Source: an uncultured Clostridia bacterium | GTDB lineage: Bacteria; Bacillota; Clostridia; Christensenellales; UBA1242 | Length of the DNA: 64,000 bases | Reading direction: 5' to 3' | Assembly (NCBI GenBank): GCA_944345545.1 | Contig: CALVMK010000062.1 | Span: 4,538-68,537, forward strand | Shown here: piece after piece, positions 1 through 64,000 of the stretch | Layout: the number at the start of each line of letters is the position of its first letter | Position numbering within the stretch: position 1 is the first letter of the stretch | The notes under the pieces: generated by a model | Seen by the model: only the letters and a program-made list of their open reading frames with translations | What the model was told of the DNA's origin: nothing | Database searches by the model: none | Position numbers and translations under genes: made by a program

Positions 1-3000
1 TAATTTTTTGTAGTTATGTTTGTTATTGACTGTTTTAAAACATAAACTATAACTGTTTGTCTATAACCATTTGCCGCAGTAAAATTGATGTAATATGTCC
101 CTTCGTAATCTTTAAAATCATTTGAATTAAACTTAAATGTAAAACTAGGGTTTTTATTTTCATCATAATGATAAATAAACTTAATTGATTCTGCCTCATT
201 TTTACTTAATGTGCTAGAAATTATATTAAAATAGTTGTTAGTTCCTGTTTCAGTTATTTTTGCAAAACTAATTTCTACAGTATCATTTTCTTTATTATCA
301 GTAACCCATTTATCAATATTTAAAGTAAATTCATCATTTGGTTCAACATAAAGCTCAGTGGTATTCATTAGCATTTCTGTTGTACCTTTTTCTATTTTAA
401 TAAAAGCATCAAATTGAGAATTTAAGAAATTAAAATCCATTTCATAACTATTTTCGTTAACTACAAAACTAAATTTTGGTGTGATACTTAAATTTATTAA
501 ATCATTTGTATCTTTATCTGCTTTAAGAAGTAAAGTTTGACCTACAAGAGATGGAATTATAGAAGTTTGATTATTGCCATTAATATCAAGTTGAATATTG
601 GCTGTAAACTCTTCATTTTTTACAAGTTCGACGCTTATTGGATTTCCATAACTATCTGTAATTAATTCTTCATTAATTTTTGTTATGTCATTTGCTGTAT
701 ACTCTAAAGTTAATTCAACAGAATCGTCAAGTTTTATTCCAATGTAACTTCCTTGATTTGAAAGATAAGTATCATTATAAATTTTTACTTTAAAATTATC
801 TGTTTTATTAATTACATAAACATAAACATTCTTTTTTATTTCACTATTTAATAAAGAAGTTGCAGTAATTTCAACAAGCCCTGTTCCCCATAGTTTAACT
901 TTGCCTTGTTCATCGAATGTTAAAATTTTACTATTGCCAGAACTTAATGTAACATTTTCTGGGTTTTTAAAGATTATAGGAAAATCTTGAACATTTAATT
1001 TTGATATTAATGTTTGTAGCGAAGAATTTTTAGCCTCATAATATTCTAAATAGCTTACAACATCAACACCATCTAATAATTTTGATTTTTCCGTATCGAT
1101 AACTATTGAATCTTCTTGATATACAAAACTTCCTTGTTTATACATCAAATTATAGTTATCTAAATAACTAATAGGGCCTTGATTGTTAGAAAATTCTTGA
1201 TAATAATATGCATTATTTAAAGGCTTTAAAATTGTGTCGTCAACATCATCTCCTGCAAAGGTATTTGCATAATTACCACTTACGGCACTTAGCATACTAG
1301 TTAAATTTCCGTTGTAACATAATTGAACTATATTACCAGTAATTATTCCACTTATTTGTTCCGCACTTTGACCAGAACCTATTGTATAAGTGTTTTTACC
1401 AGCCACTGCACCAACATAATTACCTGCAGTTACAAAAGTTCTAATTAAACAATTTTGAATTGTTCCTTTTAAGTTTTCATTGTTTACACTAAATGCGTTT
1501 AATCCAGTAATACCACCAGCATTTTCACTCAAACTATTTGCACTAACTATTATTTTTACATTTCCAGAAACTTTTACCCCATCAATCATGCCAACGTTAA
1601 CACCAGTTACTCCACCAATCGTCTTAACATCTTGTCCAGAAATATTTCCAATTAAAGTAAAGTCCTTTTCCCCTGTAACATTTATTTCTTCGTTTTCATT
1701 TTTTAATAGATTGATATTGCCGTTGTTATATCCCACAACTCCGCCAACATAAGTTCCAAACTCATCACTTGCAGAAAAACTGTTTTTTACATAAAATTCA
1801 TCTTTAATACTAATCAAATTTTTAGAATTATCATTAATTATATTCCCACTAGAAGCACCTGCTAAAACTCCAACAAAAACATTTTCGTCTAAGTTAACAT
1901 TAACTCCTTCGTTTTTATTAGTATAATCATTTAGAAGCGTAACAGATAAATTCTTTAATGTACCTTTGTTTTGCCCACAAACTAAACCAACATACTTTGC
2001 AGAAATAGCATTTGAATTTGTTGACAAATTGTAACCCAATTTACCAGTAATAGTTAAATTTTCAATGTATGCGCCTTCTTCTATATAAGCGAAAAGACCA
2101 AGATATGATGTATCACCTATTGTAGTTGGTGTTTTAATATTCAAATTAACAAACCCTGCAGTATCTCCAATTCCTTTAATGCTTCCTCTAAGCACTCCAA
2201 AAGTTGTTAAATTTACACCATTAAAATCTAAAGTTGTTGAAACGGCATAATGTTTTGTTAAACTTTGAGAGTTAGATGCAATTTCAATAAAATCTTCTAC
2301 TGAGTTTATGTAAATAGGGTTATCTTCCGTTCCATCACTAGCTATAATAGTAATATATTGCAAGCTAGACTCTTTAATATCATCATTGTTCACTTCTTTT
2401 GTTGTGTACCAATCTTTAGGAATAAAATATAATCTACCACTTCCTGCCCCATAAGCATTATTATAATTGATTGTTATTTCACTATCTGTCTTTGAGTAAT
2501 TAATAATATTAATATTTGTTGTGTCATCTGGAATAAATTTTAAATCAAACTCAGTACAATCACTTTCAATAGGATTTAAAAAATAACTAGATTTATAACT
2601 TTGATTTCTATCATCTAAATAAATCGTGCTTTGATAATCATATAAGCCTATAGAACTTAATCTTGTAAAATCTTGAACGTTCAGTGTAACAACACAATTA
2701 TAATCTACCCCGAGCAAATTCAAATTAAATGAAAACCAACAACTATTTGTTGTACTTGAAATATCCCCATCATTACAAATAATTCTTAAACTTAAATCAT
2801 TTATATCTATAATGTAACTGCCAAAAAACATTAGCGTATTTCCATAATAGGTTTCATCACCACTTACTTCCACATTATCAGAAACTTCAAGATTACCGTT
2901 TATTAAAGAAGTTTTATAAAAATATGTAGCATCTAAATCTAACTTATTTATATAATTTGTGAAATCATTTGCTGAAATGACTTCTCCTGAAAATAACGTT

Positions 3001-5336
3001 GCAAAAGGATAAAGAATTGCTTTAGAGTAACTCTTTTCTATTCCATAATAATATCCAACACCATTATTAGAACTCGTGTCTAAATTATAAATAGGAATAT
3101 TACTAGCTTGTTGAAAAACTCCACTAGATACTTCTTGCTTAAAGCTTAAACTTTGAATTGGAATGTAACATGTAACATTGATTGTATAAACTATAGTTTT
3201 TTCGTCATCTATGTCAATTTTTTTGAAGTCTATTACAGAGCCAAATGTCATTGTGAGCTCAATGCTAAAACTTGAAATATAAACATTTTGTTTTAAATAT
3301 GGAGAAATACTTAATGTATTGCTAAAATTTGAATATTCACAATCTAACGTATCTATTTCTTCAGCGTTATAGTCATAAGTGATAGAACCAGAATATAAAG
3401 TTGCTGTTTGTGGCGAAACTAAAAACTTAAACAAAGTTTCTGCCCTATCACGCTTTTCCATAATAGTTAAGTCATAAGTTTTTGTTTCTTTGTCTTCAAC
3501 AAATTTAACAATGTTATCATTCATTTCTACACCAAAGTTAGATTCTGAAGGCAAAGCTGATGCTTCAACATTAACAAACAATTCTGTAAAGCAACCATTA
3601 GGAAGATAAATCGTAACTTTTCCACCACTCCCTACAGCTAGCGGAGTTATTTTAATTTCAGGCTTGTCTGCATCTAAAACTTGTTCAACAGTAAAGTATG
3701 AAGCATTTGAATATCTATAAGTAAAAACTCCCCAATATGCTCCTTCTGTTATAGTGAAATCTGAAAAGGTTTTGGTAATACTATTTGAATCATTAATATC
3801 TAAATATAAAACATTTTCCGCAGTAGGATAATTTACTTTAAAATCTTTTGCACCAGGTTTTATTTCAATTTTATATTCATTTTGAACTCTATTTTCGTCT
3901 CCCGCTAAAATATATGGACTCACAACTTCAACACGAATATAAATTCCATTTTCTCCATCATAAACATTCTTACCCAAAAGAGTTATTGGACTAATTAAAA
4001 CATTATTTTCAAAATCTGCATTTGAAATTATGATATATCCTTCTTCATTAGGCTCTCTTGTAATGTTTTTGTAGGTTAGAGTAACATAATCACTCCAATT
4101 TTCAATTTTTTCACCATTTGAATCACAAAAATCTATTAAAATTTGTGTAAAAGAGCTATCTAAAGAATAAACAATTGGAGTTAAATTTACACTTGCAATA
4201 CTAACATTATAGTTTACATCAAAAAGATTAATAGTTTCACCAGTTTCTAATTCATTAAAAATAACAGAATTTGGAGCACTAACAATTAAAATTGAATATT
4301 GTTTTGTAACTTCATACCCATTATAATCTTCGTATTTCAATGTAATTGTAAGGGTATCAGTGCCAACATAAACGGTTTGAACATTAAAAGTAATAGTTGT
4401 ATATTCTTTTTTTGTGATTTCCACAACAGAAAAATTTGTGTTTGCAGTTACTGAAATGTTTGATACATTCAAATTTAATTCCATTTCAAGCACAACATTT
4501 GCTCTTGAACTGTCATTAGAAACAAGCTCTATGGTTTCCAATGCTCCTTCTGGAACATTTTCTCCAATAGGAGTTATAAGAACAGGGTTATGAATAACCA
4601 GTCCACCTCTTTCCACCATGTATAAGCCGTTAACCTCAATATCTTCAATAATATCAACTACAAACGTTTGCTCAATGCTTGAGTTATATGCGGAAACAGC
4701 TTTCAAAGTAAAATTATTATCTAACACATTAAAAATTTCATTTGACGTAGTATAAATTCTTACACGCAAAATTGTTTGTTCTTCTTCGTCTACATTTTCT
4801 GCAACAATTTTTTGCACTTGATAATCTGTGTTATTAACAGTGTAAAAATATTGTAAATCTGTTTGTGTAGTATTAGATGGCACAAAGTTGAAAAGATTTT
4901 TTGGAGTTAAATCTAATTGAAAACCATTTTCTCTAACCACAAACGCATTATTAGAATTTCTTGAAAAGCTTTGTATGTTTTCATCAACTTTAACATAAAT
5001 TGTTAATGATTTGTTACCTTCTAAAGATTTAACAGCAATAGAACCTTCTCCAACTGTTAAGGCTTTAATTGTAAAAAGTGTTTTACCCCCACTTAAAACT
5101 TCAGAATCGATAACGCTAACAAACTCACTATCGGGGCTTAAATTGACGTAAGTACTAACACCATTTGGTGCATTTTTCACGGAAATAGTAAGCTGACGTT
5201 CTTCGCCAACAGACATTTGAATATTTGTTGCGTCTGCAACAATTTTCATATCTTTGTATGGATCACCGCAGGCAGTGAGCAAAAGCCCACTGACTGCTAA
5301 AATAATTCCACACAAAACCCCGAATAATTTTTTCAT
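1..5336 (-). CDS. Giant surface lipoprotein, second tandem paralog (N-terminal part only; the ORF runs off the window at position 1; at least 1778 codons)
   Basis: ATG at 5336-5334 follows GGAG with a 6-nt spacer (GGAGAAAAAA-ATG). Hand translation gives MKKLFGVLCGIILAVSGLLLTAC|GDPYKDMKIV.., a lipobox. The supplied track lists no minus-strand ORF fragments in 1-5336, as expected for a frame with no in-window stop. Spot translations ending at 2342 (ASDGTEDNPIYINSVEDF..) and 1529 (SENAGGITGLN..GTIQNCLIR..YVGAVAGKN) are in the same frame as the ATG. Confidence 0.8.
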   Translation of the reverse strand, partial: MKKLFGVLCGIILAVSGLLLTACGDPYKDMKIVADATNIQMSVGEERQLTISVKNAPNGVSTYVNLSPDSEFVSVIDSEVLSGGKTLFTIKALTVGEGSIAVKSLEGNKSLTIYVKVDENIQSFSRNSNNAFVVRENGFQLDLTPKNLFNFVPSNTTQTDLQYFYTVNNTDYQVQKIVAENVDEEEQTILRVRIYTTSNEIFNVLDNNFTLKAVSAYNSSIEQTFVVDIIEDIEVNGLYMVERGGLVIHNPVLITPIGENVPEGALETIELVSNDSSRANVVLEMELNLNVSNISVTANTNFSVVEITKKEYTTITFNVQTVYVGTDTLTITLKYEDYNGYEVTKQYSILIVSAPNSVIFNELETGETINLFDVNYNVSIASVNLTPIVYSLDSSFTQILIDFCDSNGEKIENWSDYVTLTYKNITREPNEEGYIIISNADFENNVLISPITLLGKNVYDGENGIYIRVEVVSPYILAGDENRVQNEYKIEIKPGAKDFKVNYPTAENVLYLDINDSNSITKTFSDFTITEGAYWGVFTYRYSNASYFTVEQVLDADKPEIKITPLAVGSGGKVTIYLPNGCFTELFVNVEASALPSESNFGVEMNDNIVKFVEDKETKTYDLTIMEKRDRAETLFKFLVSPQTATLYSGSITYDYNAEEIDTLDCEYSNFSNTLSISPYLKQNVYISSFSIELTMTFGSVIDFKKIDIDDEKTIVYTINVTCYIPIQSLSFKQEVSSGVFQQASNIPIYNLDTSSNNGVGYYYGIEKSYSKAILYPFATLFSGEVISANDFTNYINKLDLDATYFYKTSLINGNLEVSDNVEVSGDETYYGNTLMFFGSYIIDINDLSLRIICNDGDISSTTNSCWFSFNLNLLGVDYNCVVTLNVQDFTRLSSIGLYDYQSTIYLDDRNQSYKSSYFLNPIESDCTEFDLKFIPDDTTNINIINYSKTDSEITINYNNAYGAGSGRLYFIPKDWYTTKEVNNDDIKESSLQYITIIASDGTEDNPIYINSVEDFIEIASNSQSLTKHYAVSTTLDFNGVNLTTFGVLRGSIKGIGDTAGFVNLNIKTPTTIGDTSYLGLFAYIEEGAYIENLTITGKLGYNLSTNSNAISAKYVGLVCGQNKGTLKNLSVTLLNDYTNKNEGVNVNLDENVFVGVLAGASSGNIINDNSKNLISIKDEFYVKNSFSASDEFGTYVGGVVGYNNGNINLLKNENEEINVTGEKDFTLIGNISGQDVKTIGGVTGVNVGMIDGVKVSGNVKIIVSANSLSENAGGITGLNAFSVNNENLKGTIQNCLIRTFVTAGNYVGAVAGKNTYTIGSGQSAEQISGIITGNIVQLCYNGNLTSMLSAVSGNYANTFAGDDVDDTILKPLNNAYYYQEFSNNQGPISYLDNYNLMYKQGSFVYQEDSIVIDTEKSKLLDGVDVVSYLEYYEAKNSSLQTLISKLNVQDFPIIFKNPENVTLSSGNSKILTFDEQGKVKLWGTGLVEITATSLLNSEIKKNVYVYVINKTDNFKVKIYNDTYLSNQGSYIGIKLDDSVELTLEYTANDITKINEELITDSYGNPISVELVKNEEFTANIQLDINGNNQTSIIPSLVGQTLLLKADKDTNDLINLSITPKFSFVVNENSYEMDFNFLNSQFDAFIKIEKGTTEMLMNTTELYVEPNDEFTLNIDKWVTDNKENDTVEISFAKITETGTNNYFNIISSTLSKNEAESIKFIYHYDENKNPSFTFKFNSNDFKDYEGTYYINFTAANGYRQTVIVYVLKQSITNITTKN

Positions 5337-5349
5337 TTTTTTCTCCAAT

Positions 5350-8300
5350 TTACTTTTTAAAAAGTACTCCATTAAATTTTTCAGTGTAAATATAATCATT
5401 TGCATCAACAGTGATAGAATAATAATCTTCCCATGTCCAGTATCTTGTAAATGAAACTATTCCTAAATCAAAAACTTTATAACTTGCAATATAGATTGTT
5501 TCTTCTCCAGATTGAACATATCCAATATAGTGAACACCATCAATTATTTTGTAGTCAACATTTTCAGTATCTTTAAATAAAGTAAGTGTTTCACCAATTT
5601 GAAGTGTTTTTGCCTTTGAATCGTCTTGTGAAATATAAACATTATACGTATTATTTGAATTATCATAACTTACATAACTATAGGAATCAATAGGTAAATT
5701 TTTTAAATAAGGTAAACCGTCATTAATAATTCCACTAGAATCTATAGTCCAGGCCCCGCTATCAGCGAAATCCCAAATTTGAGCTTTAAAACTTCCACCG
5801 TTTTGAGCACTACCATTATCTATAGCATCATTAATAATTGTTTGCTGTTCTTCACTAATAAATTCTTTAGAAATTGTTCTTTGCCTTAAATATCCTATTA
5901 CATAACAAATTCCACCATCTTTTGGGTAAGATCTATATATCAAATTAACATTAGCTAAATCCCCTTCAAACACTGGTTGTAATGAAATTTGAACTTTATT
6001 ATTTTGACTATCATAAATGTAATAAGGATTTTCTATTACTGGCGTTCCATCTATTTCATAAGAGTAAGTAATTATATTTTTTTGTTTTGTTTCACCATTA
6101 ATCTCGTAACTGTAAAACTCATCAGATTTTTCTTCAAAAGTAATTTTATTGCTTATTTCGCCTAAATACAATGGATTATCATTAATAATGTAAGCTTGAC
6201 CGATTGTTATATCATTAAAACCTATTGTGCAAACTGTTTGATAATCTTTTGTTTTATCAAATGAATAATCATAACCATTTTGAGCTATTCCAGTTACGTT
6301 TCCGTTTTCGTCTGTTGTAAAGCTATTTTCACCAAGAACCCCTTTAACTAAATACCCCGCAAATCCTTTAAGAGCTTCTTCAGGTTCTCCACCTGTGATA
6401 GATATATTTTTATAATCATTAATATACTCTGTGCTTGTTTCATTAGATTTTAAATTAAACGTCAATGTTCCACCTTCTTCAGTAAGTCTAACGATTCTTC
6501 CAACATTATCATTTACATCTTCATAAATAATTACATATGGATTTTTTATAGTTGCAGTATTACCAGAAGTTGTTATTGAACCACTTTGATAATAAATTCT
6601 TTGATAATTAGTAATATTTTTATTAATCAATGAACCCGCACCAGTATAATACTCTTTATAATTTTCATCTAAAGTTGTTTCAAGATCAAATATAGAATAA
6701 TCTTTTGTGTTTAAAATTTGTTTACCATTATCCGTTTGAACCACAAAATAATCTTGTTTTGAAGGCTCACTTTCCACAGAATACTCTTCAGAGAAGTAAA
6801 GATATTGGTTATCTTTATAAGTTAAAGTGTTTACTTGATATTCTGCACTGTTAATTGTTATTTCATCTCTGTCTGTGTAATAAATGTATTGATCACCATC
6901 ATCTATGATATTAGTGTAATCTATTGTAGTTTCACCATAAGTTGCCATATTCTTCAATTCATCAATAGTAAGATTTGCACATTCGTCATTTATTCCATTA
7001 AAATCGTCATACATTACATTTTCTTTTGATTGAGTTTTTCCTGTATTATAATTGTCCCCATCAGTTTTGCAAGTGTTAGCAACAGAAAAACTGTTTAAAA
7101 TATCAGAGTTATATCCAATAGGAGCAACATAAGAACCTGTGAACATTTCAACATCGTCATCATAAGTGAGCCCTTTTTTATTTTCTCCTTCGCCAACTAA
7201 TGTATTATTATAGTAACTTGTATTCATAATCAAATTATCATGAGTTAATTCACTAGTTTGAATACTATATATTCCTACAGAATTTTCTCCAACTATTATG
7301 TTAATGTTTCCATCAGCATTAGGTACCAACAAGCACGTATCACTTTTAGGATTATCCCAAAACAAAATTAATATCGCAGCCTCAGCAATAACACCTGCAA
7401 CTGGCACAACTGCAGTAACTAATTTACCAATACCTTTAGAAATTAATTTTGTAGTTATTGCAGTGCCTGCTCCTGCTAATGCAGACATCCCGCTAGAAAC
7501 TGATGTAATCTCAACAACTTTAGAAGTAAGTGTTGGCAACTCAATTTGTAGATCTGCCCCTGCGTTTTTTCCATCTCTTGTTACTTTGCCATTTACTACA
7601 CTCCAGTCTCTTCTAAATACTGAACCTTCTGGTATATCTCCTTCTTCCTTTCCTACTTCTTGAGTAGTATACATGTTAAACTCTCCAGATCTTCCTGCAA
7701 CGTAGTTTTCAGCAAGCAATGAATATGTTATATCAATTCTTCCTTTTATATCCTCATTTTTAACACCATTAGTTTCCTTTTTTATAGTTTCGACTATATC
7801 ATCTTCGTTGTTTGTTATTTCACCAATGTTGTAACATGAAATAATATCTGCATCATTATTTGCTATTCCAGAAGCATAAGCATCTCTCATTACCATTCTA
7901 ATATAAACTGCATATATTATAGATTGATAATTATGATCTCCTTGTGCCATAGAATTTTCATATTTAGAATGCATTAAATATGTTTTTGCAACAAGTTTAT
8001 AAGCATCATTAAACTGTTGCACATCACCATTTTCATCTTCTATGAAATTGCCATCATCATCCAATTTACCTAAATTGAAATATCTGTTATTTTCTGGGTC
8101 AGGGACATTTGCATTGGCTCTAATGTTTCCTTTGTTATAGCAATCTTTAATAGTTATAATTGAATTTATTTCGCCATTTACAATTTTATCTATAGTTTCT
8201 TGGTCTAAATTGCTATAATCTTCGCTTCTATTTGTAAAGCCAGCACCTAAAATTCCGCCTGCATAAGCTGAATCTGCCATTGAAGGATCTGAAAAACTAC

Positions 8301-11300
8301 CATTATCTGCCACTTCACTTCCTGCAACAACTTCGCCAGTGTTATAACATTCATTAATATTAACCGCAATGTTAACATCAATGTTTTCATTAACAAAGCC
8401 TAAAATTCCGCCCGCAGTTATGTCTACATAAACAATGATATTATTATCATCTACACTGGTCTCTTCTAAAGTGTTTCTATTACCAATACTTTTAACGCTA
8501 GAAGATATGTTAGCACATTTAGAAATTTCCACACTTCCACTTTCTGCATAACCAACAATACCACCAGCATTATTAAATCCAGTTATAGAAGAATTAATAA
8601 CATAACAATTAGTTATGATTGCATCTTTTGCAATTCCCGCAATACCACCAGCCGAACTATTTAGTTTATATTTAGAAGAATTTGCAAAATTTTCTACTGT
8701 TACGTTTTCAAGAATAACATTCTTTATTTCTGCTGGATTAGCTGTTTCTAACCTAGGCCCAACATAACCAAACAAGCCAGAAGCTATCGAATTTTGATAA
8801 ATATTATTTTTTGTATTATCAAAACCTACAATTTCAACATTTGATATTATATTATCATTCCCATTGAAAGTTCCACTAAAATAATTATTTTTTTCATCAA
8901 GATATTGATTAGTAGAATTTAAAGTTCCAACTGGGTTGATAGTTTCAACCTCAGCACTTTCGAAATCTATGTTATAAATAAGTTCAAAATGTGCGTCCCA
9001 ATTATATAAACTTGTTCCATAATAATCTGATTGGATTGTTACAATTTTTCCATTTCCACCAGATTTTGTTAATTGTTGCCACTTTCCTGCACTTTGAATT
9101 TGGAAAGGATTTTCTTTAGTGCCATCACCTGTTTCAACAATCATATAGTTAGAAACATTGCCTTCAGCCATAAATCCTGTTCCACCAAAATATGGATAAC
9201 CGTAGTTTATTAACGGATTTTGTGTAAATTTTATTGTTGAAAGATTATCGTTTAAAATACCTGTGTTAAATGTTGTTCCATTAAATGTGTATGTTGACAT
9301 ATCATCAACAGTTAACTCCTTCACATTATTAGAAGAAATTTCTGTAGAATTTATGTCGTAATAATTAGATTCTCCTGCACCTTTACCAAATACACCTATT
9401 TCGCCTTTTGTTACGGCATCAGTCTTAACTTTAGCTTTTGCAATGCTATAACTGTTTGAAACGCTATTTTCATTTTCGTCGTAACTAAATGAGTAAGTAT
9501 AACCGTTAGTAAAGTTAGCATTATTTTGAACAAAGCCAGTGCTATAACATGAATCTATTTGCCCTTTGTTTTTACCAACTAAACCAGCTAGGTATACATT
9601 TTCAACTGTAGAAGAATCTGTTACTATATCAACCATTGAGAATGAATCAGCGATATATCCAGTTGTCTCGTTTATAGCAACTAATCCACCTACAATTAAA
9701 TTATTAACACTAACATTTTCTGTTCCATAAGTGTCAGGGACATTATTAACACTAATACCACCAGCAGTTCCCATTGTAGTTTGCACTTTAGCATCATCAG
9801 ACCTATTTTGTGAGTTGATTGTGTTGCACGCATAAACTATGCCTTTATTTATTCCAACAAGCCCACCATAATAAGCAGTTGCAATTTTTGATGTTGAATT
9901 ATTTTCACCAGCAATTTCTTCTACATAATAATGCGTTAATTGTGAGTCGTCATAAGTTCTAATGTCAACTGCAACTTGAACTCCAGTAACAAAACTATTT
10001 TCATCTAATATGTTAATAAAGTTGTTAGATATGTAATTATTTGAAGAATCAATTTCAGTTTCTATTGAAATCTTTATTCCATCTCCAAAAATTGCACCAT
10101 TGTTTAAAGTAATGTTTTGAATATTATAAACTGCGTTATCAACACTATCAATACTATCAATTACAAAATATTTTCTTTCTGGCATTGCAGTAGAGAAAGG
10201 ATCTTCACCATAAGCACCTAAATATAAATTATAAACGCTTTCAGCAACTTCCTTATTTTCAATTATTGCCCAATTTTTGCTAGTAGTGTTATATTCTGCA
10301 ACATTATTGTTATTAGCTTTAATATAATTCCCTTCGATATGGAAAGGATTTAACTTACTTCCATAATGAACACTAGAAATTAAATTGATAGTTGATTGGA
10401 AATTTTGATTATTAGAAATATTACTTAATGTTTGCTCATAACCAATGTTTTTTACAACTAAAGAATTAACTTCAGTATCTGTAGCTGTCATCAAAGCAAG
10501 TTGGTTAGAATAATAATTTTGAAATTCAGAATTACCATCTGTTGAAGTTGCATTGCTAACTGCACCCATTAATGCCCCAATATGACTATTTTCATCTCTT
10601 GAATATGGGAATATAATGCTAGCTAATGAATAATTTGTATGTAAAATTGCACCTCTTGCCCCTAATCCAACTAAACCGCCCACATAAGAAACACTAGAAG
10701 GTTTTTGTTTGAATTGCAAATCTGTGTAAGTTAAATTGTAAACTATTTTAACATTTGAACTGTCGCTATCGCTAACTGAACCTAAACCAGATAAACTGCC
10801 TACAATTCCGCCTACCCTAACACTGTTTGGAGCAATTTCTTTATTAGAGCCTACTATTATTTCTCCACCAGAAACAGAATTTGTAATACGCATGTTTAAA
10901 ATATTAGATTGCAATGTTGTTTTTTGAGTTGGAACTGCCCCTACAATTCCACCATAAATTATTTTTTTAGCATTAATATCAAAATATGATTCATTTAATG
11001 TGTTTTGAATAGTAGATATAACCCCACTAGATTCTTCACCATTAACACTATAACCAACATATCCAACAATACCAGCAAAAACATTATCTTTTTCAGCATT
11101 ACAATTAAAATCTAAACTTAGGCTTGACCATAAATAGTTGGCATTAAATGATTGCTTCACATATCCAACTACACCACCTACGTAAGAAACAGTATTTGAT
11201 GTGATTTCTACTTCACCATCAGTTTTTACATTATTTATAAGCAGTTTATCAGTTACATTTCCAAGAGCACCGCCAAAATAGAATATTTCATCTGAATTAT

Positions 11301-14300
11301 CATTATTATCATAAATATCAAGTTTTATATTGTTATTAACAATGTATCTAAAAGGTAAATTAGAATTTAATTCATCAACTAAGAATTGATAGCTAGTAGA
11401 ACCTGAAAGACTACCAAATAGTCCACCAACACTACCTGTTTTTGCTTTAACTTCTTTAGCATCATCTTCATTATCAGTTAGTAATGAATATAATGAATAA
11501 TTGAAGGTTAAACCATCTTGTCCTGAATATTTTTGTGCAAGATTTGCATCTACACTTCCAACAACTTTACCAATTAAGCCACCAGCATTTAAAGTGTTTA
11601 TATAATAATTTTCTCCACACAAAATATTAGTTTTTAAATTGAATTCACTATCATTGATATTTTCATAATTAATTAAGTCAAGGTCAATACTTCCAGAAGC
11701 ACCTGCTATATGTCCTACATTTAATGACAAATCTTTATTAGTATTGTTTAAAGGTTGTAAATAAATGTTTATAAAGCTGTCATTAAATTTTATATTGCTT
11801 ATTTTTGATACACTTGAAGCTGTTCCTAAATATCCTGTTAAAACACCTACTGAAATCTCCATTTTATTTGGAAGTTTATTTAACAAGTCAGTATCACTTG
11901 GAATTTTAACTTCAACTTCATTTCCAGCGTTAGTTGTATTATCAAAATTGATATCTGAGAATGAAGATTTTTCTGCAACAGCACACAAAAGCCCTATATT
12001 ATATCCATTAGATTCTGTGGAAGGTATTGTATAAGAAATTGAACAATCTCTAACAGTGATGTTGTTAAATGTTGTGCCAGTAGCAGTGTTTACCAAGATT
12101 GATGATATATTTGGTCTGTAATCATAATCAGCACTTACACCTTTACCAACACCAGTAATAACAAAGTTAGAGAACTGAGCTCCAGTCAATGTTCCATTAA
12201 ATAAAGGTGCTGTTATTTTTTCCGTTGAATTATAAACTGTAAAGTCAAAACCATATTCTTCAGTGTCAGTTCTTCCACGAAGTAAGCCAGAAAAACCATC
12301 TACTGTAAAACCTTGTTTAGTTGTTGCAAGGTAATCTCCAACTTTAATTATACAACCATCTACATCATTACCTACTATTATAAATGTCTTGTTTTTATAT
12401 TGTTGTAAATATACTAAATCAGAAGCTTCTCTAATATAAATTACAGAAGGCTCTACTTTAAATGTTAAATGTGGGAATAAGTGAGGAACTGAATCTTCTG
12501 TTTCTGTAGTCCAATATTCTTGGTCCCAACCAGCATTTCTAAAGATTTTATTCATTTCATTTGCATAATCGACAAGAGAAGAATTTATAAGTTCGCTTAT
12601 CTTTTGCACATCTGTTGAAATCATTATTTCGCCATTCAATTCTTCATTAGGATTTTCAGAAATAACAGCAGAGCTTAAAGATTTATTAAAATAGAACTCA
12701 TCATTATTTGTCAATATTTTTTCTAGAGCATTTACATCATAATTTGTTTGATTTATTAATATGTTTAATGCGTTTGAACCTTCAGGCATAAAGTATATGT
12801 CATATACATTATTAAGATATTTCTTTCCGTCTTTAATTGTATATTCACCACTTAAAGTGCCTTGTTTTTCTGGAACAGATAGATAGTTAATTGCGTTTAT
12901 TTTTTCAAGTTCTATTTGCTTCCATACACCATCTTCAATAAGTCCAAATATTCCACCCGCACCAGTATTAGCTAATAAATCACCTGTAGAATAAAGTTCA
13001 CTAAATGTTAATGAATATGTTTGATTATATCCATAGTCATTTAATCCCCCAAAGCTAGAATTATCTCTATCAGTAATTGCTCCAATAATTCCGCCAGCGT
13101 ATTCAGCTAATGTTGAAGTAACATTTAATTTAGAATAAGCTTTATCAAGTTTACCAGTAACAAACTCTCCAACTATACCACCTATAAATTTAGGCTTGTA
13201 ACTTGTTGAGTTTTCATATTCAAATAGTTTTAAATTCCCCCTATTTATTTCTGCACTAGAATTATTGTAATAATTAGAATAATTATTTTCAATTTCAAGT
13301 TGGTCGTTAGAAGAATGTTCTGTTCTAACCATGAATAAATATCCATAATTTTCACCAACTATTCCACCTGCGGCGAATTTATATGCAACAAGCTTTTGAG
13401 AATATTCTCCTTGACTTGAAGAAATTTCATATAAAGCATCTTGCAACATTGTTTGAGGACCTAAGAAACCAACAATACCACCTACTGTTGCACCATAAAC
13501 GCTTGTGTTTCCGCTTGCTTTTAAACCAACAGCATTAGGGTCGGATAATATAGTAGAAAATTTATAGTCATTTATATTAGTATAAATGTCAATAACACCT
13601 GCAATTCCACCAGCATAAGATATGTTATTTCTAATAGAACGATTGTAAAATTGTTGTGAAGAACTGCCAACATCATTACCTGCTACAACTGTTAAATTCT
13701 CTACTGAAATATTGCTTAAGTAACTATTTCCTATAATTCTTCCAGCAACACCACCCGCTAAGTTATAGCCATAGATAACAGCATTTTCACTTGCTAGTCC
13801 ATTAGAAATGTTTATGTTAATTATTTTAGAGTCTTTAATAGTTCCGCTAAGAGCTCCAACATAATTAACCCCAGTAGCATTTACACCTTTAATTTCAAGG
13901 TTTAAATTCATTATAACGGCACCATTATCAAGTTCTTTAAATAAACCATAACTAGTGTTTGCCCCACCTAATGTGGAAACAAGTTCAATTCCTGAAACAG
14001 TAAAACTGTTACCATCAATTAGTCCTAGGCCATTAACTTCACCATTATTGCTATAGGTTGGAACTAAAGACATTTCTGTAGACCTTAAAGTCAAGCCAGT
14101 TTCATCAGAAAGCAAACTAGAAAGATCTATATTATCAACAATTCTGTAATTACCAAAAACCTTATTTTGAACAAGGTCATAATAGAAAGCAACACTAGAG
14201 CTTACATTTGCTGTATCTCCACCAAAAACTTGATTAAACTCATCAGCATTTCTAATTATGATAGGATTTTTACTGCTTCCATATCTATAGCCATCTGCAT

Positions 14301-17300
14301 AAACAAAACTATAATCAACAATATCACCATCTGAATTTGTTTCTTCAACTTTTAAAATTCTTGAAGAAATTGCAATATTATTTGCACTAACAAGTTCAGG
14401 CCCTTGAACTGTCATATACCAAACGCCATCGTAAGTATTTCCTTCAACTGAACTATTTGAAAATGCAAAACCATAAAAGCTATCTTTAACGTCAGGGTCT
14501 ATTATTCTGTTTACAGATGTGTTATATAAAGATTCCATATCTGTGCCAGCATATTCATCATCTAAAGAAGTATCTGAATTATAATAATAACAATTTTCAA
14601 CTAAACCATAGTTTTGCAAATCTAGATTGACATCAACGCCTAAGAAATTCATTTGAGTGCTGTTTGAATTTTCAATTCTAGAAGCCGAGTAACATCTTCT
14701 AACAATACCGTCAGAAGTGTTTATATAAACAAAGCCTGCACTTAATCTTCCGCTTTCTTTATCACCTAATGTTGTCAACATTATGTTACTGTAAGAATCT
14801 TCAACAATTCCTTCATTTTGATAAACAAAACCTGCACTAACACTTGCCGTTTGAATTCCAGCTCCTGTTGCATGAATTTCATAACTATTTGCATACACAC
14901 CTTTAGCATAACTTAGCCTTATTTCACCAAGGTTATTTATAACAAATCCTGCAGTAGAAGTGTCAGAGCCACTTGATGTTTGATTAACAATTGTTCCATT
15001 CATAAAGAAGCTAGAAGCTATAATTCCTGTGTTTTCATAAACAAACCCAGCAATATTTCCCTGTGCAACAATGTTAAATACAGTTGGAATAATAGATGTG
15101 CTATTAGCAACTTCTAAGCTTAAACCACCCACTCTGCTGTTAGTAATAGAACCATTATTATTGTTTACAACAAACCCTGCCACTCGACTTTGAACTTTAT
15201 CTATATCAATATTGCTATAACCATAGTTTACAACAATGCCTTGAGTTGAAGGTTCTGGTCTTCCCGTTCCATTTACGTAATAAGACACAACTTCACAGTT
15301 TGTAATAATACCGTTATTGGTAATTGCAAAACCAGCAATGTCTACAGATGTAACATTGGTCATACTTAAATTGATGTTTCCACCAAAATAAGTGTTTACC
15401 CTAATATTTTTTAAAGTTGTATCCTGACTTACTTCATCAAACAACGCTAATTTTATTGAAGATTGCTCGTTAGAAACATTGTAGCTTAAAATATGAATTG
15501 TTTTATTGTTTCCATCAAAGCTTCTAATCATTGAAGTACTAATAGGAGTGTAGTCTAAAAGATATATATCTTCTGTTAAAATATAATCTAAAGCTTCTTC
15601 GTTGTTAACAATGTTTAAAAATTTTTCAGCTGAATCAATGATAACTGGTTTATCTTCATTTGTTTCCAAAACTACATTGATAGTAAAGTAATATTCAAGA
15701 TATGTTTTTGTTGGCTCACTTGTGCCATTAGGAATTTGAATTGGAATTCTTAGCAACAAATTTACGCTACCAGTTGTAGCTTGAAGTCCACGTACATAAA
15801 GATTAGAACCGTCATAGCTAAAAGCACAGTAATTGTTAGAAGATATTTGCCCACTTTGTCTATTAAATACTTTGCTAAGTTCAATTCTATCAGGGTTGTA
15901 AGTATCAGCATAGTAAAGATTATCAATGAAATTTGCAACAATAACTCCATTTGAACTATCTAAGTCAAAATCGTATGGCAATTCATCATAAAAACCATTT
16001 ACAATGTAACTATTTTTTTGGTCGTAAGTTTCTTCTGGGTTAGAATTATAATATTTATATTGATTAAATAAATTTAAACTATTAGGAAGATAACTATCAA
16101 CATCAAAGTCAAATTCTAATTTTTGAGTTGTTCCTACATACAAAGTTAAAACATCTTTATTGTACGCATCAGTTTTTAATTGAGTACCTTCAGGATTAAT
16201 CACAAAATCTGTGATTGCCACATAAACAACATCTTCAGCCGTTTCAACAACTCCGTTAATAACTCTTCTTGTAGTTGCTGTTACAATTATGTAATTATCT
16301 CCATTTTTTGGAGTTAAATCTGTGCTTGCATATAGTGTTGTTGTGTAATTTTTTAAACCAGTATTTTCATCAACAGTGTAAGTTAGTGGGTCATAACTTA
16401 CAGTTCCGCTTTCAACATTCTCTATACCTAAAGCATCAATAGTTTGGTCAACATTAACACTTATTGTTACCTCTCCAGAACCTCCTCTTGCAATAATAGC
16501 TTGCTTATCACCATTAACATTTAAGTCTGGCTTTGAAACATGCTGAACAGACAACATAAACTTATTTGTTTTTAAAGCTTCACCATTTTCATTATAAGCA
16601 GTGATAGAAAGCTCATAAATTGTATCGGCGTCAACATCTGAAGGAATGAAAGTTCTCAAATATAACGAACCAATATCTTGAGAAAGATTAGGTTTAAATA
16701 TTCTTATACCATTTGTAATGGTTTCATAACCAAAAGTTTTTCTTACAAATTTAGTTCCATCAACTTTTTCCATTAACCCAAACTTAACTTGATAAGAAGA
16801 ACCTAATATAGTGTTTGATGTTACTTCAATATAGCTATAATTAGAGTATGTAGGATAAAGTTCTACATTTAATAGCCCTTCTTTACCAGGAGCAAGTAAG
16901 GTTTTTGGAATAGTATCATAAACATAATGCATTCTATCAGAACCCTGATAGTCTTCCCAAATAGTAGAATTTAACAAATAATGAGAAGTGTTTATGTAAG
17001 ATAATTGTTGAGTTTCTACAGTAAGATTAAAAGTTGTAGAAACTTTAGTACTGTCAGCATATAATGAAATCTCAAATAATTGACCATCATAATTTAATGA
17101 TTTTAACGAATCATCAAGAATTCCAAATGAAACTTCATAAATTTGTTTAAAATATTTTGCATCTTGAGAATAGATGTCTTCCACAATTTCAGTCATTTCT
17201 TTATTTTTGAAAGCAACTACACCAACATTTTCAATTCTTATGCTTACAAAACCATTTGAAAAAATTCTATAATCATCATAAATATCTATACTTTCAACAC

Positions 17301-20300
17301 CAAAATAACCTATAACTTCTTCTTGAGTAAATGTTCCATCTTCATTATGTTTGGTGATTGTGGTAGTAATTCCATTGTAATTAGAAAAACCATTTTCTTT
17401 TAAAGCATCGCTATTTAAAAAGCTAGCCATTAAATCATCACATTGGTTGCCATTTTCATCTACGTTTTTATCAGTATAAATAACAACTTGAACTGTTTGA
17501 GCAAAAGAATCTACTGGCTCTATTGAAAGTTCATTTGTTTCAGCTTCGATTTTATCTGCTCCATTGTAAAGTTTAACATTAAAAGATTTTACATAAGTTT
17601 CAGCTATTGCATTGTTATATATTTCGTCTAAACCGTTTACATATAATTTTAAGCTTACCTTTATGTTATCATAAACATAATCTTGGATTTTAGCGGTAAC
17701 TATATTATGTACACCAATTTTGGTTCCATCAATTTCCAACCCAACAGTGCTTGGTTCTCCATTAATATCAGTTATAACACTAAGAATCTCTAAATCGTTT
17801 TGTTTTAAATTTATTGCTCTATTTATTGCAATTTTTGATGTTGAAATGGAAGAAGAAACAGAGTCAGAATCTCCGTGTTTTATAGATATAGTAGAATCTA
17901 CACCAAGTTCCCTACCAAAGTAATCAAGTTTAAAATCTTGAATTTTATAAATTATAGTTGCATTATACTCTTTTTTTAATGTGTAATCATATTTTGAAAA
18001 GACTGTAAATGTAAAAGTTCCTGTTACAACATCATTAACAGTTAAATATTCAGAGCCTGTAAACAAAGGAGCATTGTTGCTAACACTTATTCTAATAGAA
18101 GATGTATTGTTTAAACCAAAAAGTGTTTTTAAACTAATAGTATTCCAACTAGCAACAACAGCATTTTCCATATCTGTTAACGACATGCCTTCTGGTTCAT
18201 AATAGAAGAATATTACATAATTTTCATTGTCTTCAGTTTTAAAGGCTAAAGATAAATCAGTGTTTTTGATATCAAATTCACTTATAGAATCAAGTTCTTT
18301 TTCCTGCATGATTGCATTAAAATAAGGATATCTATTATTAGTTAAAGAATCAAAATTCCAAAGTTTATCAGACCCAAAAGAAATGTTTTTGTAAGCATTT
18401 CCATTATCTGGGTAAGTAGGAGGATTATCTATTTCAAGACTATTTGCAATAATTCTATATTCACCACTTTCGCCAAACAAGTATGCGTTTTGCACGTAAG
18501 AAATCAAGGTTATGTTATCTTCATTTCCTGCAAAATTGGAGTTTTTAACACTTGCAAAACATGCATTAACTTCACCGTTAGAAATTTCGCCAACTAAAGA
18601 GCCTAAACTAGAACCTTCATCTAAACCAATTAACACGCTTTCATATGCATTATTATCACCATTAACTTTTACGTAAGAATATGCAAAACTAAATGATAAT
18701 GTTCCATCAGTCATTTTTCCAACTAGTCCACCAACTACATTACCTTTAATGTTAGAAAAAGCATTTTCATATCTATAAAATTCCACCTTACAATAACTTA
18801 TATTGCCAGAATTTTCTCCTGCAATTCCACCAACATAAGATAAGGCGTTTTCATTCGTAACAATACCGTAAAAATTACAATTTGTAATTGTTCCAATATT
18901 AACACTAGCAATTCCACCACTTACATTTTTATCTAATCCATCAATGTTTAAGTTTAAAATATCATTATCTGTAAGAGCTGTAACTGTGCTAGCTTTATAT
19001 TCATCTCCGTCTACCCATGTATCAACAACAACATTGTTAATGGTTCCATTATTAATTAAAGCAACAAAAGCTCCTTTTGCTTCACCAACAAGTGTTACAT
19101 CTTCAACAATAGCACTATTTCCAAGCGTAGTGAACAAAGAAGTTTCACTTAAAATTATAGTGTGAGTAACATCATCTCCTATTTTTTTAGCAAAGAATCC
19201 ACCATTAAATGTAACCGTTTTACCATTATAAGTGTCTAGTGGAGATGTTAAAGGTTGTTGCAAATCTTTTGTTAAAGTGTAATACAAGTCTGGATACTCT
19301 TGTATATAAGCTTTTATTGTATCAATATCTTCTTCTTCATAAGAAGTTTCTCTTGACCTTCCATCTGCAACTTTAACTGGAATATATCTTGCAACATCTT
19401 CTTCACCAACAACATATCTTCCATTAATATAGCAATCTTCTGGTGCAATTCTAATATAACCCGTTCCACCAATAATTTGGTTTTTAGATAGGGTTATTTT
19501 ACCCGTATTATCAACAGAAATAAGTGTTGGAGAAGAATTACTATTAGGTAAAAATTCATAAATTAAATTCGTGTTTAAAGGGTTATTAGATGTGTCCGCA
19601 TGGGCTAAAACATAAGTAATTTGGTCTTGTCTTTCATCTTCGCCTTCAAATTTTTCGATTTCTAAATAAACACCATTTTCTTCAGTAACATTATCTAGTA
19701 TAATATTTTCAACCTTATTTGCTCTACGTATTGTTAAATTGAATGCCCTATTTATCTCTTGTCCAAATTCAACTGCTTTAACTAAAATGTTGTCAGTAAT
19801 CATATTTGCAATAGCAAGTCCACCAGCCACAAGTTGATAGGTTGATTCAGCATTTATTGAAACAGAGTTTGTTTCAGTTATAGTAATTGTATAAAGAGTC
19901 TTTCTATCTAATTCATTAGCTTCTTCAACTAACACAACATCAATGTCCGTAGTTCCAGAAACTTCATTTCCTTGAATAAACCAAGAAAGTTTGTTATAAG
20001 TTGGTTGATTTTGAACATTTCCATTATTAAAAATAACATTAAAATTAACAAAAGTTGAATTGATGTTAGCATCACCAACACTATCTTTTGAATAAAGGGT
20101 TGCACTTGACCTAGAAAGCAACATTGAAGTAATTGGCACATAACTTTCTATGATAAAATATTTTGTAATAGTATATTCAACCTTTTTACCATTTTGCAAA
20201 GTAAAACCTGTTATTTTTGCCCTTACAAGAACCTTTCCTTCACCAGATGCAATAATTTGATTATAATTATTAAGATATAAAGAATTTACTATAGAAGAAG

Positions 20301-22326
20301 TTGATTGATATTCGTTATCTGCAGGAAGTCCGCTTAAAAAAGCGTTTTGATATCCTTCGGCATAAGCATTTTCAAAATCTGCATTTTGTCCTAAGATAAT
20401 GTCATTGCTAAAATCGTATTTAACATTAACATTAGTGTTAGCATTGATTTTTAAATTGACATTTTCACCCCTTTTTATTGAAGCAATAAAAACATCTTGC
20501 CCATCAATAGTGGCTGTTAGCACTCTGCCAATGGAAGAAGTTTCTTGTGGAGTTGGAACAGCCAATGTAACATTATCATCTAAAGCTTTAAAAACTTCTA
20601 CTTTAGCTTTTAAAAGTTGTCCATTTGAAAATCTTATTCTAAGTTCACCAATCTCCTCAAAGTTTTCCTTAGATGTTATTTCAATATAATAAAGATTATA
20701 TGTTTCCCCATCTTTATCGGTCGTGCCCTTATAAATAGGTTGAGCAGATGCTATTTCAAAAGCATTACCAACAGATGTTAAAACGACATCACCAATAACA
20801 GAATTTGTTGGGGAAACAAGAAACTCTATTTGCTTGGTCATAGATTCATTTGAAGTTAAATAAAAAACACTATTTTCACCTTCTTTAACAGCATTATTAA
20901 ATTCAACTTTTTTAGCCCCAACTTTAGGGTTTAAGCTTAAATCTATTGATACATTTTTATTGGCATCAGAAACTACTTTAATATTTCCAGCAACATTTAC
21001 ATTGCCATTTGCAACTACATAAATGGTTGCTCCGCTTGTGGTTTTAATGACATTTTTATCACCTTCTGTTGTATAATTTAATATATTTCCATTAAAATCA
21101 TAAAATATAAAGTTACCAAGTGTCCCTGTTCCTAATTCTATTGTAAGCCCCCTATCACCTTCTGGAACTGTTGATGGGCCTATAACAAAAGATAATTCAA
21201 GACCTCTTACATTTGCATAAAAATCATAAACATCAAAACTTGTTTTATTTTCTACAAGTTCACCCTCTTGATATGTTCTTATAACTGAAACAGTGTCATA
21301 TGCAGATATGATAACTTTTTCAGTTGTAATTTTTTGATCATACTGCGAATGTTTAATTTCAAATACAAGTTCATCAGACCCTACATCACCTTTTGGACTT
21401 ATATAAAAATTATAAACTGAGCCAACAATAGAAGATGATACAACTTCAGCTATATCCCCAAATTTAAACTTAGGTGTAATTATATAATCTGCACTATTAG
21501 CAAGAATTGTAATTAAAAGACTATTTCTACTTTGTAGATTGTTTGCAATTTTAAATTCATAATAACCATTATTGTTTTCTTCTGGAGTAATTGGCTCTTG
21601 ATTTTCACCATTATTGTAATAATAATATTGTGAATACGTTATAGGATTTAAAACATTCAAAAGAATTCTTGTTGTTATTTGAGAATTAGATTTGCTTGTT
21701 GCGATAATTTCAATAGTATTATCAACAGAAACATAATCTTCCGTTACAACTAAAATGTTGTTGTTAATGCTTGCACCAAAAATATTTTCAGCAAGAGAAA
21801 ACTCTACATCTTTTTCCGTTGTATCTATTGGAGAAAAAGAAATCAATTCATTGGTTAAGTTTTTTGGAGTGTTTATTGTAACAAAAGCAAGCGATAAATC
21901 AGAAGATTGTTGAATAGAAGAAACTTTTTTTATTGAACTAACATAAAAACTTGAACTTTTTTGACCATCTAAAGCCGTTACAACAACTTGAACATTATTA
22001 ACTATTCCAGTAGCTGTAACTGTTATTTCACTGATGTTTCCACTAACAAACTTTGTTTTAGCAACAACCTTTTCACTAGTAGTGCTTGCTAAAACTTGTT
22101 TGCTAACATTGTCGGGAGCACCTTCAACAGAAACAGCAAAAGTGCTACTTGCAGTGTTATCTTCCCCTAATTCTAATACAAGTTGATTTTGAACTAAAGA
22201 ATCAGGTAAAACAACTTTAACATTTTTATAAGGGTCGCCACATGCAGTAAGCATAAAAGAAACGCCTACGATTAACATAAGCATCAATGCTATAGGAAAG
22301 GTTAAAGTTTTCTTTAAAAGTTTCAT
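5350..22326 (-). CDS. Giant surface lipoprotein, 5658 aa: Ig-like modules alternating with at least five blocks of GLUG-like beta-helix repeats (putative adhesin or envelope protein)
   Basis: Uninterrupted 16977-nt ORF in the supplied track. RBS is ACGGAGGAAGA-ATG. The N-terminus MKLLKKTLTFPIALMLMLIVGVSFMLTAC|GDPYK is a lipoprotein signal. Motifs of the form (A/V)GG(I/L)(V/A)G.N.G.I..(C/S) recur many times, for example YVGGIAGENSGNISYC, VVGGLVGKMTDGTL, AGFVYENTGIIASS and AAGGIVGENYGYLF. Block starts resemble G(T/S)..NP(F/I).I. Confidence 0.9.
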   Translation of the reverse strand: MKLLKKTLTFPIALMLMLIVGVSFMLTACGDPYKNVKVVLPDSLVQNQLVLELGEDNTASSTFAVSVEGAPDNVSKQVLASTTSEKVVAKTKFVSGNISEITVTATGIVNNVQVVVTALDGQKSSSFYVSSIKKVSSIQQSSDLSLAFVTINTPKNLTNELISFSPIDTTEKDVEFSLAENIFGASINNNILVVTEDYVSVDNTIEIIATSKSNSQITTRILLNVLNPITYSQYYYYNNGENQEPITPEENNNGYYEFKIANNLQSRNSLLITILANSADYIITPKFKFGDIAEVVSSSIVGSVYNFYISPKGDVGSDELVFEIKHSQYDQKITTEKVIISAYDTVSVIRTYQEGELVENKTSFDVYDFYANVRGLELSFVIGPSTVPEGDRGLTIELGTGTLGNFIFYDFNGNILNYTTEGDKNVIKTTSGATIYVVANGNVNVAGNIKVVSDANKNVSIDLSLNPKVGAKKVEFNNAVKEGENSVFYLTSNESMTKQIEFLVSPTNSVIGDVVLTSVGNAFEIASAQPIYKGTTDKDGETYNLYYIEITSKENFEEIGELRIRFSNGQLLKAKVEVFKALDDNVTLAVPTPQETSSIGRVLTATIDGQDVFIASIKRGENVNLKINANTNVNVKYDFSNDIILGQNADFENAYAEGYQNAFLSGLPADNEYQSTSSIVNSLYLNNYNQIIASGEGKVLVRAKITGFTLQNGKKVEYTITKYFIIESYVPITSMLLSRSSATLYSKDSVGDANINSTFVNFNVIFNNGNVQNQPTYNKLSWFIQGNEVSGTTDIDVVLVEEANELDRKTLYTITITETNSVSINAESTYQLVAGGLAIANMITDNILVKAVEFGQEINRAFNLTIRRANKVENIILDNVTEENGVYLEIEKFEGEDERQDQITYVLAHADTSNNPLNTNLIYEFLPNSNSSPTLISVDNTGKITLSKNQIIGGTGYIRIAPEDCYINGRYVVGEEDVARYIPVKVADGRSRETSYEEEDIDTIKAYIQEYPDLYYTLTKDLQQPLTSPLDTYNGKTVTFNGGFFAKKIGDDVTHTIILSETSLFTTLGNSAIVEDVTLVGEAKGAFVALINNGTINNVVVDTWVDGDEYKASTVTALTDNDILNLNIDGLDKNVSGGIASVNIGTITNCNFYGIVTNENALSYVGGIAGENSGNISYCKVEFYRYENAFSNIKGNVVGGLVGKMTDGTLSFSFAYSYVKVNGDNNAYESVLIGLDEGSSLGSLVGEISNGEVNACFASVKNSNFAGNEDNITLISYVQNAYLFGESGEYRIIANSLEIDNPPTYPDNGNAYKNISFGSDKLWNFDSLTNNRYPYFNAIMQEKELDSISEFDIKNTDLSLAFKTEDNENYVIFFYYEPEGMSLTDMENAVVASWNTISLKTLFGLNNTSSIRISVSNNAPLFTGSEYLTVNDVVTGTFTFTVFSKYDYTLKKEYNATIIYKIQDFKLDYFGRELGVDSTISIKHGDSDSVSSSISTSKIAINRAINLKQNDLEILSVITDINGEPSTVGLEIDGTKIGVHNIVTAKIQDYVYDNIKVSLKLYVNGLDEIYNNAIAETYVKSFNVKLYNGADKIEAETNELSIEPVDSFAQTVQVVIYTDKNVDENGNQCDDLMASFLNSDALKENGFSNYNGITTTITKHNEDGTFTQEEVIGYFGVESIDIYDDYRIFSNGFVSIRIENVGVVAFKNKEMTEIVEDIYSQDAKYFKQIYEVSFGILDDSLKSLNYDGQLFEISLYADSTKVSTTFNLTVETQQLSYINTSHYLLNSTIWEDYQGSDRMHYVYDTIPKTLLAPGKEGLLNVELYPTYSNYSYIEVTSNTILGSSYQVKFGLMEKVDGTKFVRKTFGYETITNGIRIFKPNLSQDIGSLYLRTFIPSDVDADTIYELSITAYNENGEALKTNKFMLSVQHVSKPDLNVNGDKQAIIARGGSGEVTISVNVDQTIDALGIENVESGTVSYDPLTYTVDENTGLKNYTTTLYASTDLTPKNGDNYIIVTATTRRVINGVVETAEDVVYVAITDFVINPEGTQLKTDAYNKDVLTLYVGTTQKLEFDFDVDSYLPNSLNLFNQYKYYNSNPEETYDQKNSYIVNGFYDELPYDFDLDSSNGVIVANFIDNLYYADTYNPDRIELSKVFNRQSGQISSNNYCAFSYDGSNLYVRGLQATTGSVNLLLRIPIQIPNGTSEPTKTYLEYYFTINVVLETNEDKPVIIDSAEKFLNIVNNEEALDYILTEDIYLLDYTPISTSMIRSFDGNNKTIHILSYNVSNEQSSIKLALFDEVSQDTTLKNIRVNTYFGGNINLSMTNVTSVDIAGFAITNNGIITNCEVVSYYVNGTGRPEPSTQGIVVNYGYSNIDIDKVQSRVAGFVVNNNNGSITNSRVGGLSLEVANSTSIIPTVFNIVAQGNIAGFVYENTGIIASSFFMNGTIVNQTSSGSDTSTAGFVINNLGEIRLSYAKGVYANSYEIHATGAGIQTASVSAGFVYQNEGIVEDSYSNIMLTTLGDKESGRLSAGFVYINTSDGIVRRCYSASRIENSNSTQMNFLGVDVNLDLQNYGLVENCYYYNSDTSLDDEYAGTDMESLYNTSVNRIIDPDVKDSFYGFAFSNSSVEGNTYDGVWYMTVQGPELVSANNIAISSRILKVEETNSDGDIVDYSFVYADGYRYGSSKNPIIIRNADEFNQVFGGDTANVSSSVAFYYDLVQNKVFGNYRIVDNIDLSSLLSDETGLTLRSTEMSLVPTYSNNGEVNGLGLIDGNSFTVSGIELVSTLGGANTSYGLFKELDNGAVIMNLNLEIKGVNATGVNYVGALSGTIKDSKIININISNGLASENAVIYGYNLAGGVAGRIIGNSYLSNISVENLTVVAGNDVGSSSQQFYNRSIRNNISYAGGIAGVIDIYTNINDYKFSTILSDPNAVGLKASGNTSVYGATVGGIVGFLGPQTMLQDALYEISSSQGEYSQKLVAYKFAAGGIVGENYGYLFMVRTEHSSNDQLEIENNYSNYYNNSSAEINRGNLKLFEYENSTSYKPKFIGGIVGEFVTGKLDKAYSKLNVTSTLAEYAGGIIGAITDRDNSSFGGLNDYGYNQTYSLTFSELYSTGDLLANTGAGGIFGLIEDGVWKQIELEKINAINYLSVPEKQGTLSGEYTIKDGKKYLNNVYDIYFMPEGSNALNILINQTNYDVNALEKILTNNDEFYFNKSLSSAVISENPNEELNGEIMISTDVQKISELINSSLVDYANEMNKIFRNAGWDQEYWTTETEDSVPHLFPHLTFKVEPSVIYIREASDLVYLQQYKNKTFIIVGNDVDGCIIKVGDYLATTKQGFTVDGFSGLLRGRTDTEEYGFDFTVYNSTEKITAPLFNGTLTGAQFSNFVITGVGKGVSADYDYRPNISSILVNTATGTTFNNITVRDCSISYTIPSTESNGYNIGLLCAVAEKSSFSDINFDNTTNAGNEVEVKIPSDTDLLNKLPNKMEISVGVLTGYLGTASSVSKISNIKFNDSFINIYLQPLNNTNKDLSLNVGHIAGASGSIDLDLINYENINDSEFNLKTNILCGENYYINTLNAGGLIGKVVGSVDANLAQKYSGQDGLTFNYSLYSLLTDNEDDAKEVKAKTGSVGGLFGSLSGSTSYQFLVDELNSNLPFRYIVNNNIKLDIYDNNDNSDEIFYFGGALGNVTDKLLINNVKTDGEVEITSNTVSYVGGVVGYVKQSFNANYLWSSLSLDFNCNAEKDNVFAGIVGYVGYSVNGEESSGVISTIQNTLNESYFDINAKKIIYGGIVGAVPTQKTTLQSNILNMRITNSVSGGEIIVGSNKEIAPNSVRVGGIVGSLSGLGSVSDSDSSNVKIVYNLTYTDLQFKQKPSSVSYVGGLVGLGARGAILHTNYSLASIIFPYSRDENSHIGALMGAVSNATSTDGNSEFQNYYSNQLALMTATDTEVNSLVVKNIGYEQTLSNISNNQNFQSTINLISSVHYGSKLNPFHIEGNYIKANNNNVAEYNTTSKNWAIIENKEVAESVYNLYLGAYGEDPFSTAMPERKYFVIDSIDSVDNAVYNIQNITLNNGAIFGDGIKISIETEIDSSNNYISNNFINILDENSFVTGVQVAVDIRTYDDSQLTHYYVEEIAGENNSTSKIATAYYGGLVGINKGIVYACNTINSQNRSDDAKVQTTMGTAGGISVNNVPDTYGTENVSVNNLIVGGLVAINETTGYIADSFSMVDIVTDSSTVENVYLAGLVGKNKGQIDSCYSTGFVQNNANFTNGYTYSFSYDENENSVSNSYSIAKAKVKTDAVTKGEIGVFGKGAGESNYYDINSTEISSNNVKELTVDDMSTYTFNGTTFNTGILNDNLSTIKFTQNPLINYGYPYFGGTGFMAEGNVSNYMIVETGDGTKENPFQIQSAGKWQQLTKSGGNGKIVTIQSDYYGTSLYNWDAHFELIYNIDFESAEVETINPVGTLNSTNQYLDEKNNYFSGTFNGNDNIISNVEIVGFDNTKNNIYQNSIASGLFGYVGPRLETANPAEIKNVILENVTVENFANSSKYKLNSSAGGIAGIAKDAIITNCYVINSSITGFNNAGGIVGYAESGSVEISKCANISSSVKSIGNRNTLEETSVDDNNIIVYVDITAGGILGFVNENIDVNIAVNINECYNTGEVVAGSEVADNGSFSDPSMADSAYAGGILGAGFTNRSEDYSNLDQETIDKIVNGEINSIITIKDCYNKGNIRANANVPDPENNRYFNLGKLDDDGNFIEDENGDVQQFNDAYKLVAKTYLMHSKYENSMAQGDHNYQSIIYAVYIRMVMRDAYASGIANNDADIISCYNIGEITNNEDDIVETIKKETNGVKNEDIKGRIDITYSLLAENYVAGRSGEFNMYTTQEVGKEEGDIPEGSVFRRDWSVVNGKVTRDGKNAGADLQIELPTLTSKVVEITSVSSGMSALAGAGTAITTKLISKGIGKLVTAVVPVAGVIAEAAILILFWDNPKSDTCLLVPNADGNINIIVGENSVGIYSIQTSELTHDNLIMNTSYYNNTLVGEGENKKGLTYDDDVEMFTGSYVAPIGYNSDILNSFSVANTCKTDGDNYNTGKTQSKENVMYDDFNGINDECANLTIDELKNMATYGETTIDYTNIIDDGDQYIYYTDRDEITINSAEYQVNTLTYKDNQYLYFSEEYSVESEPSKQDYFVVQTDNGKQILNTKDYSIFDLETTLDENYKEYYTGAGSLINKNITNYQRIYYQSGSITTSGNTATIKNPYVIIYEDVNDNVGRIVRLTEEGGTLTFNLKSNETSTEYINDYKNISITGGEPEEALKGFAGYLVKGVLGENSFTTDENGNVTGIAQNGYDYSFDKTKDYQTVCTIGFNDITIGQAYIINDNPLYLGEISNKITFEEKSDEFYSYEINGETKQKNIITYSYEIDGTPVIENPYYIYDSQNNKVQISLQPVFEGDLANVNLIYRSYPKDGGICYVIGYLRQRTISKEFISEEQQTIINDAIDNGSAQNGGSFKAQIWDFADSGAWTIDSSGIINDGLPYLKNLPIDSYSYVSYDNSNNTYNVYISQDDSKAKTLQIGETLTLFKDTENVDYKIIDGVHYIGYVQSGEETIYIASYKVFDLGIVSFTRYWTWEDYYSITVDANDYIYTEKFNGVLFKK

Positions 22327-22403
22327 TCTTCCTCCGTATTATTTTGCTTAATAATAAATTAATTAACCAAAAAAATCGACACTAAAATAAATATTTTTAT
22401 TAT

Positions 22404-22432
22404 ATTATATAAAAACAGTAATTTCATGTCAA
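22404..22432 (-). promoter_or_regulatory. Consensus sigma-A-type promoter of the giant-gene operon
   Basis: On the minus strand, TTGACA (22432-22427), an exact 17-nt spacer and TATAAT (22409-22404). This lies about 70 nt upstream of the ATG at 22326. Confidence 0.7.
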
Positions 22433-22482
22433 ATCTATTTGCAAATTTTTAATTAAAAAAGACATTTTTTGCCATTTAATTA

Positions 22483-22511
22483 TTGATTTTATTTTTATTT
22501 TTTAGTATCAT
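22483..22511 (+). promoter_or_regulatory. Promoter of the ttcA-like gene; implies a leaderless or near-leaderless mRNA
   Basis: TTGATT (22483-22488), 17-nt spacer, TATCAT (22506-22511). The ATG at 22518 is only 6 nt after the -10 box, and there is no Shine-Dalgarno sequence. Confidence 0.5.
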
Positions 22512-22517
22512 TTAAGC

Positions 22518-23228
22518 ATGAATATTCAAAGAGCAATTAACGCAATGCATAGAGCTATAGAAAGGTTCGATTTAATAGAAGAAGGAGATAAAATTGCCAT
22601 AGGGCTTTCTGGTGGTAAAGATAGTTTGTTATTGACCGCATGTATGGCAACATATAGAAGATTTAGCAAGAAAAAATTTACTTTAATAGCACTTTGTGTA
22701 GACAGTTTTAAAAACATAGATTCAAACAAATTAAAAAAATTTTGTGATACGTTTGATATAGAATTAAAGATAATTCCTTCAGATATAGGAGAAGTTGTTT
22801 TCAATATTAAAAAAGAGAAAAATCCTTGCAGTTTATGTGCAAAAATGCGAAGAGGAGCATTGTGCTCTATATGCAAAGAATTAAATTTTAATAAACTTGC
22901 TTTAGCTCATAATGCTGACGATTTGATTGAAACTTTTATGTTAAGCTTAAAATATGAAAACAGATTGAATACTCTACAACCAAAAAGTTATATGTCAAAA
23001 ACAGAAATAACATTAATTCGACCTTTAATTTATTTATGGGAAAGTCAAATTTTGGAATACACAAAAGACTTTGAAATAATAAAAAATTCATGCCCAGCTA
23101 ACAAAAAAACAGAACGTGAAAGCATGAAACAAATAATAGCAAAAATAAATAAAATTTTTCCAGAATTTAATAAAAAATTATTTGAAGGGATAATTAATTT
23201 TGAAAGATATAATTTAATAAAAAAATAA
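22518..23228 (+). CDS. ttcA: PP-loop ATPase, TtcA-family tRNA thiolation enzyme
   Basis: SGGKDS PP-loop (GLSGGKDSLLL), a CSLCAKMRRG cysteine motif, and a size (236 aa) typical of the TtcA family. Confidence 0.65.
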   Translation: MNIQRAINAMHRAIERFDLIEEGDKIAIGLSGGKDSLLLTACMATYRRFSKKKFTLIALCVDSFKNIDSNKLKKFCDTFDIELKIIPSDIGEVVFNIKKEKNPCSLCAKMRRGALCSICKELNFNKLALAHNADDLIETFMLSLKYENRLNTLQPKSYMSKTEITLIRPLIYLWESQILEYTKDFEIIKNSCPANKKTERESMKQIIAKINKIFPEFNKKLFEGIINFERYNLIKK

Positions 23229-23306
23229 AAATTAATAAAAATTAATAAAAAATAGGCTAAAAAATTAAATTTTATCCTATTTTTTTATAATTTTTTGTAC
23301 ATTTCT

Positions 23307-23564
23307 TTAATTTTTTTTAATTTTTAAATATTTATTTTTTGTTGAATTTCCGCCCCGTATATGTTTTTCGCTAAAATTTTTTTCTAAAATTTTATTTACT
23401 TTTTTATACAAATTAAAATCTATTTTTTTTAATCTATGGCTAACATCATAATGCACGGTACTTTTGCTTGTTCCAAAAATAAACGCTGTTTGTCTAACTG
23501 TGTTACCTGAATCACAAATATGCTTGCCAAATGTAATTGCTCGTTCATTTATGTCTTCTCTCAA
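23307..23564 (-). CDS. spoIIID: Sporulation transcriptional regulator SpoIIID
   Basis: 85 aa with a TTG start 7 nt after GGAGGG. The sequence ..GNTVRQTAFIFGTSKSTVHYDVSHRL..HIRGGNSTKNKY.. aligns along its length with B. subtilis SpoIIID (..VSKSTVHKDL....RGGEATK.KY). Confidence 0.85.
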   Translation of the reverse strand: MREDINERAITFGKHICDSGNTVRQTAFIFGTSKSTVHYDVSHRLKKIDFNLYKKVNKILEKNFSEKHIRGGNSTKNKYLKIKKN

Positions 23565-23587
23565 AATTCAACCCTCCATTTTCTAAC

Positions 23588-23616
23588 ATAATATGAGGGC
23601 TTTTGACAAAATATGA
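23588..23616 (-). promoter_or_regulatory. Sigma-E-like (mother-cell) promoter upstream of spoIIID
   Basis: On the minus strand, TCATATT (23616-23610), a 14-nt spacer and CATATTAT (23595-23588). The B. subtilis sigma-E consensus, as I recall it, is ZHATAXX-14-CATACAHT. Confidence 0.4.
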
Positions 23617-23662
23617 CAAATTAATTCACGCTATCATTTGACAGATTTTTATAAACTGTCAT

Positions 23663-23689
23663 AAAAAAGCCACAGTTTAACTCTGTGGC
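23663..23689 (-). terminator. Rho-independent terminator after acpP
   Basis: Stem GCCACAG/CTGTGGC (7 bp) with a 7-nt loop, followed on the minus strand by a U-run (plus-strand A-run 23663-23668). Confidence 0.7.
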
Positions 23690-23701
23690 AATTAAATAAA
23701 A

Positions 23702-23929
23702 TTATTGTTTACTTTCTATAACTTTTATTATTTCAGAAACAGTTTTCATATTTGCAGTTTCTTCGTCTGGTATGTTGATTCCAAATTCTTCTTCAAGTGT
23801 CATTAACATTTCAACTATATCCAAGGAATCTGCTCCCAAATCTTCAACTAATCTAGAATTGTCTTTAACCTTTTCAACAGGGATATTAAGTTGTGATGCA
23901 ATAAGCGACTTAACTTTTTCTTCAACCAT
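23702..23929 (-). CDS. acpP: Acyl carrier protein
   Basis: 75 aa with the LGADSLDIVEM phosphopantetheine-attachment motif and RBS AAGGAGGATAAA-ATG. Confidence 0.9.
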   Translation of the reverse strand: MVEEKVKSLIASQLNIPVEKVKDNSRLVEDLGADSLDIVEMLMTLEEEFGINIPDEETANMKTVSEIIKVIESKQ

Positions 23930-24035
23930 TTTATCCTCCTTAAAAAATCAGTTAATTATAACACAATTATAATATGAAATCAACAATTAATTAATGACAA
24001 ATAAAAAAATGCAAAATGTTTTTGCATTTTTTATC

Positions 24036-24620
24036 TTACTTTGGTTCTAATTCAAGATAATTGTTTGGATCTATTTTATTACCGTCTTCAATTAACTCAA
24101 AATGTAAGTGAGCACCAGTTTTTTGTTCATTTCCTGCAGTATCAGAAGCAGTTCCAATTTGATCACCTTTTTTTACTTTATCCCCTTGTTTAATTTTTAA
24201 ATCAGAATTTAAAGAGCCATAAACACTTTCTAAACCATTAGAATGTTTTATAACCACTTTAGTTCCTTCAAGAGAATCTTCTGTAATAGACAACACTTCG
24301 CCATCAGCAATAGCAAAAACCATGTTATTATCTGAAGTTAAATCCATTCCTTCGTGAGCTTCCCACCAAGCAAGAGTTGAATTCCACATAAGTTCTGTTC
24401 CAGAATAATCTTTTACAACACTAGGATTTTCCATAGGCAATGTAAAACTAAGTACTTCAGGATTTGTTACACTTATAACAGGGTTATCTGCAGAATTTGA
24501 TACAAGTTTATTATCTTCTGTTCCAGCAACTATTCCAATGGTAACACCAAGAGCAACAACTAATAGCCCAACCATACAATAGTAACCATACTTTTTCATG
24601 AAAAGTTTAATTTTGTTCAT
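24036..24620 (-). CDS. Membrane-anchored M23/LytM peptidase, SpoIIQ-like
   Basis: N-terminal TM segment (YYCMVGLLVVALGVTIGIVAG). Intact LytM motifs HEGMD and HLHFE. Start moved to the ATG at 24620 because of the strong RBS GGGAGGAAATT-ATG. Lies near spoIIID, as spoIIQ does in Clostridia. Confidence 0.6.
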   Translation of the reverse strand: MNKIKLFMKKYGYYCMVGLLVVALGVTIGIVAGTEDNKLVSNSADNPVISVTNPEVLSFTLPMENPSVVKDYSGTELMWNSTLAWWEAHEGMDLTSDNNMVFAIADGEVLSITEDSLEGTKVVIKHSNGLESVYGSLNSDLKIKQGDKVKKGDQIGTASDTAGNEQKTGAHLHFELIEDGNKIDPNNYLELEPK

Positions 24621-24674
24621 AATTTCCTCCCGCAACAATTATTGACACAAAATTAAAACTTTAAACATTACACA

Positions 24675-25133
24675 TTAATACGAGCCTAAAATTATAGGAA
24701 AACCAATCACTAACACATAGTTTTTGGTATTAAAAGCTAATTGAACGTTAACTTTTTGTCCATCTATGTATATAAATTTGTCTTCACCAGCAACATATCC
24801 ATAAATTGTTATAACTTCATTTATTCTACTTTGAGAATACTTTTTAATTTGATTTGAAATGTTTTCAAACTGCTTTAAACTGGAATTAAAAATAAAACTT
24901 TCTCCATAAATTCCATCAACTTTCTTCAAAGTGTCTTCATAATTTTCATAATCAAAACTAACAACATAACCATCACCATTTTTTATTATATTTCCAAAAA
25001 GGTTTGAAGAAACATTTTCTACAAATAATTCAACTTTACAATCATTTTTTAAATTAAAAAATTTTATTTCGCTACCAAGTGAACATACTGCAACAATTAC
25101 TAAAAGAAAAATAAATATTAAAAGTTTTTTCAT
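24675..25133 (-). CDS. Secreted hypothetical protein (possibly YwmB/DUF1779-like)
   Basis: Start chosen at MKKLLIFIFLLVIVAVCS (signal-peptide-like). The C-terminal ..VLVIGFPIILGSY resembles the IGTPII..EY ending of YwmB-type proteins. This is a weak call made from memory. Confidence 0.4.
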   Translation of the reverse strand: MKKLLIFIFLLVIVAVCSLGSEIKFFNLKNDCKVELFVENVSSNLFGNIIKNGDGYVVSFDYENYEDTLKKVDGIYGESFIFNSSLKQFENISNQIKKYSQSRINEVITIYGYVAGEDKFIYIDGQKVNVQLAFNTKNYVLVIGFPIILGSY

Positions 25134-25171
25134 AAAAATAGTATAGACACTATTTTTACTACTTAAACTTT

Positions 25172-26314
25172 TTACTCTAAGATTCCAACACAAGACAACA
25201 TATTTAATAATAAATTTTTATTATTTAAAACGGGTATAACGCTAATTGCGTTAAAACATACATCAATATTAGGAATTTCTGGTGAAATATTAATAATTTT
25301 ACTAATGCAATTTTTTATTTTATCCTTATAAATTTCTGCTAAAAAATAACATTTATGCTTTATTACATTTATTTTTAAAAATAATTCTTTATTTTCAATA
25401 TTTTTATCAAAAAAAGTAAAATTTTTAATTTTTCCTATTAAAATATTAAAATTATTTAATTTTTTATATATTTTTTGTATGTCAGGTAATATTTTTGGTT
25501 CTATTTTTTTTAAAGAAAACATTTCTTTATAACAACAAATTAATAAATCTGAAGCTATTAAATAATTCAAATTTAGATTTTTGTTTTGTTCAGTAATTTT
25601 TTTATATTTTCTAATTAAAATATTTTCATATGCAAAATTATCAGAAATAGACAAAAGATGTGCTAAATTTACTATCGCCCCCAAATCAAGATTTAGCTTT
25701 GAAATTTCTATCATAAAATCCATAACCTCAAGCCTAGCTTCTCTTTCTCCCGCACCCAACTTCTCCGCACAACCTTCCAAAGTTATTAAAAGATATTTTA
25801 ATTCATCTAAATTATCTTTTTTATTAAATAATAAATTATAAATTTCTTTTTCATATAATATTTCATTATAACTCAAACCAAACAAAAAACCTCTTTTTGC
25901 CAAGTATAACGGCGTTGTTTGGATTATTTTTTCATCAACTAAAACAAAACTTGGTTCTTTTGCTTCTAATTTTTCAATAGTATTGATATTTTGAATAAAG
26001 CACTCATTAGTAAAATATATTGTCGACGTTGGCGCAGTTGGAATCATTATTAAATCTAGTCCATGTTCTTTACAAAAAATTTTTGCATAGTTGCAAATAT
26101 TTCCACCGCCAACAGCAACAACTAAATCATATACTCCTCGTTCATCATTGATTTTAAAAGGATTTTGAGCCAAATTTATTTCATTGACAATTAAGGATAA
26201 AAATTTGTCCTTAACCCCCTTAGAAATCATTAATAAAACATTTTTGTTAAAATAATTTTTTTTCAAAATTTCATGTAACTTATTAACTGCATCTTGTTTA
26301 TAAAAAATTTCCAT
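25172..26314 (-). CDS. Divergent iron-containing alcohol dehydrogenase / glycerol-1-phosphate dehydrogenase-like protein
   Basis: Nucleotide-binding motif VAVGGGNICNYAKIF. Start moved to the ATG at 26314 (MEIFYKQD) behind GTGGAG-7nt. Confidence 0.45.
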   Translation of the reverse strand: MEIFYKQDAVNKLHEILKKNYFNKNVLLMISKGVKDKFLSLIVNEINLAQNPFKINDERGVYDLVVAVGGGNICNYAKIFCKEHGLDLIMIPTAPTSTIYFTNECFIQNINTIEKLEAKEPSFVLVDEKIIQTTPLYLAKRGFLFGLSYNEILYEKEIYNLLFNKKDNLDELKYLLITLEGCAEKLGAGEREARLEVMDFMIEISKLNLDLGAIVNLAHLLSISDNFAYENILIRKYKKITEQNKNLNLNYLIASDLLICCYKEMFSLKKIEPKILPDIQKIYKKLNNFNILIGKIKNFTFFDKNIENKELFLKINVIKHKCYFLAEIYKDKIKNCISKIINISPEIPNIDVCFNAISVIPVLNNKNLLLNMLSCVGILE

Positions 26315-26448
26315 AATAAACTCCACGCATATTTTAGCAAAAATATAAATTATATCTAGCAAAATTTTTAAATTATTTTAGCGTTTTTTGTTAAAAAAAA
26401 TCGTTTTTACTCATGAATAAATTTTAATTAATAAATAATAATAAAAAT

Positions 26449-27522
26449 ATGAAAAATTTTGTAAAATTTATAATTATTTTTGTATTTTTTGTTATGATCT
26501 TTAGCAACTATAATCTTGCATATGCTCAAGATGAGTTTTATTACACTGACAATGTCGAACATCTTTTTACTCACTGTCTTCTCGCCTACCCAGAAATTGC
26601 ACTTGCGAAAAATAATGAAATGCAACTGCATTACAACCAAGATTGTATAACTCACACAGAATTTAAAGCAATTTTAAAAGAACTATATAAAAATAATTAC
26701 GTATTAGTAAATATAAATGACTGTTTTAAAATAGAAAATGGTAAAGCAGTAAAAAATAAGATTAAAATTCCTGTTGGTAAAAAACCAATAATTTTTTCAT
26801 TTGACGATGTAAACTACGACCACAAAAAACTTCATTTAGGAATGATTGATAAGTTAATTTTAGATGAAAATGGGAACTTGGCAGAACTAACCTATAAAGA
26901 TAATAAAGAAGTAATAACTTATGACAGAGAATTTGTTTGCATAATGGAAGATTTTATTAATAAAAACCCAGACTTTTCAATAAATGGAGCAAGAGGAACA
27001 TTAAATTTAACTGGTTATGATGGAATTTTGGGTTATAGAACTCAAAAAAATAATAAAATTAATAGAGAAAGTGAAATAGAAGAAGCAAAAAAAGTTGTTG
27101 CTAAATTAAAAGAAAATGGTTGGACATTTGCGTCCCACTCTTATGGCCATTATCATATGAAAAAAATTACACTTGAAAACTTTAAAATTGAGCTTGAATG
27201 TTGGAAAGATGAAGTTGAATCTATAATAGGAAAAACTCAAGTTTATGTTTACCCATATGGCGAATGGGAAATAACAGATAACGGCTCAATTTCAAAAAAA
27301 CACAAACTTCTTGAAGAATATGGTTTTAAATTGTTTTGTGGCGTTGGCATGCAACAGTTTTATAGTTATCTTCCTTTTGATAAAAATATTAAAGAAAAAA
27401 CGCTTTTTATGGATAGAAAAGTTATTGACGGCTTTACATTAAAAAATCGAACAAGTAACTTAAAACCCTTGTTCGATACAAATGTTGTTTATGACTACGC
27501 CCATAGAAGTTTAGTAAATTAA
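26449..27522 (+). CDS. Secreted polysaccharide deacetylase (NodB-homology) family protein
   Basis: Signal peptide MKNFVKFIIIFVFFVMIFSNYNLAYA, an FSFDDV motif and an SHSYGHYH motif. Its stop codon overlaps the stop of the convergent gene at 27519-27522. Confidence 0.6.
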   Translation: MKNFVKFIIIFVFFVMIFSNYNLAYAQDEFYYTDNVEHLFTHCLLAYPEIALAKNNEMQLHYNQDCITHTEFKAILKELYKNNYVLVNINDCFKIENGKAVKNKIKIPVGKKPIIFSFDDVNYDHKKLHLGMIDKLILDENGNLAELTYKDNKEVITYDREFVCIMEDFINKNPDFSINGARGTLNLTGYDGILGYRTQKNNKINRESEIEEAKKVVAKLKENGWTFASHSYGHYHMKKITLENFKIELECWKDEVESIIGKTQVYVYPYGEWEITDNGSISKKHKLLEEYGFKLFCGVGMQQFYSYLPFDKNIKEKTLFMDRKVIDGFTLKNRTSNLKPLFDTNVVYDYAHRSLVN

Positions 27523-27908
27523 AATATGTTTGTTGGCGGAGTGTTTAACATTATTAAAAGAACTATTAAAAGTATTAAAAAAACACCTGCTACTCCTAAA
27601 GTAATATAAAATAGTGTTTTCCACACTTTTGGATTAACATCTTTTTTCTCTTTTACTTTTTTTAATTCTTTATCTTTTCTTTCTATGGCACTATTTTCTA
27701 AATTTTTTTCATTTTGATTTTTATCAGATTTTTCTTCAATTTTTCCTTCTTTATCAACAGTATTTATTTGATTGTTTTCTAACACTTTTGAATTATCAGA
27801 AGGTTGAGTGCTCATATTTACATCTTTATTTTCTATTTTTTTGCTTTTTGTTTTTACATTTCCATTGTTTTGCTCTAAGCTTTTTGTTTTTTCTTGTTTT
27901 TTAACCAT
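27519..27908 (-). CDS. Tail-anchored Lys/Glu/Asn-rich low-complexity membrane protein
   Basis: 129-aa ORF with a charged low-complexity N-terminal 95 aa and a single C-terminal TM (FYITLGVAGVFLILLIVLLIML). Confidence 0.5.
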   Translation of the reverse strand: MVKKQEKTKSLEQNNGNVKTKSKKIENKDVNMSTQPSDNSKVLENNQINTVDKEGKIEEKSDKNQNEKNLENSAIERKDKELKKVKEKKDVNPKVWKTLFYITLGVAGVFLILLIVLLIMLNTPPTNIF

Positions 27909-27962
27909 ATTATTTTCCTTTGTTAAATTTTAGTATATTTTAAAAAATTTGTCTACTAAAAA

Positions 27963-28568
27963 TTAGATATTGGATAGCCAATTATCAGGTAAATTTTGCC
28001 AAACTTCACCCACCTCATAAGTTCCAGAATTATATAAAAGCGTTTCAAAAACAACTATAATTTCATAATATTTATCATAATTAAAAAAATTTTCATTTGT
28101 TGGCAAGGTTATGCTTTGACTAAAATTTGTTATCACTCCTGCCGTTAAAATGTCATTGTAATAATAATAATCTCCTTCTTTAAGCCAAATTTCATCAGCA
28201 ACAGTAGCATTTAGAATGCTTAAATTACCACCTTCATCACAAGTAAATAATTTAACCCTAACAACCGTACTTTCACTGTTTAACGGCAAACTCATTTTTA
28301 TAACTTGTTGAACATTAGCCCCAGGTATATTGCTTCCATCATAGGTTATAGATGTTGCATAAGCACCTTGTGAATTTAAGTTTACTGTTATAGACGTTCC
28401 TAAAGGAATATTGCCTTGAATAAAAACTTTTTGTTTAAAATAATCTGTCATCAAAAGCCAAACGCAAATTATTAAAAGCAGACGTAATATAGATATAACA
28501 AATATAAACCACTTAGTTGAGCTTTTTAATTTTTTTTCTTTTTTAGGAAATGCTTTAATTTCTTTCAT
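27963..28568 (-). CDS. Membrane-anchored hypothetical protein with a beta-rich ectodomain
   Basis: 201-aa ORF with an N-terminal TM (WFIFVISILRLLLIICVWLLM). No family recognised. Confidence 0.5.
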   Translation of the reverse strand: MKEIKAFPKKEKKLKSSTKWFIFVISILRLLLIICVWLLMTDYFKQKVFIQGNIPLGTSITVNLNSQGAYATSITYDGSNIPGANVQQVIKMSLPLNSESTVVRVKLFTCDEGGNLSILNATVADEIWLKEGDYYYYNDILTAGVITNFSQSITLPTNENFFNYDKYYEIIVVFETLLYNSGTYEVGEVWQNLPDNWLSNI

Positions 28569-28626
28569 ATTTAGATTATTAGCTTAAAATTAATAATTAA
28601 ACATAACAAATAAGTTTTTTATTACC

Positions 28627-29967
28627 TTATTTTAACAATTTATTTCTTTCTTTTTTGTAATTTTTTAATTTTTGTTCCCTAAACTCAATACTTTCCGCCT
28701 CAAGTTCCCATTTTCGTTTTAACCAAGTGTATTTTTTATTTCCAACAAAATAATCGTACATAATTATACCAACACCTTGAATCATAAAAATATAATAGCT
28801 CATAATACGCCATATAATTAAAGCCCAAAAAAGAGTTCCATCTTTAAAAAATTGACCAAACAAAGCAGTAAAAGAAAGTTCACTTACACCAGTTCCACCA
28901 GGTAGCGGAATAAAACTAGCAGCAACATCAACCATTACGCCCATAATAAATATTTCTAAAAATAAATCTGGTCTCCAACCTAAAAATGCACATGTTATTG
29001 TAAAAGGAATAATAAATGTTAATATAAATTGAATTAAAGAAATGAATAATAAATACACAAAAGTCCATTTAGATTTTGCATAATTTTGAATAGTTGCTTG
29101 ATAATCACTAACAACTTTTAAAACTTTGTTATATTGTTTTTCATAATTTTTTACAATCTTTATTTTTCTTAAAAATTTAAGCGTCCAACCAACAAGTTTT
29201 TTCCCCACACTTTTACTTATAGATAAAAAAATGATAACAAAACTAAGCAAAAAATTAAGGGAAAATCCCACATAAAATGCGACAGAAACTACTGTTACAC
29301 CACCTATTACATTTGTTGTAGTTGCTAATATTAGCACTATTGCACACATTATAATTGATGCAATTTGTGACAAAACATAGTTTCCCATAGGGACGGAAAT
29401 AGCTGCAGATGCACTAAGCCCTCTATTTTTTAAATACATAATTTGAAAGGGTTGTCCACCAGTTGCCATTGGTGTAATAACGTCATAATGTCTTCCAATG
29501 GCTACAGTTTTATAACTTAAAAACGGTCTTGATCGCCCTGTTGAATGTTTTACTAACGTGTTTATTCTAGCTGCCCCACACACCATATACAAGCCAAAAA
29601 CAACTAATGTCAAAAGTATAAACCAAAGATTTAACCCACTTGTAAATAGCGTGCTTATTGGCATTACTTCTTGTGTTGTTAACTGGTTTACAAGAATTGC
29701 TATAACAACACCAATATTAATTAAAAAAAATACAAAATTTAATATTTTCTTTTTCTTACTTTTTTGTTTTGCTACTTGTTGTTCTGCTTCATCTAACTGA
29801 TTTTGATTAATTTCTTGTTTTTCAATTATTTCTTTAACTTCTTCTTCAGTTAGAGGTTTTTCATCTTTATTTTCTAATGGTAAAACTTGCTCCTGTAAAA
29901 TTGCAGGAGTTTTAATTTTTAAATTTTTTTTACCATCACGTTTTCTCACTGCTAAATATAATAACAA
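28627..29967 (-). CDS. Flippase-like (UPF0104 / LPG-synthase-TM-type) multi-pass membrane protein
   Basis: Multiple TM segments and the motif ..GRHYDVITPMATGGQPFQIMYL.. typical of this family. The start is uncertain: TTG at 29967 has no obvious RBS. Confidence 0.55.
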   Translation of the reverse strand: MLLYLAVRKRDGKKNLKIKTPAILQEQVLPLENKDEKPLTEEEVKEIIEKQEINQNQLDEAEQQVAKQKSKKKKILNFVFFLINIGVVIAILVNQLTTQEVMPISTLFTSGLNLWFILLTLVVFGLYMVCGAARINTLVKHSTGRSRPFLSYKTVAIGRHYDVITPMATGGQPFQIMYLKNRGLSASAAISVPMGNYVLSQIASIIMCAIVLILATTTNVIGGVTVVSVAFYVGFSLNFLLSFVIIFLSISKSVGKKLVGWTLKFLRKIKIVKNYEKQYNKVLKVVSDYQATIQNYAKSKWTFVYLLFISLIQFILTFIIPFTITCAFLGWRPDLFLEIFIMGVMVDVAASFIPLPGGTGVSELSFTALFGQFFKDGTLFWALIIWRIMSYYIFMIQGVGIIMYDYFVGNKKYTWLKRKWELEAESIEFREQKLKNYKKERNKLLK

Positions 29968-30053
29968 ATAAATTATTACTTGTCAAAGTCTTTTTAACAC
30001 AATTATACATGCACATAAAATAAAAGGTAAGCTCGTTGGCTTACCTTTAATTA

Positions 30054-31724
30054 TTACCCTAATAAATCTTGATAATTTGATTTATGAATAGTTAAGTTTT
30101 TAATATCTTTTTTAAGAACATCTAAATTCATACTTTCAAAAATTGAATAATTGTCTTCGGCTAATTCTTCATAAACCTTATCAAATAATGTCTTGTTGTT
30201 AAATTGATTAAGAAGTGTGTTTTGAATAATTGTTACAATTTCAGTTAATTTAGATTGGTCTGCAGTATTTAAGTTAAATGTGTTAGGGTCTGTTATTGTA
30301 AATGGATTTGTAATTACACCAGCATAAAAAATTATATGAACTCCATACTCAGATACACAATAACCTATTGAACCATACTCACCATTGCCATTATCCCAAA
30401 GTTCTCTAGATGTTTCTGTGAAAGACTCAACCATTTGACTGTTATCTTTACCTATTACATAACAATATTCTGCATTCATATTACCTGTATCTTCGTTGTA
30501 AGTATAAATATAATCTTGAAATATTTCTGTTTTTTTGTTGTCAGATACACCAGTCATTTTTGATTGAAGTTGATTATAAATATCCATTGGTGATAAAGAA
30601 GTGCTTTCTCCCGTTTGAATATTTTTTGCTTTAATTTTTTCCGCTTCTACTTCTAAAGCATCTTCATATTGTTTTTCTGTAATTGTTCCGTTTTCTAATG
30701 CTTTTTCTAAATTTTCGATTTGTTCTGTCGAGCTTTCATCATACTTTAATAAAATATGATTTACATAAAAATAATCGCTGTTTATAAAGTAATCAATGTT
30801 AGATACATCTTCCAATATATCTGTATCATATTGAGAAGAACTTACTGTATACTTTGTGTAACTTGAAAGCATGTCCGCCGTCAATTTTTTCAAAACTTGA
30901 CTTAAGGTTATGTTTGAAATATCATTATCCCCACGAATTTGGTCATCATAAATTTCAATATATTTATTTTCCATTGTAGATTCATAAATTCTTTCTACTT
31001 CTCTTTCAAAAACTTCACTATCTTTTGTTGAAAGATTTTGACCTTCTTCACTTTCTTTTAAGTCTTCAATATACTGCCTTTTAGCTTCAACTAAAACATC
31101 TTTATTTGAAGAATTATTAATCTTTTTATCTAAGGTTGTTATTATAGAAGATATTTCTTCACCTTCTTCATAATAGAGTTCAACATCTTGGTCAACACTT
31201 GTGTTAGTATCTAAAAGCTTTATAACATATTCACCATCTATTAAAACTATTTCAGCTTGTTTTTCGTAAGGAGTATATTCAGTTGTTGAGCTTTCTTCTT
31301 CCTCTAATGTTGATGGAATATTTAATTTCCATTGCTCTATTACTTGTGTTTCATAGCTAGCAAGATTTGATAAAATTGTGTCATAAGTTTCTTGCCAGAT
31401 ATTATTCAAGTCTCCATTACCAAAAGTTACAGCTTTTTTGGCAGCTACAAGCATTACCTCACGATTTATAAGAACATCAATCGTTGAATCTATCGCTTGT
31501 TGCATTGTGTAACCATAGCTATCTACAAGTTGAGCACCGTAAGAATTAAATGCTGTTATTAAGTCTTTTTTATCTATTTTTATATTTTCCCCATCTGCAG
31601 TTTCAAAAGTTACAATAGGGGCATTTAAGTATTTCGCTTGATTTGTTGGGAATAAATTACAGCCCGTCAAAACAAAGGAAAAAGTTATTAAACATATAAA
31701 TGCTAGTGTTAAAATTTTCTTCAT
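30054..31724 (-). CDS. PrsA/SurA-like foldase lipoprotein (degenerate parvulin domain)
   Basis: Lipobox FVLTGC. Contains ..YVNHILLKYD.. and ..YGVHIIFYAG.. parvulin-like segments. Sits directly downstream of mfd, as in many Clostridia. RBS is AAGGAGAATT-ATG. Confidence 0.55.
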   Translation of the reverse strand: MKKILTLAFICLITFSFVLTGCNLFPTNQAKYLNAPIVTFETADGENIKIDKKDLITAFNSYGAQLVDSYGYTMQQAIDSTIDVLINREVMLVAAKKAVTFGNGDLNNIWQETYDTILSNLASYETQVIEQWKLNIPSTLEEEESSTTEYTPYEKQAEIVLIDGEYVIKLLDTNTSVDQDVELYYEEGEEISSIITTLDKKINNSSNKDVLVEAKRQYIEDLKESEEGQNLSTKDSEVFEREVERIYESTMENKYIEIYDDQIRGDNDISNITLSQVLKKLTADMLSSYTKYTVSSSQYDTDILEDVSNIDYFINSDYFYVNHILLKYDESSTEQIENLEKALENGTITEKQYEDALEVEAEKIKAKNIQTGESTSLSPMDIYNQLQSKMTGVSDNKKTEIFQDYIYTYNEDTGNMNAEYCYVIGKDNSQMVESFTETSRELWDNGNGEYGSIGYCVSEYGVHIIFYAGVITNPFTITDPNTFNLNTADQSKLTEIVTIIQNTLLNQFNNKTLFDKVYEELAEDNYSIFESMNLDVLKKDIKNLTIHKSNYQDLLG

Positions 31725-31799
31725 AATTCTCCTTGTTTAATTGTTACCAAAACATTATAGCCATAAAACAGAAAAAAATCAACAAATTTTGTTTAGATT

Positions 31800-34700
31800 T
31801 TAATTTTTTAGCATACTAATTAACGTTTTGACTTTCTCTAACTTGTTATTTGTTAAGTATATATCTATTATAGGCACATCTTCAAACCTTAAAACACATT
31901 TTTCTTTGTTTAATTCTATTAGTTTTGCAAGTTTCTCTGACAAAATATTATCTTTCTTATAAAGATATAGCTTGCAAACATTATCATTTATAACAACCCT
32001 TTTTACATCTTCTAGTTGTGCCATGTTTTTTAATAATGCAATATACAAAATATTATTTACTTCGCAAGGCAATTCTCCATAACTTGTTTTTAATTCATTT
32101 TTAAGTTTTTCCAATTCTTCTTCACTTTCTACTTCACTTATTTCGCTATATCTTCTTATCCTTTCAGCTTCTGAAGTAATATAATCTTCAGGTATGAAAG
32201 CACTTAAAGAAACATCCATTTTTATTTCTTTTCTTTCCTTAACTTTTTCGCCTTTTAATTCTTTGACTGCATCTTGTAAAAGTTTGCAATACATGTCGTA
32301 ACCAACTTTTTCCATATGCCCATGCTGTTCTTTGCCCAAAACATTTCCCGCACCTCTTATTTCTAAATCACGCATGGCAATTTTAAAACCACTACCTAAA
32401 TCTGTAAACTCCATTATGGCTTCCAGCCTTTTATAAGCTTGTTCCGTCAAAACTTTGTTGCCATTAAATGTAAAATATGCGTATGCAAGTCTATTGCTTC
32501 TTCCAATTCTTCCCCTTAATTGATATAACTGAGAAAGTCCTAATCTGTCTGAATCTATAACTATTAAAGTATTCGCAAGCGGTAAATCTACACCATTTTC
32601 TATTAAAGTTGTAGCTATAAGAATTTGAAACTCACCTTCATATAATTTGAAAATCGTGTCTTCAAGCATTTTTTGAGAAAGTTTGCCATGAGCAACTCCT
32701 ATTTTTGCTTCAGGCAAAAGTTCTTTAATTCTTGAAGCAAAATCATAAATTGTTTCCACACGGTTGTAAACTATTAAAACTTGCCCTTGCCTAGCCAGTT
32801 CCTTTTTACAAACATCTACAATTAATTCTTCAGATTGTTCTACAACAAAAGTTTGAACTGGCAACCTTTCTTTAGGTGGCGTCTCTATTATGCTTATATC
32901 CCTTATTCCAGATAATGACATATGCAATGTTCTAGGTATTGGCGTTGCACTTAAAGTTAAAACATCAATATCCTTTTTTAATGCTTTAATTTTTTCTTTA
33001 TCTCCAACACCAAAACGTTGCTCTTCATCTAAAACTAAAAGTCCCAAATTTTTAAAATTAATGTCATTCGCAAGCAGTTTATGTGTGCCAACTATTAAAT
33101 CTATTTCTCCACTCGCTATTTTCTTTTTTATTTCTTTAACTTGATTTTCTGGCACTAATCTATTTATTTTAGCCAGCCTTACCATAAAGCCTTCAAAACG
33201 TTTTTTAGCAGTATTGAAATGTTGTTCTGCTAAAATTGTTGTAGGGCATAAAAATGCTACCTGTTTTCCATTTATTATTGCTTTATAAATAGCTCTTAAC
33301 GCAACTTCAGTTTTTCCATATCCAACATCGCCACAAACTAGTCTGTCCATAACTTTACCAGTTTCCATGTCTGTTAAGATATCATTTATTGCATTTAATT
33401 GGTCTTCAGTCTCTTCATATTCAAAAGAATTTTCAAACATATCATATAGATATCCGCCGTCAACATACTTGTAACCCTTTTGTTTTTCTCTTTCTGAATA
33501 AAGTTCTAAAAGGTTTATTGCTAACTCTTTAACATTTTTATAAACTCTTTCTTTTATTCTTTGAAACTCAGCTCCACCTAACTTGTTAAGTTTTGGCTCA
33601 CCATCTGTCCCCATAAAAGCAGAAATGCTTCCTGCTTGTTCGCTTGGTAAATAAAATTTATCTTTACCAGCATATTCAATTACAAAATAATCTTTTTCAA
33701 CATCAGCAAGTTTCATTCTGGTAAGTGCAACACACTTGCCAACGCCATGAAGTTCATGTACAACAAAATCACCAACTTTAGGGGTATAAAAAACTTTTTG
33801 TTTTTTAGATTTTACAATATTTTTCTTATATAAATCATCAGTTCCAATAATAATGCTATCCAAACTATAAAACCAAGCAGAATCAGGCAAATAATCTTTA
33901 AAAACTCTAACACCTGCATCTACATAATCATCTTTTACAGTTGTTATAGAATTTTCTAGCAAAAAATTTTGCATTTTTTCTTTGTTTTTCTCATTTCCGC
34001 AAAACAAACTAACCTTATATCCACCATTAACAAAAACGTTGATATCTTTTACAAGTTCACGATAGTCAAAAATATATTTTTTAGGGCTTGAAGTTTTAAA
34101 GGTAATAACTTGTTCTGGTTCAAAAAAATTTGTTTGAGAAAGAATATTGCTAAAAGCTATTTGAGAATTGTTTTTACTTTCAAAAACATTTTTTAAGTCT
34201 AAAAATAACTTTTTATCTTCACCTAAACTGTTATAAAATATTTCTGCCTCCGCTTTCAACTTTTTAGGTTCGTCAAAAAAAATGTTAGTTTTAAAACTCA
34301 ATAAATTATCATTACTTAAATTTTTTAAAACTGCTGGATAAATAACAACAGATTCTAATTCTTCAACTATTGAGTAGTCATCAGCATTAACAACTGTGAT
34401 TTTTTCTAAATCATCGCCAAAATAACTTGCTCGAACAAGATTTGAAGAATTAATATTCCAAATATCAATCAAATCACCCTTAACAGAAAATTGACCTTTT
34501 CTAGCTGGTTGTTCAACTCTTGTGTAGCCACTTTCAATTAAAAGTTTAATAAGTTCATTAAAAGCAATTTTGTTGTCTAAATTGATTATTGATTTTAATA
34601 ATTCATCTTGCTTTTGAATTTTTTCAAATAAAACTTCTGGAAGAACTATTAAAGCATTAATGTTTCCTAATAAAAAATCACAAAGTGAAGAAATAAATTC

Positions 34701-34967
34701 ATAATAAGTTGAATTATCTTTAACTCCAAATAAGTTTGTAAATGATGAAGTTAAAACTTTGTTTTTCATGTTTAAAGCATTTGCCTGAACTGAAATTTTT
34801 TCTGCCACCACTAAATCACTAGCAACAAAAATTCCTCGTTTAGCTAATGTAAAAAATATGCCTTCACAAGAGGCATTTAATCCAAAAAGGCATTGTTTTT
34901 TCTCATTTTCTAAACCACTTAGATATTTTTGTAATTCAGGTGATTTTAATAGTATGTTTAAGTCCAT
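31800..34967 (-). CDS. mfd: Transcription-repair coupling factor Mfd
   Basis: 1055 aa. RNAP-interaction segment FVVHELHGVGKCV, helicase motifs GDVGYGKTEVALRA and DEEQRFGV, and a TRG-like region. Confidence 0.95.
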   Translation of the reverse strand: MDLNILLKSPELQKYLSGLENEKKQCLFGLNASCEGIFFTLAKRGIFVASDLVVAEKISVQANALNMKNKVLTSSFTNLFGVKDNSTYYEFISSLCDFLLGNINALIVLPEVLFEKIQKQDELLKSIINLDNKIAFNELIKLLIESGYTRVEQPARKGQFSVKGDLIDIWNINSSNLVRASYFGDDLEKITVVNADDYSIVEELESVVIYPAVLKNLSNDNLLSFKTNIFFDEPKKLKAEAEIFYNSLGEDKKLFLDLKNVFESKNNSQIAFSNILSQTNFFEPEQVITFKTSSPKKYIFDYRELVKDINVFVNGGYKVSLFCGNEKNKEKMQNFLLENSITTVKDDYVDAGVRVFKDYLPDSAWFYSLDSIIIGTDDLYKKNIVKSKKQKVFYTPKVGDFVVHELHGVGKCVALTRMKLADVEKDYFVIEYAGKDKFYLPSEQAGSISAFMGTDGEPKLNKLGGAEFQRIKERVYKNVKELAINLLELYSEREKQKGYKYVDGGYLYDMFENSFEYEETEDQLNAINDILTDMETGKVMDRLVCGDVGYGKTEVALRAIYKAIINGKQVAFLCPTTILAEQHFNTAKKRFEGFMVRLAKINRLVPENQVKEIKKKIASGEIDLIVGTHKLLANDINFKNLGLLVLDEEQRFGVGDKEKIKALKKDIDVLTLSATPIPRTLHMSLSGIRDISIIETPPKERLPVQTFVVEQSEELIVDVCKKELARQGQVLIVYNRVETIYDFASRIKELLPEAKIGVAHGKLSQKMLEDTIFKLYEGEFQILIATTLIENGVDLPLANTLIVIDSDRLGLSQLYQLRGRIGRSNRLAYAYFTFNGNKVLTEQAYKRLEAIMEFTDLGSGFKIAMRDLEIRGAGNVLGKEQHGHMEKVGYDMYCKLLQDAVKELKGEKVKERKEIKMDVSLSAFIPEDYITSEAERIRRYSEISEVESEEELEKLKNELKTSYGELPCEVNNILYIALLKNMAQLEDVKRVVINDNVCKLYLYKKDNILSEKLAKLIELNKEKCVLRFEDVPIIDIYLTNNKLEKVKTLISMLKN

Positions 34968-35495
34968 TTACGCACCTTTAATGAGTTTTAAAATGTATTC
35001 TGCAGAAGCAACAATAACTTCATCTATAACAACTTTTGATTCTTCATCTATGTTTGATAAAACATAATCTGCCAAATCATATGGCTTTTCATCAGGTTTT
35101 ATACCAATTCTAACTCTTTTGAAATCTGTTCCAATATTTTGAACAATACTTCTCATTCCGTTGTGTGTTCCAGCACTTCCAGCTTCGCGATATCTAAATG
35201 TGCCTTTAGGCAAATCAATATCATCAACAACAACTATAATTTCAGAATTTTTTAATTTGAATTTATTTTTAAAAGAAAGAACGCTATTGCCTGATAAATT
35301 CATGTAAGTATTTGGTTTGGCAAGAATAATTTTTTTTCCTTCATAATTAGTTTCAGCCACACTAGCCATAGAATAAGTTTTAGAGAACTTTGCTCCTAAC
35401 ATTTCTGCTAATTTATCAACAGTTAAAAAACCTATATTATGATAGGTGTTAAAATATTTTTTTTCAGGATTACCTAAACCAACTACTAAATACAT
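34968..35495 (-). CDS. pth: Peptidyl-tRNA hydrolase
   Basis: MYLVVGLGNPEKKYFNTYHNIGF.. is the canonical Pth N-terminus. The gene abuts the mfd start with no gap. Confidence 0.95.
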   Translation of the reverse strand: MYLVVGLGNPEKKYFNTYHNIGFLTVDKLAEMLGAKFSKTYSMASVAETNYEGKKIILAKPNTYMNLSGNSVLSFKNKFKLKNSEIIVVVDDIDLPKGTFRYREAGSAGTHNGMRSIVQNIGTDFKRVRIGIKPDEKPYDLADYVLSNIDEESKVVIDEVIVASAEYILKLIKGA

Positions 35496-35504
35496 AACTT
35501 TCCT

Positions 35505-36287
35505 TTAACTAGACTTTGCAATTACACTTTCATAAGGTCCAACAACTGTTTTTTCAGATATTCTGCTTTCACTAATATATGAACATTTGATAATACATTC
35601 ATCTGAAATGATACTATTATCAATAACACTACCAAATTCTATTTTGCAGTTTTTGCCAATAAAACTAGCCCCTTTTATATAAGTATTTGGTTCAATAATA
35701 GTGCCTTTTTCAATCATTACATCTGCATCTATAAAAGTAGAATTAATATCATTAATTTGAACACCATTAGATAAATGAAAGTTCAAAATTCTGTTTTTTA
35801 ATATTCTGCTCACTTTTGCAAGGTCAAAATAATTTTCAACAACGGTGAAATCATCTGTTCCAAAATCTTCTTGCACAAGAGCCCTAATACTATCCGCATT
35901 TCTTATATAATCAGTATTAAAAACATATCCACGTCTTAATGGCAAAACATTCAAATCTCGCTGACGAACATAAGTCATTATATCGTTTAAAGTTTGTCTT
36001 TTAAAAAGCGGAGTGTCTGAATATAAAACTACAGTATATTTGCTATTTGTGAGAAGCGGTTTAACTAAATTAAGCACATCTGATTCTGGAGTGCATGTAA
36101 TAGTTTTAACTAAATAACCATCACAAGCAAGAGCCACCCACTCCCACATTTTTTTACCCCAAATTTTCAAGTCATAAGATTTCATAAACTCGCCAAACTT
36201 TTTTTCTAACATAATGATAACTGAAATTTCATTATCAACAATTTTAGTTTCTTTTTCTAAAACCGCCAATGTTTCTATAACAGCCAT
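35505..36287 (-). CDS. Truncated, degenerate GlmU-like protein (nucleotidyltransferase fold plus a short left-handed beta-helix)
   Basis: 260 aa, versus about 450 for GlmU. VVLYSDTPLF aligns with GlmU (V/I)CGDTPL. The GlmU LAAGKGTRM signature position reads IMLEKKFGEFM. The hexapeptide-repeat tail stops after about 70 aa. Occupies the glmU position upstream of pth-mfd. Confidence 0.5.
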   Translation of the reverse strand: MAVIETLAVLEKETKIVDNEISVIIMLEKKFGEFMKSYDLKIWGKKMWEWVALACDGYLVKTITCTPESDVLNLVKPLLTNSKYTVVLYSDTPLFKRQTLNDIMTYVRQRDLNVLPLRRGYVFNTDYIRNADSIRALVQEDFGTDDFTVVENYFDLAKVSRILKNRILNFHLSNGVQINDINSTFIDADVMIEKGTIIEPNTYIKGASFIGKNCKIEFGSVIDNSIISDECIIKCSYISESRISEKTVVGPYESVIAKSS

Positions 36288-36299
36288 AAATTCACCTCT

Positions 36300-37583
36300 T
36301 TATCTATTATATCTTTTAACATCTTTTTTTGCAAGTTTTAAAGCATCTTCATAAGTTCTGCCACCTTTAACATACAAAGCAACATAACTTAAAAGGTTAA
36401 TTTTTTTACGAGTAAGCTTATTTCTATAATAATTTTTCCAATATGTCCAATATTCCTTAGCACCTTTTTTATCATAAATATCTAAAGCAACCTCAACCAT
36501 TTTTAAATGTGCTTTTTGTTTTCTAGAAATTTTAACATTTTCAGGATATTGCCATAAGAAATCTTTAACATCATTTTTATTCTCGGGGGCAGTTATATCG
36601 TAATAATATATCTTATCAAAATCTCTCATTTCATATCCAACGTTAGACTTTATAGACTCGATGTCATCATATTTCATAAGTCCCATAACAACTTTTCTTT
36701 CTGTCATTAAAGCACTCACTTGCTCCAAAAGGCTTAACATTTGCATAAAAATTAAAATTGTTAACGGAGCAACAACTAAAACAATCATTCCAATTCCACT
36801 TGCACAAAATCTAAAAATTGATCGCACCCATAAAGGAGTGTTAACATATTTCCCTACAACTAAATCTTCCCTAATAAGATAGCTATCGACAGAACTGTTG
36901 CTATCTCCTTGCGTTTGAAAAAATCGAGTACCAGATTCATCTACATAAACTCCAACAACTCTATGAAAGTAAATTTTAGTATATTCCGTAATCAAATCAT
37001 CTTTATCTTTTCTATTTGGAATAGTTTCAAGCGTTGGTTCTGGAATATTATTAAAGTCATTAATTAAAGTTTTTTTAGTGTAGTTATCAGCATTATCTCT
37101 AACATAATAGAAAGCAATTATATCCCCTTCATAACTAGAAGTTTTAGGACGCAAATTGTCTGTGTTAATGCTGTTTATAATAACAATATCTCCAATTTCA
37201 AAACCGCCAGCAATCATACTTCCGCTTTGAATTGCAACAAAAGACACCCCAAAAGCACTTTTAACTTCGTTTTTTCTTTGATTAGAATACAAAATGAAAC
37301 TTGAAAATAGAGCAATTACAATAACAGGAATAATTATGCAATCCGAAATAAAACCAAGAATTGAATAAAACGTTCTTTGTTTTCTTTTTGGTTGCTTATT
37401 TTGGTTTTCTTGGTGGCCTGTTGTTTGATTTTTGCTCGTTAAGGTTTGTTGGCTTGTTTGTTCCAGTGTTTTTTGACTGTTGGTCTTTGAACTTACCATC
37501 GAGTTGAGCATTGTTTTTTGAGTCTTGTTTTTTGTTTGACTCTGGTTTTTCAAATTTTCCAACTGACTTTGTTTCTTGTCCAA
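36300..37583 (-). CDS. SipW-type (ER/archaeal-type S26B) signal peptidase paralog 2 with a C-terminal cytoplasmic extension
   Basis: The pattern TM - QSGSMIAGGFEIGD - GDIIAF - FHRVVG - TQGDSN - TM matches B. subtilis SipW (SGSMEP, GDVITF, THRIV, TKGDNN). TTG start at 37583 sits 6 nt after AAGGAG (37595-37590). Confidence 0.65.
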   Translation of the reverse strand: MDKKQSQLENLKNQSQTKNKTQKTMLNSMVSSKTNSQKTLEQTSQQTLTSKNQTTGHQENQNKQPKRKQRTFYSILGFISDCIIIPVIVIALFSSFILYSNQRKNEVKSAFGVSFVAIQSGSMIAGGFEIGDIVIINSINTDNLRPKTSSYEGDIIAFYYVRDNADNYTKKTLINDFNNIPEPTLETIPNRKDKDDLITEYTKIYFHRVVGVYVDESGTRFFQTQGDSNSSVDSYLIREDLVVGKYVNTPLWVRSIFRFCASGIGMIVLVVAPLTILIFMQMLSLLEQVSALMTERKVVMGLMKYDDIESIKSNVGYEMRDFDKIYYYDITAPENKNDVKDFLWQYPENVKISRKQKAHLKMVEVALDIYDKKGAKEYWTYWKNYYRNKLTRKKINLLSYVALYVKGGRTYEDALKLAKKDVKRYNR

Positions 37584-38694
37584 TTTTTACTCCTTGTTTT
37601 AGATTATTTGTTTTATCGTCATTTTGCTTAATACTATCTTTTAATCTCCATTCTTCTCTATAAATACTAAGCTTTTGTAAATTTTTCTTCCCTTTTAGCT
37701 CTCTTTCCCATAAATCAAAATATTTATCAGGGCTAACTTTAAACGCCTCTATAGTTCTTTTTACAAAATGGTATTTTTGAACATCTTTTTTATTTCCGTT
37801 TTCTAAATATTTCCATAAAAAGTCTTCCACACCTTGTTTGTCTTCTTCACTAGCTAAAGCATAAAACCGCACTTTTTCCACTTCATTCATTTCAATTCCA
37901 ACATTAGCCTTTATAGACTCAGGTGCATTATATTTTATCCTTCCTTTTATAACATTTTTTTCAATCATCATGTTATTAGTTTGTTCAATTAAACTAAAAC
38001 ATTGAAAAAGAATTAAAATCCCTAGTGGCATAACAACAAGAACAATCATACCAATTTGAGAAGCACAAAATCTAAAAGTAGCTCTAAGCCAATTTGGAGT
38101 GTATGAATATTTTCCAATAACATAATCAGCTCTAACCTTAATTATATCAGTGTTAACATTTCCAGTTCCTTTTGTAACCAAAAATAATGTCCCATCATCA
38201 TCTACGTATCTACCAACAACTTCATGAAAAACAATTTTTGTGTTATCAGGAAGTTTATCAACATTAATTCTATCTTCTGCACCAGACACCGTTAAATTGT
38301 TAGAATCTGGAGCTTGCAACACAACATCATTTTCAACTTTATTTAAAGAAATTTTTTTATCTGCAGGGTCAGCATAAGAATAAAAAGCAATAACATCACC
38401 AAGTTCATCAGTTATATCATCAGGAGTTCCCACTTTTAAAGAATAGGGGTCTGTTTTAGTTAAAAAAAGCACATCTCCTTTTAAAAATCCACTAGGAACC
38501 ATACTTTCAGAAGCTACGAAAACTAAAGATAAGCCAAAAATGCTTGGAAGAGCATTTTGACTTCTAGACACGAACATAGCTGAACTAGAAATAAGAGCAA
38601 TCAAAATAACAGGGATAATAATAATATCCCCAATTATACCTAAAACTTGATACAAGGTTTTATGTTTTTTAACTTTAGCATTAGAATTATTCAC
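37396..38694 (-). CDS. SipW-type signal peptidase paralog 1 with a C-terminal cytoplasmic extension
   Basis: TM - ASESMVPSGFLKGD - GDVIAF - FHEVVG - TKGTGN - TM, followed by about 190 aa including a Lys/Gln/Asn-rich tail. GTG start at 38694. Confidence 0.6.
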   Translation of the reverse strand: MNNSNAKVKKHKTLYQVLGIIGDIIIIPVILIALISSSAMFVSRSQNALPSIFGLSLVFVASESMVPSGFLKGDVLFLTKTDPYSLKVGTPDDITDELGDVIAFYSYADPADKKISLNKVENDVVLQAPDSNNLTVSGAEDRINVDKLPDNTKIVFHEVVGRYVDDDGTLFLVTKGTGNVNTDIIKVRADYVIGKYSYTPNWLRATFRFCASQIGMIVLVVMPLGILILFQCFSLIEQTNNMMIEKNVIKGRIKYNAPESIKANVGIEMNEVEKVRFYALASEEDKQGVEDFLWKYLENGNKKDVQKYHFVKRTIEAFKVSPDKYFDLWERELKGKKNLQKLSIYREEWRLKDSIKQNDDKTNNLKQGVKIGQETKSVGKFEKPESNKKQDSKNNAQLDGKFKDQQSKNTGTNKPTNLNEQKSNNRPPRKPK

Positions 38695-38868
38695 CTATTT
38701 AGTTTACCACCAAAAAAGCAAAAATACAAATAAAAATAAAAAATATTTAATATTTTAAATACATAACATATTTAATTGATAATCTATCAATTCGTAACCA
38801 AAAATTAAAATCAAATCATCTACTATTTTGAGTAGTTTTCCTTAATGTCATATATAGCAATAAATTTT

Positions 38869-39732
38869 TTATTTTAATTTTTTATCATTAATTTTTAACT
38901 TTGTATTTTTATATTCATCTTCATTAACATATTTGTAATATTCTACACTAGGATTTTGCTGTAGTAATTTTTCTAATTCTTTTTGTGTTCTTTCTTGCAA
39001 ATCGCTAATTTGCTCTTTAGCATTTAATTCTTTATTTGCAAACAATATTTCACCAACAACAACAGTAAGTTTTGGTTTATTTCTTAATATTTTACATTTA
39101 GGATATCGAAAAGTTATAATAAAAGGTATGATTGGGACATCATATTTAACCGCAAAAAAGAATGCTCCTCTTTTAAAAGGCCTTATCTTATTATAATATG
39201 GCCAAAAACTAGCTTCTGGAAACAAATGGATAATCTTTCCACTTTTTAAATTATTTTGCAAGCACTTATAAAAAAGAACATTGTCAGAATGTGTTTCAGC
39301 TAGCGGAATGCATCCATAAAGTTTTAATAGTCTTCTAACAAATGGAATTCTAAAATTATCTTTCAAGGTTACAACTGCAACACTTTTATGCTTAGAAAGA
39401 AAAACTGGGCAAATGCTCCAATCTAAATAGTGAACATGGTTGCAAACAGAAATAGCTCCGCCTTTTAAACCTTTTAAATTTTTTTTACCCTTAACCTTAA
39501 CACCAAGAAAAAATTTATCATAAAACCACAAAAGTGGCATGGCAAAACACTTTTGCACAAAATATCTAAAACTTCTCACGAAAAAATTAGGTTTTTTATA
39601 AATTTTTGAATAATTTATTTTTACATCAACAGTCTTAGCCACAAATATATCATCATTAAAATTTTCAGGCATGCAGACTATTTTATTTTTATCATCTATC
39701 TTGTCTTGCTTCATCTTTAATAAAGATATCAC
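38869..39732 (-). CDS. Lysophospholipid (1-acyl-sn-glycerol-3-phosphate) acyltransferase family protein
   Basis: HX4D motif (NHVHYLD) and an FPEASFW motif. The start codon is uncertain: GTG at 39732 or ATG at 39714. Confidence 0.6.
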   Translation of the reverse strand: MISLLKMKQDKIDDKNKIVCMPENFNDDIFVAKTVDVKINYSKIYKKPNFFVRSFRYFVQKCFAMPLLWFYDKFFLGVKVKGKKNLKGLKGGAISVCNHVHYLDWSICPVFLSKHKSVAVVTLKDNFRIPFVRRLLKLYGCIPLAETHSDNVLFYKCLQNNLKSGKIIHLFPEASFWPYYNKIRPFKRGAFFFAVKYDVPIIPFIITFRYPKCKILRNKPKLTVVVGEILFANKELNAKEQISDLQERTQKELEKLLQQNPSVEYYKYVNEDEYKNTKLKINDKKLK

Positions 39733-39792
39733 ATTTTTAAATGTTTCAAAACAATTTTTATATAAAATTTAATAAAAGTGTCTTTTAATGTG

Positions 39793-39821
39793 TTTACAAT
39801 TTTTTAAAAAAACATTATACT
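39793..39821 (+). promoter_or_regulatory. Promoter of alaS
   Basis: TTTACA (39793-39798), 17-nt spacer, TATACT (39816-39821). RBS AAAGGA precedes the ATG at 39852. Confidence 0.5.
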
Positions 39822-39851
39822 TATATAGTTTTTTATTAAAAGGATAAGTTT

Positions 39852-41636
39852 ATGTATACAGTCAAACAGATTAAAGACACATTTTTAAATTATTTTGAAA
39901 AAAATGGACACAAAATAATAGATGGAGCATCAATAGTTCCAGAAAACGACCCCACGCTTTTATTTATAAACGCTGGAATGGCACCAATGAAAAAAGTTTT
40001 TACTGGTGAAGAAGCCCCACAAGCAAAAAGAATGTGTAACATTCAAAATTGCATTAGAACTATAGATATTGACAGCATAGGCGATAGACATCACCTATCT
40101 AGTTTTTATATGCTAGGCTCATGGAGTATTGGCGATTATTTTAAAGAAGGTGCAATAAGTTACGCATTTGAATTGTTAACAAAAGGTTTTAGCATACCAA
40201 AAGAAAAATTGTACGTAACAGTTTTTTCTGGCGATGAAAAAAGAAAAATACCAGCGGACACAGAAAGCATTGAATTTTGGAAAAAAGTTGGAATAGCTGA
40301 TAGTCATATAATTAGATGTGGTTTTGAAGATAATTTTTGGCGTATTGGTGGCGACCATGACGCAGGTCCTTGTGGTCCTTGCACAGAAATGTTTTACGAT
40401 ACAGGTGCAAAGCACGGAGCAAGTTTAGAAGAAAGCGGAATATTTGATGATAAAAACAGATACATTGAAATTTGGAATGCTGGTGTTTTTATGGAATATT
40501 ATCAAGATGAAAATGGTAACTATTCTAAATTAAACATGAAAAGCGTCGACACTGGTTCTGGACTAGAAAGAATGTTAATGACATTAAACGGCTTAGAAAG
40601 TGCCTATGACACAGAGATATTTTTACCGATAATAGAATATCTAAAAAATAATTGTTCATCACCTATTATAGAAAGTTTAAGAATAATTGCAGACCATGTT
40701 AGAACAAGCATTTTAATTTTAAATGCAAAAGTAGAGCCTAGCAATGTTAAACGTGGATATGTTTTAAGAAGATTAATAAGACGTGCCATTAGACACATGA
40801 GAACAATTGGATTAAGCGACGATAAAATTCCTGAACTTTTAGATTTAACAATGCAAAATATGAAAAACATAGATTTAGAACCAAAATGGAATTTTTCAAA
40901 GCAAGAAATCATTGAGAAATTTATGGCTGAATTTGCTAAATTTTCAAAAACACTTGAGCAAGGATTAAAAGCCTTCAACGAATATGTAAAAGATGAAAAA
41001 AATATTGTTAACAACAAGTTAGATAGTAAAATCGCATTTAAACTATTTGATACCTACGGTTTTCCACTTGAAATTACAAAAGAACTTGCAAAAGAAAAGA
41101 ATTTAATAGTTGATGAAAAAGAATTTAATGAACTTTTTGAAAAACATAGAGAAATTTCTAAAACAGAAGGAACATTTAAAAGCGGTTTAGCTGACACTAG
41201 CGAAGAAACTATCAAACTTCACACTGCTACTCACCTTCTTCAAGCAGGTTTAAGACATGTTCTTGGCAATTATGTTAGTCAAAAAGGAAGCAATATAACT
41301 CCTGAAAGGCTTAGATTTGACTTCAATTTTGAAAGAAAAATGACTGCTGATGAATTGAAAGCAGTAGAAGATTTTGTTAACGAAGCAATAAGTAAAGAAA
41401 TTCCTGTAATACGTGAAGAAATGAAGTTAGAAGATGCAAAGAAAACTGGAGCAATCGGGCTCTTTACTGATAAATATGGTGATAACGTTTCTGTTTACAC
41501 AATTGGCAACATTAGTAAAGAACTTTGCAGTGGTCCTCATGTTTCTAACACCAAAGAGTTGGGACACTTTAAAATTTTAAAAGAAGAAAGTTCTTCAAGC
41601 GGTATTAGAAGAATAAAGGCAGTAGTAGAAAAATAA
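39852..41636 (+). CDS. alaS: Alanine--tRNA ligase, unusually short form (594 aa; catalytic and editing cores, no C-Ala domain)
   Basis: The N-terminus MYTVKQIKDTFLNYFEKNGHKII..DPTLLFINAGM and WRIGG..GPCGPCTEMFYD are class-II AlaRS catalytic motifs. HTATHLL and CSGPHV are the editing-domain zinc motifs. The ORF ends 25 aa after CSGPHV. Confidence 0.85.
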   Translation: MYTVKQIKDTFLNYFEKNGHKIIDGASIVPENDPTLLFINAGMAPMKKVFTGEEAPQAKRMCNIQNCIRTIDIDSIGDRHHLSSFYMLGSWSIGDYFKEGAISYAFELLTKGFSIPKEKLYVTVFSGDEKRKIPADTESIEFWKKVGIADSHIIRCGFEDNFWRIGGDHDAGPCGPCTEMFYDTGAKHGASLEESGIFDDKNRYIEIWNAGVFMEYYQDENGNYSKLNMKSVDTGSGLERMLMTLNGLESAYDTEIFLPIIEYLKNNCSSPIIESLRIIADHVRTSILILNAKVEPSNVKRGYVLRRLIRRAIRHMRTIGLSDDKIPELLDLTMQNMKNIDLEPKWNFSKQEIIEKFMAEFAKFSKTLEQGLKAFNEYVKDEKNIVNNKLDSKIAFKLFDTYGFPLEITKELAKEKNLIVDEKEFNELFEKHREISKTEGTFKSGLADTSEETIKLHTATHLLQAGLRHVLGNYVSQKGSNITPERLRFDFNFERKMTADELKAVEDFVNEAISKEIPVIREEMKLEDAKKTGAIGLFTDKYGDNVSVYTIGNISKELCSGPHVSNTKELGHFKILKEESSSSGIRRIKAVVEK

Positions 41637-41694
41637 ATTTTTATAATTTTAAAAATTGTATGTATTACTAAAAAGCTTTGATAGGAACGGGAAA

Positions 41695-41775
41695 GCATCG
41701 GAAGTGCTCGCTTTTAGCGAGCAGGCACCAAAATGGTGCAAAAAATTTCGCAAAGCGAAATTTTGCTTCCGATGC
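41695..41775 (+). repeat. GC-rich four-way-junction (cloverleaf-shaped) element, copy A
   Basis: Perfect pairing throughout. Outer stem: GCATCGGAAG/CTTCCGATGC. H1: GCTCGC-tttta-GCGAGC. H2: GCACCA-aaa-TGGTGC. H3: AAAATTTCGC-aaa-GCGAAATTTT. Confidence 0.75.
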
Positions 41776-41847
41776 CAAGCTCGCACAAACTTCAAATTAT
41801 TAAAAAAAATCATCACGAACAAACGATATAGCAAAAAAGGGGAAAAA

Positions 41848-44250
41848 ATGGATTTTAAAAATGTTGAAAAAAAATGGCAAAAAATATGGGAACAAGAACA
41901 TAGATATCATGCAAAAGACTTTGATAGTAAACCAAAATATTATATTCTAGTTGAATTTCCATATCCAAGTGGAGCTGGACTTCATGTTGGGCACACGCCA
42001 AATCAAATAGCTATGGATATTTTAGCAAGAAAAAAGAGAGCAGAAGGCTATAATGTTCTCTACCCTATCGGTTGGGACGCTTTTGGACTGCCAACAGAAA
42101 ATTATGCAATCAAAACAGGCATACACCCAAAAGAAGTAACAAGAAAGAATGTTGAACATTTTAAAGAACAAATAAAGAGTTTGGGCATTTCATTTGATTG
42201 GGATAGAGAAATCAACACCACAGATGAAGAATATTATAAATGGACTCAATGGATATTTTTACAGTTTTTTAAAAAAGGCTTAGCTTATAAAGCAGAAGCA
42301 AATATAAATTGGTGTCCTAAATGTAAAATTGGTCTTTCAAACGAAGAAAGCGAAGGCGGAATTTGCGAAAGATGTGGAACTCCAACTTTGCAAAAGCCAA
42401 AAAGCCAATGGATGTTAAAAATGTCTGAATATGCAGAAAAACTTTTACAAGGTTTAGATGAAACTAATTATTGGGAAAACATAAAAGCAATGCAAAGAAA
42501 ATGGATTGGTAAAAGCGAAGGGACAACAATGCATTGTAAATTAGAAAGTGGAGAAAGTTTTGATATTTTCACAACATGTATAGAAACAGTGTTTGGTATT
42601 ACCTACTTTGTTTTAGCTCCTGAAAATCCATTAGTAGACAAATTAAAAGACAAAATTGAAAATTGGGATGAAGTTTTAGCTTATAAAGAAAAGTCAGCAA
42701 AAAAATCTGAGTTTGAAAGAACAGAACTTGTTAAAGAAAAGTCTGGTTGTGAGTTAAAAGGAATAAAAGCAATCAATCCAATAAATGGAAAAAAAGTTCC
42801 AGTTTATATAGGAGATTATGTTTTAGCCAATTATGGTTCTGGTGCAGTTATGGCAGTGCCAGCGCACGACCAAAGAGATTATGATTTTGCAAAACTTATG
42901 AATTTGCCTATGATAGAAGTAATAGAAGGCGGAAACATTAAAGAATGTGCTTTTGAAAAAGCTGATTATTTGGGAAAAGGTTGCAAACTCATAAATTCTG
43001 CAGGGTTCTCAGGAATGACAGTTGAAGAAGCAAAAGCTGCACTAAACAAATATTTAGAAGAAAATGGCTTAGGAAAAAAAGAGTGCACTTATAGAATGAG
43101 AGATTGGGTTTTCAGACGTCAAAGATATTGGGGCGAACCTGTTCCACTTGTTTATTGTGAGCATTGTGGTTGGGTTCCAGTTCCTGAAAATGAACTTCCT
43201 GTTAAACTCCCTAATGTTGATAAATATGTCCCAACAGATGATGGAGAAAGTCCACTTTCAAGAATAACAGAATGGGTAAACACCACCTGCCCTAAATGCG
43301 GACAACCTGCAAAACGTGAAACAGATGTAATGCCCAACTGGGCAGGGTCATCTTGGTATTGGCTAAGATATATGGACCCACACAATGATAAAGCTTTTGC
43401 AGATTTTGAAAAAATGAAATATTGGGGAAAAGTAGATATTTATAATGGCGGTGGCGAACACGTTACACGACACCTTTTATACGCAAGATTTTGGCATAAA
43501 TTTTTATATGATAATGGTTTAGTTCCTTATAGCGAACCATTTGATAGAAGAATACAACAAGGAATTATATTAGCAAGCGACGGTTCTAAGATGAGCAAAT
43601 CTGCTGGCAACACCGTTGACCCAATGGAATACGTAGAAAAATACGGTGCCGACGTATCAAGACTTGGTCAAATGTTCATGGGTGATTACACAGAGATGAA
43701 ACCATGGAGCGATGCAACAATGAAACCATGTGAAAGATTATTAAATAGAATAGTTGCACTAAAGGACAAAGTAACAAAAGGTGAAATTAGAGATGAAAAC
43801 AAGTTCATATGTGCAAGTAGCATAAAGAAAGTAAATGAAGATGTTGAAAACTTAAAATTCAACACAGCCATTTCACAAATTATGATATTTACAAGTGCAC
43901 TTGAAAAACAAGAAAAGATAAATTCAGAAGAATATAAAGTTTTACTTAAAATATTGAATCCATTTGCCCCACACATTACGGAAGAATTATGGGAAGAATG
44001 TAAGTTTTCTCCAAAAATTGAAGAGACAGCATGGCCGAGTTACAATGAAAAAGACTTAATTCAAAATGAAGTAGAAATAGCAGTTCAACAAAATAGTAAG
44101 ATTATAGGAAGAATGAATATATCCCCCACAGCAGACCAAAGCGAGATAGAAGAAAAAGCAAAAAAAGAATTTGCACAAAAATTTGAAAACAAAGAAATAA
44201 TAAAAGTTGTTTTAATTCCATCAAGGTTAATAAATTTCATTGTAAAATAA
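41848..44250 (+). CDS. leuS: Leucine--tRNA ligase
   Basis: True start is MDFKNVEKKWQKIWEQ at ATG 41848, behind AAAAGGGGAAAAA. HIGH motif is GLHVGH and KMSKS is SKMSKS. The track's longer ORF from 41656 only reads through the structured leader. Confidence 0.95.
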   Translation: MDFKNVEKKWQKIWEQEHRYHAKDFDSKPKYYILVEFPYPSGAGLHVGHTPNQIAMDILARKKRAEGYNVLYPIGWDAFGLPTENYAIKTGIHPKEVTRKNVEHFKEQIKSLGISFDWDREINTTDEEYYKWTQWIFLQFFKKGLAYKAEANINWCPKCKIGLSNEESEGGICERCGTPTLQKPKSQWMLKMSEYAEKLLQGLDETNYWENIKAMQRKWIGKSEGTTMHCKLESGESFDIFTTCIETVFGITYFVLAPENPLVDKLKDKIENWDEVLAYKEKSAKKSEFERTELVKEKSGCELKGIKAINPINGKKVPVYIGDYVLANYGSGAVMAVPAHDQRDYDFAKLMNLPMIEVIEGGNIKECAFEKADYLGKGCKLINSAGFSGMTVEEAKAALNKYLEENGLGKKECTYRMRDWVFRRQRYWGEPVPLVYCEHCGWVPVPENELPVKLPNVDKYVPTDDGESPLSRITEWVNTTCPKCGQPAKRETDVMPNWAGSSWYWLRYMDPHNDKAFADFEKMKYWGKVDIYNGGGEHVTRHLLYARFWHKFLYDNGLVPYSEPFDRRIQQGIILASDGSKMSKSAGNTVDPMEYVEKYGADVSRLGQMFMGDYTEMKPWSDATMKPCERLLNRIVALKDKVTKGEIRDENKFICASSIKKVNEDVENLKFNTAISQIMIFTSALEKQEKINSEEYKVLLKILNPFAPHITEELWEECKFSPKIEETAWPSYNEKDLIQNEVEIAVQQNSKIIGRMNISPTADQSEIEEKAKKEFAQKFENKEIIKVVLIPSRLINFIVK

Positions 44251-44256
44251 AATGAA

Positions 44257-44286
44257 AATACACTAGTCAACTAGTGTATTTTTTTA
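44257..44286 (+). terminator. Rho-independent terminator of leuS
   Basis: 10-bp stem AATACACTAG/CTAGTGTATT with loop tcaa, followed by a T-run. Confidence 0.8.
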
Positions 44287-44416
44287 AAATATCTAACATA
44301 TTTTTTTCTTAAACAAAAAAAATATTTTAAACATTTTCAATTTATAGAATATAAAAATTTTTGTTTTATTTGATTTTATAATAAATTTTGATTATACTAA
44401 ACATTGTGAGGTTTAG

Positions 44417-45199
44417 ATGAAAAAGTTTGATAACGAAAACAATTTATTTTCGAAGCAACATAGTAAAAATGAAACTTCAAGCAAAACTTTCTCTAAAAGT
44501 TTAATAGCTGAATATGTCATTTTTGGTTTAACAATAGCCTGCTTTTTGTTTGCAATTATTTATTATATTATTTCACCAAATTTAAAAGATGGCTACTTTG
44601 TTGGTATTTTGCAAAGAATTTTAATGCTTTTATTGTTATTTTTACCAATTCTAATAGAAAAAATATTTAAAATAAAATTTCCTAGTTTTTTTAATATATC
44701 ACTTTATATATTCTTTTTATGTGCAGTTTTCATAGGAACATTTATGAATATTTATTCTGTTTTTAGACATTGGGACACAGTATTGCATGGATTAAGTGCA
44801 CTACTTTTTGGAATTTTGTCAATGTGTCTTATTAGTGCATGGTTTAAAAACAAAAATATAACTTTATCCCCTATTTTCTTATTAGTTTTTGCTTTTTGTT
44901 TTTCATTAGCTATAGAAGCTGTTTGGGAAATATATGAATATACTATTGACGCTTTAATTCCAACATATAATGCACAAAGATATATGGAAAATGGTGTTGA
45001 ATTTGTTGGAAGAGCAGCTCTTTACGACACAATGAAAGATATCATTGTTGGCGCAATTGGGGCATTAATTGCAGGAATAATTTGTGCTATTTGTCAAAAA
45101 AAGAACAATAATTTTATTAAGGCTTTTGAAATTAAAAAAACAAACAAAATAAATAATAACAATAGTAAAGATAATGATGAGACCACTGAAAATCATTAA
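44417..45199 (+). CDS. Multi-pass membrane protein of unknown function
   Basis: 260-aa ORF with about 6 hydrophobic segments, RBS GTGAGGT, and a plausible TTGATT-17-TATACT promoter upstream. No family assigned confidently. Confidence 0.5.
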   Translation: MKKFDNENNLFSKQHSKNETSSKTFSKSLIAEYVIFGLTIACFLFAIIYYIISPNLKDGYFVGILQRILMLLLLFLPILIEKIFKIKFPSFFNISLYIFFLCAVFIGTFMNIYSVFRHWDTVLHGLSALLFGILSMCLISAWFKNKNITLSPIFLLVFAFCFSLAIEAVWEIYEYTIDALIPTYNAQRYMENGVEFVGRAALYDTMKDIIVGAIGALIAGIICAICQKKNNNFIKAFEIKKTNKINNNNSKDNDETTENH

Positions 45200-45332
45200 A
45201 ATAATTTATAAAAAACATTTTTTTAATAATTCTAAAATTGCTTTTAATTACTAAAAATTAAAGATGCTGATATAATTTATTTAATCATAATAAATTCTAT
45301 ATAACTTTTTTAAAAAAACAATAGAAAAGAGC

Positions 45333-46382
45333 CTATAAATTAGGCTCTTTTTCTTTATTATCTTTATGTGAATATGAATTTTCTTCGTAAAATTCAGGAT
45401 TGAACATTTTTAGTAATTTTTTTTGTTTAATTTTTTCTTTTTCTTTTGCTTTTGTGTCAGAAATTAATGTATTGTCTATAACATCTACCAAAAAATCAAT
45501 GTTTTCCTCATCTAACGACGTGTCATTCACAGAATGTATTTGAGAATATAATGATTTATTATTATGCTCGTCAACAGATAAAAAACAAACATGATTATAT
45601 TTTTTAAATGCAATATGATCACTCATACTCATAAAACCGCTTCTTTTTGGATTAAAAATGTATTTGCTGTGTTTCTTTTCATTTAACTCTTTCACAATTT
45701 CTGGAACTTTTTTTCCAGCATAATACATATTAAATTGATTTCCCTTCCCCACACAATCTAAATTTATTATAGTTTGATTTTTAAGTTCTTTCTTGTGCTT
45801 ATGTGCATATGAAAATCCACCAAAAAGACCTTTTTCTTCATTATCCGTTAAAACAAAACAAAACTTATCCTTAATTTCTTGTGGTGCATCTTTATATTTA
45901 TCCATTAGATTTAATATAGCTAAAACCCCGCTGGAGTTGTCGTTATAGTTCTTTTTGTTTGCATTCCCCAAAAGCCCCATAACATAACCAATAAGCCCAC
46001 CGCAGATTCCAATATTAGCAATTGGCAAAACATATGTTAATGCCCTAAAAACTTTAATAGGTGCATTTAATGAAAGTAAAATTTCAGGCAAAAGATAGTT
46101 TATGCCTAAAATAATTAAAGGCAATGAAATCAAACAATGTAAAAGCATATGTTTAACAAAAAACTTGGGTAATCTCGGTGGCGTATCATAATGAGCTGTT
46201 AAAACAAATTCAGCTTTTTCTGGGTTGCCCATAACCACATTTTTAGCAAAAATATTTTTTTCTACTTTACAAGGATAGCCCATTTTTTTTGCCAAACTTG
46301 AAACATAATCTCTAAAATTTTTTTTGCTTTTTCTATGCATTCGTGAACCATATTTTTCACAGATTTCATCTTTAAATAACAT
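45333..46382 (-). CDS. M28-family metallopeptidase with inserted TM segments
   Basis: Motifs TAHYDTP, NSSGVLAIL and LTDNEEKGLFG match the M28 zinc-ligand regions. The terminator hairpin AAAAGAGCCTA/TAGGCTCTTTT overlaps the stop codon. Confidence 0.55.
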   Translation of the reverse strand: MLFKDEICEKYGSRMHRKSKKNFRDYVSSLAKKMGYPCKVEKNIFAKNVVMGNPEKAEFVLTAHYDTPPRLPKFFVKHMLLHCLISLPLIILGINYLLPEILLSLNAPIKVFRALTYVLPIANIGICGGLIGYVMGLLGNANKKNYNDNSSGVLAILNLMDKYKDAPQEIKDKFCFVLTDNEEKGLFGGFSYAHKHKKELKNQTIINLDCVGKGNQFNMYYAGKKVPEIVKELNEKKHSKYIFNPKRSGFMSMSDHIAFKKYNHVCFLSVDEHNNKSLYSQIHSVNDTSLDEENIDFLVDVIDNTLISDTKAKEKEKIKQKKLLKMFNPEFYEENSYSHKDNKEKEPNL

Positions 46383-46496
46383 ATGTACATATTAACACAA
46401 ATTTATATGAATTACAATATGTATATCAAAATATTTATAAAAAAAATAAACATTACATGTTTTAATGTTAACTAAAATGTAATGTTTGTTTATTAA

Positions 46497-46937
46497 TTAT
46501 ACCTTTCTTATTATTCTAGTATTTGGTGTAGGAATTGGTGGTGTTATAAACGGAGCTCCACCAAAACTTGAAGTTACACTAGCAAATATATAAGACATAT
46601 TAGAAAACGCCATATTTACTAAATTTGCCAAATTTTTTTGGATAAACTCGTTTAACCCTTCATAAGAAGATAAATCTATTTCTTCAGCAATTTTTGGATC
46701 AATTGTTCTTTTTATAAAACATGTTGCTTTTGCCTCAAAGATAGATTTTGGTTCCATAACCAAATTTCTAGAACATTCAAAAGTTATGCTATTTTTTTCA
46801 ACCTTTGTTATATTAACTTCATCTTGAACAGTCAAATTAACAGTTGTTCCCACTGAAATAGGCAAAACATCATAATTTAATTTTAATAATCTTGCTTCAG
46901 TTTGAGGAACAAAATTTTTCATTTCTAATTCTTGCAT
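46497..46937 (-). CDS. Hypothetical protein, 146 aa (possible SecB-like fold; very tentative)
   Basis: ORF followed on the minus strand by a terminator (AAACATTACAT/ATGTAATGTTT plus U-run, 46450-46488). Size and the C-terminal ..SSFGGAPFITPP.. are reminiscent of SecB ..[12 protein letters not shown]... Confidence 0.4.
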   Translation of the reverse strand: MQELEMKNFVPQTEARLLKLNYDVLPISVGTTVNLTVQDEVNITKVEKNSITFECSRNLVMEPKSIFEAKATCFIKRTIDPKIAEEIDLSSYEGLNEFIQKNLANLVNMAFSNMSYIFASVTSSFGGAPFITPPIPTPNTRIIRKV

Positions 46938-47018
46938 CTTTATCTCCTTTTATTCAAAAGAATTATAACACATTAATAAATAAAATAACAAATAATTAAT
47001 CAAAATTTAAAAAATTTG

Positions 47019-47047
47019 TTGACAAAATTTAGGTGTTATAGTATATT
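47019..47047 (+). promoter_or_regulatory. Promoter of tRNA-Leu
   Basis: TTGACA (47019-47024), 17-nt spacer, TATATT (47042-47047). The tRNA starts at 47059. Confidence 0.65.
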
Positions 47048-47058
47048 AATGGGTAGTT

Positions 47059-47140
47059 GCGGGCGTGGCGGAATGGCAGACGCGCTTGTTTAAGGGGCAA
47101 GTGGGAAACCGTATGGGTTCAAGTCCCGTCGCCCGCACCA
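47059..47140 (+). tRNA. tRNA-Leu (type II, long variable arm); the anticodon reads AAG in my fold; CCA is encoded
   Basis: Acceptor: GCGGGCG/CGCCCGC. D arm: GCG-GAATGGCAGA-CGC. Anticodon stem: CTTGT/GCAAG. Anticodon loop: TT-AAG-GG (47090-47096). Variable arm is 11 nt. T arm: ATGGG-TTCAAGT-CCCGT. Discriminator is A, followed by CCA. Very similar overall to Bacillus tRNA-Leu. Confidence 0.85.
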
Positions 47141-47143
47141 AAT

Positions 47144-47184
47144 AAGAGCAATTCGAACCATTTGGTTTGGGTTGTTCTTTTTTT
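47144..47184 (+). terminator. Terminator after tRNA-Leu
   Basis: Long imperfect hairpin AAGAGCAATTCGAACC-attt-GGTTTGGGTTGTTCTT followed by a T-run. Confidence 0.6.
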
Positions 47185-47511
47185 AACTCACTTTTAAGAT
47201 TAGAATAATATTCCGCGTTTTCAAGTCTTAACTTATTTAATACTTTTCACTAATATTATAAAATACATTAAAATAGCATCGTAATAATTTAGTCTACAAA
47301 CAAATTTCTTAATCTTTGACAAACGTTTATGTCTATGTTGTATTTATCAACAAAAAATATATGATATAATATACACTTTAAGCAGTTATAAAATAACTTT
47401 TTCTAAATAAATGTTCTGCAATTTTAATTTCTATTTATGTTTTTAGTTCTGGAAAGGTATTGAAAAAACTTTTTATGTGTGCTAAAATGTGATGACGTAA
47501 AGGAGCAAAAA

Positions 47512-48252
47512 ATGAATTTAAAATTAAAAAAATGTGGTGATTTATATGTTTATTTTGATGAATACAAAAACCCACTTTATTCATTTGAAGTTGATTATAA
47601 TATAATAAAAAAATTTCATCTTATGAGTGAGCAAATGCCAGAAGAAATTATTCTTCCTAAGATTGAAATTAGAACAGATGATTGTCGCAAAATTAGTAAT
47701 TCTTGTATGTTGGGGGCAATTGATGCTCTGAAAAAACATAAAGAAAAACAATTTATTACAGCAGGCTGTAAAATGCAACTTGAATATTATGCAACTGGTG
47801 CATTTAAAGTGGCAAACGGTTGCTTCGCTGGAATAAAAAAGATTAAACTAATTGCACCTGTAGACTACTCAATTATGTTAGACTGGGGATGTTTTGATAA
47901 GAATGCTGAAATTGAACTTATTCTTCAAAAAAATATGACATTAAAACAAGTTTACAGAATATTTGATACTGGTTTTGATTATGAACGTGAGAATTGGACT
48001 TTAATATCTCATAAAGACTTTAATTATGAAAGCGAAAGTTATTGCGGAATAAGAGTAGTCGATTTTAAACCAGAATATGCTCGCAATTATAAATACAAAA
48101 TTTCTAATGAAAATATAGGATTCAGTGGAAATCGAATTAAACAAAATAAGAATGATAAAAAATATTTACATACTCCTTTTAATTTAGAACTTAAAGAATA
48201 TAAAGCACTCAATCAATCTCAATTTGAAAATGATTTTGAAAAAGATTTATAA
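47512..48252 (+). CDS. Hypothetical protein (246 aa, no recognisable family)
   Basis: Start moved to the ATG at 47512 behind AAGGAGCAAAAA. A TTGAAA-17-TAAAAT promoter lies at 47460-47488. A terminator hairpin AATCTCCATAT/ATATGGAGATT lies at 48259-48290. Confidence 0.6.
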   Translation: MNLKLKKCGDLYVYFDEYKNPLYSFEVDYNIIKKFHLMSEQMPEEIILPKIEIRTDDCRKISNSCMLGAIDALKKHKEKQFITAGCKMQLEYYATGAFKVANGCFAGIKKIKLIAPVDYSIMLDWGCFDKNAEIELILQKNMTLKQVYRIFDTGFDYERENWTLISHKDFNYESESYCGIRVVDFKPEYARNYKYKISNENIGFSGNRIKQNKNDKKYLHTPFNLELKEYKALNQSQFENDFEKDL

Positions 48253-48502
48253 AAATTAATCTCCATATATCCTAAGTTATATGGAGATTTATATTAATAT
48301 AAGTGCTATTATAATAATTCTAACATTTTTTTAAAATATTTTAGTAATAAAATAACGGAAATAAAATTAAAGATGGTTTTTTAACGGTTTTGATTTGTAA
48401 TTTTTAAACATTCTTATATAAAACTTTTAAAAATTATTTCATTTACACAATTTTTTTTGCTTATTAAAATAATTATTTTTTCAATTCGTTTTTTGCTAAA
48501 CA

Positions 48503-49156
48503 TTATAGATTTTCATTTTCTTTATTTTTACTAATAGCATTTAACTCACACAATGTTTTTGAATTATCAAATGTATAAAATTGATTAGATAATCTTTCTA
48601 GTTCTTTTGATAGCTTTAAACTTCTTTTAAATCTAGAAATAATTTTATCTTCTGGCACACCATGACCACCCTGTTGCACCCTTTTGTATACCCTTTCAAT
48701 ATTAATTTTAGGGTTGATTGTGTAAACAAAAATTGATGTTATTTTATATCCTTTTTCTTTTGCTAGTTTAATTAATTCAAGTTTGCTTGGGTGTGACAAA
48801 ACAGTTTCATAACAAAACGATTTTCCAGACTTAATAAAAGTTTCAACCAAATTCATTGTATAATACATAGATTTTAAATTTTTTTCATTATCGCCTTTAA
48901 TATTAGCAAACATTGTTTTGCAAAACAAATCTGCATTTATGTAAGAACATTTTATAATATTTTCTTTAAATAAGTTTGCAATCAATGTGGTTTTCCCACT
49001 TCCGTTAGGCCCTGCAATAACAAATAAATCTAAGTTATTCAATTTTTCCTTATTTTCATTTTTAATAATAATATCAAGTGCAGAAGCGTTATTATATGCT
49101 TTAAATTTTTTAGCTATAAAATCATTAAATTCAATCATTATCTCTCCTTTTGCCAT
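48503..49156 (-). CDS. Zeta-toxin-like / COG4185-type P-loop kinase
   Basis: Walker A motif IAGPNGSGKTTL followed by YINADLF, as in zeta/PezT-like kinases. The more likely start is the ATG at 49138 (MIEFNDF), behind AAGGAG. Confidence 0.5.
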   Translation of the reverse strand: MAKGEIMIEFNDFIAKKFKAYNNASALDIIIKNENKEKLNNLDLFVIAGPNGSGKTTLIANLFKENIIKCSYINADLFCKTMFANIKGDNEKNLKSMYYTMNLVETFIKSGKSFCYETVLSHPSKLELIKLAKEKGYKITSIFVYTINPKINIERVYKRVQQGGHGVPEDKIISRFKRSLKLSKELERLSNQFYTFDNSKTLCELNAISKNKENENL

Positions 49157-49227
49157 TGTATCATAAAAAACAAAATAATTCTAATAATTAGAACACAAAT
49201 TAACCTTATATTTCATAATAAATTAAC

Positions 49228-50322
49228 ATGAATAATAAAATATGTGTTTATGCAATTTCAAAAAATGAAATAAAATTTGTTGAACGATGGTTTGATAGTG
49301 TTAAAGAAGCAGATTATGTTTGCGTTTTAGATACTGGAAGCACTGATGGTACATTTGAAAAGTTTAAAGAATTAGGAGTAATTACCAAGCAAAAAAAATA
49401 TGAAAATTTTAGATTTGATGTAGCACGTAATGATAGTTTAAAGCTTATTCCTGATGACGCAGATATATGCGTTTGCGTTGACATTGATGAATACTTTGAA
49501 AAGGGTTGGAGTAAAATTTTAAAAAGTCTTTGGACAGAAAATGTTGGTCGTGCAAGATATCGTTATACTTGGAATTTTAATACCGATGGTAGCGAAGGCT
49601 ATGTTTTTATGGCAGATAAAATTCACAAAAACAAGGCTTTTATTTGGACGCACCCAGTTCATGAAATACTAACGCAAATCGATAACAATAATTATAAAAC
49701 AATAGATGTGCCATCTATCCAATTAAATCACAAAGCAGATTCAACAAAATCTAGAAGCAGTTATTTGCCATTGCTTGAATTATCTTTAAAAGAAAACCCA
49801 ACTGACGATAGAAATGCACACTATTTAGGAAGAGAATATATGTTTCATAAAGAATATGATAAAGCAATAGAAACTTTAAAATATCATTTATCGCTTCCAA
49901 CAGCAACTTGGGCAGATGAAAGATGTGCTAGTTTAAGATTTATTGCATTGTGCTATAAATATAAGGGTGAATACGAAAAGGCTGAAGAATATTTTTTAAA
50001 AGCTATTTTAGAAGCAGACCACACAAGAGAACCTTATTATGAATTAGCACTGTTATATTTTGAAGAAAAAGAATTTTTAAAAAGTGCGGTAACTTTTAAT
50101 GAAATGTTTAAAATTAAGGAAAGGAATTTAACATATATTTCTTCTCCAACATGTTGGAGCAGTTTGCCATACGACTATCAATCATTAGCATTTTACAATT
50201 TAGGAGATTATAATAGAGCATTAAAAGCTGTTGATGAAGCTATTAAATTAAACAGAGATGAAAGATTAAAAAATAATAAAAAAGCTTTCTTAGAATTACA
50301 AAAAAATACAGAAAAAAAATAA
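49228..50322 (+). CDS. Glycosyltransferase family 2-like domain fused to TPR repeats
   Basis: The N-terminus ICVYAISKNE..VLDTGSTDGT.. is a GT-A fold signature. The C-terminal half is TPR-like (..AHYLGREYMFHKEYDKAIETL..). Confidence 0.55.
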   Translation: MNNKICVYAISKNEIKFVERWFDSVKEADYVCVLDTGSTDGTFEKFKELGVITKQKKYENFRFDVARNDSLKLIPDDADICVCVDIDEYFEKGWSKILKSLWTENVGRARYRYTWNFNTDGSEGYVFMADKIHKNKAFIWTHPVHEILTQIDNNNYKTIDVPSIQLNHKADSTKSRSSYLPLLELSLKENPTDDRNAHYLGREYMFHKEYDKAIETLKYHLSLPTATWADERCASLRFIALCYKYKGEYEKAEEYFLKAILEADHTREPYYELALLYFEEKEFLKSAVTFNEMFKIKERNLTYISSPTCWSSLPYDYQSLAFYNLGDYNRALKAVDEAIKLNRDERLKNNKKAFLELQKNTEKK

Positions 50323-50404
50323 TAAAAATATAAAAAAATTAAAAATCATTTTTAAATATAATTAAAAATGATTTTTTTATATTTATTTTTATATATTTAT
50401 TAAA

Positions 50405-50767
50405 TTAATCTTTTAATATGTTAGAAGCAGAATTAGAGTATGCCCTAAAAAGTCCGCCAGCCCCTAACTTTATTCCACCAAAATATCTAACAACAACAAT
50501 TAAAACATTATTTAAACCTTTTTTTTCAATTACATTAAAAATAGGTTTACCAGCCGTTCCGTTTGGTTCTCCATCATCATAATATTTGGCATAGATTTCA
50601 AATTTATAAGCATAGCATATATGTGTTGCCTTTTTATGTTCTAATTTTAAATCATTAATTATTATTTTAATTTCATCTAAATTATCAATTTTATATAAAT
50701 AAGTTAAAAATTTAGATTTTTTTATGATTAATTCATCATTTTTTATTAATTTCATATTAATTTTCAT
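50405..50767 (-). CDS. IMPACT/YigZ-family protein, N-terminal domain only
   Basis: Contains KKSKFLTY, THICYAY, DDGEPNGTAGKPI and VVVVRYFGGIKLGAGGL. It is 120 aa, versus about 200 for full YigZ. Overlaps rlmN by 11 nt. Confidence 0.7.
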   Translation of the reverse strand: MKINMKLIKNDELIIKKSKFLTYLYKIDNLDEIKIIINDLKLEHKKATHICYAYKFEIYAKYYDDGEPNGTAGKPIFNVIEKKGLNNVLIVVVRYFGGIKLGAGGLFRAYSNSASNILKD

Positions 50768-51794
50768 CTTTTAATATTTTATTTCTAAGTTGCCCGCATG
50801 CACCTTCTATATCTTCACCCATTGTTCTTCTAACGGTTGAACTAACCCCAAGTTTGTTTAATTTTTCAGCAAAGGCATACGCATTTTTTGACGATTTTAA
50901 CCCCCTTTCTTTTACTTCATTTAAAGGAATAATATTTACATGAAAGGAATAATCACCCTTTAAATTTTTTGCTAATTCTTCAGCATTTTTTAAACTATCG
51001 TTTTCTCCAGCTATAACCGCATATTCATAAATAACTCTTCTGCCTGTTTTTTGAAAATATCGTATTGCGGCTTTAATTACTTCTTCAAATTTATAAGCCT
51101 TGGCTATTGGCATTAATTTTTCTCTTATTTGCTGATTAGATGAGTGTAGTGAAATAGTTAATGTTAAAGGAATATTTTCTTTTGAAAGTTTATCAATTTT
51201 ATCCACAAGCCCACATGTTGATAAAGAGATATTTCTTGGAGATATATTTAAACTTTCAACAGAACTTATTATTTTTAAAAATTTAATAACATTATTATAA
51301 TTATCTAATGGTTCTCCACTACCCATTAACACAATATTGGTTATTTTTCTTTCTTTAACACTTCCACCCAAATCTCTGTTCACAATTAAAACTTGAGATA
51401 AAATTTCACCAGCAGTTAAATTTCTAACAAGTCCATTTAAACCAGAAGCACAAAAAGAACAATTCATTCTACAACCAACTTGAGTAGAAACGCAGAGTGT
51501 ATAACCATATTTATATTTCATTAAAACACCCTCTACAATATTTCCATCTAAAAATTTATAAACATATTTTTTTGTGCCATCTTTACTTTCAAGTTTTTTA
51601 TAAATTTGAGTTGGAAAATCTTGAAAATTTTCTAAAATTTTTTCTCTTAGAGCTTTGCCTATATTAGACATTTCTTTTAACTTTTTTCCAGAATGCAAGC
51701 CTTCAAAAAGCTGTTTTGCTCTAAATAATGGTTCATTTAAACTTAAAATATAATCTTTCAACTCTTCATAATTCAAATCTAATATCGTCTGCAT
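50757..51794 (-). CDS. rlmN: 23S rRNA/tRNA adenine-C2 methyltransferase RlmN (radical SAM)
   Basis: CVSTQVGCRMNCSFCASG radical-SAM cluster motif, C-terminal ..GACGQL.., 345 aa. Confidence 0.9.
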   Translation of the reverse strand: MQTILDLNYEELKDYILSLNEPLFRAKQLFEGLHSGKKLKEMSNIGKALREKILENFQDFPTQIYKKLESKDGTKKYVYKFLDGNIVEGVLMKYKYGYTLCVSTQVGCRMNCSFCASGLNGLVRNLTAGEILSQVLIVNRDLGGSVKERKITNIVLMGSGEPLDNYNNVIKFLKIISSVESLNISPRNISLSTCGLVDKIDKLSKENIPLTLTISLHSSNQQIREKLMPIAKAYKFEEVIKAAIRYFQKTGRRVIYEYAVIAGENDSLKNAEELAKNLKGDYSFHVNIIPLNEVKERGLKSSKNAYAFAEKLNKLGVSSTVRRTMGEDIEGACGQLRNKILKDEN

Positions 51795-51882
51795 GCTTTA
51801 ATTATATAAGTTTTATTACATTAAAGCAATATTTTTTGAATATTATTTAATTTTTTACAAACAATAATAACGGAGGTAAAAA

Positions 51883-52044
51883 ATGGAAAACAAAAAATGG
51901 CGTCCAGGAGAACAAGCTCCTCAAAGCGGTAACTACACAGCTTATGACAGTCAAGGGCATAACGGTGGCTCTACCTATCTTGAAAAAGGACAAAGATTTC
52001 CTGCTACTCAACATTCTGGTAGTTACTACGAATTAGAACAATAA
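51883..52044 (+). CDS. YjzC-like small protein (53 aa; below the ORF-track length cutoff)
   Basis: Hand-translated as MENKKWRPGEQAPQSGNYTAYDSQGHNGGSTYLEKGQRFPATQHSGSYYELEQ. Strong RBS ACGGAGGTAAAAA-ATG. The pattern PG(E/Q)KAP.SG.Y....G......L..G..FP.T is as in YjzC-family proteins. Confidence 0.7.
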   Translation: MENKKWRPGEQAPQSGNYTAYDSQGHNGGSTYLEKGQRFPATQHSGSYYELEQ

Positions 52045-52110
52045 TCTTTGTGCCGAGCTTTTCTCTCTTTTCAACTCGGCATACTCCTTTTGCTTAGTCC
52101 TAATTGGACA

Positions 52111-52139
52111 AACCGACAAATATTATTCGTCGGTTTTTT
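52111..52139 (+). terminator. Rho-independent terminator after the yjzC-like gene
   Basis: Stem AACCGAC/GTCGGTT with an 11-nt loop, followed by TTTTTT. Confidence 0.7.
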
Positions 52140-52238
52140 AATTATATATTGTTTTTAAGTTAAAAGAATTATTTTAAAATAATTAATTTTAAAACTAAAT
52201 TATTTTTTTAATGAAAATTAATTAAAAAAATAAATATA

Positions 52239-52312
52239 CGGAAAGTGCGGGCTAAAGCCCGCTAGCCACTCTTTGAGTGGCTTAAATTTTGCGTTGCAAA
52301 ATTTACTTTCCG
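52239..52312 (+). repeat. GC-rich four-way-junction (cloverleaf-shaped) element, copy B
   Basis: Outer stem: CGGAAAGT/ACTTTCCG. H1: GCGGGC-taaa-GCCCGC. H2: AGCCACTC-ttt-GAGTGGCT. H3: AAATTTTGC-gtt-GCAAAATTT. The arm order on the + strand is the same as in copy A. The element abuts the gpmI stop codon (52313-52315). Confidence 0.75.
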
Positions 52313-53812
52313 TTAGTGTTTAATCATACTGCACGTCATAGAATCAGGTTTTTTAATGTTAAGCAACTCTAAAACTGTAGGAGCAACATTAGCAAGAATA
52401 CCATTTTCTATAAGCTTAACCTTTTTAAATTTTTCACTTGCCAATATAAAAGGAACAGGATTAGAACTATGTGCGGTTACAGGTTTGCCGTTTTTATCTA
52501 ATAAGCATTCAGCATTTCCATGGTCAGCAGTAATAATACAATCTCCGCCAGCTAAGATTGTTGCCATGCAAACCGCATATGCACATTTGTCCACAACTTG
52601 AATTGCTCTTTTTGTTGCTTCCATGTTTGCAGTATGCCCAATCATGTCAGGGTTAGAGAAATTAATTAAAATAAAATCATATTTATTTAAACTAATTGCA
52701 TTCATAGCATCTTCTGCAATCTCAAACGCTCTCATTTCTGGAAATTCACTAAAATCTTTAACATTTTTTGTTTCAATCAGTTTTCTATCTTCATTTTCAA
52801 AAGGTTCTTCCCTTCCTCCATTAAAAAAGAAAGTAACATGTGCATATTTTGTGGTCTCAGCAATATGATATTGCTTTAAACCCGCTTTAGAAATAATTTC
52901 ACTTAACCCATTTCTAACCACTTCTGCAGGATAAGCAACATGAACATTTTTTAATTCGTCTGAGTAATTAGTCATTGTAACAAAATATAAGTTGCTTAAT
53001 TTTTTAGTAGGAAATTTTGAAAAATTATCTTCTGTTATCGCTTCAGTTAATTCACGAGGTCTATCCGTTCTAAAATTGAAGAAAATCACACTATCTCCAG
53101 AATTTATAATTTTAGGTTTGCCAATTATAGTTGGTTCAATAAATTCATCATAAATTCCATCATCATAACTTTCTTTTATAGCTTCAGTTGCGCTTTGATA
53201 AAATCTTTCTGCTTGTCCTAAGCATATTGCATCATAGGCTTTCATAACTCTATCATATCTCTTTTCCCTATCCATAGCATAAAACCTGCCCATGATTGTA
53301 GCGATTTCAGCATTTTTATTTTTCATAAAATCTTCAAGCTGGGAAACATAGTTTAAAGCACTATCTTTTAAAGTATCTCTGCCATCTGTAAAAACATGAA
53401 CATATATTTTTTCAACACCTGAGTTATATGCCATGTCAATTAGAGTTTTTAAATGACTTATATGAGAATGAACTCCACCATCAGAAACCAAACCCATTAA
53501 ATGTAAAACTTTTGAATGTTTAAAAGCTCGTTTAAACTCTTCATTGTTTTGAAATTTACCAGATTTTATATCTTCATTTATCCTGCTTAAATCTTGAAGT
53601 ACAATTCTTCCAGCCCCCAAGTTTAAATGTCCCACTTCACTATTACCCATTTGACCATCACTCAAGCCCACAGCTTCTCCACTAGCTTTTATTAAAGTGT
53701 TAGGATATTTTAACTTTAATTTATCAATATTAGGTGTTCCTTGTTGCTTTATAGCGTTACCATATGTTTCATTGCTTTCACCAAACCCATCTAAAATAAT
53801 TAATGTAACCAT
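52313..53812 (-). CDS. gpmI: 2,3-bisphosphoglycerate-independent phosphoglycerate mutase
   Basis: MVTLIILDGFG..GNSEVGHLNLGAGR..ADHGNAE are canonical iPGM motifs. 499 aa. Confidence 0.95.
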   Translation of the reverse strand: MVTLIILDGFGESNETYGNAIKQQGTPNIDKLKLKYPNTLIKASGEAVGLSDGQMGNSEVGHLNLGAGRIVLQDLSRINEDIKSGKFQNNEEFKRAFKHSKVLHLMGLVSDGGVHSHISHLKTLIDMAYNSGVEKIYVHVFTDGRDTLKDSALNYVSQLEDFMKNKNAEIATIMGRFYAMDREKRYDRVMKAYDAICLGQAERFYQSATEAIKESYDDGIYDEFIEPTIIGKPKIINSGDSVIFFNFRTDRPRELTEAITEDNFSKFPTKKLSNLYFVTMTNYSDELKNVHVAYPAEVVRNGLSEIISKAGLKQYHIAETTKYAHVTFFFNGGREEPFENEDRKLIETKNVKDFSEFPEMRAFEIAEDAMNAISLNKYDFILINFSNPDMIGHTANMEATKRAIQVVDKCAYAVCMATILAGGDCIITADHGNAECLLDKNGKPVTAHSSNPVPFILASEKFKKVKLIENGILANVAPTVLELLNIKKPDSMTCSMIKH

Positions 53813-53853
53813 GGTTATATTGTAATTCTAATTATAACAAAAAGTCAATTTAA

Positions 53854-53882
53854 TTGACAAATTTTAAATATTATGATAAATT
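53854..53882 (+). promoter_or_regulatory. Extended -10 promoter of argS; implies a leaderless or near-leaderless mRNA
   Basis: TTGACA (53854-53859), 17-nt spacer, TGaTAAATT (TG at 53874-53875; -10 box at 53877-53882). The ATG at 53890 is 7 nt after the -10 box. No SD is present. Confidence 0.5.
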
Positions 53883-53889
53883 TTTCATT

Positions 53890-55542
53890 ATGAATTTAAT
53901 AGATATCATAGCTAAAAAATTAAAAGTAAATCCAAGTTTAATAACAAAATGTCCTAAAATAGAAATGGGAGATTATAGTCTTCCTTGTTTTATGTTTGCA
54001 AAAGAAGAACAAGTATCAGTTGACACAATTATGGAACGCTTTATTTCTAAAGTGAAAAATGAACCAATGTTTCAAGAATTTAAAAAAATGGGCGGATATT
54101 TAAACTTTTGCTTAAACAAACAATTTGTAGGTGAAGAAATTTTAAAAGATTTAAAGTGTCTATCTTTATCTAACATTGGCAAAGATAAAGTTATTGCAAT
54201 TGATTATTGTTCAGTAAATTTAGCAAAATATTTGCACATTGGGCATTTTACAACTACAATAATTGGAGAAAGCATTGCAAGAATATGTGAAGCTTTAGGA
54301 TATAAGGTAATAAGAATTAATTATGTTGGAGATTATGGAACTCCATTTGGTAAAATGGTCGTTGCTTATAAACTTTGGGGAAACAAAAAAGATATTGAAC
54401 AAAGAGGAATGGACGCTATTCAAGAGTTATATGTAAAATTTTGTGCAAATGAAAATGAAGAATTGTTAGAAAAAGCAAGGTATGCATCTAACCAAATTGA
54501 AAAAAAACTTGGCACAGAATATGAAATCTATAAATGGATTATAAATATAACAATTGAAGAAACTAAAAATTTGATAGGAAGAATGGGAATCAAATTTGAT
54601 GACTGGCGTGGAGAAAGCACTTATACAAATGAAATGGAAAAGCCATTAGAAGAAATAAGATTGGCAGGCTTGTCAAAAGTTGAAAATGGTGCAACGATAA
54701 TAGACCTAAATGAATATAACCTTGGCGTATGTGTTTTAAAGAGAAGTGACGGAGCAAGCTTATATGTTACCAGAGATTTAGCTGCAGTTGAAGATAGATA
54801 TAATTTATATAAATTTGATGAAATGTTATACGTAACCGCTACACAACAAAATTCACATTTTGCAAAACTTTTTAAAATTTGCGAACTTTTAAACAAACCA
54901 TATGCTGATAAATTAAAACACATAAACTACGGAATGTTCAGCTTGCCCGAAGGAAAAATTGCAAGCAGAAAAGGAAAACAAGCCTTATTTCAAGATATTT
55001 TAAATGAAGCAGAAAATGAAGCCCTTGAAGTTGTTAAAGATAGAAATTTAAGCAATGAAAAGAAAGATGAAATATCCAAAAAAGTTGCAATGTCAAGCAT
55101 TGCATTTAGCATATTAAAAGTTGATAGAATTAAAGACAAAGTTTTCGATTTAAAAAAGGCAGTATCTTTTGACGGAGAAACTGGACCATATATTCAATAC
55201 ACATATGCTAGATGTAATAGTTTAATTAAAAAATATAAAGAAAAGTATGAAATAAAAGAAGATTTAATGCCTGAAATTAGTCAATCACTTTTTAATTTAT
55301 TAAAAATGATGGCAGAATGGGAAAGCATAATATTAACATCAAAATATAAATACGAACCAAGCATAATTTCAAGATATTTAATAGACCTTTGTCAAATGTT
55401 TAATAGTTACTACAATGAAAATAAAATAATAACAGATAACGAAGAAGAGAGTTCAAAAAAAATAAATGTGATAATAACAATAAAAAATTTGTTAGAAAAG
55501 TTAATGCCACTTGTATGCATCTCTCCAATTCAAGAAATGTAA
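53890..55542 (+). CDS. argS: Arginine--tRNA ligase
   Basis: MNLIDIIAKKL.. is an Arg-tRNA-synthetase N-domain. HIGH-like motif is LHIGH. Includes an anticodon-binding C-terminal domain. Start moved from the track's TTG at 53854, which is the -35 hexamer, to the ATG at 53890. Confidence 0.9.
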   Translation: MNLIDIIAKKLKVNPSLITKCPKIEMGDYSLPCFMFAKEEQVSVDTIMERFISKVKNEPMFQEFKKMGGYLNFCLNKQFVGEEILKDLKCLSLSNIGKDKVIAIDYCSVNLAKYLHIGHFTTTIIGESIARICEALGYKVIRINYVGDYGTPFGKMVVAYKLWGNKKDIEQRGMDAIQELYVKFCANENEELLEKARYASNQIEKKLGTEYEIYKWIINITIEETKNLIGRMGIKFDDWRGESTYTNEMEKPLEEIRLAGLSKVENGATIIDLNEYNLGVCVLKRSDGASLYVTRDLAAVEDRYNLYKFDEMLYVTATQQNSHFAKLFKICELLNKPYADKLKHINYGMFSLPEGKIASRKGKQALFQDILNEAENEALEVVKDRNLSNEKKDEISKKVAMSSIAFSILKVDRIKDKVFDLKKAVSFDGETGPYIQYTYARCNSLIKKYKEKYEIKEDLMPEISQSLFNLLKMMAEWESIILTSKYKYEPSIISRYLIDLCQMFNSYYNENKIITDNEEESSKKINVIITIKNLLEKLMPLVCISPIQEM

Positions 55543-55632
55543 GAAATAATTTAGTTGTGCAATGTAATAGATTTATAAAAATAAATTTTTATTGTGTAAA
55601 AAGAATTACAATAAAATTTTTATAAACTAAAC

Positions 55633-55666
55633 AAAAAACCCTAAACGAATTGTTTAGGGTTTTTTG
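55633..55666. terminator. Bidirectional terminator between argS and the convergent secreted-protein gene
   Basis: AAAAAACCCTAAAC-gaatt-GTTTAGGGTTTTTT, a 10-bp stem flanked by an A-run and a T-run. Confidence 0.8.
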
Positions 55667-55707
55667 TATTTAATTGAAAAGAAATTTTATTTAGGACTTT
55701 TAATTTT

Positions 55708-55732
55708 TAACTCTTAATAGGACTTAGAGTTA
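55708..55732 (-). promoter_or_regulatory. 3'-UTR hairpin abutting the stop codon, with loop motif AAGUCCUA
   Basis: Stem TAACTCT/AGAGTTA (7 bp). The 11-nt loop contains ATAGGACTT on the plus strand, which is AAGUCCUAU in mRNA sense. Confidence 0.5.
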
Positions 55733-56326
55733 TTAAGCAGCAGGTGTAATGTCTATATCAAAAGAAACATTAGATGCATCAAGTGTTTGTGAAACATTGT
55801 TTAATGTCAATGTATAAACATATTCAACATATTTTCCAGAAGCAAGACCTTCCAAATCTGATGCAGTTCCTGCTCCATCTTCAGTTTGATATGAAATAAC
55901 AGCATCCACAGTTTCACCAGCTGCATTTGTTGGAGTAACAACTATATCAATAGCTTTTTCAGGTGTATCATTTGTAAATTTAAAAACATATTTAATTGTT
56001 TGTCCAGCGCCTTCAGCAAAAGCTAATGATCCAATATTCCATGCTCCACCTGTGAAATTAGCAGAATCTCCACCAGCTTGAGCAGTAAATGTTTCGTTAG
56101 ATTGTGCAGTTAATACAGTATAGTTTTTAGCTGTAACTGTTTTATTTATGCTATCTCCACCAGAAACTGTTCCTACAAAAGTAACATAAACACTGGTTGA
56201 TGAGAAGCTTACAGTTGAATTTACTGTCAATGATACAGAAGTAGCAGCTAAAACACCAATTGTCATCATGCAAACTGCAAGTGCAAGAGAACCAATTGTA
56301 GCAAAAAGTTTAAATTTCTTTTTCAT
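55733..56326 (-). CDS. Small secreted beta-rich protein (197 aa), probably abundant
   Basis: Signal peptide MKKKFKLFATIGSLALAVCMMTIGVLAA|TS. Strong RBS TTTAAGGAGGAAATTT-ATG. Near-consensus promoter. Thr/Ser/Val-rich mature part with no recognisable family. Confidence 0.7.
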   Translation of the reverse strand: MKKKFKLFATIGSLALAVCMMTIGVLAATSVSLTVNSTVSFSSTSVYVTFVGTVSGGDSINKTVTAKNYTVLTAQSNETFTAQAGGDSANFTGGAWNIGSLAFAEGAGQTIKYVFKFTNDTPEKAIDIVVTPTNAAGETVDAVISYQTEDGAGTASDLEGLASGKYVEYVYTLTLNNVSQTLDASNVSFDIDITPAA

Positions 56327-56389
56327 AAATTTCCTCCTTAAATTATTTGAAAAATTTCTTTAATTTTCCCTTAAACTTAATATATATTC

Positions 56390-56418
56390 CATGTCTATAA
56401 GTCCTAAAAACAGACATG
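56390..56418 (-). promoter_or_regulatory. 5'-UTR hairpin 2, with loop motif UUAGGACUU
   Basis: Stem CATGTCT/AGACATG (7 bp). The 15-nt loop ataAGTCCTAAaaac on the plus strand reads ..UUUAGGACUUAU.. in mRNA sense. Confidence 0.5.
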
Positions 56419-56462
56419 AAAAAATAAGCGTCGTTTAAGAGTTCAAAATTTAACCTAAATTT

Positions 56463-56485
56463 GTTAAGGCTTAGGACTCCTTAAC
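56463..56485 (-). promoter_or_regulatory. 5'-UTR hairpin 1, with loop motif AGUCCUAAG
   Basis: Stem GTTAAGG/CCTTAAC (7 bp). The 9-nt loop CTTAGGACT on the plus strand reads AGUCCUAAG in mRNA sense. Confidence 0.5.
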
Positions 56486-56510
56486 CCCCTTAAATTAAAT
56501 TTGATACCTT

Positions 56511-56539
56511 ATTGTAAAATTTATGCAAAATTTTGTCAA
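56511..56539 (-). promoter_or_regulatory. Promoter of the 197-aa secreted-protein gene
   Basis: On the minus strand, TTGACA (56539-56534), 17-nt spacer, TACAAT (56516-56511). This implies a 5' UTR of about 178 nt. Confidence 0.6.
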
Positions 56540-56576
56540 ATAAATTAAACAAGTTTTTTTATTTTTTTTAATCTTT

Positions 56577-56604
56577 TTGATTTTTATTTTTTTAGTGCTA
56601 TAAT
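56577..56604 (+). promoter_or_regulatory. Extended -10 promoter of the TIM-barrel gene
   Basis: TTGATT (56577-56582), 16-nt spacer ending in TGc, TATAAT (56599-56604). Confidence 0.55.
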
Positions 56605-56620
56605 CCATTTAGGATAACAT

Positions 56621-57394
56621 ATGAAAAAAGGAATTAGTTTTTACTTTGGTTATAACATAAAACCTAAAATACGTGCAATACTTATTAAGGAAGCAGGGTT
56701 TACTTCTGTTATAACAACTGCCGATAAAAAATTTAATAAACAAAATGGCAACATAAAAACTCAAGTTAAATATTTTAAAAAAAATAATTTAGAACTTTCA
56801 AGTTTGCACATGCAATATATTTCAAACGAACTGCCAAATTTTTGGAAAGAAGGTAAAATTGGCGAGCATTTAAAACATCAACTTATAAAAGATGTTATAA
56901 TAGCAAAAAAATATGGTTTTTCTTGTGTTGTTGTTCATGTTGACGGAAAGTATTCCCCTATTGGAGAAAAAAGAATTAAAGAAGTTTTAGACTTTTGTGA
57001 AAAAGTGCAAATTCCACTTGCAATAGAAAACACCCATTCTCAAAAACTTTTTTTAGACATATTTAATAAAATTTCAAGTCCTATGCTTAAATTTTGTTAT
57101 GATTCTGGTCACAACAATGCTTTCGACAAAGATTTTGATTATTCAAAAAAATACTTCGATAAGCTAATAGCATTACATTTACACGACAACAATGGAACTG
57201 CAGATCAACACACTTTAAACAAGTTTGGCAACATTAATTGGAAAAACATTGCAAGTAAACTTAAAGGAAAAGACAAATTAAGCTTAGACTATGAAATATT
57301 ATCTCCCATAGAAAACAACATGAAACCAGAAGACGTTTTAAAAGAAATAAAAAAGCAAGCTGACGAACTTGAAAAAATGATTTTAAAAATCTAG
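56621..57394 (+). CDS. Xylose-isomerase-like TIM-barrel protein (sugar phosphate isomerase/epimerase or AP-endonuclease-2 family)
   Basis: ..CVVVHVDG.., ..PLAIENTH.., ..FCYDSGHNN.. and ..ALHLHDNNGTADQH.. match the metal-ligand pattern of this fold. Confidence 0.6.
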   Translation: MKKGISFYFGYNIKPKIRAILIKEAGFTSVITTADKKFNKQNGNIKTQVKYFKKNNLELSSLHMQYISNELPNFWKEGKIGEHLKHQLIKDVIIAKKYGFSCVVVHVDGKYSPIGEKRIKEVLDFCEKVQIPLAIENTHSQKLFLDIFNKISSPMLKFCYDSGHNNAFDKDFDYSKKYFDKLIALHLHDNNGTADQHTLNKFGNINWKNIASKLKGKDKLSLDYEILSPIENNMKPEDVLKEIKKQADELEKMILKI

Positions 57395-57660
57395 TACCAA
57401 CATTAGCAACAAATGACAACTTTAAAAGATATATAAATAATTTTTTAATTATAACTTAAAATCATCTTTGCAAAAATAAAACAAATTCCATAAAGCACAA
57501 AATAAACATTATTAATAATAAAATACTACGTTTTACTATGCAAAAAAATTTTACAAAGAGTAAAAACTAACCTTGTATGAAATTTCTCCAAATTAGGTTA
57601 GTTTTACTTTTTATTAAAATGCCTTTATTAATAATTTTTGTAATTAAATAAATCATTTTT

Positions 57661-57822
57661 TTCTTCGAAGAACTTTCTTCGCACGAGAGTACGCACCAAA
57701 CTCCCGCTTTAGCGGAGTTTGCGTCTAGTGCGTATTTGGCGAGCGTGTTTGCATTTGTGGCATAAGCTTTTAAGTTCCTTAAAAGCTTGCCCTTAGCAAA
57801 CTAAGCGAGCCTAGCTTCTCGC
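57661..57822. repeat. GC-rich multi-hairpin cluster immediately 3' of rplA (overlaps its last codons)
   Basis: Five hairpins: CGAAGA-actt-TCTTCG (57666-57681); ACGC..AAACTCC.GC-ttta-GC.GGAGTTT..GCGT (57691-57724); AAGCTTTTAAG-ttc-CTTAAAAGCTT (57764-57788); CTTAG-caaa-CTAAG (57792-57805); GCGAG-N8-CTCGC (57805-57822). Confidence 0.6.
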
Positions 57823-58491
57823 ATTAATTTTAATTCCAGGTCCCATTGTTGAACAAATTGACACATTTTTAATGTATTGTCCTTTTGCTGCTGCTGGTTT
57901 TGCTTTGATAATAGCATTCATTAATGTTTCATAGTTTTCTTTTAATTTATCTTTACCAAAGCTTACCTTACCAAAAGTTACATGAATATTGTTAAATTTG
58001 TCTAGTCTATACTCAACTTTACCAGCTTTAACATCTTCAATAGCTTTTTTAACATCTAGAGTAACTGTTCCACTCTTTGGGTTTGGCATTAAACCTTTAG
58101 GTCCTAAAACTCTTGCAATTCTTCCTACAATGCCCATCATGTCTGGAGTAGTGATACAAACATCAAAATCAAGCCAATTATCGTTTAATATTTTAGCTAC
58201 AATTTCTTCTGCTCCTACAAAATCAGCACCAGCTTTTTCAGCTTCTACTGCTTTGTCTCCTTTAGCAATAACAAGAACTTTTACTTTTTTTCCTGTTCCG
58301 TTTGGAAGAACAACAACGCCACGAACTTGTTGATCTGCAACTCTACCATCTACACCAAGTTTTAAATGAAGTTCTAAACTTTCATCAAATTTAGCTTTTG
58401 CTGTAGAAAGTGCAAGTTCAATACCTTCGTCAACATCATATAGTTTAGAGGAATCTACTAATTTTTTTGCTTCGTTATATCTTTTATTCAT
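57811..58491 (-). CDS. rplA: 50S ribosomal protein L1
   Basis: 226 aa. ..LHLKLGVD...[15 protein letters not shown].. is canonical L1. Confidence 0.95.
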
Positions 58492-58495
58492 TGCC

Positions 58496-58927
58496 TTATT
58501 CCTCCACTGTTACGCCCATGCTTCTAGCTGTTCCAGCTACCATGCTCATTGCTGATTCAATTGAGCTAGCATTTAAGTCTGGCATTTTAAGCTCAGCGAT
58601 TTTTCTAATTTCTTCTTTAGAAATTTTTGCGACTTTTTGACGATTAGGTTTTCCTGAACCTGTTTCAATTCCGCAAGCCTTTTTAATTAAAACGGCTGCA
58701 GGTGGAGTTTTTAAAACAAAACTAAAACTCCTATCTTGGTAAATAGTTATTACCACTGGAATGATAAGCCCAGCTTGAGAAGCTGTTTTATCATTAAATT
58801 CTTGGGTAAAGCCTGCAATGTTTATACCATGAGGTCCAAGTGATGAACCAACTGGTGGTCCTGGTGTTGCTTTACCAGCTGGCAATTGTAATTTAACAAC
58901 TGCTGTTACCTTTTTTGGTGCTGCCAT
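58496..58927 (-). CDS. rplK: 50S ribosomal protein L11
   Basis: ..[24 protein letters not shown]...N.. is canonical L11. Confidence 0.95.
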
Positions 58928-59023
58928 AAATTTTCTCCTTTTTAGTGGTTCCTTTGAAAGTTTGGCTAACTTTCTCCCACAATTTTTTAGTATATTTCAA
59001 AGCTTTTCAGCTTTAAAACCAAA

Positions 59024-59554
59024 TTAATTTTCTATAGGTCTAACTTGAGAAAAATCTAAATCTACTGGTGTTTCTCTGCCAAACATCTCCACATTAACTT
59101 TAACACGGTTAAGCTCGTTATCAACAGAAATAACAGTTCCTATCATGGTGTTTAATGGTCCGTCGATAACTTCAACTTTATCCATTGGCTTAAGGTCTAG
59201 TTTAACATTGATTTTTTCAAGTCTCATTTTTCTTATTTCATCTTCAGTAAGTGCAAGAGGTCTTCCCTTTGGTCCAACAAAGCCCGTTATTCCTCTAGTT
59301 CTAGTAACGTTGTGCCATAAATCATCACCGTAAATCATTTTAACTAATAAATAACATGGCATAAGCTTTCTTTGAACAAGTTTTTTCTTTCCGTTTTTTT
59401 CTTCTATTACATCTTCCATAGGAATTATAATATCAAAAATTCTATCTTGCAAATTATATTTTTCTATAACGGTTTCGAGGTTTTCCTTAGCAACATTTTC
59501 ATATCCAGAAAATGTGTGGAGCACATACCACTTTGCTTCTTCTTGTTTTTCCAT
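59024..59554 (-). CDS. nusG: Transcription termination/antitermination factor NusG
   Basis: KWYVLHTFSGYENVAKENLE (NGN domain) and a C-terminal KOW (..DKVEVIDGPL....G.V..V..). Confidence 0.95.
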   Translation of the reverse strand: MEKQEEAKWYVLHTFSGYENVAKENLETVIEKYNLQDRIFDIIIPMEDVIEEKNGKKKLVQRKLMPCYLLVKMIYGDDLWHNVTRTRGITGFVGPKGRPLALTEDEIRKMRLEKINVKLDLKPMDKVEVIDGPLNTMIGTVISVDNELNRVKVNVEMFGRETPVDLDFSQVRPIEN

Positions 59555-59565
59555 TTAGCTCTCCT

Positions 59566-59979
59566 TTAACCTTGTGGAATTCCTGATGTTAAAAGGTCGA
59601 AAAGTAACCCTAAAAGATAATCAATGCCAAAAAGAACAACTGTAAAGATTATAACGACAGCAAGAACTACACCTGTTTTCTTTACAACTTGCCCGAATGT
59701 AGGCCATGAAACTTTTTTTAATTCAGAAAAGGTTTCTTTAGTTTTCTTAGCAATTTTATTTTGACCTTTTTCTTTCTTAACTTTTTTCTTTTCTTGTTTA
59801 TTCTCTTTTTGAGCCTTTTCAGATTGTTTTTTATTTTCTACAACTTGATTTTCTGTATTAGCTTTGTTTTCTTTTTCTTTTGATTCTGCCATAACAGTTA
59901 AATCTTGAGTTTGTTCAACCTCGTTTTCTGCAACCACATTGTTAGGCTTATTGTTTTTATTAGACTTCTTTTTAGCCAT
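59566..59979 (-). CDS. secE: Preprotein translocase subunit SecE with a Lys/Glu/Asn-rich N-terminal extension of about 75 aa
   Basis: The C-terminal 55 aa (..ELKKVSWPTFGQVVKKTGVVLAVVIIFTVVLFGIDYLLG..) is the SecE core. Located between rpmG and nusG. Confidence 0.85.
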   Translation of the reverse strand: MAKKKSNKNNKPNNVVAENEVEQTQDLTVMAESKEKENKANTENQVVENKKQSEKAQKENKQEKKKVKKEKGQNKIAKKTKETFSELKKVSWPTFGQVVKKTGVVLAVVIIFTVVLFGIDYLLGLLFDLLTSGIPQG

Positions 59980-59989
59980 AAATTACCCC

Positions 59990-60154
59990 TTATTTAGTTT
60001 CTTTGTGCAAAGTATGTTTTCCGCAACGCTTACAAAACTTGTTGAGTTCTATTCTTTCTGGGTCGTTTTTCTTATTTTTTGTAGTAGCGTAATTACGTTC
60101 CTTGCATTCTGTGCAAGCAAGTGTAATTCTATCATTAATAGTATTTTTTGCCAT
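59990..60154 (-). CDS. rpmG: 50S ribosomal protein L33
   Basis: [54 protein letters not shown], with start at ATG 60154 behind GGAGGAATT. The track's longer start at 60199 is rejected. Confidence 0.9.
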
Positions 60155-60217
60155 AATTCCTCCAAAAATCCGTTTATTTAGTGCATTAAAAAACTCCAAA
60201 CGGAGTTATTACATGGT

Positions 60218-60246
60218 AATATACCACAAGATAAAAACTTTGTCAA
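60218..60246 (-). promoter_or_regulatory. Promoter of the rpmG-secE-nusG-rplK-rplA cluster
   Basis: On the minus strand, TTGACA (60246-60241), 17-nt spacer, TATATT (60223-60218). Confidence 0.6.
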
Positions 60247-60380
60247 TGTTTTTCGCAACTATTTTTAATTATTATATAATTTATTAACGCTTTTGAAAAT
60301 AAACTCAAAACAATAAAGTTAGCAAATTTAAAACATTATAATCTTAAATTAAAACCTTAACTTGCTTTTACATCTTTTAT

Positions 60381-60950
60381 TCAACTTCTTAAAAATTTAA
60401 GCACTCTTGGGATTGCCTCTTCCCTTGCATTATCGAATACGTGCATTATTTTTGGATTTGCTTCAACATGACTTTGTTGCTCTTTTATCATCTCTCTAGC
60501 ATTTATATTTAACTCATCAACAATTCCTTCACATAGCAATCTTCCCAAAAGATATTGATAATTTTCTTGAAATATTGAGTTTCTTTCAGCTATTTCTTTT
60601 ATATCTTCTACACATAAAATTTTGTCTATTGCAAAACTTAAAAATATTGTTAATTTTTCTATAGCAAACCCGTTTCCATTAGCAGCAGCTAAAATTTGCC
60701 AACGCATGCTTTGATCAACATTAACAGGCAAAAAATCACCCCACCCTTTCTTGTTCAAATATGCCAGAAAGTCTTGAGCAATAACATCACCATCTACTGC
60801 ACTAATACAAACATCATCATACAAATTATTGAAGGTTTCTTCCTTAGCCAAAAAATCAGCATTAGAAAAAGTTTTTTGAAAATTTTTTCTCATTTCCATA
60901 AATTTTTTTCTGCACGTTTCTAGGCTTAAATCTTCAAATTCTTCTTCCAA
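60381..60950 (-). CDS. Hypothetical cytoplasmic protein (possibly Sel1/TPR-like repeats)
   Basis: 189-aa ORF with a TTG start 5 nt after GGAGGA. ..AQDFLAYLNKKGWG....D...SMRWQILAAANGN..A.. resembles Sel1-like repeats. Weak call. Confidence 0.45.
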   Translation of the reverse strand: MEEEFEDLSLETCRKKFMEMRKNFQKTFSNADFLAKEETFNNLYDDVCISAVDGDVIAQDFLAYLNKKGWGDFLPVNVDQSMRWQILAAANGNGFAIEKLTIFLSFAIDKILCVEDIKEIAERNSIFQENYQYLLGRLLCEGIVDELNINAREMIKEQQSHVEANPKIMHVFDNAREEAIPRVLKFLRS

Positions 60951-61003
60951 AGTCTTCCTCCATTTGTTTAAGCATAAATGATTTTAAAACAAAAGTCAAA
61001 CGC

Positions 61004-61702
61004 TTATACAGTTTTTGTTTTTCTTTTAACTTTGTCAACACTGGCAGTTTTTGCTTCTATAAAAAGTTTAGCCATAGAAATTTCATAAAATGGCATAACA
61101 ACAAGCATTAAACCAAAGAATGCCACCCCCAAAGTTAAAACAACAATAACCCAAATTGGTAAGATAGCAAAAAGATTTACAATCATAGCCACACCAAAAC
61201 CAACAGCACCAAAGACACAAAACATAAGGAAAGAAAACAAAAACAAAATTAAAATTTTGCTTCTAAAACCATATACTAAACTTTTACTTTTATCTAAAGC
61301 AGAAAACGCATCAACACCCTCATTTTCTGCCATTATAAAACTTGAAAAAGAATAGTTTAATAAGCAAATAATACCAGGAATAATTAATAAAATACTCCAG
61401 AGCAAAGAATACAAAATTATAATAGTTTTTAAAGCAAAAGCTTGTAAACTTATCTTAAAGCTTGAAAAAACAGTTTCTACTGGCAAGTTTTTTTTATTTA
61501 AAAGCCCTAAAACAAATTTTTTTTGTCCAATGCAAATAAAACCCATTGAAAAAAATGCAAGAAACAAACCAAATAACGGAAAAATTAAAAGTCCTAACAA
61601 ACTACCTAAGCTAAGAACTATGCTAGCCAAAACTTTACCCCAAAATAATGAAAAATCAGAAAAACTTTCATTTATAATTTTACAAACAGATTTTCCTTTC
61701 AT
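61004..61702 (-). CDS. DUF975-like multi-pass membrane protein
   Basis: Start at ATG 61702 behind AAAGAGGTG. The hydrophobic repeat architecture and N-terminal ..FSDFSLFWGKVLASIVL.. are typical of the DUF975 family. Confidence 0.5.
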   Translation of the reverse strand: MKGKSVCKIINESFSDFSLFWGKVLASIVLSLGSLLGLLIFPLFGLFLAFFSMGFICIGQKKFVLGLLNKKNLPVETVFSSFKISLQAFALKTIIILYSLLWSILLIIPGIICLLNYSFSSFIMAENEGVDAFSALDKSKSLVYGFRSKILILFLFSFLMFCVFGAVGFGVAMIVNLFAILPIWVIVVLTLGVAFFGLMLVVMPFYEISMAKLFIEAKTASVDKVKRKTKTV

Positions 61703-61904
61703 AAACACCTCTTTAAATTAAAAGAAGTGTTTGCAATAATTAAAATTTTATTATAATCATTTACAATTTTTTTAAAACCATTTTATAAGCATTGATAAAT
61801 AAAGATTTATTTTAATGATAACTATAATTATAATCTATAAAAAGGAAATAAAAAAATTTTAAAATAGAAGTAAACCCATTTTAAAATTTTCTTAAATATT
61901 TTAA

Positions 61905-63482
61905 TTACAAAGGCAAGTCTTTTTTGTCAAAACTAAACACGCCTGTTATAAATGTTACAACGCCAATACCAATAAGGATAGCAAACTTCCATAAGTAAGA
62001 CAATGTTCCAGCTAAAATTGATGTTGTATCAAAGAAAGTAATAATAGACAAATAATTAAAGAAATTCATAGCCTCTATTCTCATTGCTGACGGAACTACA
62101 TCAGAACCAAACAAACCTAAAATTGTACAAACTAACATAAATATAGTAAGCCCACCACCTATTGATAAAGAATATTTTGTTCTATTAAATATTGCAGAGC
62201 ACATAAAACAAAAACCAGCAAAAGCAAACATAGTTAAGAATGCACCTAAATTGAATAGTAAAATTTCAGCAAAATTGATTGCAAAATTGTTTCCGCCTAC
62301 AATCCAAACTGATACAACGCTAACAGCAGTTACTATTGCAAACATTGAAAGTAAAGCCCAAAGCAAATAAGCCATTTGAGTAACAGTAACTGTTCTTCGT
62401 TTTGTTGGAGTAGACAAAACATAAGCCATAGAACCCGAATCTACTTGCCCAGCAAGTAAGCCATTGGCAACCATTATAACAAAAACCATAGGAAGTAATA
62501 AACCAGCTATTCTATAGAATATAGAACCAATTATAAGCCCATACATATCCATATCGCCAAGCTCAGTCAAAGCCTCAGCAACTTTTTCTGGAATTTGGTC
62601 AGAAATACTTTTTGTTGCTTCCGTTTTTGCTTTTTCTGCCGTCTTACCTTCATTTAACCACAATAAATAAGTATTTAAAGCTGTGTTAGATATCACTTTT
62701 ACTGACACGGCATAATTTTTAGCATCTTCTTTCAATGTTCCCTGATTTATTTGACTTTGGTAAACCATATTATACATATAATCATTTACATATTTTACCG
62801 CTTCATCGCTATAATCATCTTTAATTTCTAGCTGCATAGAAATAATTTTAGATTGATTTTTAGCTTCAGTTGCCTCTTGAACAGCATCTTGTTCAGTTTT
62901 TCCTTCAAGCAAAGCTAAAGAATATGCATTTTCATATACAGTTAAATAATACCCTTCCATTAAAAGAGATTTTCCAGTTAACGAAGCATCTTTATCATGC
63001 GCTAAAAGTACATTAACAAGTAACCCAGAAAGTTGATTAACATCTAAATCAGGCATAAAGTTATTGATTAACTCCCCATATTGTTGAATAAATTCATCAA
63101 CTTCTTGAATTGCTATTTGTTTTTTAGTGGCATCATCAGGAGCAGTTCCATTTTCAGTCTGGTAATTTTGAACAGATGTGTCGTAATCACTGATTAAATT
63201 ATTAATAAAAACACTTCCAACGCCAGAAAAAGTTTCCATTTGTTCATTTGTTTCCGCCGTCGTTATGTAAAGGTCATACAAATCAACAGCGTTATCTTTT
63301 AAATAAGATTCTTGATCAGCTTGAGTAAAAACATCTTTTAATGAATCTCTAATATCATTAATTCCCAAGTTTCCAAGCACAATTATCACTATTGCGAGCA
63401 TAATACAAGTTGCAAGTGTAACAGCAACCCACTTTATCCAATTTGCTTTGGCAGTTTGTTTAAATAAAGCTTTACTAAACAT
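61905..63482 (-). CDS. ABC-2-type transporter permease with a large loop after TM1
   Basis: 525 aa: an N-terminal TM, a soluble region of about 290 aa, then 5 or more TM segments. Overlaps the upstream ATPase gene by 8 nt. Confidence 0.65.
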   Translation of the reverse strand: MFSKALFKQTAKANWIKWVAVTLATCIMLAIVIIVLGNLGINDIRDSLKDVFTQADQESYLKDNAVDLYDLYITTAETNEQMETFSGVGSVFINNLISDYDTSVQNYQTENGTAPDDATKKQIAIQEVDEFIQQYGELINNFMPDLDVNQLSGLLVNVLLAHDKDASLTGKSLLMEGYYLTVYENAYSLALLEGKTEQDAVQEATEAKNQSKIISMQLEIKDDYSDEAVKYVNDYMYNMVYQSQINQGTLKEDAKNYAVSVKVISNTALNTYLLWLNEGKTAEKAKTEATKSISDQIPEKVAEALTELGDMDMYGLIIGSIFYRIAGLLLPMVFVIMVANGLLAGQVDSGSMAYVLSTPTKRRTVTVTQMAYLLWALLSMFAIVTAVSVVSVWIVGGNNFAINFAEILLFNLGAFLTMFAFAGFCFMCSAIFNRTKYSLSIGGGLTIFMLVCTILGLFGSDVVPSAMRIEAMNFFNYLSIITFFDTTSILAGTLSYLWKFAILIGIGVVTFITGVFSFDKKDLPL

Positions 63483-64000
63483 TTTTTTCCTCCCTATATT
63501 TTGTTAACACTTCTTTAAAATATTTTTCTAAATTATGTTTAACTTCTGAAATAAACTTTAAATCAAATTTACACAAATCTTTAAAAAGTTTTCCAACATC
63601 TTTATCTAAAATTTTAATTGTAACTTGGTTGTATTGTTCTTGTATTCTTGTGATTTCATATTTTAGTTTTTTAAATTTGTTAAAATCAAGAGAATTTTTA
63701 AATTCAATTTTATAAAATTTTACTTCTGAGTTTTTTAATTTATCTATATCAACAATATCAACAATTCTGCCGTTAAAAATAAGTGCAACCCTATCACATG
63801 TAAGTTCTAATTCATCAAACATTTGACTGCTCATCAAAATAGTTTTTCCAGCTTTTTTCTCTTCAAGTACAAGCTCTAAAAAGGTTTCTCTCATAAGAGG
63901 ATCTAGTCCCGTGCTTGGCTCATCCAAAATTAAAATGTCTTTGTTTGCCATAAATGCTGCAACGATGGCAGTTTTTTGTTTCATTCCCTTACTCATTCGT
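63475..64000 (-). CDS. ABC transporter ATP-binding protein (C-terminal part; the 5' end lies outside the window)
   Basis: ABC signature MSKGMKQK, Walker B ILILDEPSTGLD and an H-loop region. The frame stays open upstream of the first listed Met to position 64000. Confidence 0.85.
   Translation of the reverse strand, partial: RMSKGMKQKTAIVAAFMANKDILILDEPSTGLDPLMRETFLELVLEEKKAGKTILMSSQMFDELELTCDRVALIFNGRIVDIVDIDKLKNSEVKFYKIEFKNSLDFNKFKKLKYEITRIQEQYNQVTIKILDKDVGKLFKDLCKFDLKFISEVKHNLEKYFKEVLTKYREEKNV

Follow-up and report, generated by a model that had tools for sequence, protein, structure and literature searches.

The spacer between the alanyl- and leucyl-tRNA synthetase genes of an uncultured Clostridia bacterium carries a segment whose four arms pair without a mismatch, and this raises the question of what kind of element it is and of whether its fold is kept at the level of RNA or of DNA. 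The preliminary description had located it at positions 41695-41775 of the window (the whole 64-kb stretch of DNA analysed here) and had noticed the same architecture at a second site. The analysis presented below identifies both as members of a real, selected and lineage-restricted family of four-way junctions in uncultured gut Clostridia. The best explanation, to which a probability of about 40% is assigned, is that they constitute a dispersed structural module of mRNAs, similar in this respect to REP and ERIC sequences, that works as a decay barrier or a processing site and whose conserved helix may bind a protein.

Two perfect four-way junctions in the window

The first element (copy 1) is preceded on the plus strand by alaS (39852-41636), the upstream cistron, which encodes a 594-aa class II AlaRS, and followed by leuS (41848-44250), the downstream cistron, which encodes leucyl-tRNA synthetase. 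An exact-protein lookup returned no identical protein on record for this AlaRS; the relatives of LeuS belong to uncultured gut Clostridia, and its 90%-identity cluster takes in Candidatus Caccopulliclostridium gallistercoris, from the chicken gut. The bacterium itself is a gut Clostridium of 29% GC (Candidatus Caccopulliclostridium). Copy 1 is an 81-base perfect four-way junction composed of a 10-11-bp closing stem and three hairpins with loops of 3-5 nt, and the linkers at the junction measure 0-2 nt. The 5' arm of the outer stem (41695-41705, GCATCGGAAG(T)) contains the core CGGAAG, which is conserved family-wide. It is followed by H1 (41706-41722, GCTCGC-TTTTA-GCGAGC), a GC-rich hairpin of variable sequence among orthologues, and by H2 (41725-41739, GCACCA-AAA-TGGTGC), the fastest-evolving arm, which already differs between strains L102 and L103. 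H3 (41742-41764, AAAATTTCGC-AAA-GCGAAATTTT) is AT-rich, and after a linker of 0-1 nt the 3' arm (41765-41775, (G)CTTCCGATGC) closes the structure by pairing of 41695-41704 with 41766-41775. RNAfold returns exactly this junction, as both the MFE and the centroid structure and on either strand. The plus strand reaches -46.2 kcal/mol against a shuffle mean of -19.6 (z = -9.0), with 0 of 200 dinucleotide shuffles folding as well, and the minus strand reaches -44.2 kcal/mol (z = -8.3). The coordinates and pairings first reported for the outer stem, H1, H2 and H3 are all correct, as are the absence of a U-tract on copy 1 and the AT-rich nature of its surroundings: the flanking spacer has 21-31% GC and the window 29%, versus 46-47% in the elements.

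Copy 2 occupies 52239-52312, or 52238-52313 when the full stem is considered. It has the architecture of copy 1, again with no mismatch, and its fold (-39.4 kcal/mol, z = -7.6; RNAfold) confirms the recurrence that had been noticed. On the plus strand, the arms of the outer stem at 52238-52246 (ACGGAAAGT) and 52305-52313 (ACTTTCCGT) enclose H1 at 52247-52262 (GCGGGC-TAAA-GCCCGC), H2 at 52264-52282 (AGCCACTC-TTT-GAGTGGCT) and H3 at 52284-52304 (AAATTTTGC-GTT-GCAAAATTT). The last base of the 3' arm is also the third base of the stop codon of gpmI, the minus-strand gene for cofactor-independent phosphoglycerate mutase (52313-53812), and copy 2 lies in the 3' UTR of this gene. The gpmI mRNA therefore reads the element reversed, in the order H3'-H2'-H1', and a U-rich run, AUAUUUAUUUUUUU, comes next. 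A yjzC-like gene and its terminators are found on the other side.

The two copies had been considered to have different stem sequences. This is valid for H1 and H2, which are unrelated, but not for the outer-stem core CGGAA(A)G/CTT(T)CCG and for H3, AAATTTYGC-nnn-GCRAAATTT, which are shared. The signature common to both on the plus strand reads CGGAA(A)GT-H1-H2-AAATTTYGC-nnn-GCRAAATTT-(R)CTT(T)CCG. Within the window it is a rare combination: of the 258 perfect hairpins, three lie side by side nowhere but in copies 1 and 2, and the pattern CGGAA-N40-70-TTCCG occurs at these two sites only, versus 0.11 expected. A covariance model run with filters off found no third copy in the 64 kb, and beyond the elements the conserved words show no enrichment. 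The remainder of the window consists of housekeeping genes, and it contains no transposase, RAYT, IS200-type gene, integrase or reverse transcriptase.

Conservation of the fold at orthologous loci

The order alaS-element-leuS is present in all contigs with a LeuS 92-100% identical to that of the window. The orthologues of copy 1 were taken from L081, L098-L101, L102-L104, L105-L108 and L109/110, and comprise eight distinct sequences. Between the species that bear them, leuS is 81-84% identical at the DNA level and its third codon positions only 55-65%, so unconstrained sequence is near saturation, and the spacer flanks of the element cannot be aligned. Despite this divergence, the eight sequences do not differ in the H3 stem and the outer-stem core is kept, with variation in the outer stem consisting of one A-U to U-A swap and of a junction-closing pair that is C-G, U·G or U-A. 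H1 displays paired substitutions (GTTCTAGGC/GCCTAGAAC in L081, GTTTTAGGC/GCCTAAAAC in L109 and GCTCTGGGC/GCCCAGAGC in L098), and H2, unrecognisable in sequence between species, forms a perfect hairpin every time. Even among strains of the window's own species, whose leuS genes are 99.2-99.6% identical, the element already differs at 2-3 positions, and each of these changes keeps or extends a stem. Three assemblies carry a 1-nt deletion in the outer stem.

The distance from the end of the element to the leuS ATG is 72 nt in the window and 16-17 nt in sister species. In L098 (Ca. C. gallistercoris), the outer stem has the G of the alaS TAG as its first base, and only 17 nt, which include the RBS AAGGAG, separate its end from the leuS ATG. 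This spacing leaves no room for a promoter or a terminator of its own, which argues against the discrete small RNA contemplated in the preliminary description and implies that the element, if transcribed at all, is co-transcribed with alaS and leuS.

The element at the gpmI 3' end is present as well in L111 and L112/113, whose GpmI proteins are 80-81% identical, and it again shows paired changes. It overlaps the gpmI TAA stop in L112/113 and lies 115 nt downstream of gpmI in L111. A canonical bidirectional terminator is found about 45 nt past the element in L112, and L111 also has a separate downstream terminator. The location of the L112 terminator beyond the element indicates that the latter belongs to the gpmI 3' UTR, where it is read as H3'-H2'-H1'.

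Further lineages, placement and turnover

A scan of metagenome contigs for H3 together with the 3' arm yielded four more true copies (L086, L091, L094 and L096). They represent three further lineages, L086, L091 and L094/L096, and have the architecture and signature of the window copies. The L086 element lies between a gene for a SCIFF-type six-Cys peptide, which has its own terminator, and the gene for the radical-SAM maturase of this peptide, 18 nt before the RBS of the latter. In L094/L096 the element is located about 20 nt before the RBS of a 307-aa ORF, with a promoter-like TTGAAT-19-TATAAA just upstream of it. L091 shows the antisense order: the element lies 10 nt past a stop codon and is followed by GTATTTTT, and the U-rich run after its stem reads GUAUUUUU in the direction of the gene. 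Members of the family measure 73-96 nt and are oriented in sense relative to the mRNA at three loci and in antisense at two, as would suit a structural role that tolerates either orientation. They occupy intercistronic, 5' UTR or 3' UTR positions, in some cases overlapping stop codons and in others lying about 20 nt before an RBS. This extragenic placement, in gene-boundary spacers and 3' ends that are presumably transcribed and in both orientations, is the one typical of REP elements.

Copies were searched for in about 1.1 Mb of loci by means of a perfect-hairpin detector, an RNAfold-based junction detector and the covariance model R1, and only those named here were recovered: no additional ones in 220 kb of element-bearing loci and none in other loci of Clostridia, which amounted to about 0.9 Mb. 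The covariance model clearly prefers one strand, with 54-96 bits versus 25-47 bits on the other. Several loci are devoid of the element. L001, whose leuS is as close as that of L098 (80.6% DNA identity), has an alaS-leuS spacer of about 40 nt without it. L114 lacks it upstream of its orthologue of the 307-aa ORF (84% identical) and also at the gpmI 3' end, where the gpmI-yjzC spacer of L114/115, a 74% relative, is 46 nt long. Judging from these comparisons, the element is dispensable, being missing in L001 and at two L114 loci, and its presence at a given locus changes by gain or loss from one close relative to another. The presence of one signature at no fewer than five unrelated loci, combined with this locus-wise presence and absence, implies that the family has spread in the past by duplication or mobilisation.

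Covariation and the distribution of wobble pairs

Pair counting was based on alignment A2, which is structure-guided, N-padded and gapless after MAFFT, and which replaced the MAFFT alignment A1, not structure-aware. In A2, where the columns of H1 and H2 are aligned by position only, 31 of the 46 pairs (157 cells) have changes on both sides. The covariation score reaches 0.61 in this alignment fitted to the fold, versus 0.15 in shuffles (0 of 500 attain 0.61) and 0.03-0.09 with slid partners. The 100% pairing in A2 is circular, since each sequence was placed in it according to the fold predicted for that sequence; changes on both sides of a pair are also clear inside the orthologous series at alaS-leuS and at gpmI. 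As far as these sequences tell, then, the fold of the element is kept by compensating mutations. The idea of a selected structure is upheld by the maintenance of the fold at orthologous loci despite near-saturated silent sites and by the many changes affecting both arms.

The type of pairs conserved bears on the level at which this selection may operate. All 415 of the 415 internal pairs are Watson-Crick. G·U pairs appear in nine cells, corresponding to at least six events, and all of them are at helix ends, where pairing is uncertain; in addition, all nine are on the strand co-directional with the flanking genes, and there are no A·C juxtapositions. This strand asymmetry weakly favours a constraint at the RNA level (or on one strand). 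Functional RNAs usually tolerate internal G·U pairs, so the lack of wobbles in the interior fits a DNA-level palindrome at least as well. Ordinary terminators in the same genome also have mostly perfect stems. Moreover, templated quasipalindrome correction could yield apparent compensatory changes in one step, so that such changes need not prove selection on RNA.

Comparison with known families and dispersed repeats

The element family is previously undescribed: no earlier description of such elements was found in the literature searched, and at the gathering thresholds of Rfam 15 there was no match over the whole window. In E-value mode, the best scores of the four copies examined were 14-30 bits versus thresholds of 37-80 (E >= 0.06), consistent with the initial impression that no known family is involved. 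The element resembles a tRNA cloverleaf in having about 80 nt and four helices around one junction. Nevertheless, its loops of 3-5 nt, its stems of 6-13 bp and the lack of D, anticodon and T-loop signatures rule out a tRNA, as had been anticipated, and neither ARAGORN nor the Rfam model RF00005 calls a tRNA or tmRNA there, the sole tRNA of the window being a tRNA-Leu at 47059-47140. A T-box leader of leuS was discarded on the grounds that RF00230 does not match and that the family also adjoins genes other than those of aminoacyl-tRNA synthetases. An integron attC site is incompatible with the absence of a GTTRRRY core and of unpaired stem bases, with the housekeeping neighbours (alaS, leuS, gpmI) and with a window devoid of integrase. 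A phage or plasmid origin was rejected after blastn of the spacer returned AT-rich chance matches to plasmids only and none to phages, and two pattern scans of viral contigs gave 0 matches. An uptake sequence was discarded, since the conserved words lack the enrichment beyond the elements that it would require. Mimicry of a tRNA acceptor by H2 of copy 1 (CACCA / UGGUG) was dismissed because the orthologues do not keep it, and a CodY-box-like H3 was discounted by inspection, since the spacing does not fit.

Among dispersed repeats, the REP/BIME sequences of Enterobacteria and Pseudomonas are also extragenic palindromes. They occupy 3' UTRs and transcribed spacers without a fixed orientation, in many cases only a few nucleotides from a stop codon. 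REPs are thought to stabilise the upstream mRNA, and those near stop codons can affect translation of the upstream gene. Each REP is a single imperfect hairpin of 20-40 nt that carries a conserved tetranucleotide; the copies number from tens to hundreds, are nearly identical and have a cognate RAYT gene. The element described here, in contrast, is a perfect four-way junction with two copies in 64 kb, two of whose three arms are unrelated between copies. These features, the absence of a RAYT or IS200-like transposase gene from the 64-kb window, and the failure to recover a further copy in the other Clostridia loci argue against the classical REP/BIME family that had been put forward. Like the present family, REP elements are reported to persist vertically (bioRxiv 10.1101/2021.07.10.451892). 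The ERIC, BOX (pneumococcus) and Correia (Neisseria) elements are likewise dispersed and transcribed, fold stably within mRNAs over 100-150 nt and are polymorphic for presence or absence. Their presence changes the stability of the mRNA, or RNase III or RNase E cleaves them. In structure, they are either modular boxes or long hairpins with imperfect pairing; their copies are highly identical to one another, some have MITE-like ends, and none has a closing stem around a compact junction of three short, perfect hairpins.

Other systems share single features with the family. Intrinsic terminators also have GC-rich stems in AT-rich spacers at gene ends, and two of the copies described here are followed by U-rich runs; however, the element is branched, and most copies lack a U-tract and are directly followed by the RBS of the next gene. 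From these elements, a terminator scan picked up nothing but H2 of copy 2, taken as a hairpin by itself. The TwoAYGGAY RNA (RF01731) is a multi-copy, intergenic RNA of gut metagenomes in which, likewise, several hairpins emanate from a common basal stem (bioRxiv 10.64898/2026.09.22.753630), but it has two hairpins with conserved AYGGAY loops, as opposed to three hairpins with unconserved loops and no Rfam match. The AAV inverted terminal repeat, an architectural analogue only, has an outer palindrome around short perfect GC-rich palindromes with 3-nt A/T loops, and exists in two orientations. Unlike the chromosomal, internal and three-armed element, it is T-shaped, has two internal arms, is located at the end of a linear single-stranded DNA genome and owes its perfection to hairpin-primed replication.

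A proposed mRNA structural module and its alternatives

According to the favoured explanation, which suits the five genomic contexts better than the others, the modules would be transcribed within the neighbouring mRNAs, between cistrons, at the start of the 5' UTR or in the 3' UTR, and would be maintained for their fold. A very stable RNA 'knot' of this type could block 3'-to-5' exonucleolytic decay of the upstream cistron or RNase J-type attack in the 5'-to-3' direction on the downstream one; alternatively, the element might serve as a double-strand-specific processing site. REP, ERIC, BOX and Correia sequences do a comparable job in other bacteria. The structure, its conservation, the covariation, the genomic positions and the lack of a known family are observed, and from them we infer transcription, action at the RNA level, a role in decay or processing and a protein that binds the element. 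Since all stems are strictly Watson-Crick, transcripts of either strand carry the same helices. If the outer-stem core and H3, separated by a linker of 0-1 nt, were stacked, they would form a duplex of about 17-20 bp, CGGAA(A)GC·AAATTTYGC, in either orientation, and this duplex is a plausible candidate site for a protein or an RNase. A role purely in stability leaves the sequence conservation of H3 and of the outer-stem core unexplained. A bolder proposal, which we regard as unlikely, is that the family represents a new class of compact and perfect four-way-junction RNAs in which the stacked outer stem and H3 dock a dedicated protein or nuclease, or else the non-autonomous partner of a structure-specific mobilising enzyme. 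With such a docking site, the strict Watson-Crick stems would make it functional in either orientation of the transcript, and the element would behave as a portable 'handle' that this lineage of Clostridia places at the borders of genes to determine how mRNAs are processed or translated.

The main rival of the mRNA module, on balance rather unlikely though the one to be taken most seriously, situates the function in DNA. The palindrome would be a low-copy, REP/MITE-like non-autonomous mobile repeat or the site of a structure-specific DNA enzyme, acting as folded single-stranded DNA or as an extruded cruciform, with its arms kept perfect by the templated correction mentioned above. The exclusively Watson-Crick interior and the almost equal folding of both strands are in line with this possibility. 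So are the gain and loss of a clean, module-sized unit at loci of close relatives (the L081 spacer minus the element has approximately the length of the L001 spacer) and the fact that one signature at five loci must have spread. The two window copies, besides, share the chromosomal orientation though their neighbouring genes are opposed, and a contiguous GCRAAATTT(R)CTT(T)CCG is found in every copy with the H3 GC apex, which excludes L111 and L112/113. On the other hand, no mobility gene of the types searched for in the window is evident beside any copy either, no target-site duplication is visible, and the conserved words show no excess outside the elements. H1 and H2 are not shared among copies of one genome, which speaks against recent transposition, and orthologues persist at a near-saturated distance, at which a neutral or selfish repeat would have decayed. 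Finally, every variant of the mismatch type is a G·T on the gene-sense strand.

The remaining alternatives assign the element a regulatory role tied to particular genes or signals. It is improbable that it works as the operator of a specific trans-acting protein or RNase that binds the helix of outer stem and H3 and thereby controls how the neighbouring gene is translated or processed. The sequence is indeed conserved in H3 and in the CGGAAG core, in contrast to H1, H2 and all loops, and each of the five loci has one lineage or more in which a gene end lies 0-20 nt from the H3 side (the exceptions are window copy 1, at 72 nt, and L111, at 115 nt), with an RBS 6-10 nt past the 3' arm in L098, L081, L086 and L094. 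But the neighbours, namely leuS, gpmI, the SCIFF-type maturase and two genes of no assigned function, are unrelated; gene starts are faced at some loci and gene stops at others; and in window copy 1 the leuS ATG is 72 nt away. An orientation-specific 5' leader or sRNA with its own promoter, which at the two 'antisense' loci would start a transcript that enters the convergent gene in antisense at its 3' end, is given equally low odds. It would account for the strand preference of the covariance model and for the -10-like A/T hexamer that precedes the 5' arm by 1-4 nt in L094/96, copy 2, L091, L086 and L081. However, such hexamers are expected by chance in spacers with about 80% AT, and a consensus scan gave 112 sites versus 90 ± 11 in shuffled sequence, a result that led to an own promoter being rejected. 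Furthermore, a start 7 nt past the hexamers would cut into the outer stem, the L098-L108 element starts inside the alaS stop codon with nothing promoter-like upstream, and the sense strand has no terminator after the element. The least probable option is a branched intrinsic terminator or attenuator, in which the closing stem with its pre-folded three-hairpin 'loop' would release RNAP at a following U-tract. It draws on the two 3'-UTR copies, copy 2 (minus strand) and L091 (plus strand), both located at gene ends and U-rich afterwards in the direction of the gene, and collides with copy 1 and all sense copies, in which the RBS of the next gene comes directly after without a U-tract, and with L111 and L112, where the canonical terminator is a separate one. 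U-rich runs are, in any case, common by chance at 29% GC. Terminator-like behaviour is therefore confined at most to these two copies.

Significance

Dispersed transcribed palindromes such as REP, ERIC, BOX and Correia are simple hairpins, described for the most part in Proteobacteria and in a small number of pathogens. The family described here belongs to an uncultured, genome-reduced and AT-rich lineage of gut Clostridia and has an unusual architecture, a linker-poor and mismatch-free four-way junction with one helix of fixed sequence and two free arms. Its orthologous copies are long-lived, and yet single loci gain and lose the element. If its perfection originates at the DNA level, the family would provide a clean natural case to separate covariation due to selection on RNA from covariation due to templated mutation, a distinction that matters to every covariation-based pipeline for RNA discovery. 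If, as favoured here, it acts as an RNA decay barrier or processing site, it would constitute a compact and orientation-tolerant module that could serve operon engineering in Firmicutes.

Gene content of the window

At the protein level, the alanyl-tRNA synthetase encoded immediately upstream of the first copy of the element (window 39852-41636) comprises 594 aa and is composed only of the catalytic domain and the tRNA_SAD domain, and it therefore does without the C-terminal region that AlaRS enzymes of bacteria usually have. This length is uniform across the clade, that is, in the window and in the orthologous alaS-leuS loci (L098-L110). Other genes of the window also deserve mention. A single ORF of 5658 aa occupies positions 5350-22326 on the minus strand, a giant protein in a host whose genome is small and AT-rich, and no Pfam match was obtained in its N-terminal 1666 aa or its C-terminal 2216 aa. 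A gene for a zeta-toxin/AAA_33-like kinase (48503-49156, minus strand) lies surrounded by housekeeping genes and is kept in two of the orthologous loci, L098 and L100. In addition, a tRNA-Leu with anticodon AAG is found at 47059-47140, followed by a terminator at 47144-47179; in bacteria, A at position 34 is unusual for a Leu tRNA.

Similar sequences and natural variants of the element

The hairpin GAAATTTYGC-nnn-GCRAAATTTC followed by CTTCCG is present on the minus strand of four JGI metagenome contigs (L088:10707-10733, L090:22-48, L095:367-393 and L097:1694-1720), in words identical to H3 and the 3' outer arm of the element. On L088, L090 and L095, tandem repeats of short units, (GGTGAAT)n, (CCGTTTA)n and (CCTATT)n, lie beside the hairpin where the element would have its other arms; no tandem repeats lie beside the hairpin of L097, a locus cut by the contig end. 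In the independent lineage L086 (1747-2040, minus strand), a family member is located between the gene for a SCIFF-type six-Cys precursor peptide, containing GGCGECQTSCQSACKTSCGV, and that of a radical-SAM maturase, the peptide gene having its own terminator.

In one orthologue of the second copy (L111:4453-4536, minus strand), H1 reads GCGGAAAGC-AAA-GCTTTCCGC, which is the outer-stem word of the family copied internally. The first copy is preceded by AACGGGAAAGC (window 41686-41696), similar to the 5' outer-arm word, and followed by AAGCTCGCA (41777-41785), a repeat of the 5' arm of H1. Both flanks are kept in strains L102-L104, and these words may represent duplication relics or alternative pairing.

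Among the orthologues of the first copy, those of three independent assemblies, L105 (9897-9983), L106 and L107, have lost a single nucleotide from the outer stem's 3' arm (GCTTCC-AAGC), and a bulge results; L108 has this arm intact, together with the same LeuS protein. The bulged form is a natural weakened variant of the element.

What the first reader, a model, noticed from the sequence alone, without database searches (positions are those of the whole stretch)
52239..52312. Second copy of the cloverleaf element, with compensatory stem changes, abutting the gpmI stop codon
The arm order on the + strand is the same as in copy A:
- Outer stem: CGGAAAGT/ACTTTCCG.
- H1: GCGGGC-taaa-GCCCGC.
- H2: AGCCACTC-ttt-GAGTGGCT.
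- H3: AAATTTTGC-gtt-GCAAAATTT.

The H1 and H2 sequences differ completely from copy A, yet both arms still pair perfectly. The 5' arm of the outer stem (CGGAA(A)GT) and the AAATTT..GC..AAATTT flavour of H3 are retained.

The element ends 0-1 nt from the TAA of gpmI, which is on the minus strand. Read on that strand, it is followed by UAUAUUUAUUUUUUU, so here it could act as an elaborate terminator or 3' stabiliser. Copy A lies in sense orientation between two + strand genes, so the element's orientation relative to flanking genes is not fixed. That is typical of mobile or REP-like repeats.
Basis: seen in the sequence. Interest (0 to 1): 0.65.

Follow-up and report, generated by a model that had tools for sequence, protein, structure and literature searches.

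The report
Conserved cloverleaf hairpin element beside genes
The 74 bases right after the gpmI stop codon fold into a flawless three-hairpin cloverleaf whose shape, but not sequence, is kept across related uncultured gut Clostridia and recurs at two other loci, so it is a real, undescribed structured element, most likely an mRNA-end protecting module rather than a tRNA or a plain terminator.

Summary
Window 52239-52312 is an outer stem that encloses three perfect hairpins (MFE -39 kcal/mol, z about -7.6 on either strand). Shuffled controls essentially never produce such a fold. Only one other copy exists in the 64 kb, copy A at 41695-41775.

The gpmI copy is orthologously retained in relatives whose GpmI is 76-99% identical. 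It keeps the same orientation and usually lies 0-3 nt from the stop codon. Two of its arms are completely rewritten yet always perfectly paired. Copy A is retained in a relative with 92% identical LeuRS and shows the same pattern.

A third locus (L263) carries the same core: outer stem CGGAAAG plus an AAATTTTGC hairpin. A more distant relative has a cloverleaf of identical architecture with unrelated sequence. None of them matches an Rfam family or is called as a tRNA, and copy B has no real phage or plasmid match.

A plain terminator is unlikely. Canonical terminators lie further downstream, and leader-type copies sit 16-18 nt before start codons.

Loops are purine-rich, with GNA triloops, on the gene-sense strand whatever the element's orientation. 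This favours an RNA role. My best guess, at low-to-moderate confidence, is a REP-like exonuclease roadblock or mRNA-end "bookend". The total absence of G-U pairs keeps a DNA-level or mobile-element reading alive.

The parts
52238..52313 (-). Cloverleaf B: a four-way junction element, written here on the gpmI-sense strand. Layout is ACGGAAAGT | AAATTTTGC-aac-GCAAAATTT | a | AGCCACTC-aaa-GAGTGGCT | a | GCGGGC-ttta-GCCCGC | ACTTTCCGT.
52284..52304 (.). AT-rich hairpin AAATTTTGC-gtt-GCAAAATTT. This is the sequence-conserved arm. Its AAATTT/AAATTT core is invariant across the aligned family members, and it always lies next to one strand of the outer stem.
52247..52282 (.). The two GC-rich variable hairpins (GCGGGC-taaa-GCCCGC at 52247-52262 and AGCCACTC-ttt-GAGTGGCT at 52264-52282). 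Orthologues carry different sequences here but are always perfectly paired.
52313..53812 (-). gpmI (499 aa). Its TAA stop codon (52313-52315) touches the outer stem, and its last base can pair within it.
52113..52139 (.). Hairpin CCGAC..GTCGG followed by a T-run, shared by the convergent genes yjzC (+) and gpmI (-). It lies about 105 nt beyond the cloverleaf on the gpmI transcript and is the probable true terminator. It is perfect in the 99% strain L081 and carries one mismatch in the window.
   Evidence: read by eye. The simple terminator scan did not flag it.
41695..41775 (.). Cloverleaf A, the sister copy. On the + strand it reads GCATCGGAAG | TGCTCGCT-ttt-AGCGAGCA | GCACCA-aaa-TGGTGC | AAAATTTCGC-aaa-GCGAAATTTT | CTTCCGATGC. 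It lies 58 nt after the alaS stop and 72 nt before the leuS ATG (41848).

Best explanation
The element is a cis-acting structured RNA module carried in the untranslated parts of mRNAs. For copy B that is the 3' UTR of gpmI. For copy A it is the spacer between alaS and leuS.

Once transcribed it folds into a very stable, fully paired four-way junction. This is an outer stem plus three 6-10 bp arms capped by triloops, with 0-2 unpaired junction bases.

Because it has no conserved single-stranded nucleotides, it most likely acts by shape and stability rather than by binding a ligand. I infer that it is a roadblock placed at the edge of an ORF.
- Placed just after a stop codon, it would stop 3'-to-5' exonucleases (PNPase or RNase R type) from entering the coding region.
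- Placed just before a Shine-Dalgarno sequence, it would stop 5'-to-3' RNase J-type decay.
- When it lies within a ribosome footprint of the stop codon, it would also be unwound and refolded by terminating ribosomes, as described for REP elements close to stop codons.

The family has a sequence-conserved core (outer stem CGGAARG plus an AAATTTYGC hairpin) and two free arms. I infer that these arms are rewritten quickly, probably by replication template switching, which creates perfect hairpins in one step.

Shown here: structure, conservation, covariation, positions and the strand bias of the loops. Inferred: transcription, the exonuclease block, the ribosome coupling and the template-switch origin.
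For: **1. The fold is real and extreme.**

**2. Structure is conserved while sequence turns over.**
- gpmI-3' copies occur in L081 (99% GpmI identity, identical element), L082/L087 (81%), L085/L093-97/L218 (80%) and L088 (76%).
- All share the same orientation. The arms differ but pairing is perfect.
- Copy A's orthologue in L092 (92% LeuRS) keeps the outer stem and the AT hairpin. Its other two arms are unrelated in sequence, although the flanking coding DNA aligns closely, at mostly identical positions.

**3. Formal pair count on six elements.**
- 205 of 205 cells are paired.
- 31 of 42 pairs change on both sides, and none changes on one side only.
- Covariation is 0.68 against 0.18 in shuffles (0 of 500 reach it). 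Slid controls give 32-49% paired.

**4. Position next to translation signals.**

| Position | Locus | Distance |
|---|---|---|
| After a stop codon | window | 0 nt |
| After a stop codon | L085 | overlaps the stop |
| After a stop codon | L088 | 3 nt |
| After a stop codon | L083, independent locus | 4 nt |
| Before an ATG | L092 | 16 nt |
| Before an ATG | L263 | 18 nt |

**5. Upstream of the terminator.** In L082, L085, L088 and L083 the element lies between the stop codon and a separate canonical terminator. It is therefore inside the transcript, not at its end. In the window the only candidate is a hairpin plus T-run about 105 nt downstream, which the simple terminator scan did not flag.

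**6. Loop strand bias.**
- On the gene-sense strand, 19 of 24 loops are purine-majority.
- Eight loops are GNA triloops and none is TNC.
- The GNA loops are split 4 and 4 between the two DNA orientations of the element. P is 4e-5 against sense-strand composition.
- The selected folded strand therefore follows transcription, not the element's own orientation.

**7. No mobile-element partner seen.** Pfam annotation of 20 ORFs across 39.8-63.5 kb gave housekeeping-type or unassigned proteins and no transposase or recombinase family.

**8. Mechanism for perfect stems.** Template switching that creates and maintains perfect hairpins is documented (PMC8794818).
Against: - There are no transcript data, and no promoter or processing site was mapped.
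- Not one G-U pair or mismatch occurs in 309 base pairs of nine distinct elements. This includes 147 bp in orthologues that would have been examined whatever their pairing. RNA-only selection normally tolerates G-U, so this points to constraint on both strands, to a DNA-level requirement, or to very recent templated birth of the arms.
- Triloops closed by C-G with GNA sequence are also the classic hyperstable DNA mini-hairpin (my own knowledge).
- The element occurs in both orientations relative to transcription, like mobile DNA.
- In L082/L087 it lies about 115 nt from the stop codon, and in the window copy A lies 58 and 72 nt from its two neighbours. Adjacency to translation signals is therefore not obligatory.
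- The purine bias of the loops could partly reflect general sense-strand purine loading (56% purine). The purine-majority test gives only P = 0.04 against a 60% null.
Confidence: 0.4

Rival explanations
1. It is a DNA-level, non-autonomous mobile palindromic element, REP-, PATE- or MITE-like. It folds as single-stranded DNA into a four-way junction that is recognised by a trans-acting enzyme such as an HUH or tyrosine transposase or a junction-specific enzyme. Any effect on RNA would be a by-product.
For: - Several loci share a sequence core: gpmI 3', alaS-leuS and L263.
- Both orientations relative to genes occur.
- Pairing is strictly Watson-Crick, so both strands fold equally well.
- Copies A and B lie in the same orientation on the chromosome.
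- These are GC-rich palindromes in a 29% GC genome. This resembles mitochondrial GC clusters and hairpin elements (PMC4478555, PMC2800124).
- The architecture recalls T-shaped ITR hairpins with AAA/TTT triloops that HUH Rep proteins act on (my own knowledge).
Against: - The gpmI copy is kept at the orthologous site, with perfect pairing, across GpmI divergence down to 76% while its sequence turns over. A neutral remnant would decay, and no degenerate copies were found.
- Density is low: 2 per 64 kb, and about 1 per 10-20 kb locus in relatives.
- No target-site duplication is present. The flanks extend the inverted repeat instead.
- No transposase or recombinase was found among the 20 annotated window ORFs.
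- Copy B has no real phage or plasmid match.
- GNA and purine-rich loops follow the transcribed strand.
Confidence: 0.25
2. It is a double-stranded-DNA feature: a cruciform-type "double cloverleaf" extruded under negative supercoiling. It would serve as a binding site or topological device for a junction-binding or nucleoid protein (HU, RuvA, RecU or gyrase type) between transcription units.
For: - Perfect palindromes with 3-nt spacers are ideal for extrusion.
- The invariant AAATTT core could nucleate melting.
- Some copies lie between convergent or closely packed genes.
- There are no G-U pairs.
Against: - Arms of 6-10 bp are short for stable extrusion in vivo.
- Loop composition is asymmetric with respect to transcription, which a symmetric double-stranded-DNA role does not predict.
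- Positions track stop and start codons rather than the middles of intergenic regions.
Confidence: 0.1
3. It is an unusually elaborate intrinsic (Rho-independent) terminator of gpmI.
For: - On the gpmI strand the outer stem is followed by UAUAUUUAUUUUUUU.
- It lies in the 3' region of convergent genes.
- The simple scan calls one inner hairpin terminator-like, on the opposite strand.
Against: - The tail is not U-rich in L082 or L088 and only weakly so in L085.
- L082, L085, L088 and L083 each have a separate canonical A-tract/hairpin/T-tract terminator downstream.
- Copy A's orthologue and L263 end 16-18 nt before an ATG, with a Shine-Dalgarno sequence in between. Termination there would abolish expression.
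Confidence: 0.07
4. It is a stand-alone small RNA gene or a tRNA-like molecule that is processed out of the transcript.
For: It is 74-85 nt long and has a cloverleaf outline.
Against: - ARAGORN and the Rfam tRNA model do not call it.
- Loops are 3-4 nt, not 7. There are no D-, T- or anticodon-loop features and no conserved unpaired bases.
- The simple promoter scan calls nothing upstream of B on either strand, nor on the gene-sense strand upstream of A, L092 or L263. Its only hits there lie on the opposite strand, downstream, or inside the element.
Confidence: 0.05

Closest known systems
REP / BIME elements of Enterobacteria and Pseudomonas (repetitive extragenic palindromes; PMC2817692, PMC3116915)
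   Same: - Both are small, GC-rich, palindromic, extragenic elements found after genes or between cistrons, in either orientation.
- Both are transcribed within mRNAs (presumed here).
- REPs are known to protect upstream mRNA from 3' exonucleases. When within about 15 nt of a stop codon they also interfere with terminating ribosomes (my own knowledge: Liang, Rudd and Deutscher 2015, not held in the library).
   Different: - A REP is a single imperfect hairpin with a conserved 5' GTAG, present in hundreds of copies and mobilised by a RAYT transposase.
- This element is a four-way junction of four perfect helices, has no GTAG and is sparse.
- Only one arm plus the outer stem is conserved in sequence.
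- No RAYT was seen in the window.
Intrinsic (Rho-independent) terminators
   Same: Both have GC-rich stems and lie 3' of a gene. Copy B has a U-rich tail.
   Different: - This structure is branched.
- The tail is not conserved.
- A canonical terminator lies further downstream in the orthologues read.
- Other family members sit directly upstream of ribosome-binding sites.
5'-terminal and intercistronic stabiliser stem-loops of Firmicutes mRNAs that block RNase J1 (for example the ermC and aprE leader type; my own knowledge)
   Same: Both are stable structures placed just upstream of a Shine-Dalgarno sequence, as in L092 and L263.
   Different: Known stabilisers are simple hairpins or bound ribosomes. 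They are not a recurring four-way junction family that is also found after stop codons.
T-shaped hairpins of parvovirus/AAV inverted terminal repeats and other HUH-endonuclease substrates (my own knowledge)
   Same: - An outer stem encloses short, perfectly paired arms capped by AAA/TTT-type triloops.
- The two orientations are equivalent ("flip/flop").
- Pairing is strictly Watson-Crick.
   Different: - Those have two arms, not three, and a long outer stem. They lie at genome termini with a Rep gene.
- This element is chromosomal, lies next to housekeeping genes, and has no Rep or HUH gene nearby.
Mitochondrial GC clusters, double-hairpin elements and repetitive hairpin-forming elements (PMC4478555, PMC2800124)
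   Same: Both are GC-rich palindromic modules scattered in intergenic DNA of very AT-rich genomes, with fast turnover.
   Different: - Those are organellar, numerous and polymorphic.
- They are not a fixed three-arm junction kept at orthologous sites.
tRNA and tRNA-like structures
   Same: Both have a cloverleaf outline and are about 75 nt long.
   Different: - Loops are triloops.
- There are no conserved tRNA nucleotides.
- Stems are 6-13 bp.
- ARAGORN and the Rfam tRNA model do not call it.

Membership tests
tRNA / tRNA-like | Recognised by tRNA detectors: 7-nt anticodon and T loops, a D arm and conserved nucleotides. | tested here: not met
   ARAGORN finds only tRNA-Leu at 47059-47140. The Rfam tRNA model hits only true tRNAs in the window and in 11 loci. 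Loops are 3-4 nt.
Any Rfam 15 family | A covariance-model score at or above the family's gathering threshold. | tested here: not met
   No hit at gathering threshold on the window or on 11 loci that carry copies. With permissive E-values, A and B give only scattered sub-threshold hits that differ between the two.
Intrinsic terminator | A hairpin immediately followed by a conserved U-tract, at the transcript end. | tested here: not met
   The U-rich tail occurs only in the window copy. It is absent or weak in L082, L085 and L088, each of which has a separate canonical terminator downstream. L092 and L263 copies lie 16-18 nt before an ATG.
REP / REPIN | A single imperfect palindrome of 20-40 nt with a conserved 5' GTAG-type head. 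| tested here: not met
   The element has four helices and is 74-89 nt long. The conserved head is CGGAARG and there is no GTAG.
REP / REPIN | High copy number (tens to hundreds per genome) and an associated RAYT gene. | not testable with these tools
   Only 64 kb of this genome is available, and it holds 2 copies. No Y1/RAYT domain occurs among the 20 ORFs scanned. Whole genomes of the lineage could not be fetched.
MITE | Terminal inverted repeats plus a direct target-site duplication, with near-identical dispersed copies. | tested here: not met
   The outer stem could serve as terminal inverted repeats. However, the flanks are inverted, not direct (TATA/TATA, CTAA/TTAG, GCAT/ATGC). Copies are 55-74% identical outside the orthologous groups.
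Integron attC site | R''/L''-L'/R' boxes (RYYYAAC...GTTRRRY), extrahelical bases, cassette arrays and an integrase. | tested here: not met
   Stems are perfect with no bulged bases. The CTAAC/GTTAG-like ends occur only in L085 and come from the stop codon. The neighbourhood is conserved housekeeping synteny, argS-gpmI-yjzC-rlmN.
Riboswitch / ligand-binding junction RNA (for example the SAM-I four-way junction) | Conserved unpaired nucleotides in the junction or internal loops that form a pocket. | tested here: not met
   Junctions hold 0-3 non-conserved nucleotides and loops vary freely.
Phage- or plasmid-borne element | Sequence similarity to phage or plasmid records. | tested here: not met
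   blastn of the element (copy B) against 50,697 phage and 72,556 plasmid records returns only chance 21-40 nt matches.

The most novel reading that the evidence does not exclude
The cloverleaf may be a shape-defined element of a new kind. It would be a four-way junction selected purely for architecture. One relative has the same geometry with unrelated sequence.

Its free arms would be continually rewritten as perfect palindromes by template switching. It would work in both orientations, either as a ribosome-coupled "bookend" that sets the decay boundaries of individual ORFs, or as the substrate of an unrecognised junction-specific enzyme that also moves it around.

Either way it would be a family defined by topology rather than by sequence, and therefore invisible to homology-based RNA or repeat annotation.
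Probability: 0.15. Interest if true: 0.75.

Novelty: new variant of a known kind. Interest (0 to 1): 0.55.

Why it matters
If the RNA reading is right, this lineage of uncultured low-GC gut Clostridia uses a compact, orientation-independent four-way junction as a modular mRNA-end protector. It sits exactly at ORF borders. That would be a more elaborate counterpart of REP elements in a phylum where such elements are poorly known, and a candidate stable insulator part for synthetic biology.

The data also give a clean natural example of complete helix turnover with zero mismatched intermediates. This bears on how RNA and DNA hairpins are born and maintained, for example by template switching.

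If the DNA reading is right, it would be a new type of palindromic mobile or junction-forming element.

In either case it shows that topology-based scans can find families that sequence- and covariance-model libraries miss.

Tried and rejected
- **tRNA or known RNA family.** Rejected.
- **Exact-protein look-ups of the window's own GpmI and LeuRS.** Not on record. The genome itself is absent from that collection.
- **Genome-contig scan with GpmI.** The best relative is only 57% identical, so it was uninformative for orthology. It served as a 1.28 Mb negative control.
- **Metagenome pattern scan.** 53 hits, of which only 3 are real (L218, L254, L263). L259 looked like a 17-nt inverted repeat of the core but lies inside an ABC-ATPase gene, so it is chance.
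- **Variants with two or four hairpins.** Nothing above shuffle level.
- **Degenerate or G-U-containing copies.** MFE scans of the window and of about 120 kb of lineage loci found none.
- **Allowing G-U in the descriptor.** This only added low-score noise.
- **Covariance model.** MAFFT would not keep my structural alignment of all nine elements, so no model was built. A six-row alignment stayed consistent with the structure and was used for the pair counts.
- **Promoters I eyeballed just upstream of the L092 and L263 copies.** The scan did not confirm them, so I dropped the idea.
- **CodY box, parS/Noc site, Spo0A box and -10 element readings of the AT hairpin.** Considered from memory and dropped for lack of fit.
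- **Retron, integron and bridge-RNA analogies.** Dropped. No reverse transcriptase, integrase or recombinase is present, and the variable parts are fully self-paired.
- **Literature searches.** They found no description of such an element.
Full report
**1. The observation**

- The minus-strand ORF 52313-53812 is gpmI. Its homologues carry iPGM_N and Metalloenzyme domains and are named 2,3-bisphosphoglycerate-independent phosphoglycerate mutase.
- The TAA stop codon occupies 52313-52315, so the element abuts it. The last base of the stop codon can extend the outer stem to 9 bp.
- RNAfold gives the cloverleaf as both MFE and centroid on each strand: -39.4 and -38.8 kcal/mol, z = -7.6 and -7.9, with 0 of 200 shuffles as good.
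- DNA parameters give the same fold (-28.2 kcal/mol, z = -8.8).

**2. Is it more than chance?**

I wrote a descriptor that requires an outer stem of at least 5 bp enclosing three adjacent perfect hairpins.

| Sequence searched | Result |
|---|---|
| The window (64 kb) | this element and copy A (41695-41775), scores 30 |
| 60 dinucleotide shuffles of the window (3.84 Mb) | one hit, score 16 |
| 20 random sequences with the element's composition | none |
| Unrelated genomes (1.28 Mb) | one hit, score 22 (L033) |
| Viral contigs (1.0 Mb) | none |

- An MFE-based scan of the whole window, both strands, shows A (-46) and B (-41 kcal/mol) as the only outliers. Every other cloverleaf-shaped fold is weaker than -29.
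- Variants with two or four hairpins do not exceed shuffle level.

**3. What it is not**
- ARAGORN and Rfam find only a tRNA-Leu at 47059.
- Permissive Rfam searches of both copies give only scattered sub-threshold hits that differ between the two.
- Eleven related loci that carry copies give no family either.
- blastn of copy B against phage and plasmid collections returns only chance matches.
- Pfam annotation of 20 ORFs across 39.8-63.5 kb gave housekeeping-type proteins such as alaS, rlmN, yjzC, argS, rplKA, nusG and secE (plus leuS, identified from its homologues), or no family at all. None is a transposase, recombinase or reverse transcriptase.

**4. Orthologous loci of copy B**

The genome itself is not in the collections. 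The nearest species representative has only 57% identical GpmI. The protein database did give a graded series, and I fetched their contigs.

| Locus | GpmI identity | Cloverleaf | Distance from stop |
|---|---|---|---|
| L081 | 99% | identical element | abuts the stop |
| L085/L086, L093-L097, L218 | 80% | outer ACTAACGGAAAGC; arms CTAAATTTT-gaa-, GCCGCCT-gaa-, GCGGGCGG-aag- | overlaps the stop codon |
| L082/L087 | 81% | same outer stem CGGAAAGC; arms CCAAATTTT-gaa-, ACCGCCT-ttta-, GCGGAAAGC-ttt- | about 115 nt |
| L088 | 76% | outer GGAAAGCT; arms ATTTTGAAAC-aga-, ATCAATCGAA-gaa-, TGACGCA-aat- | 3 nt |
| L083/L084 | 74% | none at gpmI; yjzC has changed orientation | not applicable |

- All copies share one orientation relative to gpmI, with the AT-rich arm first.
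- All stems are perfect.
- In L082, L085 and L088 a canonical A-tract/hairpin/T-tract terminator lies 27-60 nt further downstream. In the window, a hairpin plus T-run shared with the convergent gene lies about 105 nt downstream.
- The element is therefore an inherited, structure-conserved part of the gpmI 3' region. It is not an insertion polymorphism and not the terminator itself.

**5. Copy A and further loci**

At the DNA level A(-) aligns with B(-). Both then read outer stem, AT arm and two GC arms, ending ...GC.CGC-loop-GC.GC-ACTT(T)CCG. Copy A is thus inverted relative to its + strand neighbours alaS and leuS.
- In L092 (92% identical LeuRS, alaS-leuS synteny kept) the cloverleaf is present 25 nt after the alaS stop and 16 nt before the leuS ATG.
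- There the outer stem (GCATCGGAAGT/ACTTCCGATGC) and the AT arm (AAATTTCGC-aag-GCGAAATTT) are nearly identical to the window.
- The other two arms are unrelated: GTTCTAGGC-aga- and GACGCATT-taaa- against TGCTCGCT-ttt- and GCACCA-aaa-. Yet the flanking coding DNA aligns closely, at mostly identical positions.
- In L089/L090 (78%) and L091 (74%), leuS lies next to rplJL with an L10 leader and there is no cloverleaf.

A metagenome pattern scan for the core found a third locus type (L263, which is the same locus as L254).
- It reads CGCGGAAAGC | CTTGC-gga-GCAAG | AAAAAGC-gca-GCTTTTT | AAATTTTGC-agg-GCAAAATTT | GCTTTCCGCG.
- It ends 18 nt before the ATG of a 307-aa ORF, with an AAAGGAG Shine-Dalgarno sequence in between.

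L083 carries a cloverleaf of the same geometry but with an unrelated sequence (outer stem CCATGCGGCGC).
- It starts 4 nt after the stop codon of a minus-strand gene and 20 nt before a bidirectional terminator.

Sequence similarity to B, tested against random cloverleaves of matched geometry (null mean about 0.52):

| Element | Identity to B | P |
|---|---|---|
| L254 | 0.71 | <0.001 |
| L092 | 0.61 | 0.002 |
| Copy A | 0.62 | 0.015 |
| L083 | 0.50 | 0.7 (no sequence relationship) |

**6. Pairing statistics**
- Nine distinct elements contain 309 base pairs, all Watson-Crick.
- Every pairwise comparison shows 11-28 two-sided changes and no one-sided change.
- On a six-row alignment consistent with the structure, 205 of 205 cells pair. 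31 of 42 pairs change on both sides.
- Covariation is 0.68 against 0.18 in shuffles (0 of 500 reach it). Sliding the partner by 1-3 columns gives 32-49% paired.
- The six AAATTT/AAATTT pairs of the AT arm are invariant in all six rows, including L033.

Caveats:
- The alignment was fitted to the structure.
- Part of the set was found with a scan that accepts only perfect pairing.
- However, the four orthologues that would have been inspected anyway (147 bp) are also flawless.
- MFE scans that allow G-U and bulges found no degenerate copies in the window or in about 120 kb of lineage loci.

**7. Which strand folds?**

Perfect Watson-Crick pairing means both strands can fold, which would suit a DNA-level role. 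The loops, however, are asymmetric.
- On the strand that is sense to the co-oriented gene, 19 of 24 loops are purine-majority.
- Eight loops are GNA triloops and none is TNC.
- The eight are split evenly between elements whose AT arm comes first and those whose AT arm comes last.
- P is 4e-5 for GNA against sense-strand composition. The purine-majority test is weaker, P = 0.04 against a 60% null.

The selected strand thus follows transcription, not the element's intrinsic orientation. This favours a transcript as the functional form. GC skew suggests the minus strand is the leading strand here. With two copies, nothing can be concluded about replication bias.

**8. Mechanism**

There are no conserved unpaired nucleotides, so a ligand- or sequence-specific RNA pocket is unlikely.

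Positions cluster at ORF borders. Copies lie 0-4 nt after stop codons at two independent loci and 16-18 nt before start codons at two others. Wherever a terminator is visible, the element lies upstream of it.

My best explanation, at confidence about 0.4, is a modular and very stable RNA roadblock that protects the adjacent ORF from exonucleolytic decay.
- It would block 3'-to-5' decay when placed after a stop codon.
- It would block 5'-to-3' RNase J-type decay when placed before a Shine-Dalgarno sequence.
- When it overlaps the stop codon, it must be opened by terminating ribosomes. This recalls what is known for REP elements within 15 nt of stop codons (my own knowledge).

The wholesale replacement of arms without mismatched intermediates is best explained by replication template switching, which creates perfect hairpins in a single event (PMC8794818). 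This step is inferred.

Rivals:
- A DNA-level mobile palindromic element, about 0.25. It is supported by strict Watson-Crick pairing, both orientations and a shared core at three loci. It is weakened by long orthologous retention, the absence of decayed copies, the absence of a target-site duplication or transposase, and the loop bias.
- A cruciform or junction-protein site, about 0.1.
- A terminator, about 0.07.
- A stand-alone small RNA, about 0.05.

**9. Comparison with what is known, and novelty**

Functionally the closest analogue is the REP/BIME class. Membership fails on the features I could test: there are four helices rather than one, no GTAG head, and low density. Copy number per genome and RAYT association could not be tested.

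The architecture recalls T-shaped ITR hairpins and mitochondrial GC-cluster or hairpin elements (PMC4478555, PMC2800124), but only by analogy.

Literature searches found no description of a three-arm perfect cloverleaf repeat in bacteria.

I rate it a new variant of a known kind, namely small structured extragenic elements. Interest is moderate. The structure and covariation are striking and undescribed. The likely role is generic, and function is untested.

Noticed in passing
window 5350-22326 (-): A single uninterrupted ORF of 5658 aa, a giant protein that occupies a quarter of the window.
   Followed up: no
window 39852-41636 (+); L089, L091: The AlaRS-like ORF is only 594 aa (tRNA-synt_2c core plus tRNA_SAD). 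It lies directly upstream of leuS only in the window and in L092. In relatives at 74-78% LeuRS identity, leuS lies next to divergent rplJ-rplL with an L10 leader. Copy A therefore sits at a rearrangement junction.
   Followed up: partly
window 52113-52133; L081:3566-3586: The hairpin shared by the convergent genes yjzC and gpmI has one mismatch in the window. It is A.C on the + strand and G.U on the - strand. In the 99% identical strain the hairpin is perfect. Ordinary terminator stems here therefore do tolerate wobble pairs, unlike the cloverleaf.
   Followed up: partly
window 41781-41788: AGCTCGCA, 5 nt downstream of copy A, repeats the arm sequence GCTCGC of its first hairpin. It could compete for pairing with AGCGAGC and give an alternative structure.
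   Followed up: no
L083:5051-5130: A cloverleaf of identical geometry but unrelated sequence: outer stem CCATGCGGCGC, MFE -59 kcal/mol. It lies 4 nt after the stop codon of an unannotated 293-aa gene and before a bidirectional terminator.
   Followed up: partly
L033:1-130: A distant goat-gut Clostridia MAG has a looser cloverleaf: outer stem ATGGTTA, with first arm GACAAATTTT-taaag-AAAATTTGTC, which carries the same AAATTT core. A separate perfect 13-bp hairpin sits just upstream.
   Followed up: no
L093:4868-4926: A weak three-hairpin fold (score 19, near shuffle level) downstream of rplA.
   Followed up: no
L092:197-224: A promoter-like match (CTGACG-16-TAAAAT, 9 of 12) lies inside the cloverleaf and uses the AT arm as its -10 element. 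It is at chance level, so I did not pursue it.
   Followed up: no
L259:1205-1269: A 17-nt inverted repeat CGGAAAG-N-AAATTTTGC that mimics the family core lies inside an ABC-transporter ATPase gene. I judged it coincidental.
   Followed up: yes
L085:188-481; L093:7971-8264: A 97-aa GIY-YIG domain ORF lies next to argS in the relatives at 80% GpmI identity. No counterpart was noted at that position in the window.
   Followed up: no

Follow-up and report, generated by a model that had tools for sequence, protein, structure and literature searches.

A probable RNA control element of GGACU hairpin loops and complementary 3′UTR motifs in a secreted-protein gene family of uncultured Clostridia

Described 5′–3′ interactions and the locus

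To our knowledge, conserved pairing between the two untranslated regions (5′ and 3′ UTRs) of one mRNA is known from a handful of bacterial transcripts (hbs, icaR and RNAIII/hld), none of them gene-family-wide or based on covarying loops. In the hbs mRNA of Bacillus subtilis, a 14-bp interaction between the 5′UTR and the 3′UTR shields the transcript from RNase Y (Braun, Durand and Condon 2017, PMC5737220). In Staphylococcus aureus icaR, a UCCCC motif in the 3′UTR pairs with the ribosome-binding site to form a duplex that recruits RNase III; the 5′–3′ pairings of icaR and RNAIII have been reviewed (PMC7821165).

Here we analyse a gene on the minus strand of a 64-kb stretch of DNA from an uncultured Clostridia lineage (the window, meaning the whole stretch). 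Sequence comparison suggests that its mRNA probably carries a genuine RNA control element that has not been described before, with a putative regulatory function: GGACU in the terminal loops of 5′UTR hairpins, and the complement AGUCC in the 3′UTR. A literature search for the motif strings returned siRNA and miRNA papers only.

The locus resembles hbs in its Firmicute host, in its short and apparently highly expressed mRNA with a structured 5′UTR, a strong Shine-Dalgarno sequence (SD) and a proposed protection from RNase, and in a complementarity of about 10–14 bp that joins the 5′UTR and the 3′UTR of one transcript. Unlike hbs, the family of the window's gene presents its 5′ partner in the terminal loops of hairpins, frequently twice, and its motif is short (a 5-nt invariant core, 8–13 bp in total), repeated and common to the whole paralogous family. 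The window's mRNA also has a predicted extra 5′ hairpin with the 3′-type motif. With icaR it shares a C-rich 3′UTR motif complementary to a G-rich 5′UTR sequence of the same mRNA, but the 3′ motif of the family suits the upstream loops (net -5 to -11 kcal/mol) better than the SD (about 0), and the predicted duplex is probably too short for RNase III.

Other known systems share single features with the locus. Leaders controlled by CsrA/RsmA, such as that of hag, a CsrA target of B. subtilis, likewise have GGA in two 5′UTR hairpin loops and in the SD; the core of the window's family is however GGACU and not A(N)GGA, it has a conserved 3′UTR complement, and the gene encodes a signal-peptide protein and not flagellin. 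The Bacillaceae-1 RNA motif, to which the initial annotation likened the loops, has pyrimidine-rich (R)UCCU-like terminal hairpin loops, whereas our host belongs to an uncultured Clostridia lineage and not to the Bacillaceae, and half of the loops carry the motif in the opposite sense. In the CopA/CopT and RNAI/RNAII kissing loops and in the 5′–3′ fold-back of hok mRNA, complementary loops or ends start an RNA–RNA interaction that controls expression. Those systems serve plasmid copy-number control or toxins, and a longer complementarity follows their first loop contact; in the window, both partners belong to the UTRs of a single chromosomal mRNA for a surface protein. Finally, conserved 5′ regions combined with phase variation are known from surface-protein families such as the Mycoplasma vlp/vsp genes and the Neisseria genes with homopolymer promoters. 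The likeness to these holds at the level of the gene family only: conserved leader and signal peptide, hypervariable mature parts, and a homopolymer promoter spacer in the paralogues.

Should the pairing prove real, the locus would offer its first family-wide and evolutionarily conserved case, and the family would provide a natural set of variants for the effect of mRNA closing on decay and translation. The analysis also brings to notice an unannotated and probably phase-variable family of secreted surface proteins in uncultured gut Clostridia.

Hairpins and motif copies in the window

The gene encodes a secreted protein of 197 amino acids (55733–56326, minus strand; stop codon 55733–55735). 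A sigma-70-like promoter (56511–56539, minus strand; TTGACA, 17 nt, TACAAT; 11 of 12 matches) implies that transcription starts near 56504 and that the predicted 5′UTR is about 178 nt long; its -35 box and -10 region are kept in the alignment of the window's subtype, G1. The SD AAGGAGG (56333–56339, minus strand), also kept in the alignment, lies 6 nt upstream of the ATG (56324–56326). At the other end is a bidirectional intrinsic terminator (55631–55667) common to the convergent argS, and the 3′UTR folds with z = -6.1. Both UTR ends were predicted solely by scanning for consensus promoters and terminators.

Three 7-bp hairpins (56463–56485, 56390–56418 and 55708–55732) are present where the initial annotation had placed them. 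HP1, at the 5′ end of the mRNA (56443..56504, minus strand; RNAfold; 5′UTR z = -4.5), combines an inner stem GTTAAGG/CCTTAAC (56463–56469 with 56479–56485) and an A/U-rich outer stem with a 9-nt loop, AGUCCUAAG (56470–56478), and one of its pairs shows a compensatory change from G-C to A-U in L009 and L013. HP2 (56368..56441, minus strand) is identified by RNAfold, by covariation and by a covariance model. RNAfold lengthens its 7-bp core CATGTCT/AGACATG (56390–56418) to a 12-bp inner stem (56410–56421 with 56387–56398), which encloses the 11-nt loop UUUUAGGACUU (56399–56409), and the outer stem CUCUUA/UAAGAG is conserved. The hairpin covariance model matches HP2 at 56377–56430 with 43.6 bits, and its matches in the 64-kb window are confined to the two UTRs of this gene.

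The first hairpin of the 3′UTR, HP3 (55708..55732, minus strand), adjoins the stop codon and has a 7-bp stem TAACTCT/AGAGTTA and the loop AAGUCCUAUUA; its homologue in L006, L021 and L033 has an altered stem, AUCUC/GAGAU. A further copy of the motif, AAAAGUCCUAAAU (55689..55701, minus strand), is predicted to be unstructured and occurs in all motif-bearing loci. Between it and the terminator lies the block AAAAUUUCUUUUCAAUUAAAU (55668..55688, minus strand), identified by alignment, which is invariant in G1 and nearly invariant in G2 and L119. In the 5′UTR, the A/U block AAAGAAAUUUUUCAAA (56347..56362, minus strand), 5′ of the SD, shows no variation in the alignments of G1 and G2 and is missing from G3, G4 and L119.

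Two other candidates were rejected. The blocks AAAGAAAUUUUU (5′) and AAAUUUCUUUU (3′) looked like a second 5′/3′ complementarity, but their order is wrong for a single helix; they are direct near-repeats, and of the two L119 has only the 3′ one. A 24-codon upstream reading frame through HP2 (56417 to 56343) does not qualify as a leader peptide: it is without an SD, has no ATG in G2, and in L009 the motif is in another frame.

The four motif copies reported in the window are TTAGGACTT (55691–55699), ATAGGACTT (55717–55725), AAGTCCTAA (56399–56407) and TTAGGACT (56471–56478), the last with a one-base correction: the interval 56470–56478, described as a 9-mer copy, has the letters CTTAGGACT and is followed by C, which leaves an 8-mer only. 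The 8-mer occurs 6 times in the window against an expectation of 1.91, and 6 copies were reached in 3 of 100 shuffles. Four of the 9 copies of the 7-mer fall within 800 bp, and equal clustering is seen for 5 of 5016 rare 7-mers. Such significance, taken from the 64-kb window alone, is borderline and proves nothing by itself. The supposed fifth copy at 52096 is not supported as part of the element, being at the chance level; it lies in a GTCC/GGAC mini-stem and not in a loop. The further copies at 32536 and 61590 also match chance expectation in the window. We therefore judge the motif pair to be real because it is conserved in homologous loci, and not because of window statistics.

The suggested likeness to Bacillaceae-1 found no support in Rfam. 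At gathering thresholds, cmscan of the whole 64-kb window returned tRNA only, and a permissive scan of 55550–56650 (E<=10) gave only sub-threshold terminator matches, with none to the hairpins or to the Bacillaceae-1 family. A T-box or tRNA-specifier element was likewise rejected, since its architecture is wrong and Rfam gives no match.

Conservation among homologous loci

Related loci were found in assemblies of uncultured Clostridia, for example Candidatus Caccopulliclostridium. In about 14 distinct loci the 5′UTR has 1–2 hairpins whose terminal loop always contains GGACU, and the 3′UTR has 1–3 copies of AGUCC(U), mostly single-stranded. The usual 5′ loop form is UUAGGACUU, and its 3′UTR complement AAGUCCUAA lies mostly in an unstructured A-rich stretch before the terminator. 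All 28 of the 28 motif copies in 5′UTRs are in terminal loops (hairpin energies -5.6 to -16.6 kcal/mol), and the 3′ copy common to all motif-bearing loci is predicted to be unpaired. Whether orthologous genes keep the loops had been put forward as a check, and both the GGACU loops and their 3′ complement are indeed kept across the gene family.

Across 13 representative loci, RGGACU is found 20 times in 2.6 kb of 5′UTR and 0 times in the 3′UTRs, AGUCCY is found 17 times in 1.3 kb of 3′UTR, and the 7.5 kb of coding sequence contain neither. With a background of 0.055 per kb per strand, the enrichment over flanking DNA is about 140- and 240-fold for the two motifs, and strand-specificity is strict. 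Both motifs are missing together in L118 and L010–L012, and not a single locus has only one of them. The two most distant relatives are without either motif; L119, with 33% protein identity, still carries both. This linked presence and absence could nonetheless stem from the inheritance of one expression cassette rather than from functional coupling. A metagenome scan for the 3′ module gave 85 matching stretches, 3 of them genuine (L033, L050 and L111) and the others chance matches in unrelated DNA.

The expression signals of the family are constrained far more than the mature protein sequence: identity among homologues is 72–95% at the nucleotide level in the UTRs compared to 56–64% in the mature coding region, and the mature proteins that go with the motif pair share only 34–42% of their amino acids. 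The N-terminal 41 amino acids are nearly invariant and the mature part is hypervariable. A Pfam and NCBIfam search of the 197-aa protein assigned no family (a sub-threshold DUF11 match was disregarded). The AlphaFold model is a beta-sandwich (pLDDT 83) with weak pilin-like Foldseek matches (TM<=0.4).

Among 14 aligned hairpins, GGACU is the sole invariant block. The stems show compensatory changes in 10 of 10 pairs, and their covariation score is 0.507 compared to 0.218 in shuffles (0 of 500 as high) and at most 0.265 in slid control alignments. These counts were drawn only from the motif-anchored alignment (A3), the distal hairpin being misaligned in the whole-5′UTR MAFFT alignment (A5, RNAalifold). 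In 11 of the 14 hairpins, folding is better on the sense than on the antisense strand. Because the stems covary and the sense strand folds better, we read the hairpins as mRNA-sense RNA structures, as first proposed.

Pairing of the transcript ends and alternative readings

The complementarity noted earlier between the loops of HP1 and HP2 amounts to 9–10 bp including G-U and is kept in 4 of 4 lineages of the window's subtype (the window, L006, L009 and L013), once through a change of A to G by which a G-U pair is retained. It is found in subtype G1 only. G2 has two same-sense loops. Between 5′ loop and 3′ motif, the contiguous complementarity is 8–13 bp in G1–G3 and 6 bp in G4, and it extends beyond the core in G1–G3 because U flanks the 5′ copies and A flanks the 3′ copies. 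In L009 and L013, UAGGAC has become UGGGAC and pairing with the 3′ motif is retained via G-U. True covariation between the partner sites is slight, the motif being near-invariant, and consists of one G-U-compatible change and the complementarity of the flanks.

With opening costs deducted, the energy of loop and 3′ motif is a net -5 to -11 kcal/mol, which makes the suggested 5′–3′ pairing of the HP2 loop with the 3′UTR copies energetically plausible after correction for accessibility. The idea that the motif acts as an anti-SD is not supported, since with the SD the 3′ motif nets about 0 kcal/mol, where the loops reach -5 to -11. The duplex of 3′ motif and SD has -4.6 kcal/mol in most loci and -6.5 in L009, and the net values range from -4.6 to +1.4. 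These are site-wise opening and duplex energies, which replaced whole-UTR RNAduplex; the latter was not better than for dinucleotide shuffles, a comparison that carries no information here because the method tolerates very large internal loops in A/U-rich sequence.

We tentatively propose, at a little under an even chance, that the 5′ loops pair with the 3′UTR motifs of the same mRNA and affect its stability or translation. The hairpins would be cis-acting RNA elements on the transcript for a secreted surface protein that is highly expressed, and pairing over 8–13 bp would join the transcript ends. In the window's subtype, the loop AGUCCUA of the 5′-terminal HP1 may kiss HP2 and thereby compete with the 3′ copies. 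The outcome would be control of mRNA stability and/or translation efficiency, as in the 5′/3′-UTR interaction of hbs. The analysis shows the structures, their conservation and covariation, the distribution of the motifs by strand and position, and that pairing is thermodynamically feasible; that the pairing forms, whether in cis or in trans, and what it does are inferred. A simple one-to-one loop closure is inadequate because the motif copy numbers are unequal and differ by subtype (GGACU-type to AGUCC-type, 1 to 3 in G1 and 2 to 1 in G2).

The GGACU loops might instead be sites for a protein that binds GGA loops, of CsrA/RsmA type or lineage-specific, which represses or stabilises the mRNA, with AGUCC as masking anti-sites or incidental; we regard this as unlikely, although it is the main rival. 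GGA in two hairpin loops together with a GGA in the SD is the classical layout of a CsrA target, and here GGA stands in the terminal loops of two hairpins and again in the SD AAGGAGG, a feature that is not specific. The base before GGAC varies (UAGGAC, UGGGAC, GAGGAC) around an invariant GGAC(U), and the proximal loop is at a constant -62 to -66 from the ATG in G2, G3 and L119. Protein binding nevertheless leaves unexplained the exact complement in every 3′UTR, which is strand-specific and disappears along with the 5′ loops. CsrA would also have no need of the invariant C and U that follow GGA, or of complementary A/U flanks. A tblastn search with approximate B. subtilis and E. coli CsrA queries gave no csrA match in the DNA covered, namely the window and the fetched loci; as this amounts to only a small fraction of each genome, it is weak evidence. 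Pairing in trans among the mRNAs of the family, by which one mRNA or 3′UTR fragment would bind the 5′ loops of others and set a hierarchy of variants, seems improbable. It would fit the co-occurrence in the same assemblies (L004 with L006 in DVOJ01, L003 with L013 in CALVNP01) of G1 genes, AGUCCUA-rich (3 to 1) with a constitutive promoter, and G2 genes, UAGGACU-rich (2 to 1) with phase-variable promoters, the two being imbalanced in opposite directions. The 3′UTR is moreover small-RNA-like, running from a hairpin through a single-stranded seed and a U-rich stretch to the terminator, and trans-acting mRNAs and 3′UTRs have precedents such as RNAIII (PMC7821165). The case is however purely inferential, neither a separate promoter nor a processing site was found for the 3′UTR, and each mRNA holds both motif types, so that cis pairing is always possible and kinetically favoured.

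We give still less weight to a reading in which the hairpins work independently and stabilise an abundant mRNA at both ends in a generic way, as a 5′-terminal stem-loop and a structure close to the terminator, with a functionless loop complementarity. In Bacillus, 5′-terminal stem-loops stabilise mRNAs; HP1 begins a few nt from the predicted 5′ end, and promoter, SD and terminator are all strong. Yet a stabiliser does not need a specific loop sequence, and the loop core is invariant while the stems drift; the conserved complement, too, lies in an unstructured 3′ stretch and not in a hairpin. A role at the DNA level, as an operator for a transcription factor (an option raised in the initial annotation) or as inverted recombinase sites that flip the gene, is very improbable. 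The 5′ and 3′ copies are indeed inverted repeats around the coding sequence, the family with its poly-G promoters is otherwise suited to phase variation, and the gene cassette is lost in L111. The orientation of the gene relative to the promoter is however identical in all of about 20 loci, the L111 deletion junction is away from the motif, the core is just 5–9 bp, and an operator is hard to reconcile with strict strand-specificity by position and with sites in the loops of hairpins whose stems covary and whose G-U pairs work on the sense strand only.

Beyond cis pairing as such, a doubtful extension would make GGACU/AGUCC an RNA "address code" of phase-variable surface-protein mRNAs. In a closed-loop version, ribosomes would end about 20–70 nt before the 3′ motif and be handed back to a start about 50–65 nt past the 5′ loop. 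In a titration version, the constitutive, AGUCCUA-rich gene of the window would soak up the UAGGACU-loop leaders of its poly-G-switched paralogues, which would add a post-transcriptional hierarchy to promoter phase variation.

The gene family itself looks phase-variable, with poly-G promoter spacers in paralogues and a hypervariable mature protein. The promoter spacer of the window's gene has no poly-G tract, unlike most paralogues, and no homopolymer tract that would mark this promoter as phase-variable. In paralogous and orthologous loci the spacers read G8, G9 or G10 (L016, L008 and L020), in 5′ regions that are otherwise 97–98% identical.

Transcript layout and motif copies in the window

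The product of the minus-strand gene at 55733-56326 is a 197-aa protein that carries a signal peptide and matches no Pfam or NCBIfam family. A well-matching sigma-70-type promoter (TTGACA, 17 nt, TACAAT; 56539-56511, minus strand) and a bidirectional terminator (55631-55667) predict an mRNA with a 3′ UTR of about 100 nt and a 5′ UTR of about 178 nt, the latter as assumed in the initial annotation. Both UTRs fold far better than shuffled sequences (z = -4.5 for the 5′ UTR, -6.1 for the 3′ UTR). Three hairpins carry the motif or its complement in their terminal loops: HP1 at the mRNA 5′ end (AGUCCUAAG), HP2 further along the 5′ UTR (UUUUAGGACUU) and HP3 immediately 3′ of the stop codon (AAGUCCUAUUA). 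The 3′ UTR also holds a single-stranded copy, AAAAGUCCUAAAU, followed by a conserved A/U block and then the terminator. The initial annotation had placed the three 7-bp hairpins and the motif copies correctly, its one error being the sequence of the copy at 56470-56478, which is CTTAGGACT.

Two conserved A/U blocks, AAAGAAAUUUUUCAAA ahead of the Shine-Dalgarno sequence (SD; 56347-56362) and AAAUUUCUUUUCAAUUAAAU ahead of the terminator (55668-55688), are partly complementary and at the same time direct near-repeats. A 24-codon uORF (56343-56417, minus strand) opens with an ATG inside the HP2 stem and spans the motif. It lacks an SD, and other loci conserve neither the frame nor the uORF itself.

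Judged from the window alone, motif clustering is only marginally above chance: 6 copies of the 8-mer are present where 1.9 would be expected, a count matched by 3 of 100 shuffles, and four of the nine 7-mer copies lie inside 800 bp, which 5 of 5016 rare 7-mers equal. Three other copies fit chance expectation, including the one at 52096-52103 previously counted as a fifth copy, which sits within a small GTCC/GGAC stem. This AGTCCTAA lies 3′ of a 53-aa yjzC-like ORF (51883-52044, plus strand), ahead of a terminator. The decisive evidence against chance is comparative.

Conservation of the motif hairpins across homologous loci

Databases hold 96 relatives of the protein, nearly invariant over residues 1-41 (MKKKFKLFATIGSLALAVCMMTIGVLAA...) and 25-50% identical over the remainder. 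Homologous loci were taken from uncultured Clostridia genome assemblies, from assemblies with exact homologues and from a metagenome pattern scan (3 of 85 hits genuine); several paralogues occur per genome. By UTR type we distinguish four groups. G1, the window's own subtype (with L006/L021/L033, L009 and L013), has AGUCCUA in HP1, U(A/G)GGACU in HP2, one or two AGUCCUA in the 3′ UTR and, at the window's copy and the other loci alike, a plain promoter with no poly-G. G2 (L003, L004/L050, L007/L025, L005/L030, L008/L016/L020, L018) has two 5′ UTR hairpins at roughly -120 and -64 relative to the ATG, both with UUAGGACUU, one single-stranded AAAGUCCUA in the 3′ UTR, the same A/U blocks as the window, and poly-G promoters except at L003, where none was found. 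G3 (L028) combines two UAGGAC loops, one GUCCUA in the 3′ UTR and a plain promoter; G4 (L024, L029) combines one GAGGACU loop, three GUCCU in the 3′ UTR and a poly-G promoter. The ungrouped L119 has one UUAGGACUU at -64, one AAAGUCCUAAAC in the 3′ UTR and a poly-G promoter; its 3′ A/U block is present and its 5′ block absent.

The initial annotation proposed checking whether orthologous genes keep the loops; they recur across the homologous loci of G1-G4 and L119. Both motifs are missing together in the most distant relatives, L118 (25% identity) and L010-L012. The latter (L010:336-2858, L011:362-2620, L012:3001-5475) encode 750-840-aa proteins resembling leucine-rich-repeat adhesins, with the family's N-terminal signal sequence and a poly-G promoter. 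A divergent AP-endonuclease-2-like gene neighbours the family gene in the window, L021 and L033, with argS on the other side in the window and L021.

Among 13 representatives, the 5′ UTRs (2.6 kb) contain RGGACU 20 times and the 3′ UTRs never; the 3′ UTRs (1.3 kb) contain AGUCCY 17 times, and neither is found in 7.5 kb of coding sequence. About 108 kb of flanking DNA gives a background of 0.055 per kb per strand. Each of the 28 5′ UTR copies occupies the terminal loop of a hairpin, with folding energies from -5.6 to -16.6 kcal/mol, and the universal 3′ copy is predicted to be unpaired. When the proximal hairpin of 14 loci is aligned on the motif, GGACU is the sole invariant part, and all ten stem pairs show compensatory double changes. 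Paired cells make up 74% of the stem alignment (55% in shuffles), and the covariation score is 0.507, versus 0.218 in shuffles (none of 500 attains 0.507) and at most 0.265 in partner-slid controls. The stems contain U-G pairs, which would be C-A on the opposite strand, and folding is better on the sense strand for 11 of the 14 hairpins. Searched against the 64-kb window, the covariance model built from the hairpins matches only HP2 (56377-56430), apart from a weak opposite-strand hit to HP3. UTRs are 72-95% identical, compared to 56-64% (nucleotide) and 34-42% (amino acid) for the mature coding region; the signal-peptide region (75-87%) shows protein-level conservation with synonymous changes. 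Stem covariation, sense-strand folding, the model matches and this contrast in conservation together argue that the motif hairpins are probably selected RNA structures in the mRNA, not DNA sites or recombination footprints. The contrast between UTR or signal peptide and mature region (window versus L006, L009, L013 and others) holds even at syntenic loci, and suggests that the exposed domain is under diversifying selection or is replaced as a cassette.

Candidate pairing between the mRNA ends

Both the motif and the sequence exactly complementary to it are conserved, one on each side of the coding region, in loops and in an open stretch, respectively. In G1-G3, the U flanking the 5′ copies and the A flanking the 3′ copies lengthen the complementarity beyond the core, to 8-13 bp, and the change from UAGGAC to UGGGAC in L009/L013 retains pairing via G-U. 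When opening and duplex energies are added up, loop and 3′ motif come to a net -5 to -11 kcal/mol, the 3′ motif and the real SD to about 0; this rules out an icaR-style anti-SD mechanism, and the anti-Shine-Dalgarno idea of the initial annotation is not supported. The loop complementarities it had reported hold, both between HP1 and HP2 (9-10 nt, kept in all G1 lineages) and between loop and 3′ copies, the latter pairing being energetically plausible as well.

From the conserved complementary pair, its extension, the tolerated G-U change and the net energies we infer, tentatively, that the 5′ loops pair with the 3′ motifs of the same mRNA. HP1 in the window's subtype would then serve as an internal competitor or kissing partner, and the contact, whether its action is in cis or in trans, may affect the stability of the mRNA, its translation or both. 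Among precedents the closest is the hbs leader, shielded from RNase Y by a 14-bp 5′/3′-UTR interaction (PMC5737220; review PMC7821165), which the proposed pairing would most resemble in its working; the window's motif adds loop display, repetition, an extra 5′ copy of the 3′-type motif and family-wide conservation. No Rfam family matches the motif hairpins, Bacillaceae-1 included, contrary to the resemblance suggested earlier, and the GGACU/AGUCC element is probably an undescribed RNA motif.

A GGA-loop-binding, CsrA-like protein could account for the invariance of GGAC and the constant -64 position, a somewhat unlikely reading that leaves the conserved complement unexplained. Cross-talk between paralogue mRNAs, suggested by the co-occurrence in one genome of G1 and G2 genes with opposite motif excess, would be pure conjecture and seems to us quite unlikely. 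Loop conservation makes generic stabiliser hairpins very unlikely, although these would account for hairpins near the mRNA ends. Least probable is a DNA-level role as operator or invertase sites: the gene is indeed flanked by inverted copies, but strand-specificity, covariation and uniform gene orientation would be unexplained, and the deletion junction at L111, a locus without the gene itself, lies away from the motif.

Poly-G promoters and further observations

Outside G1 and G3, most promoters of the family contain a G7-G10 tract between the -35 (TTGACA) and -10 (TAAAAT or TACAAT) elements. Such promoters lie at L008:2633, L016:1148, L020:1147, L005:2639, L030:1156, L007:2769, L025:1286 and L018:1271 in G2, at L024:1316 and L029:1315 in G4, about -175 from the ATG in L119, and also in L010-L014. 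Tract length differs between loci otherwise 97-99% identical (L016 G8, L008 G9, L020 G10; L005 G8 versus L030 G9; L007 G8 versus L025 G9), as would be expected for slipped-strand phase variation. This variation and the hypervariable mature domain point to a family of phase-variable surface proteins. The AlphaFold model (pLDDT 83) predicts an N-terminal helix followed by a beta-sandwich; its only structural matches are weak, pilin-like ones.

Tandem poly-G promoter-like elements, L004:2510 (G9) and L004:2801 (G7), lie 5′ of one family gene, and in L005/L008/L016/L020/L030 about 190 nt of extra leader separate the poly-G promoter from the conserved AAAUUUAAGGGG leader start. Downstream of rplQ, near 3732-3757, L111 lacks the promoter, 5′ UTR and coding sequence of the family gene that occupies the equivalent site in L016, L018, L020 and L030, and retains the 3′ UTR module (CUCUUA hairpin, AAAGUCCUA, AAAUUUCUUUUCA, terminator); the contig represents a deletion variant or else an artefact of assembly.

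Elsewhere in the window, a 5658-aa ORF (5350-22326, minus strand) with an N-terminal lipoprotein signal (…MLTAC|GDPYK) carries no Pfam domain, and self-BLAST found no internal repeats in it; a similar lipoprotein N-terminus begins the next downstream ORF. The sole Rfam match at gathering threshold in the window is a tRNA gene at 47059-47137 (plus strand).
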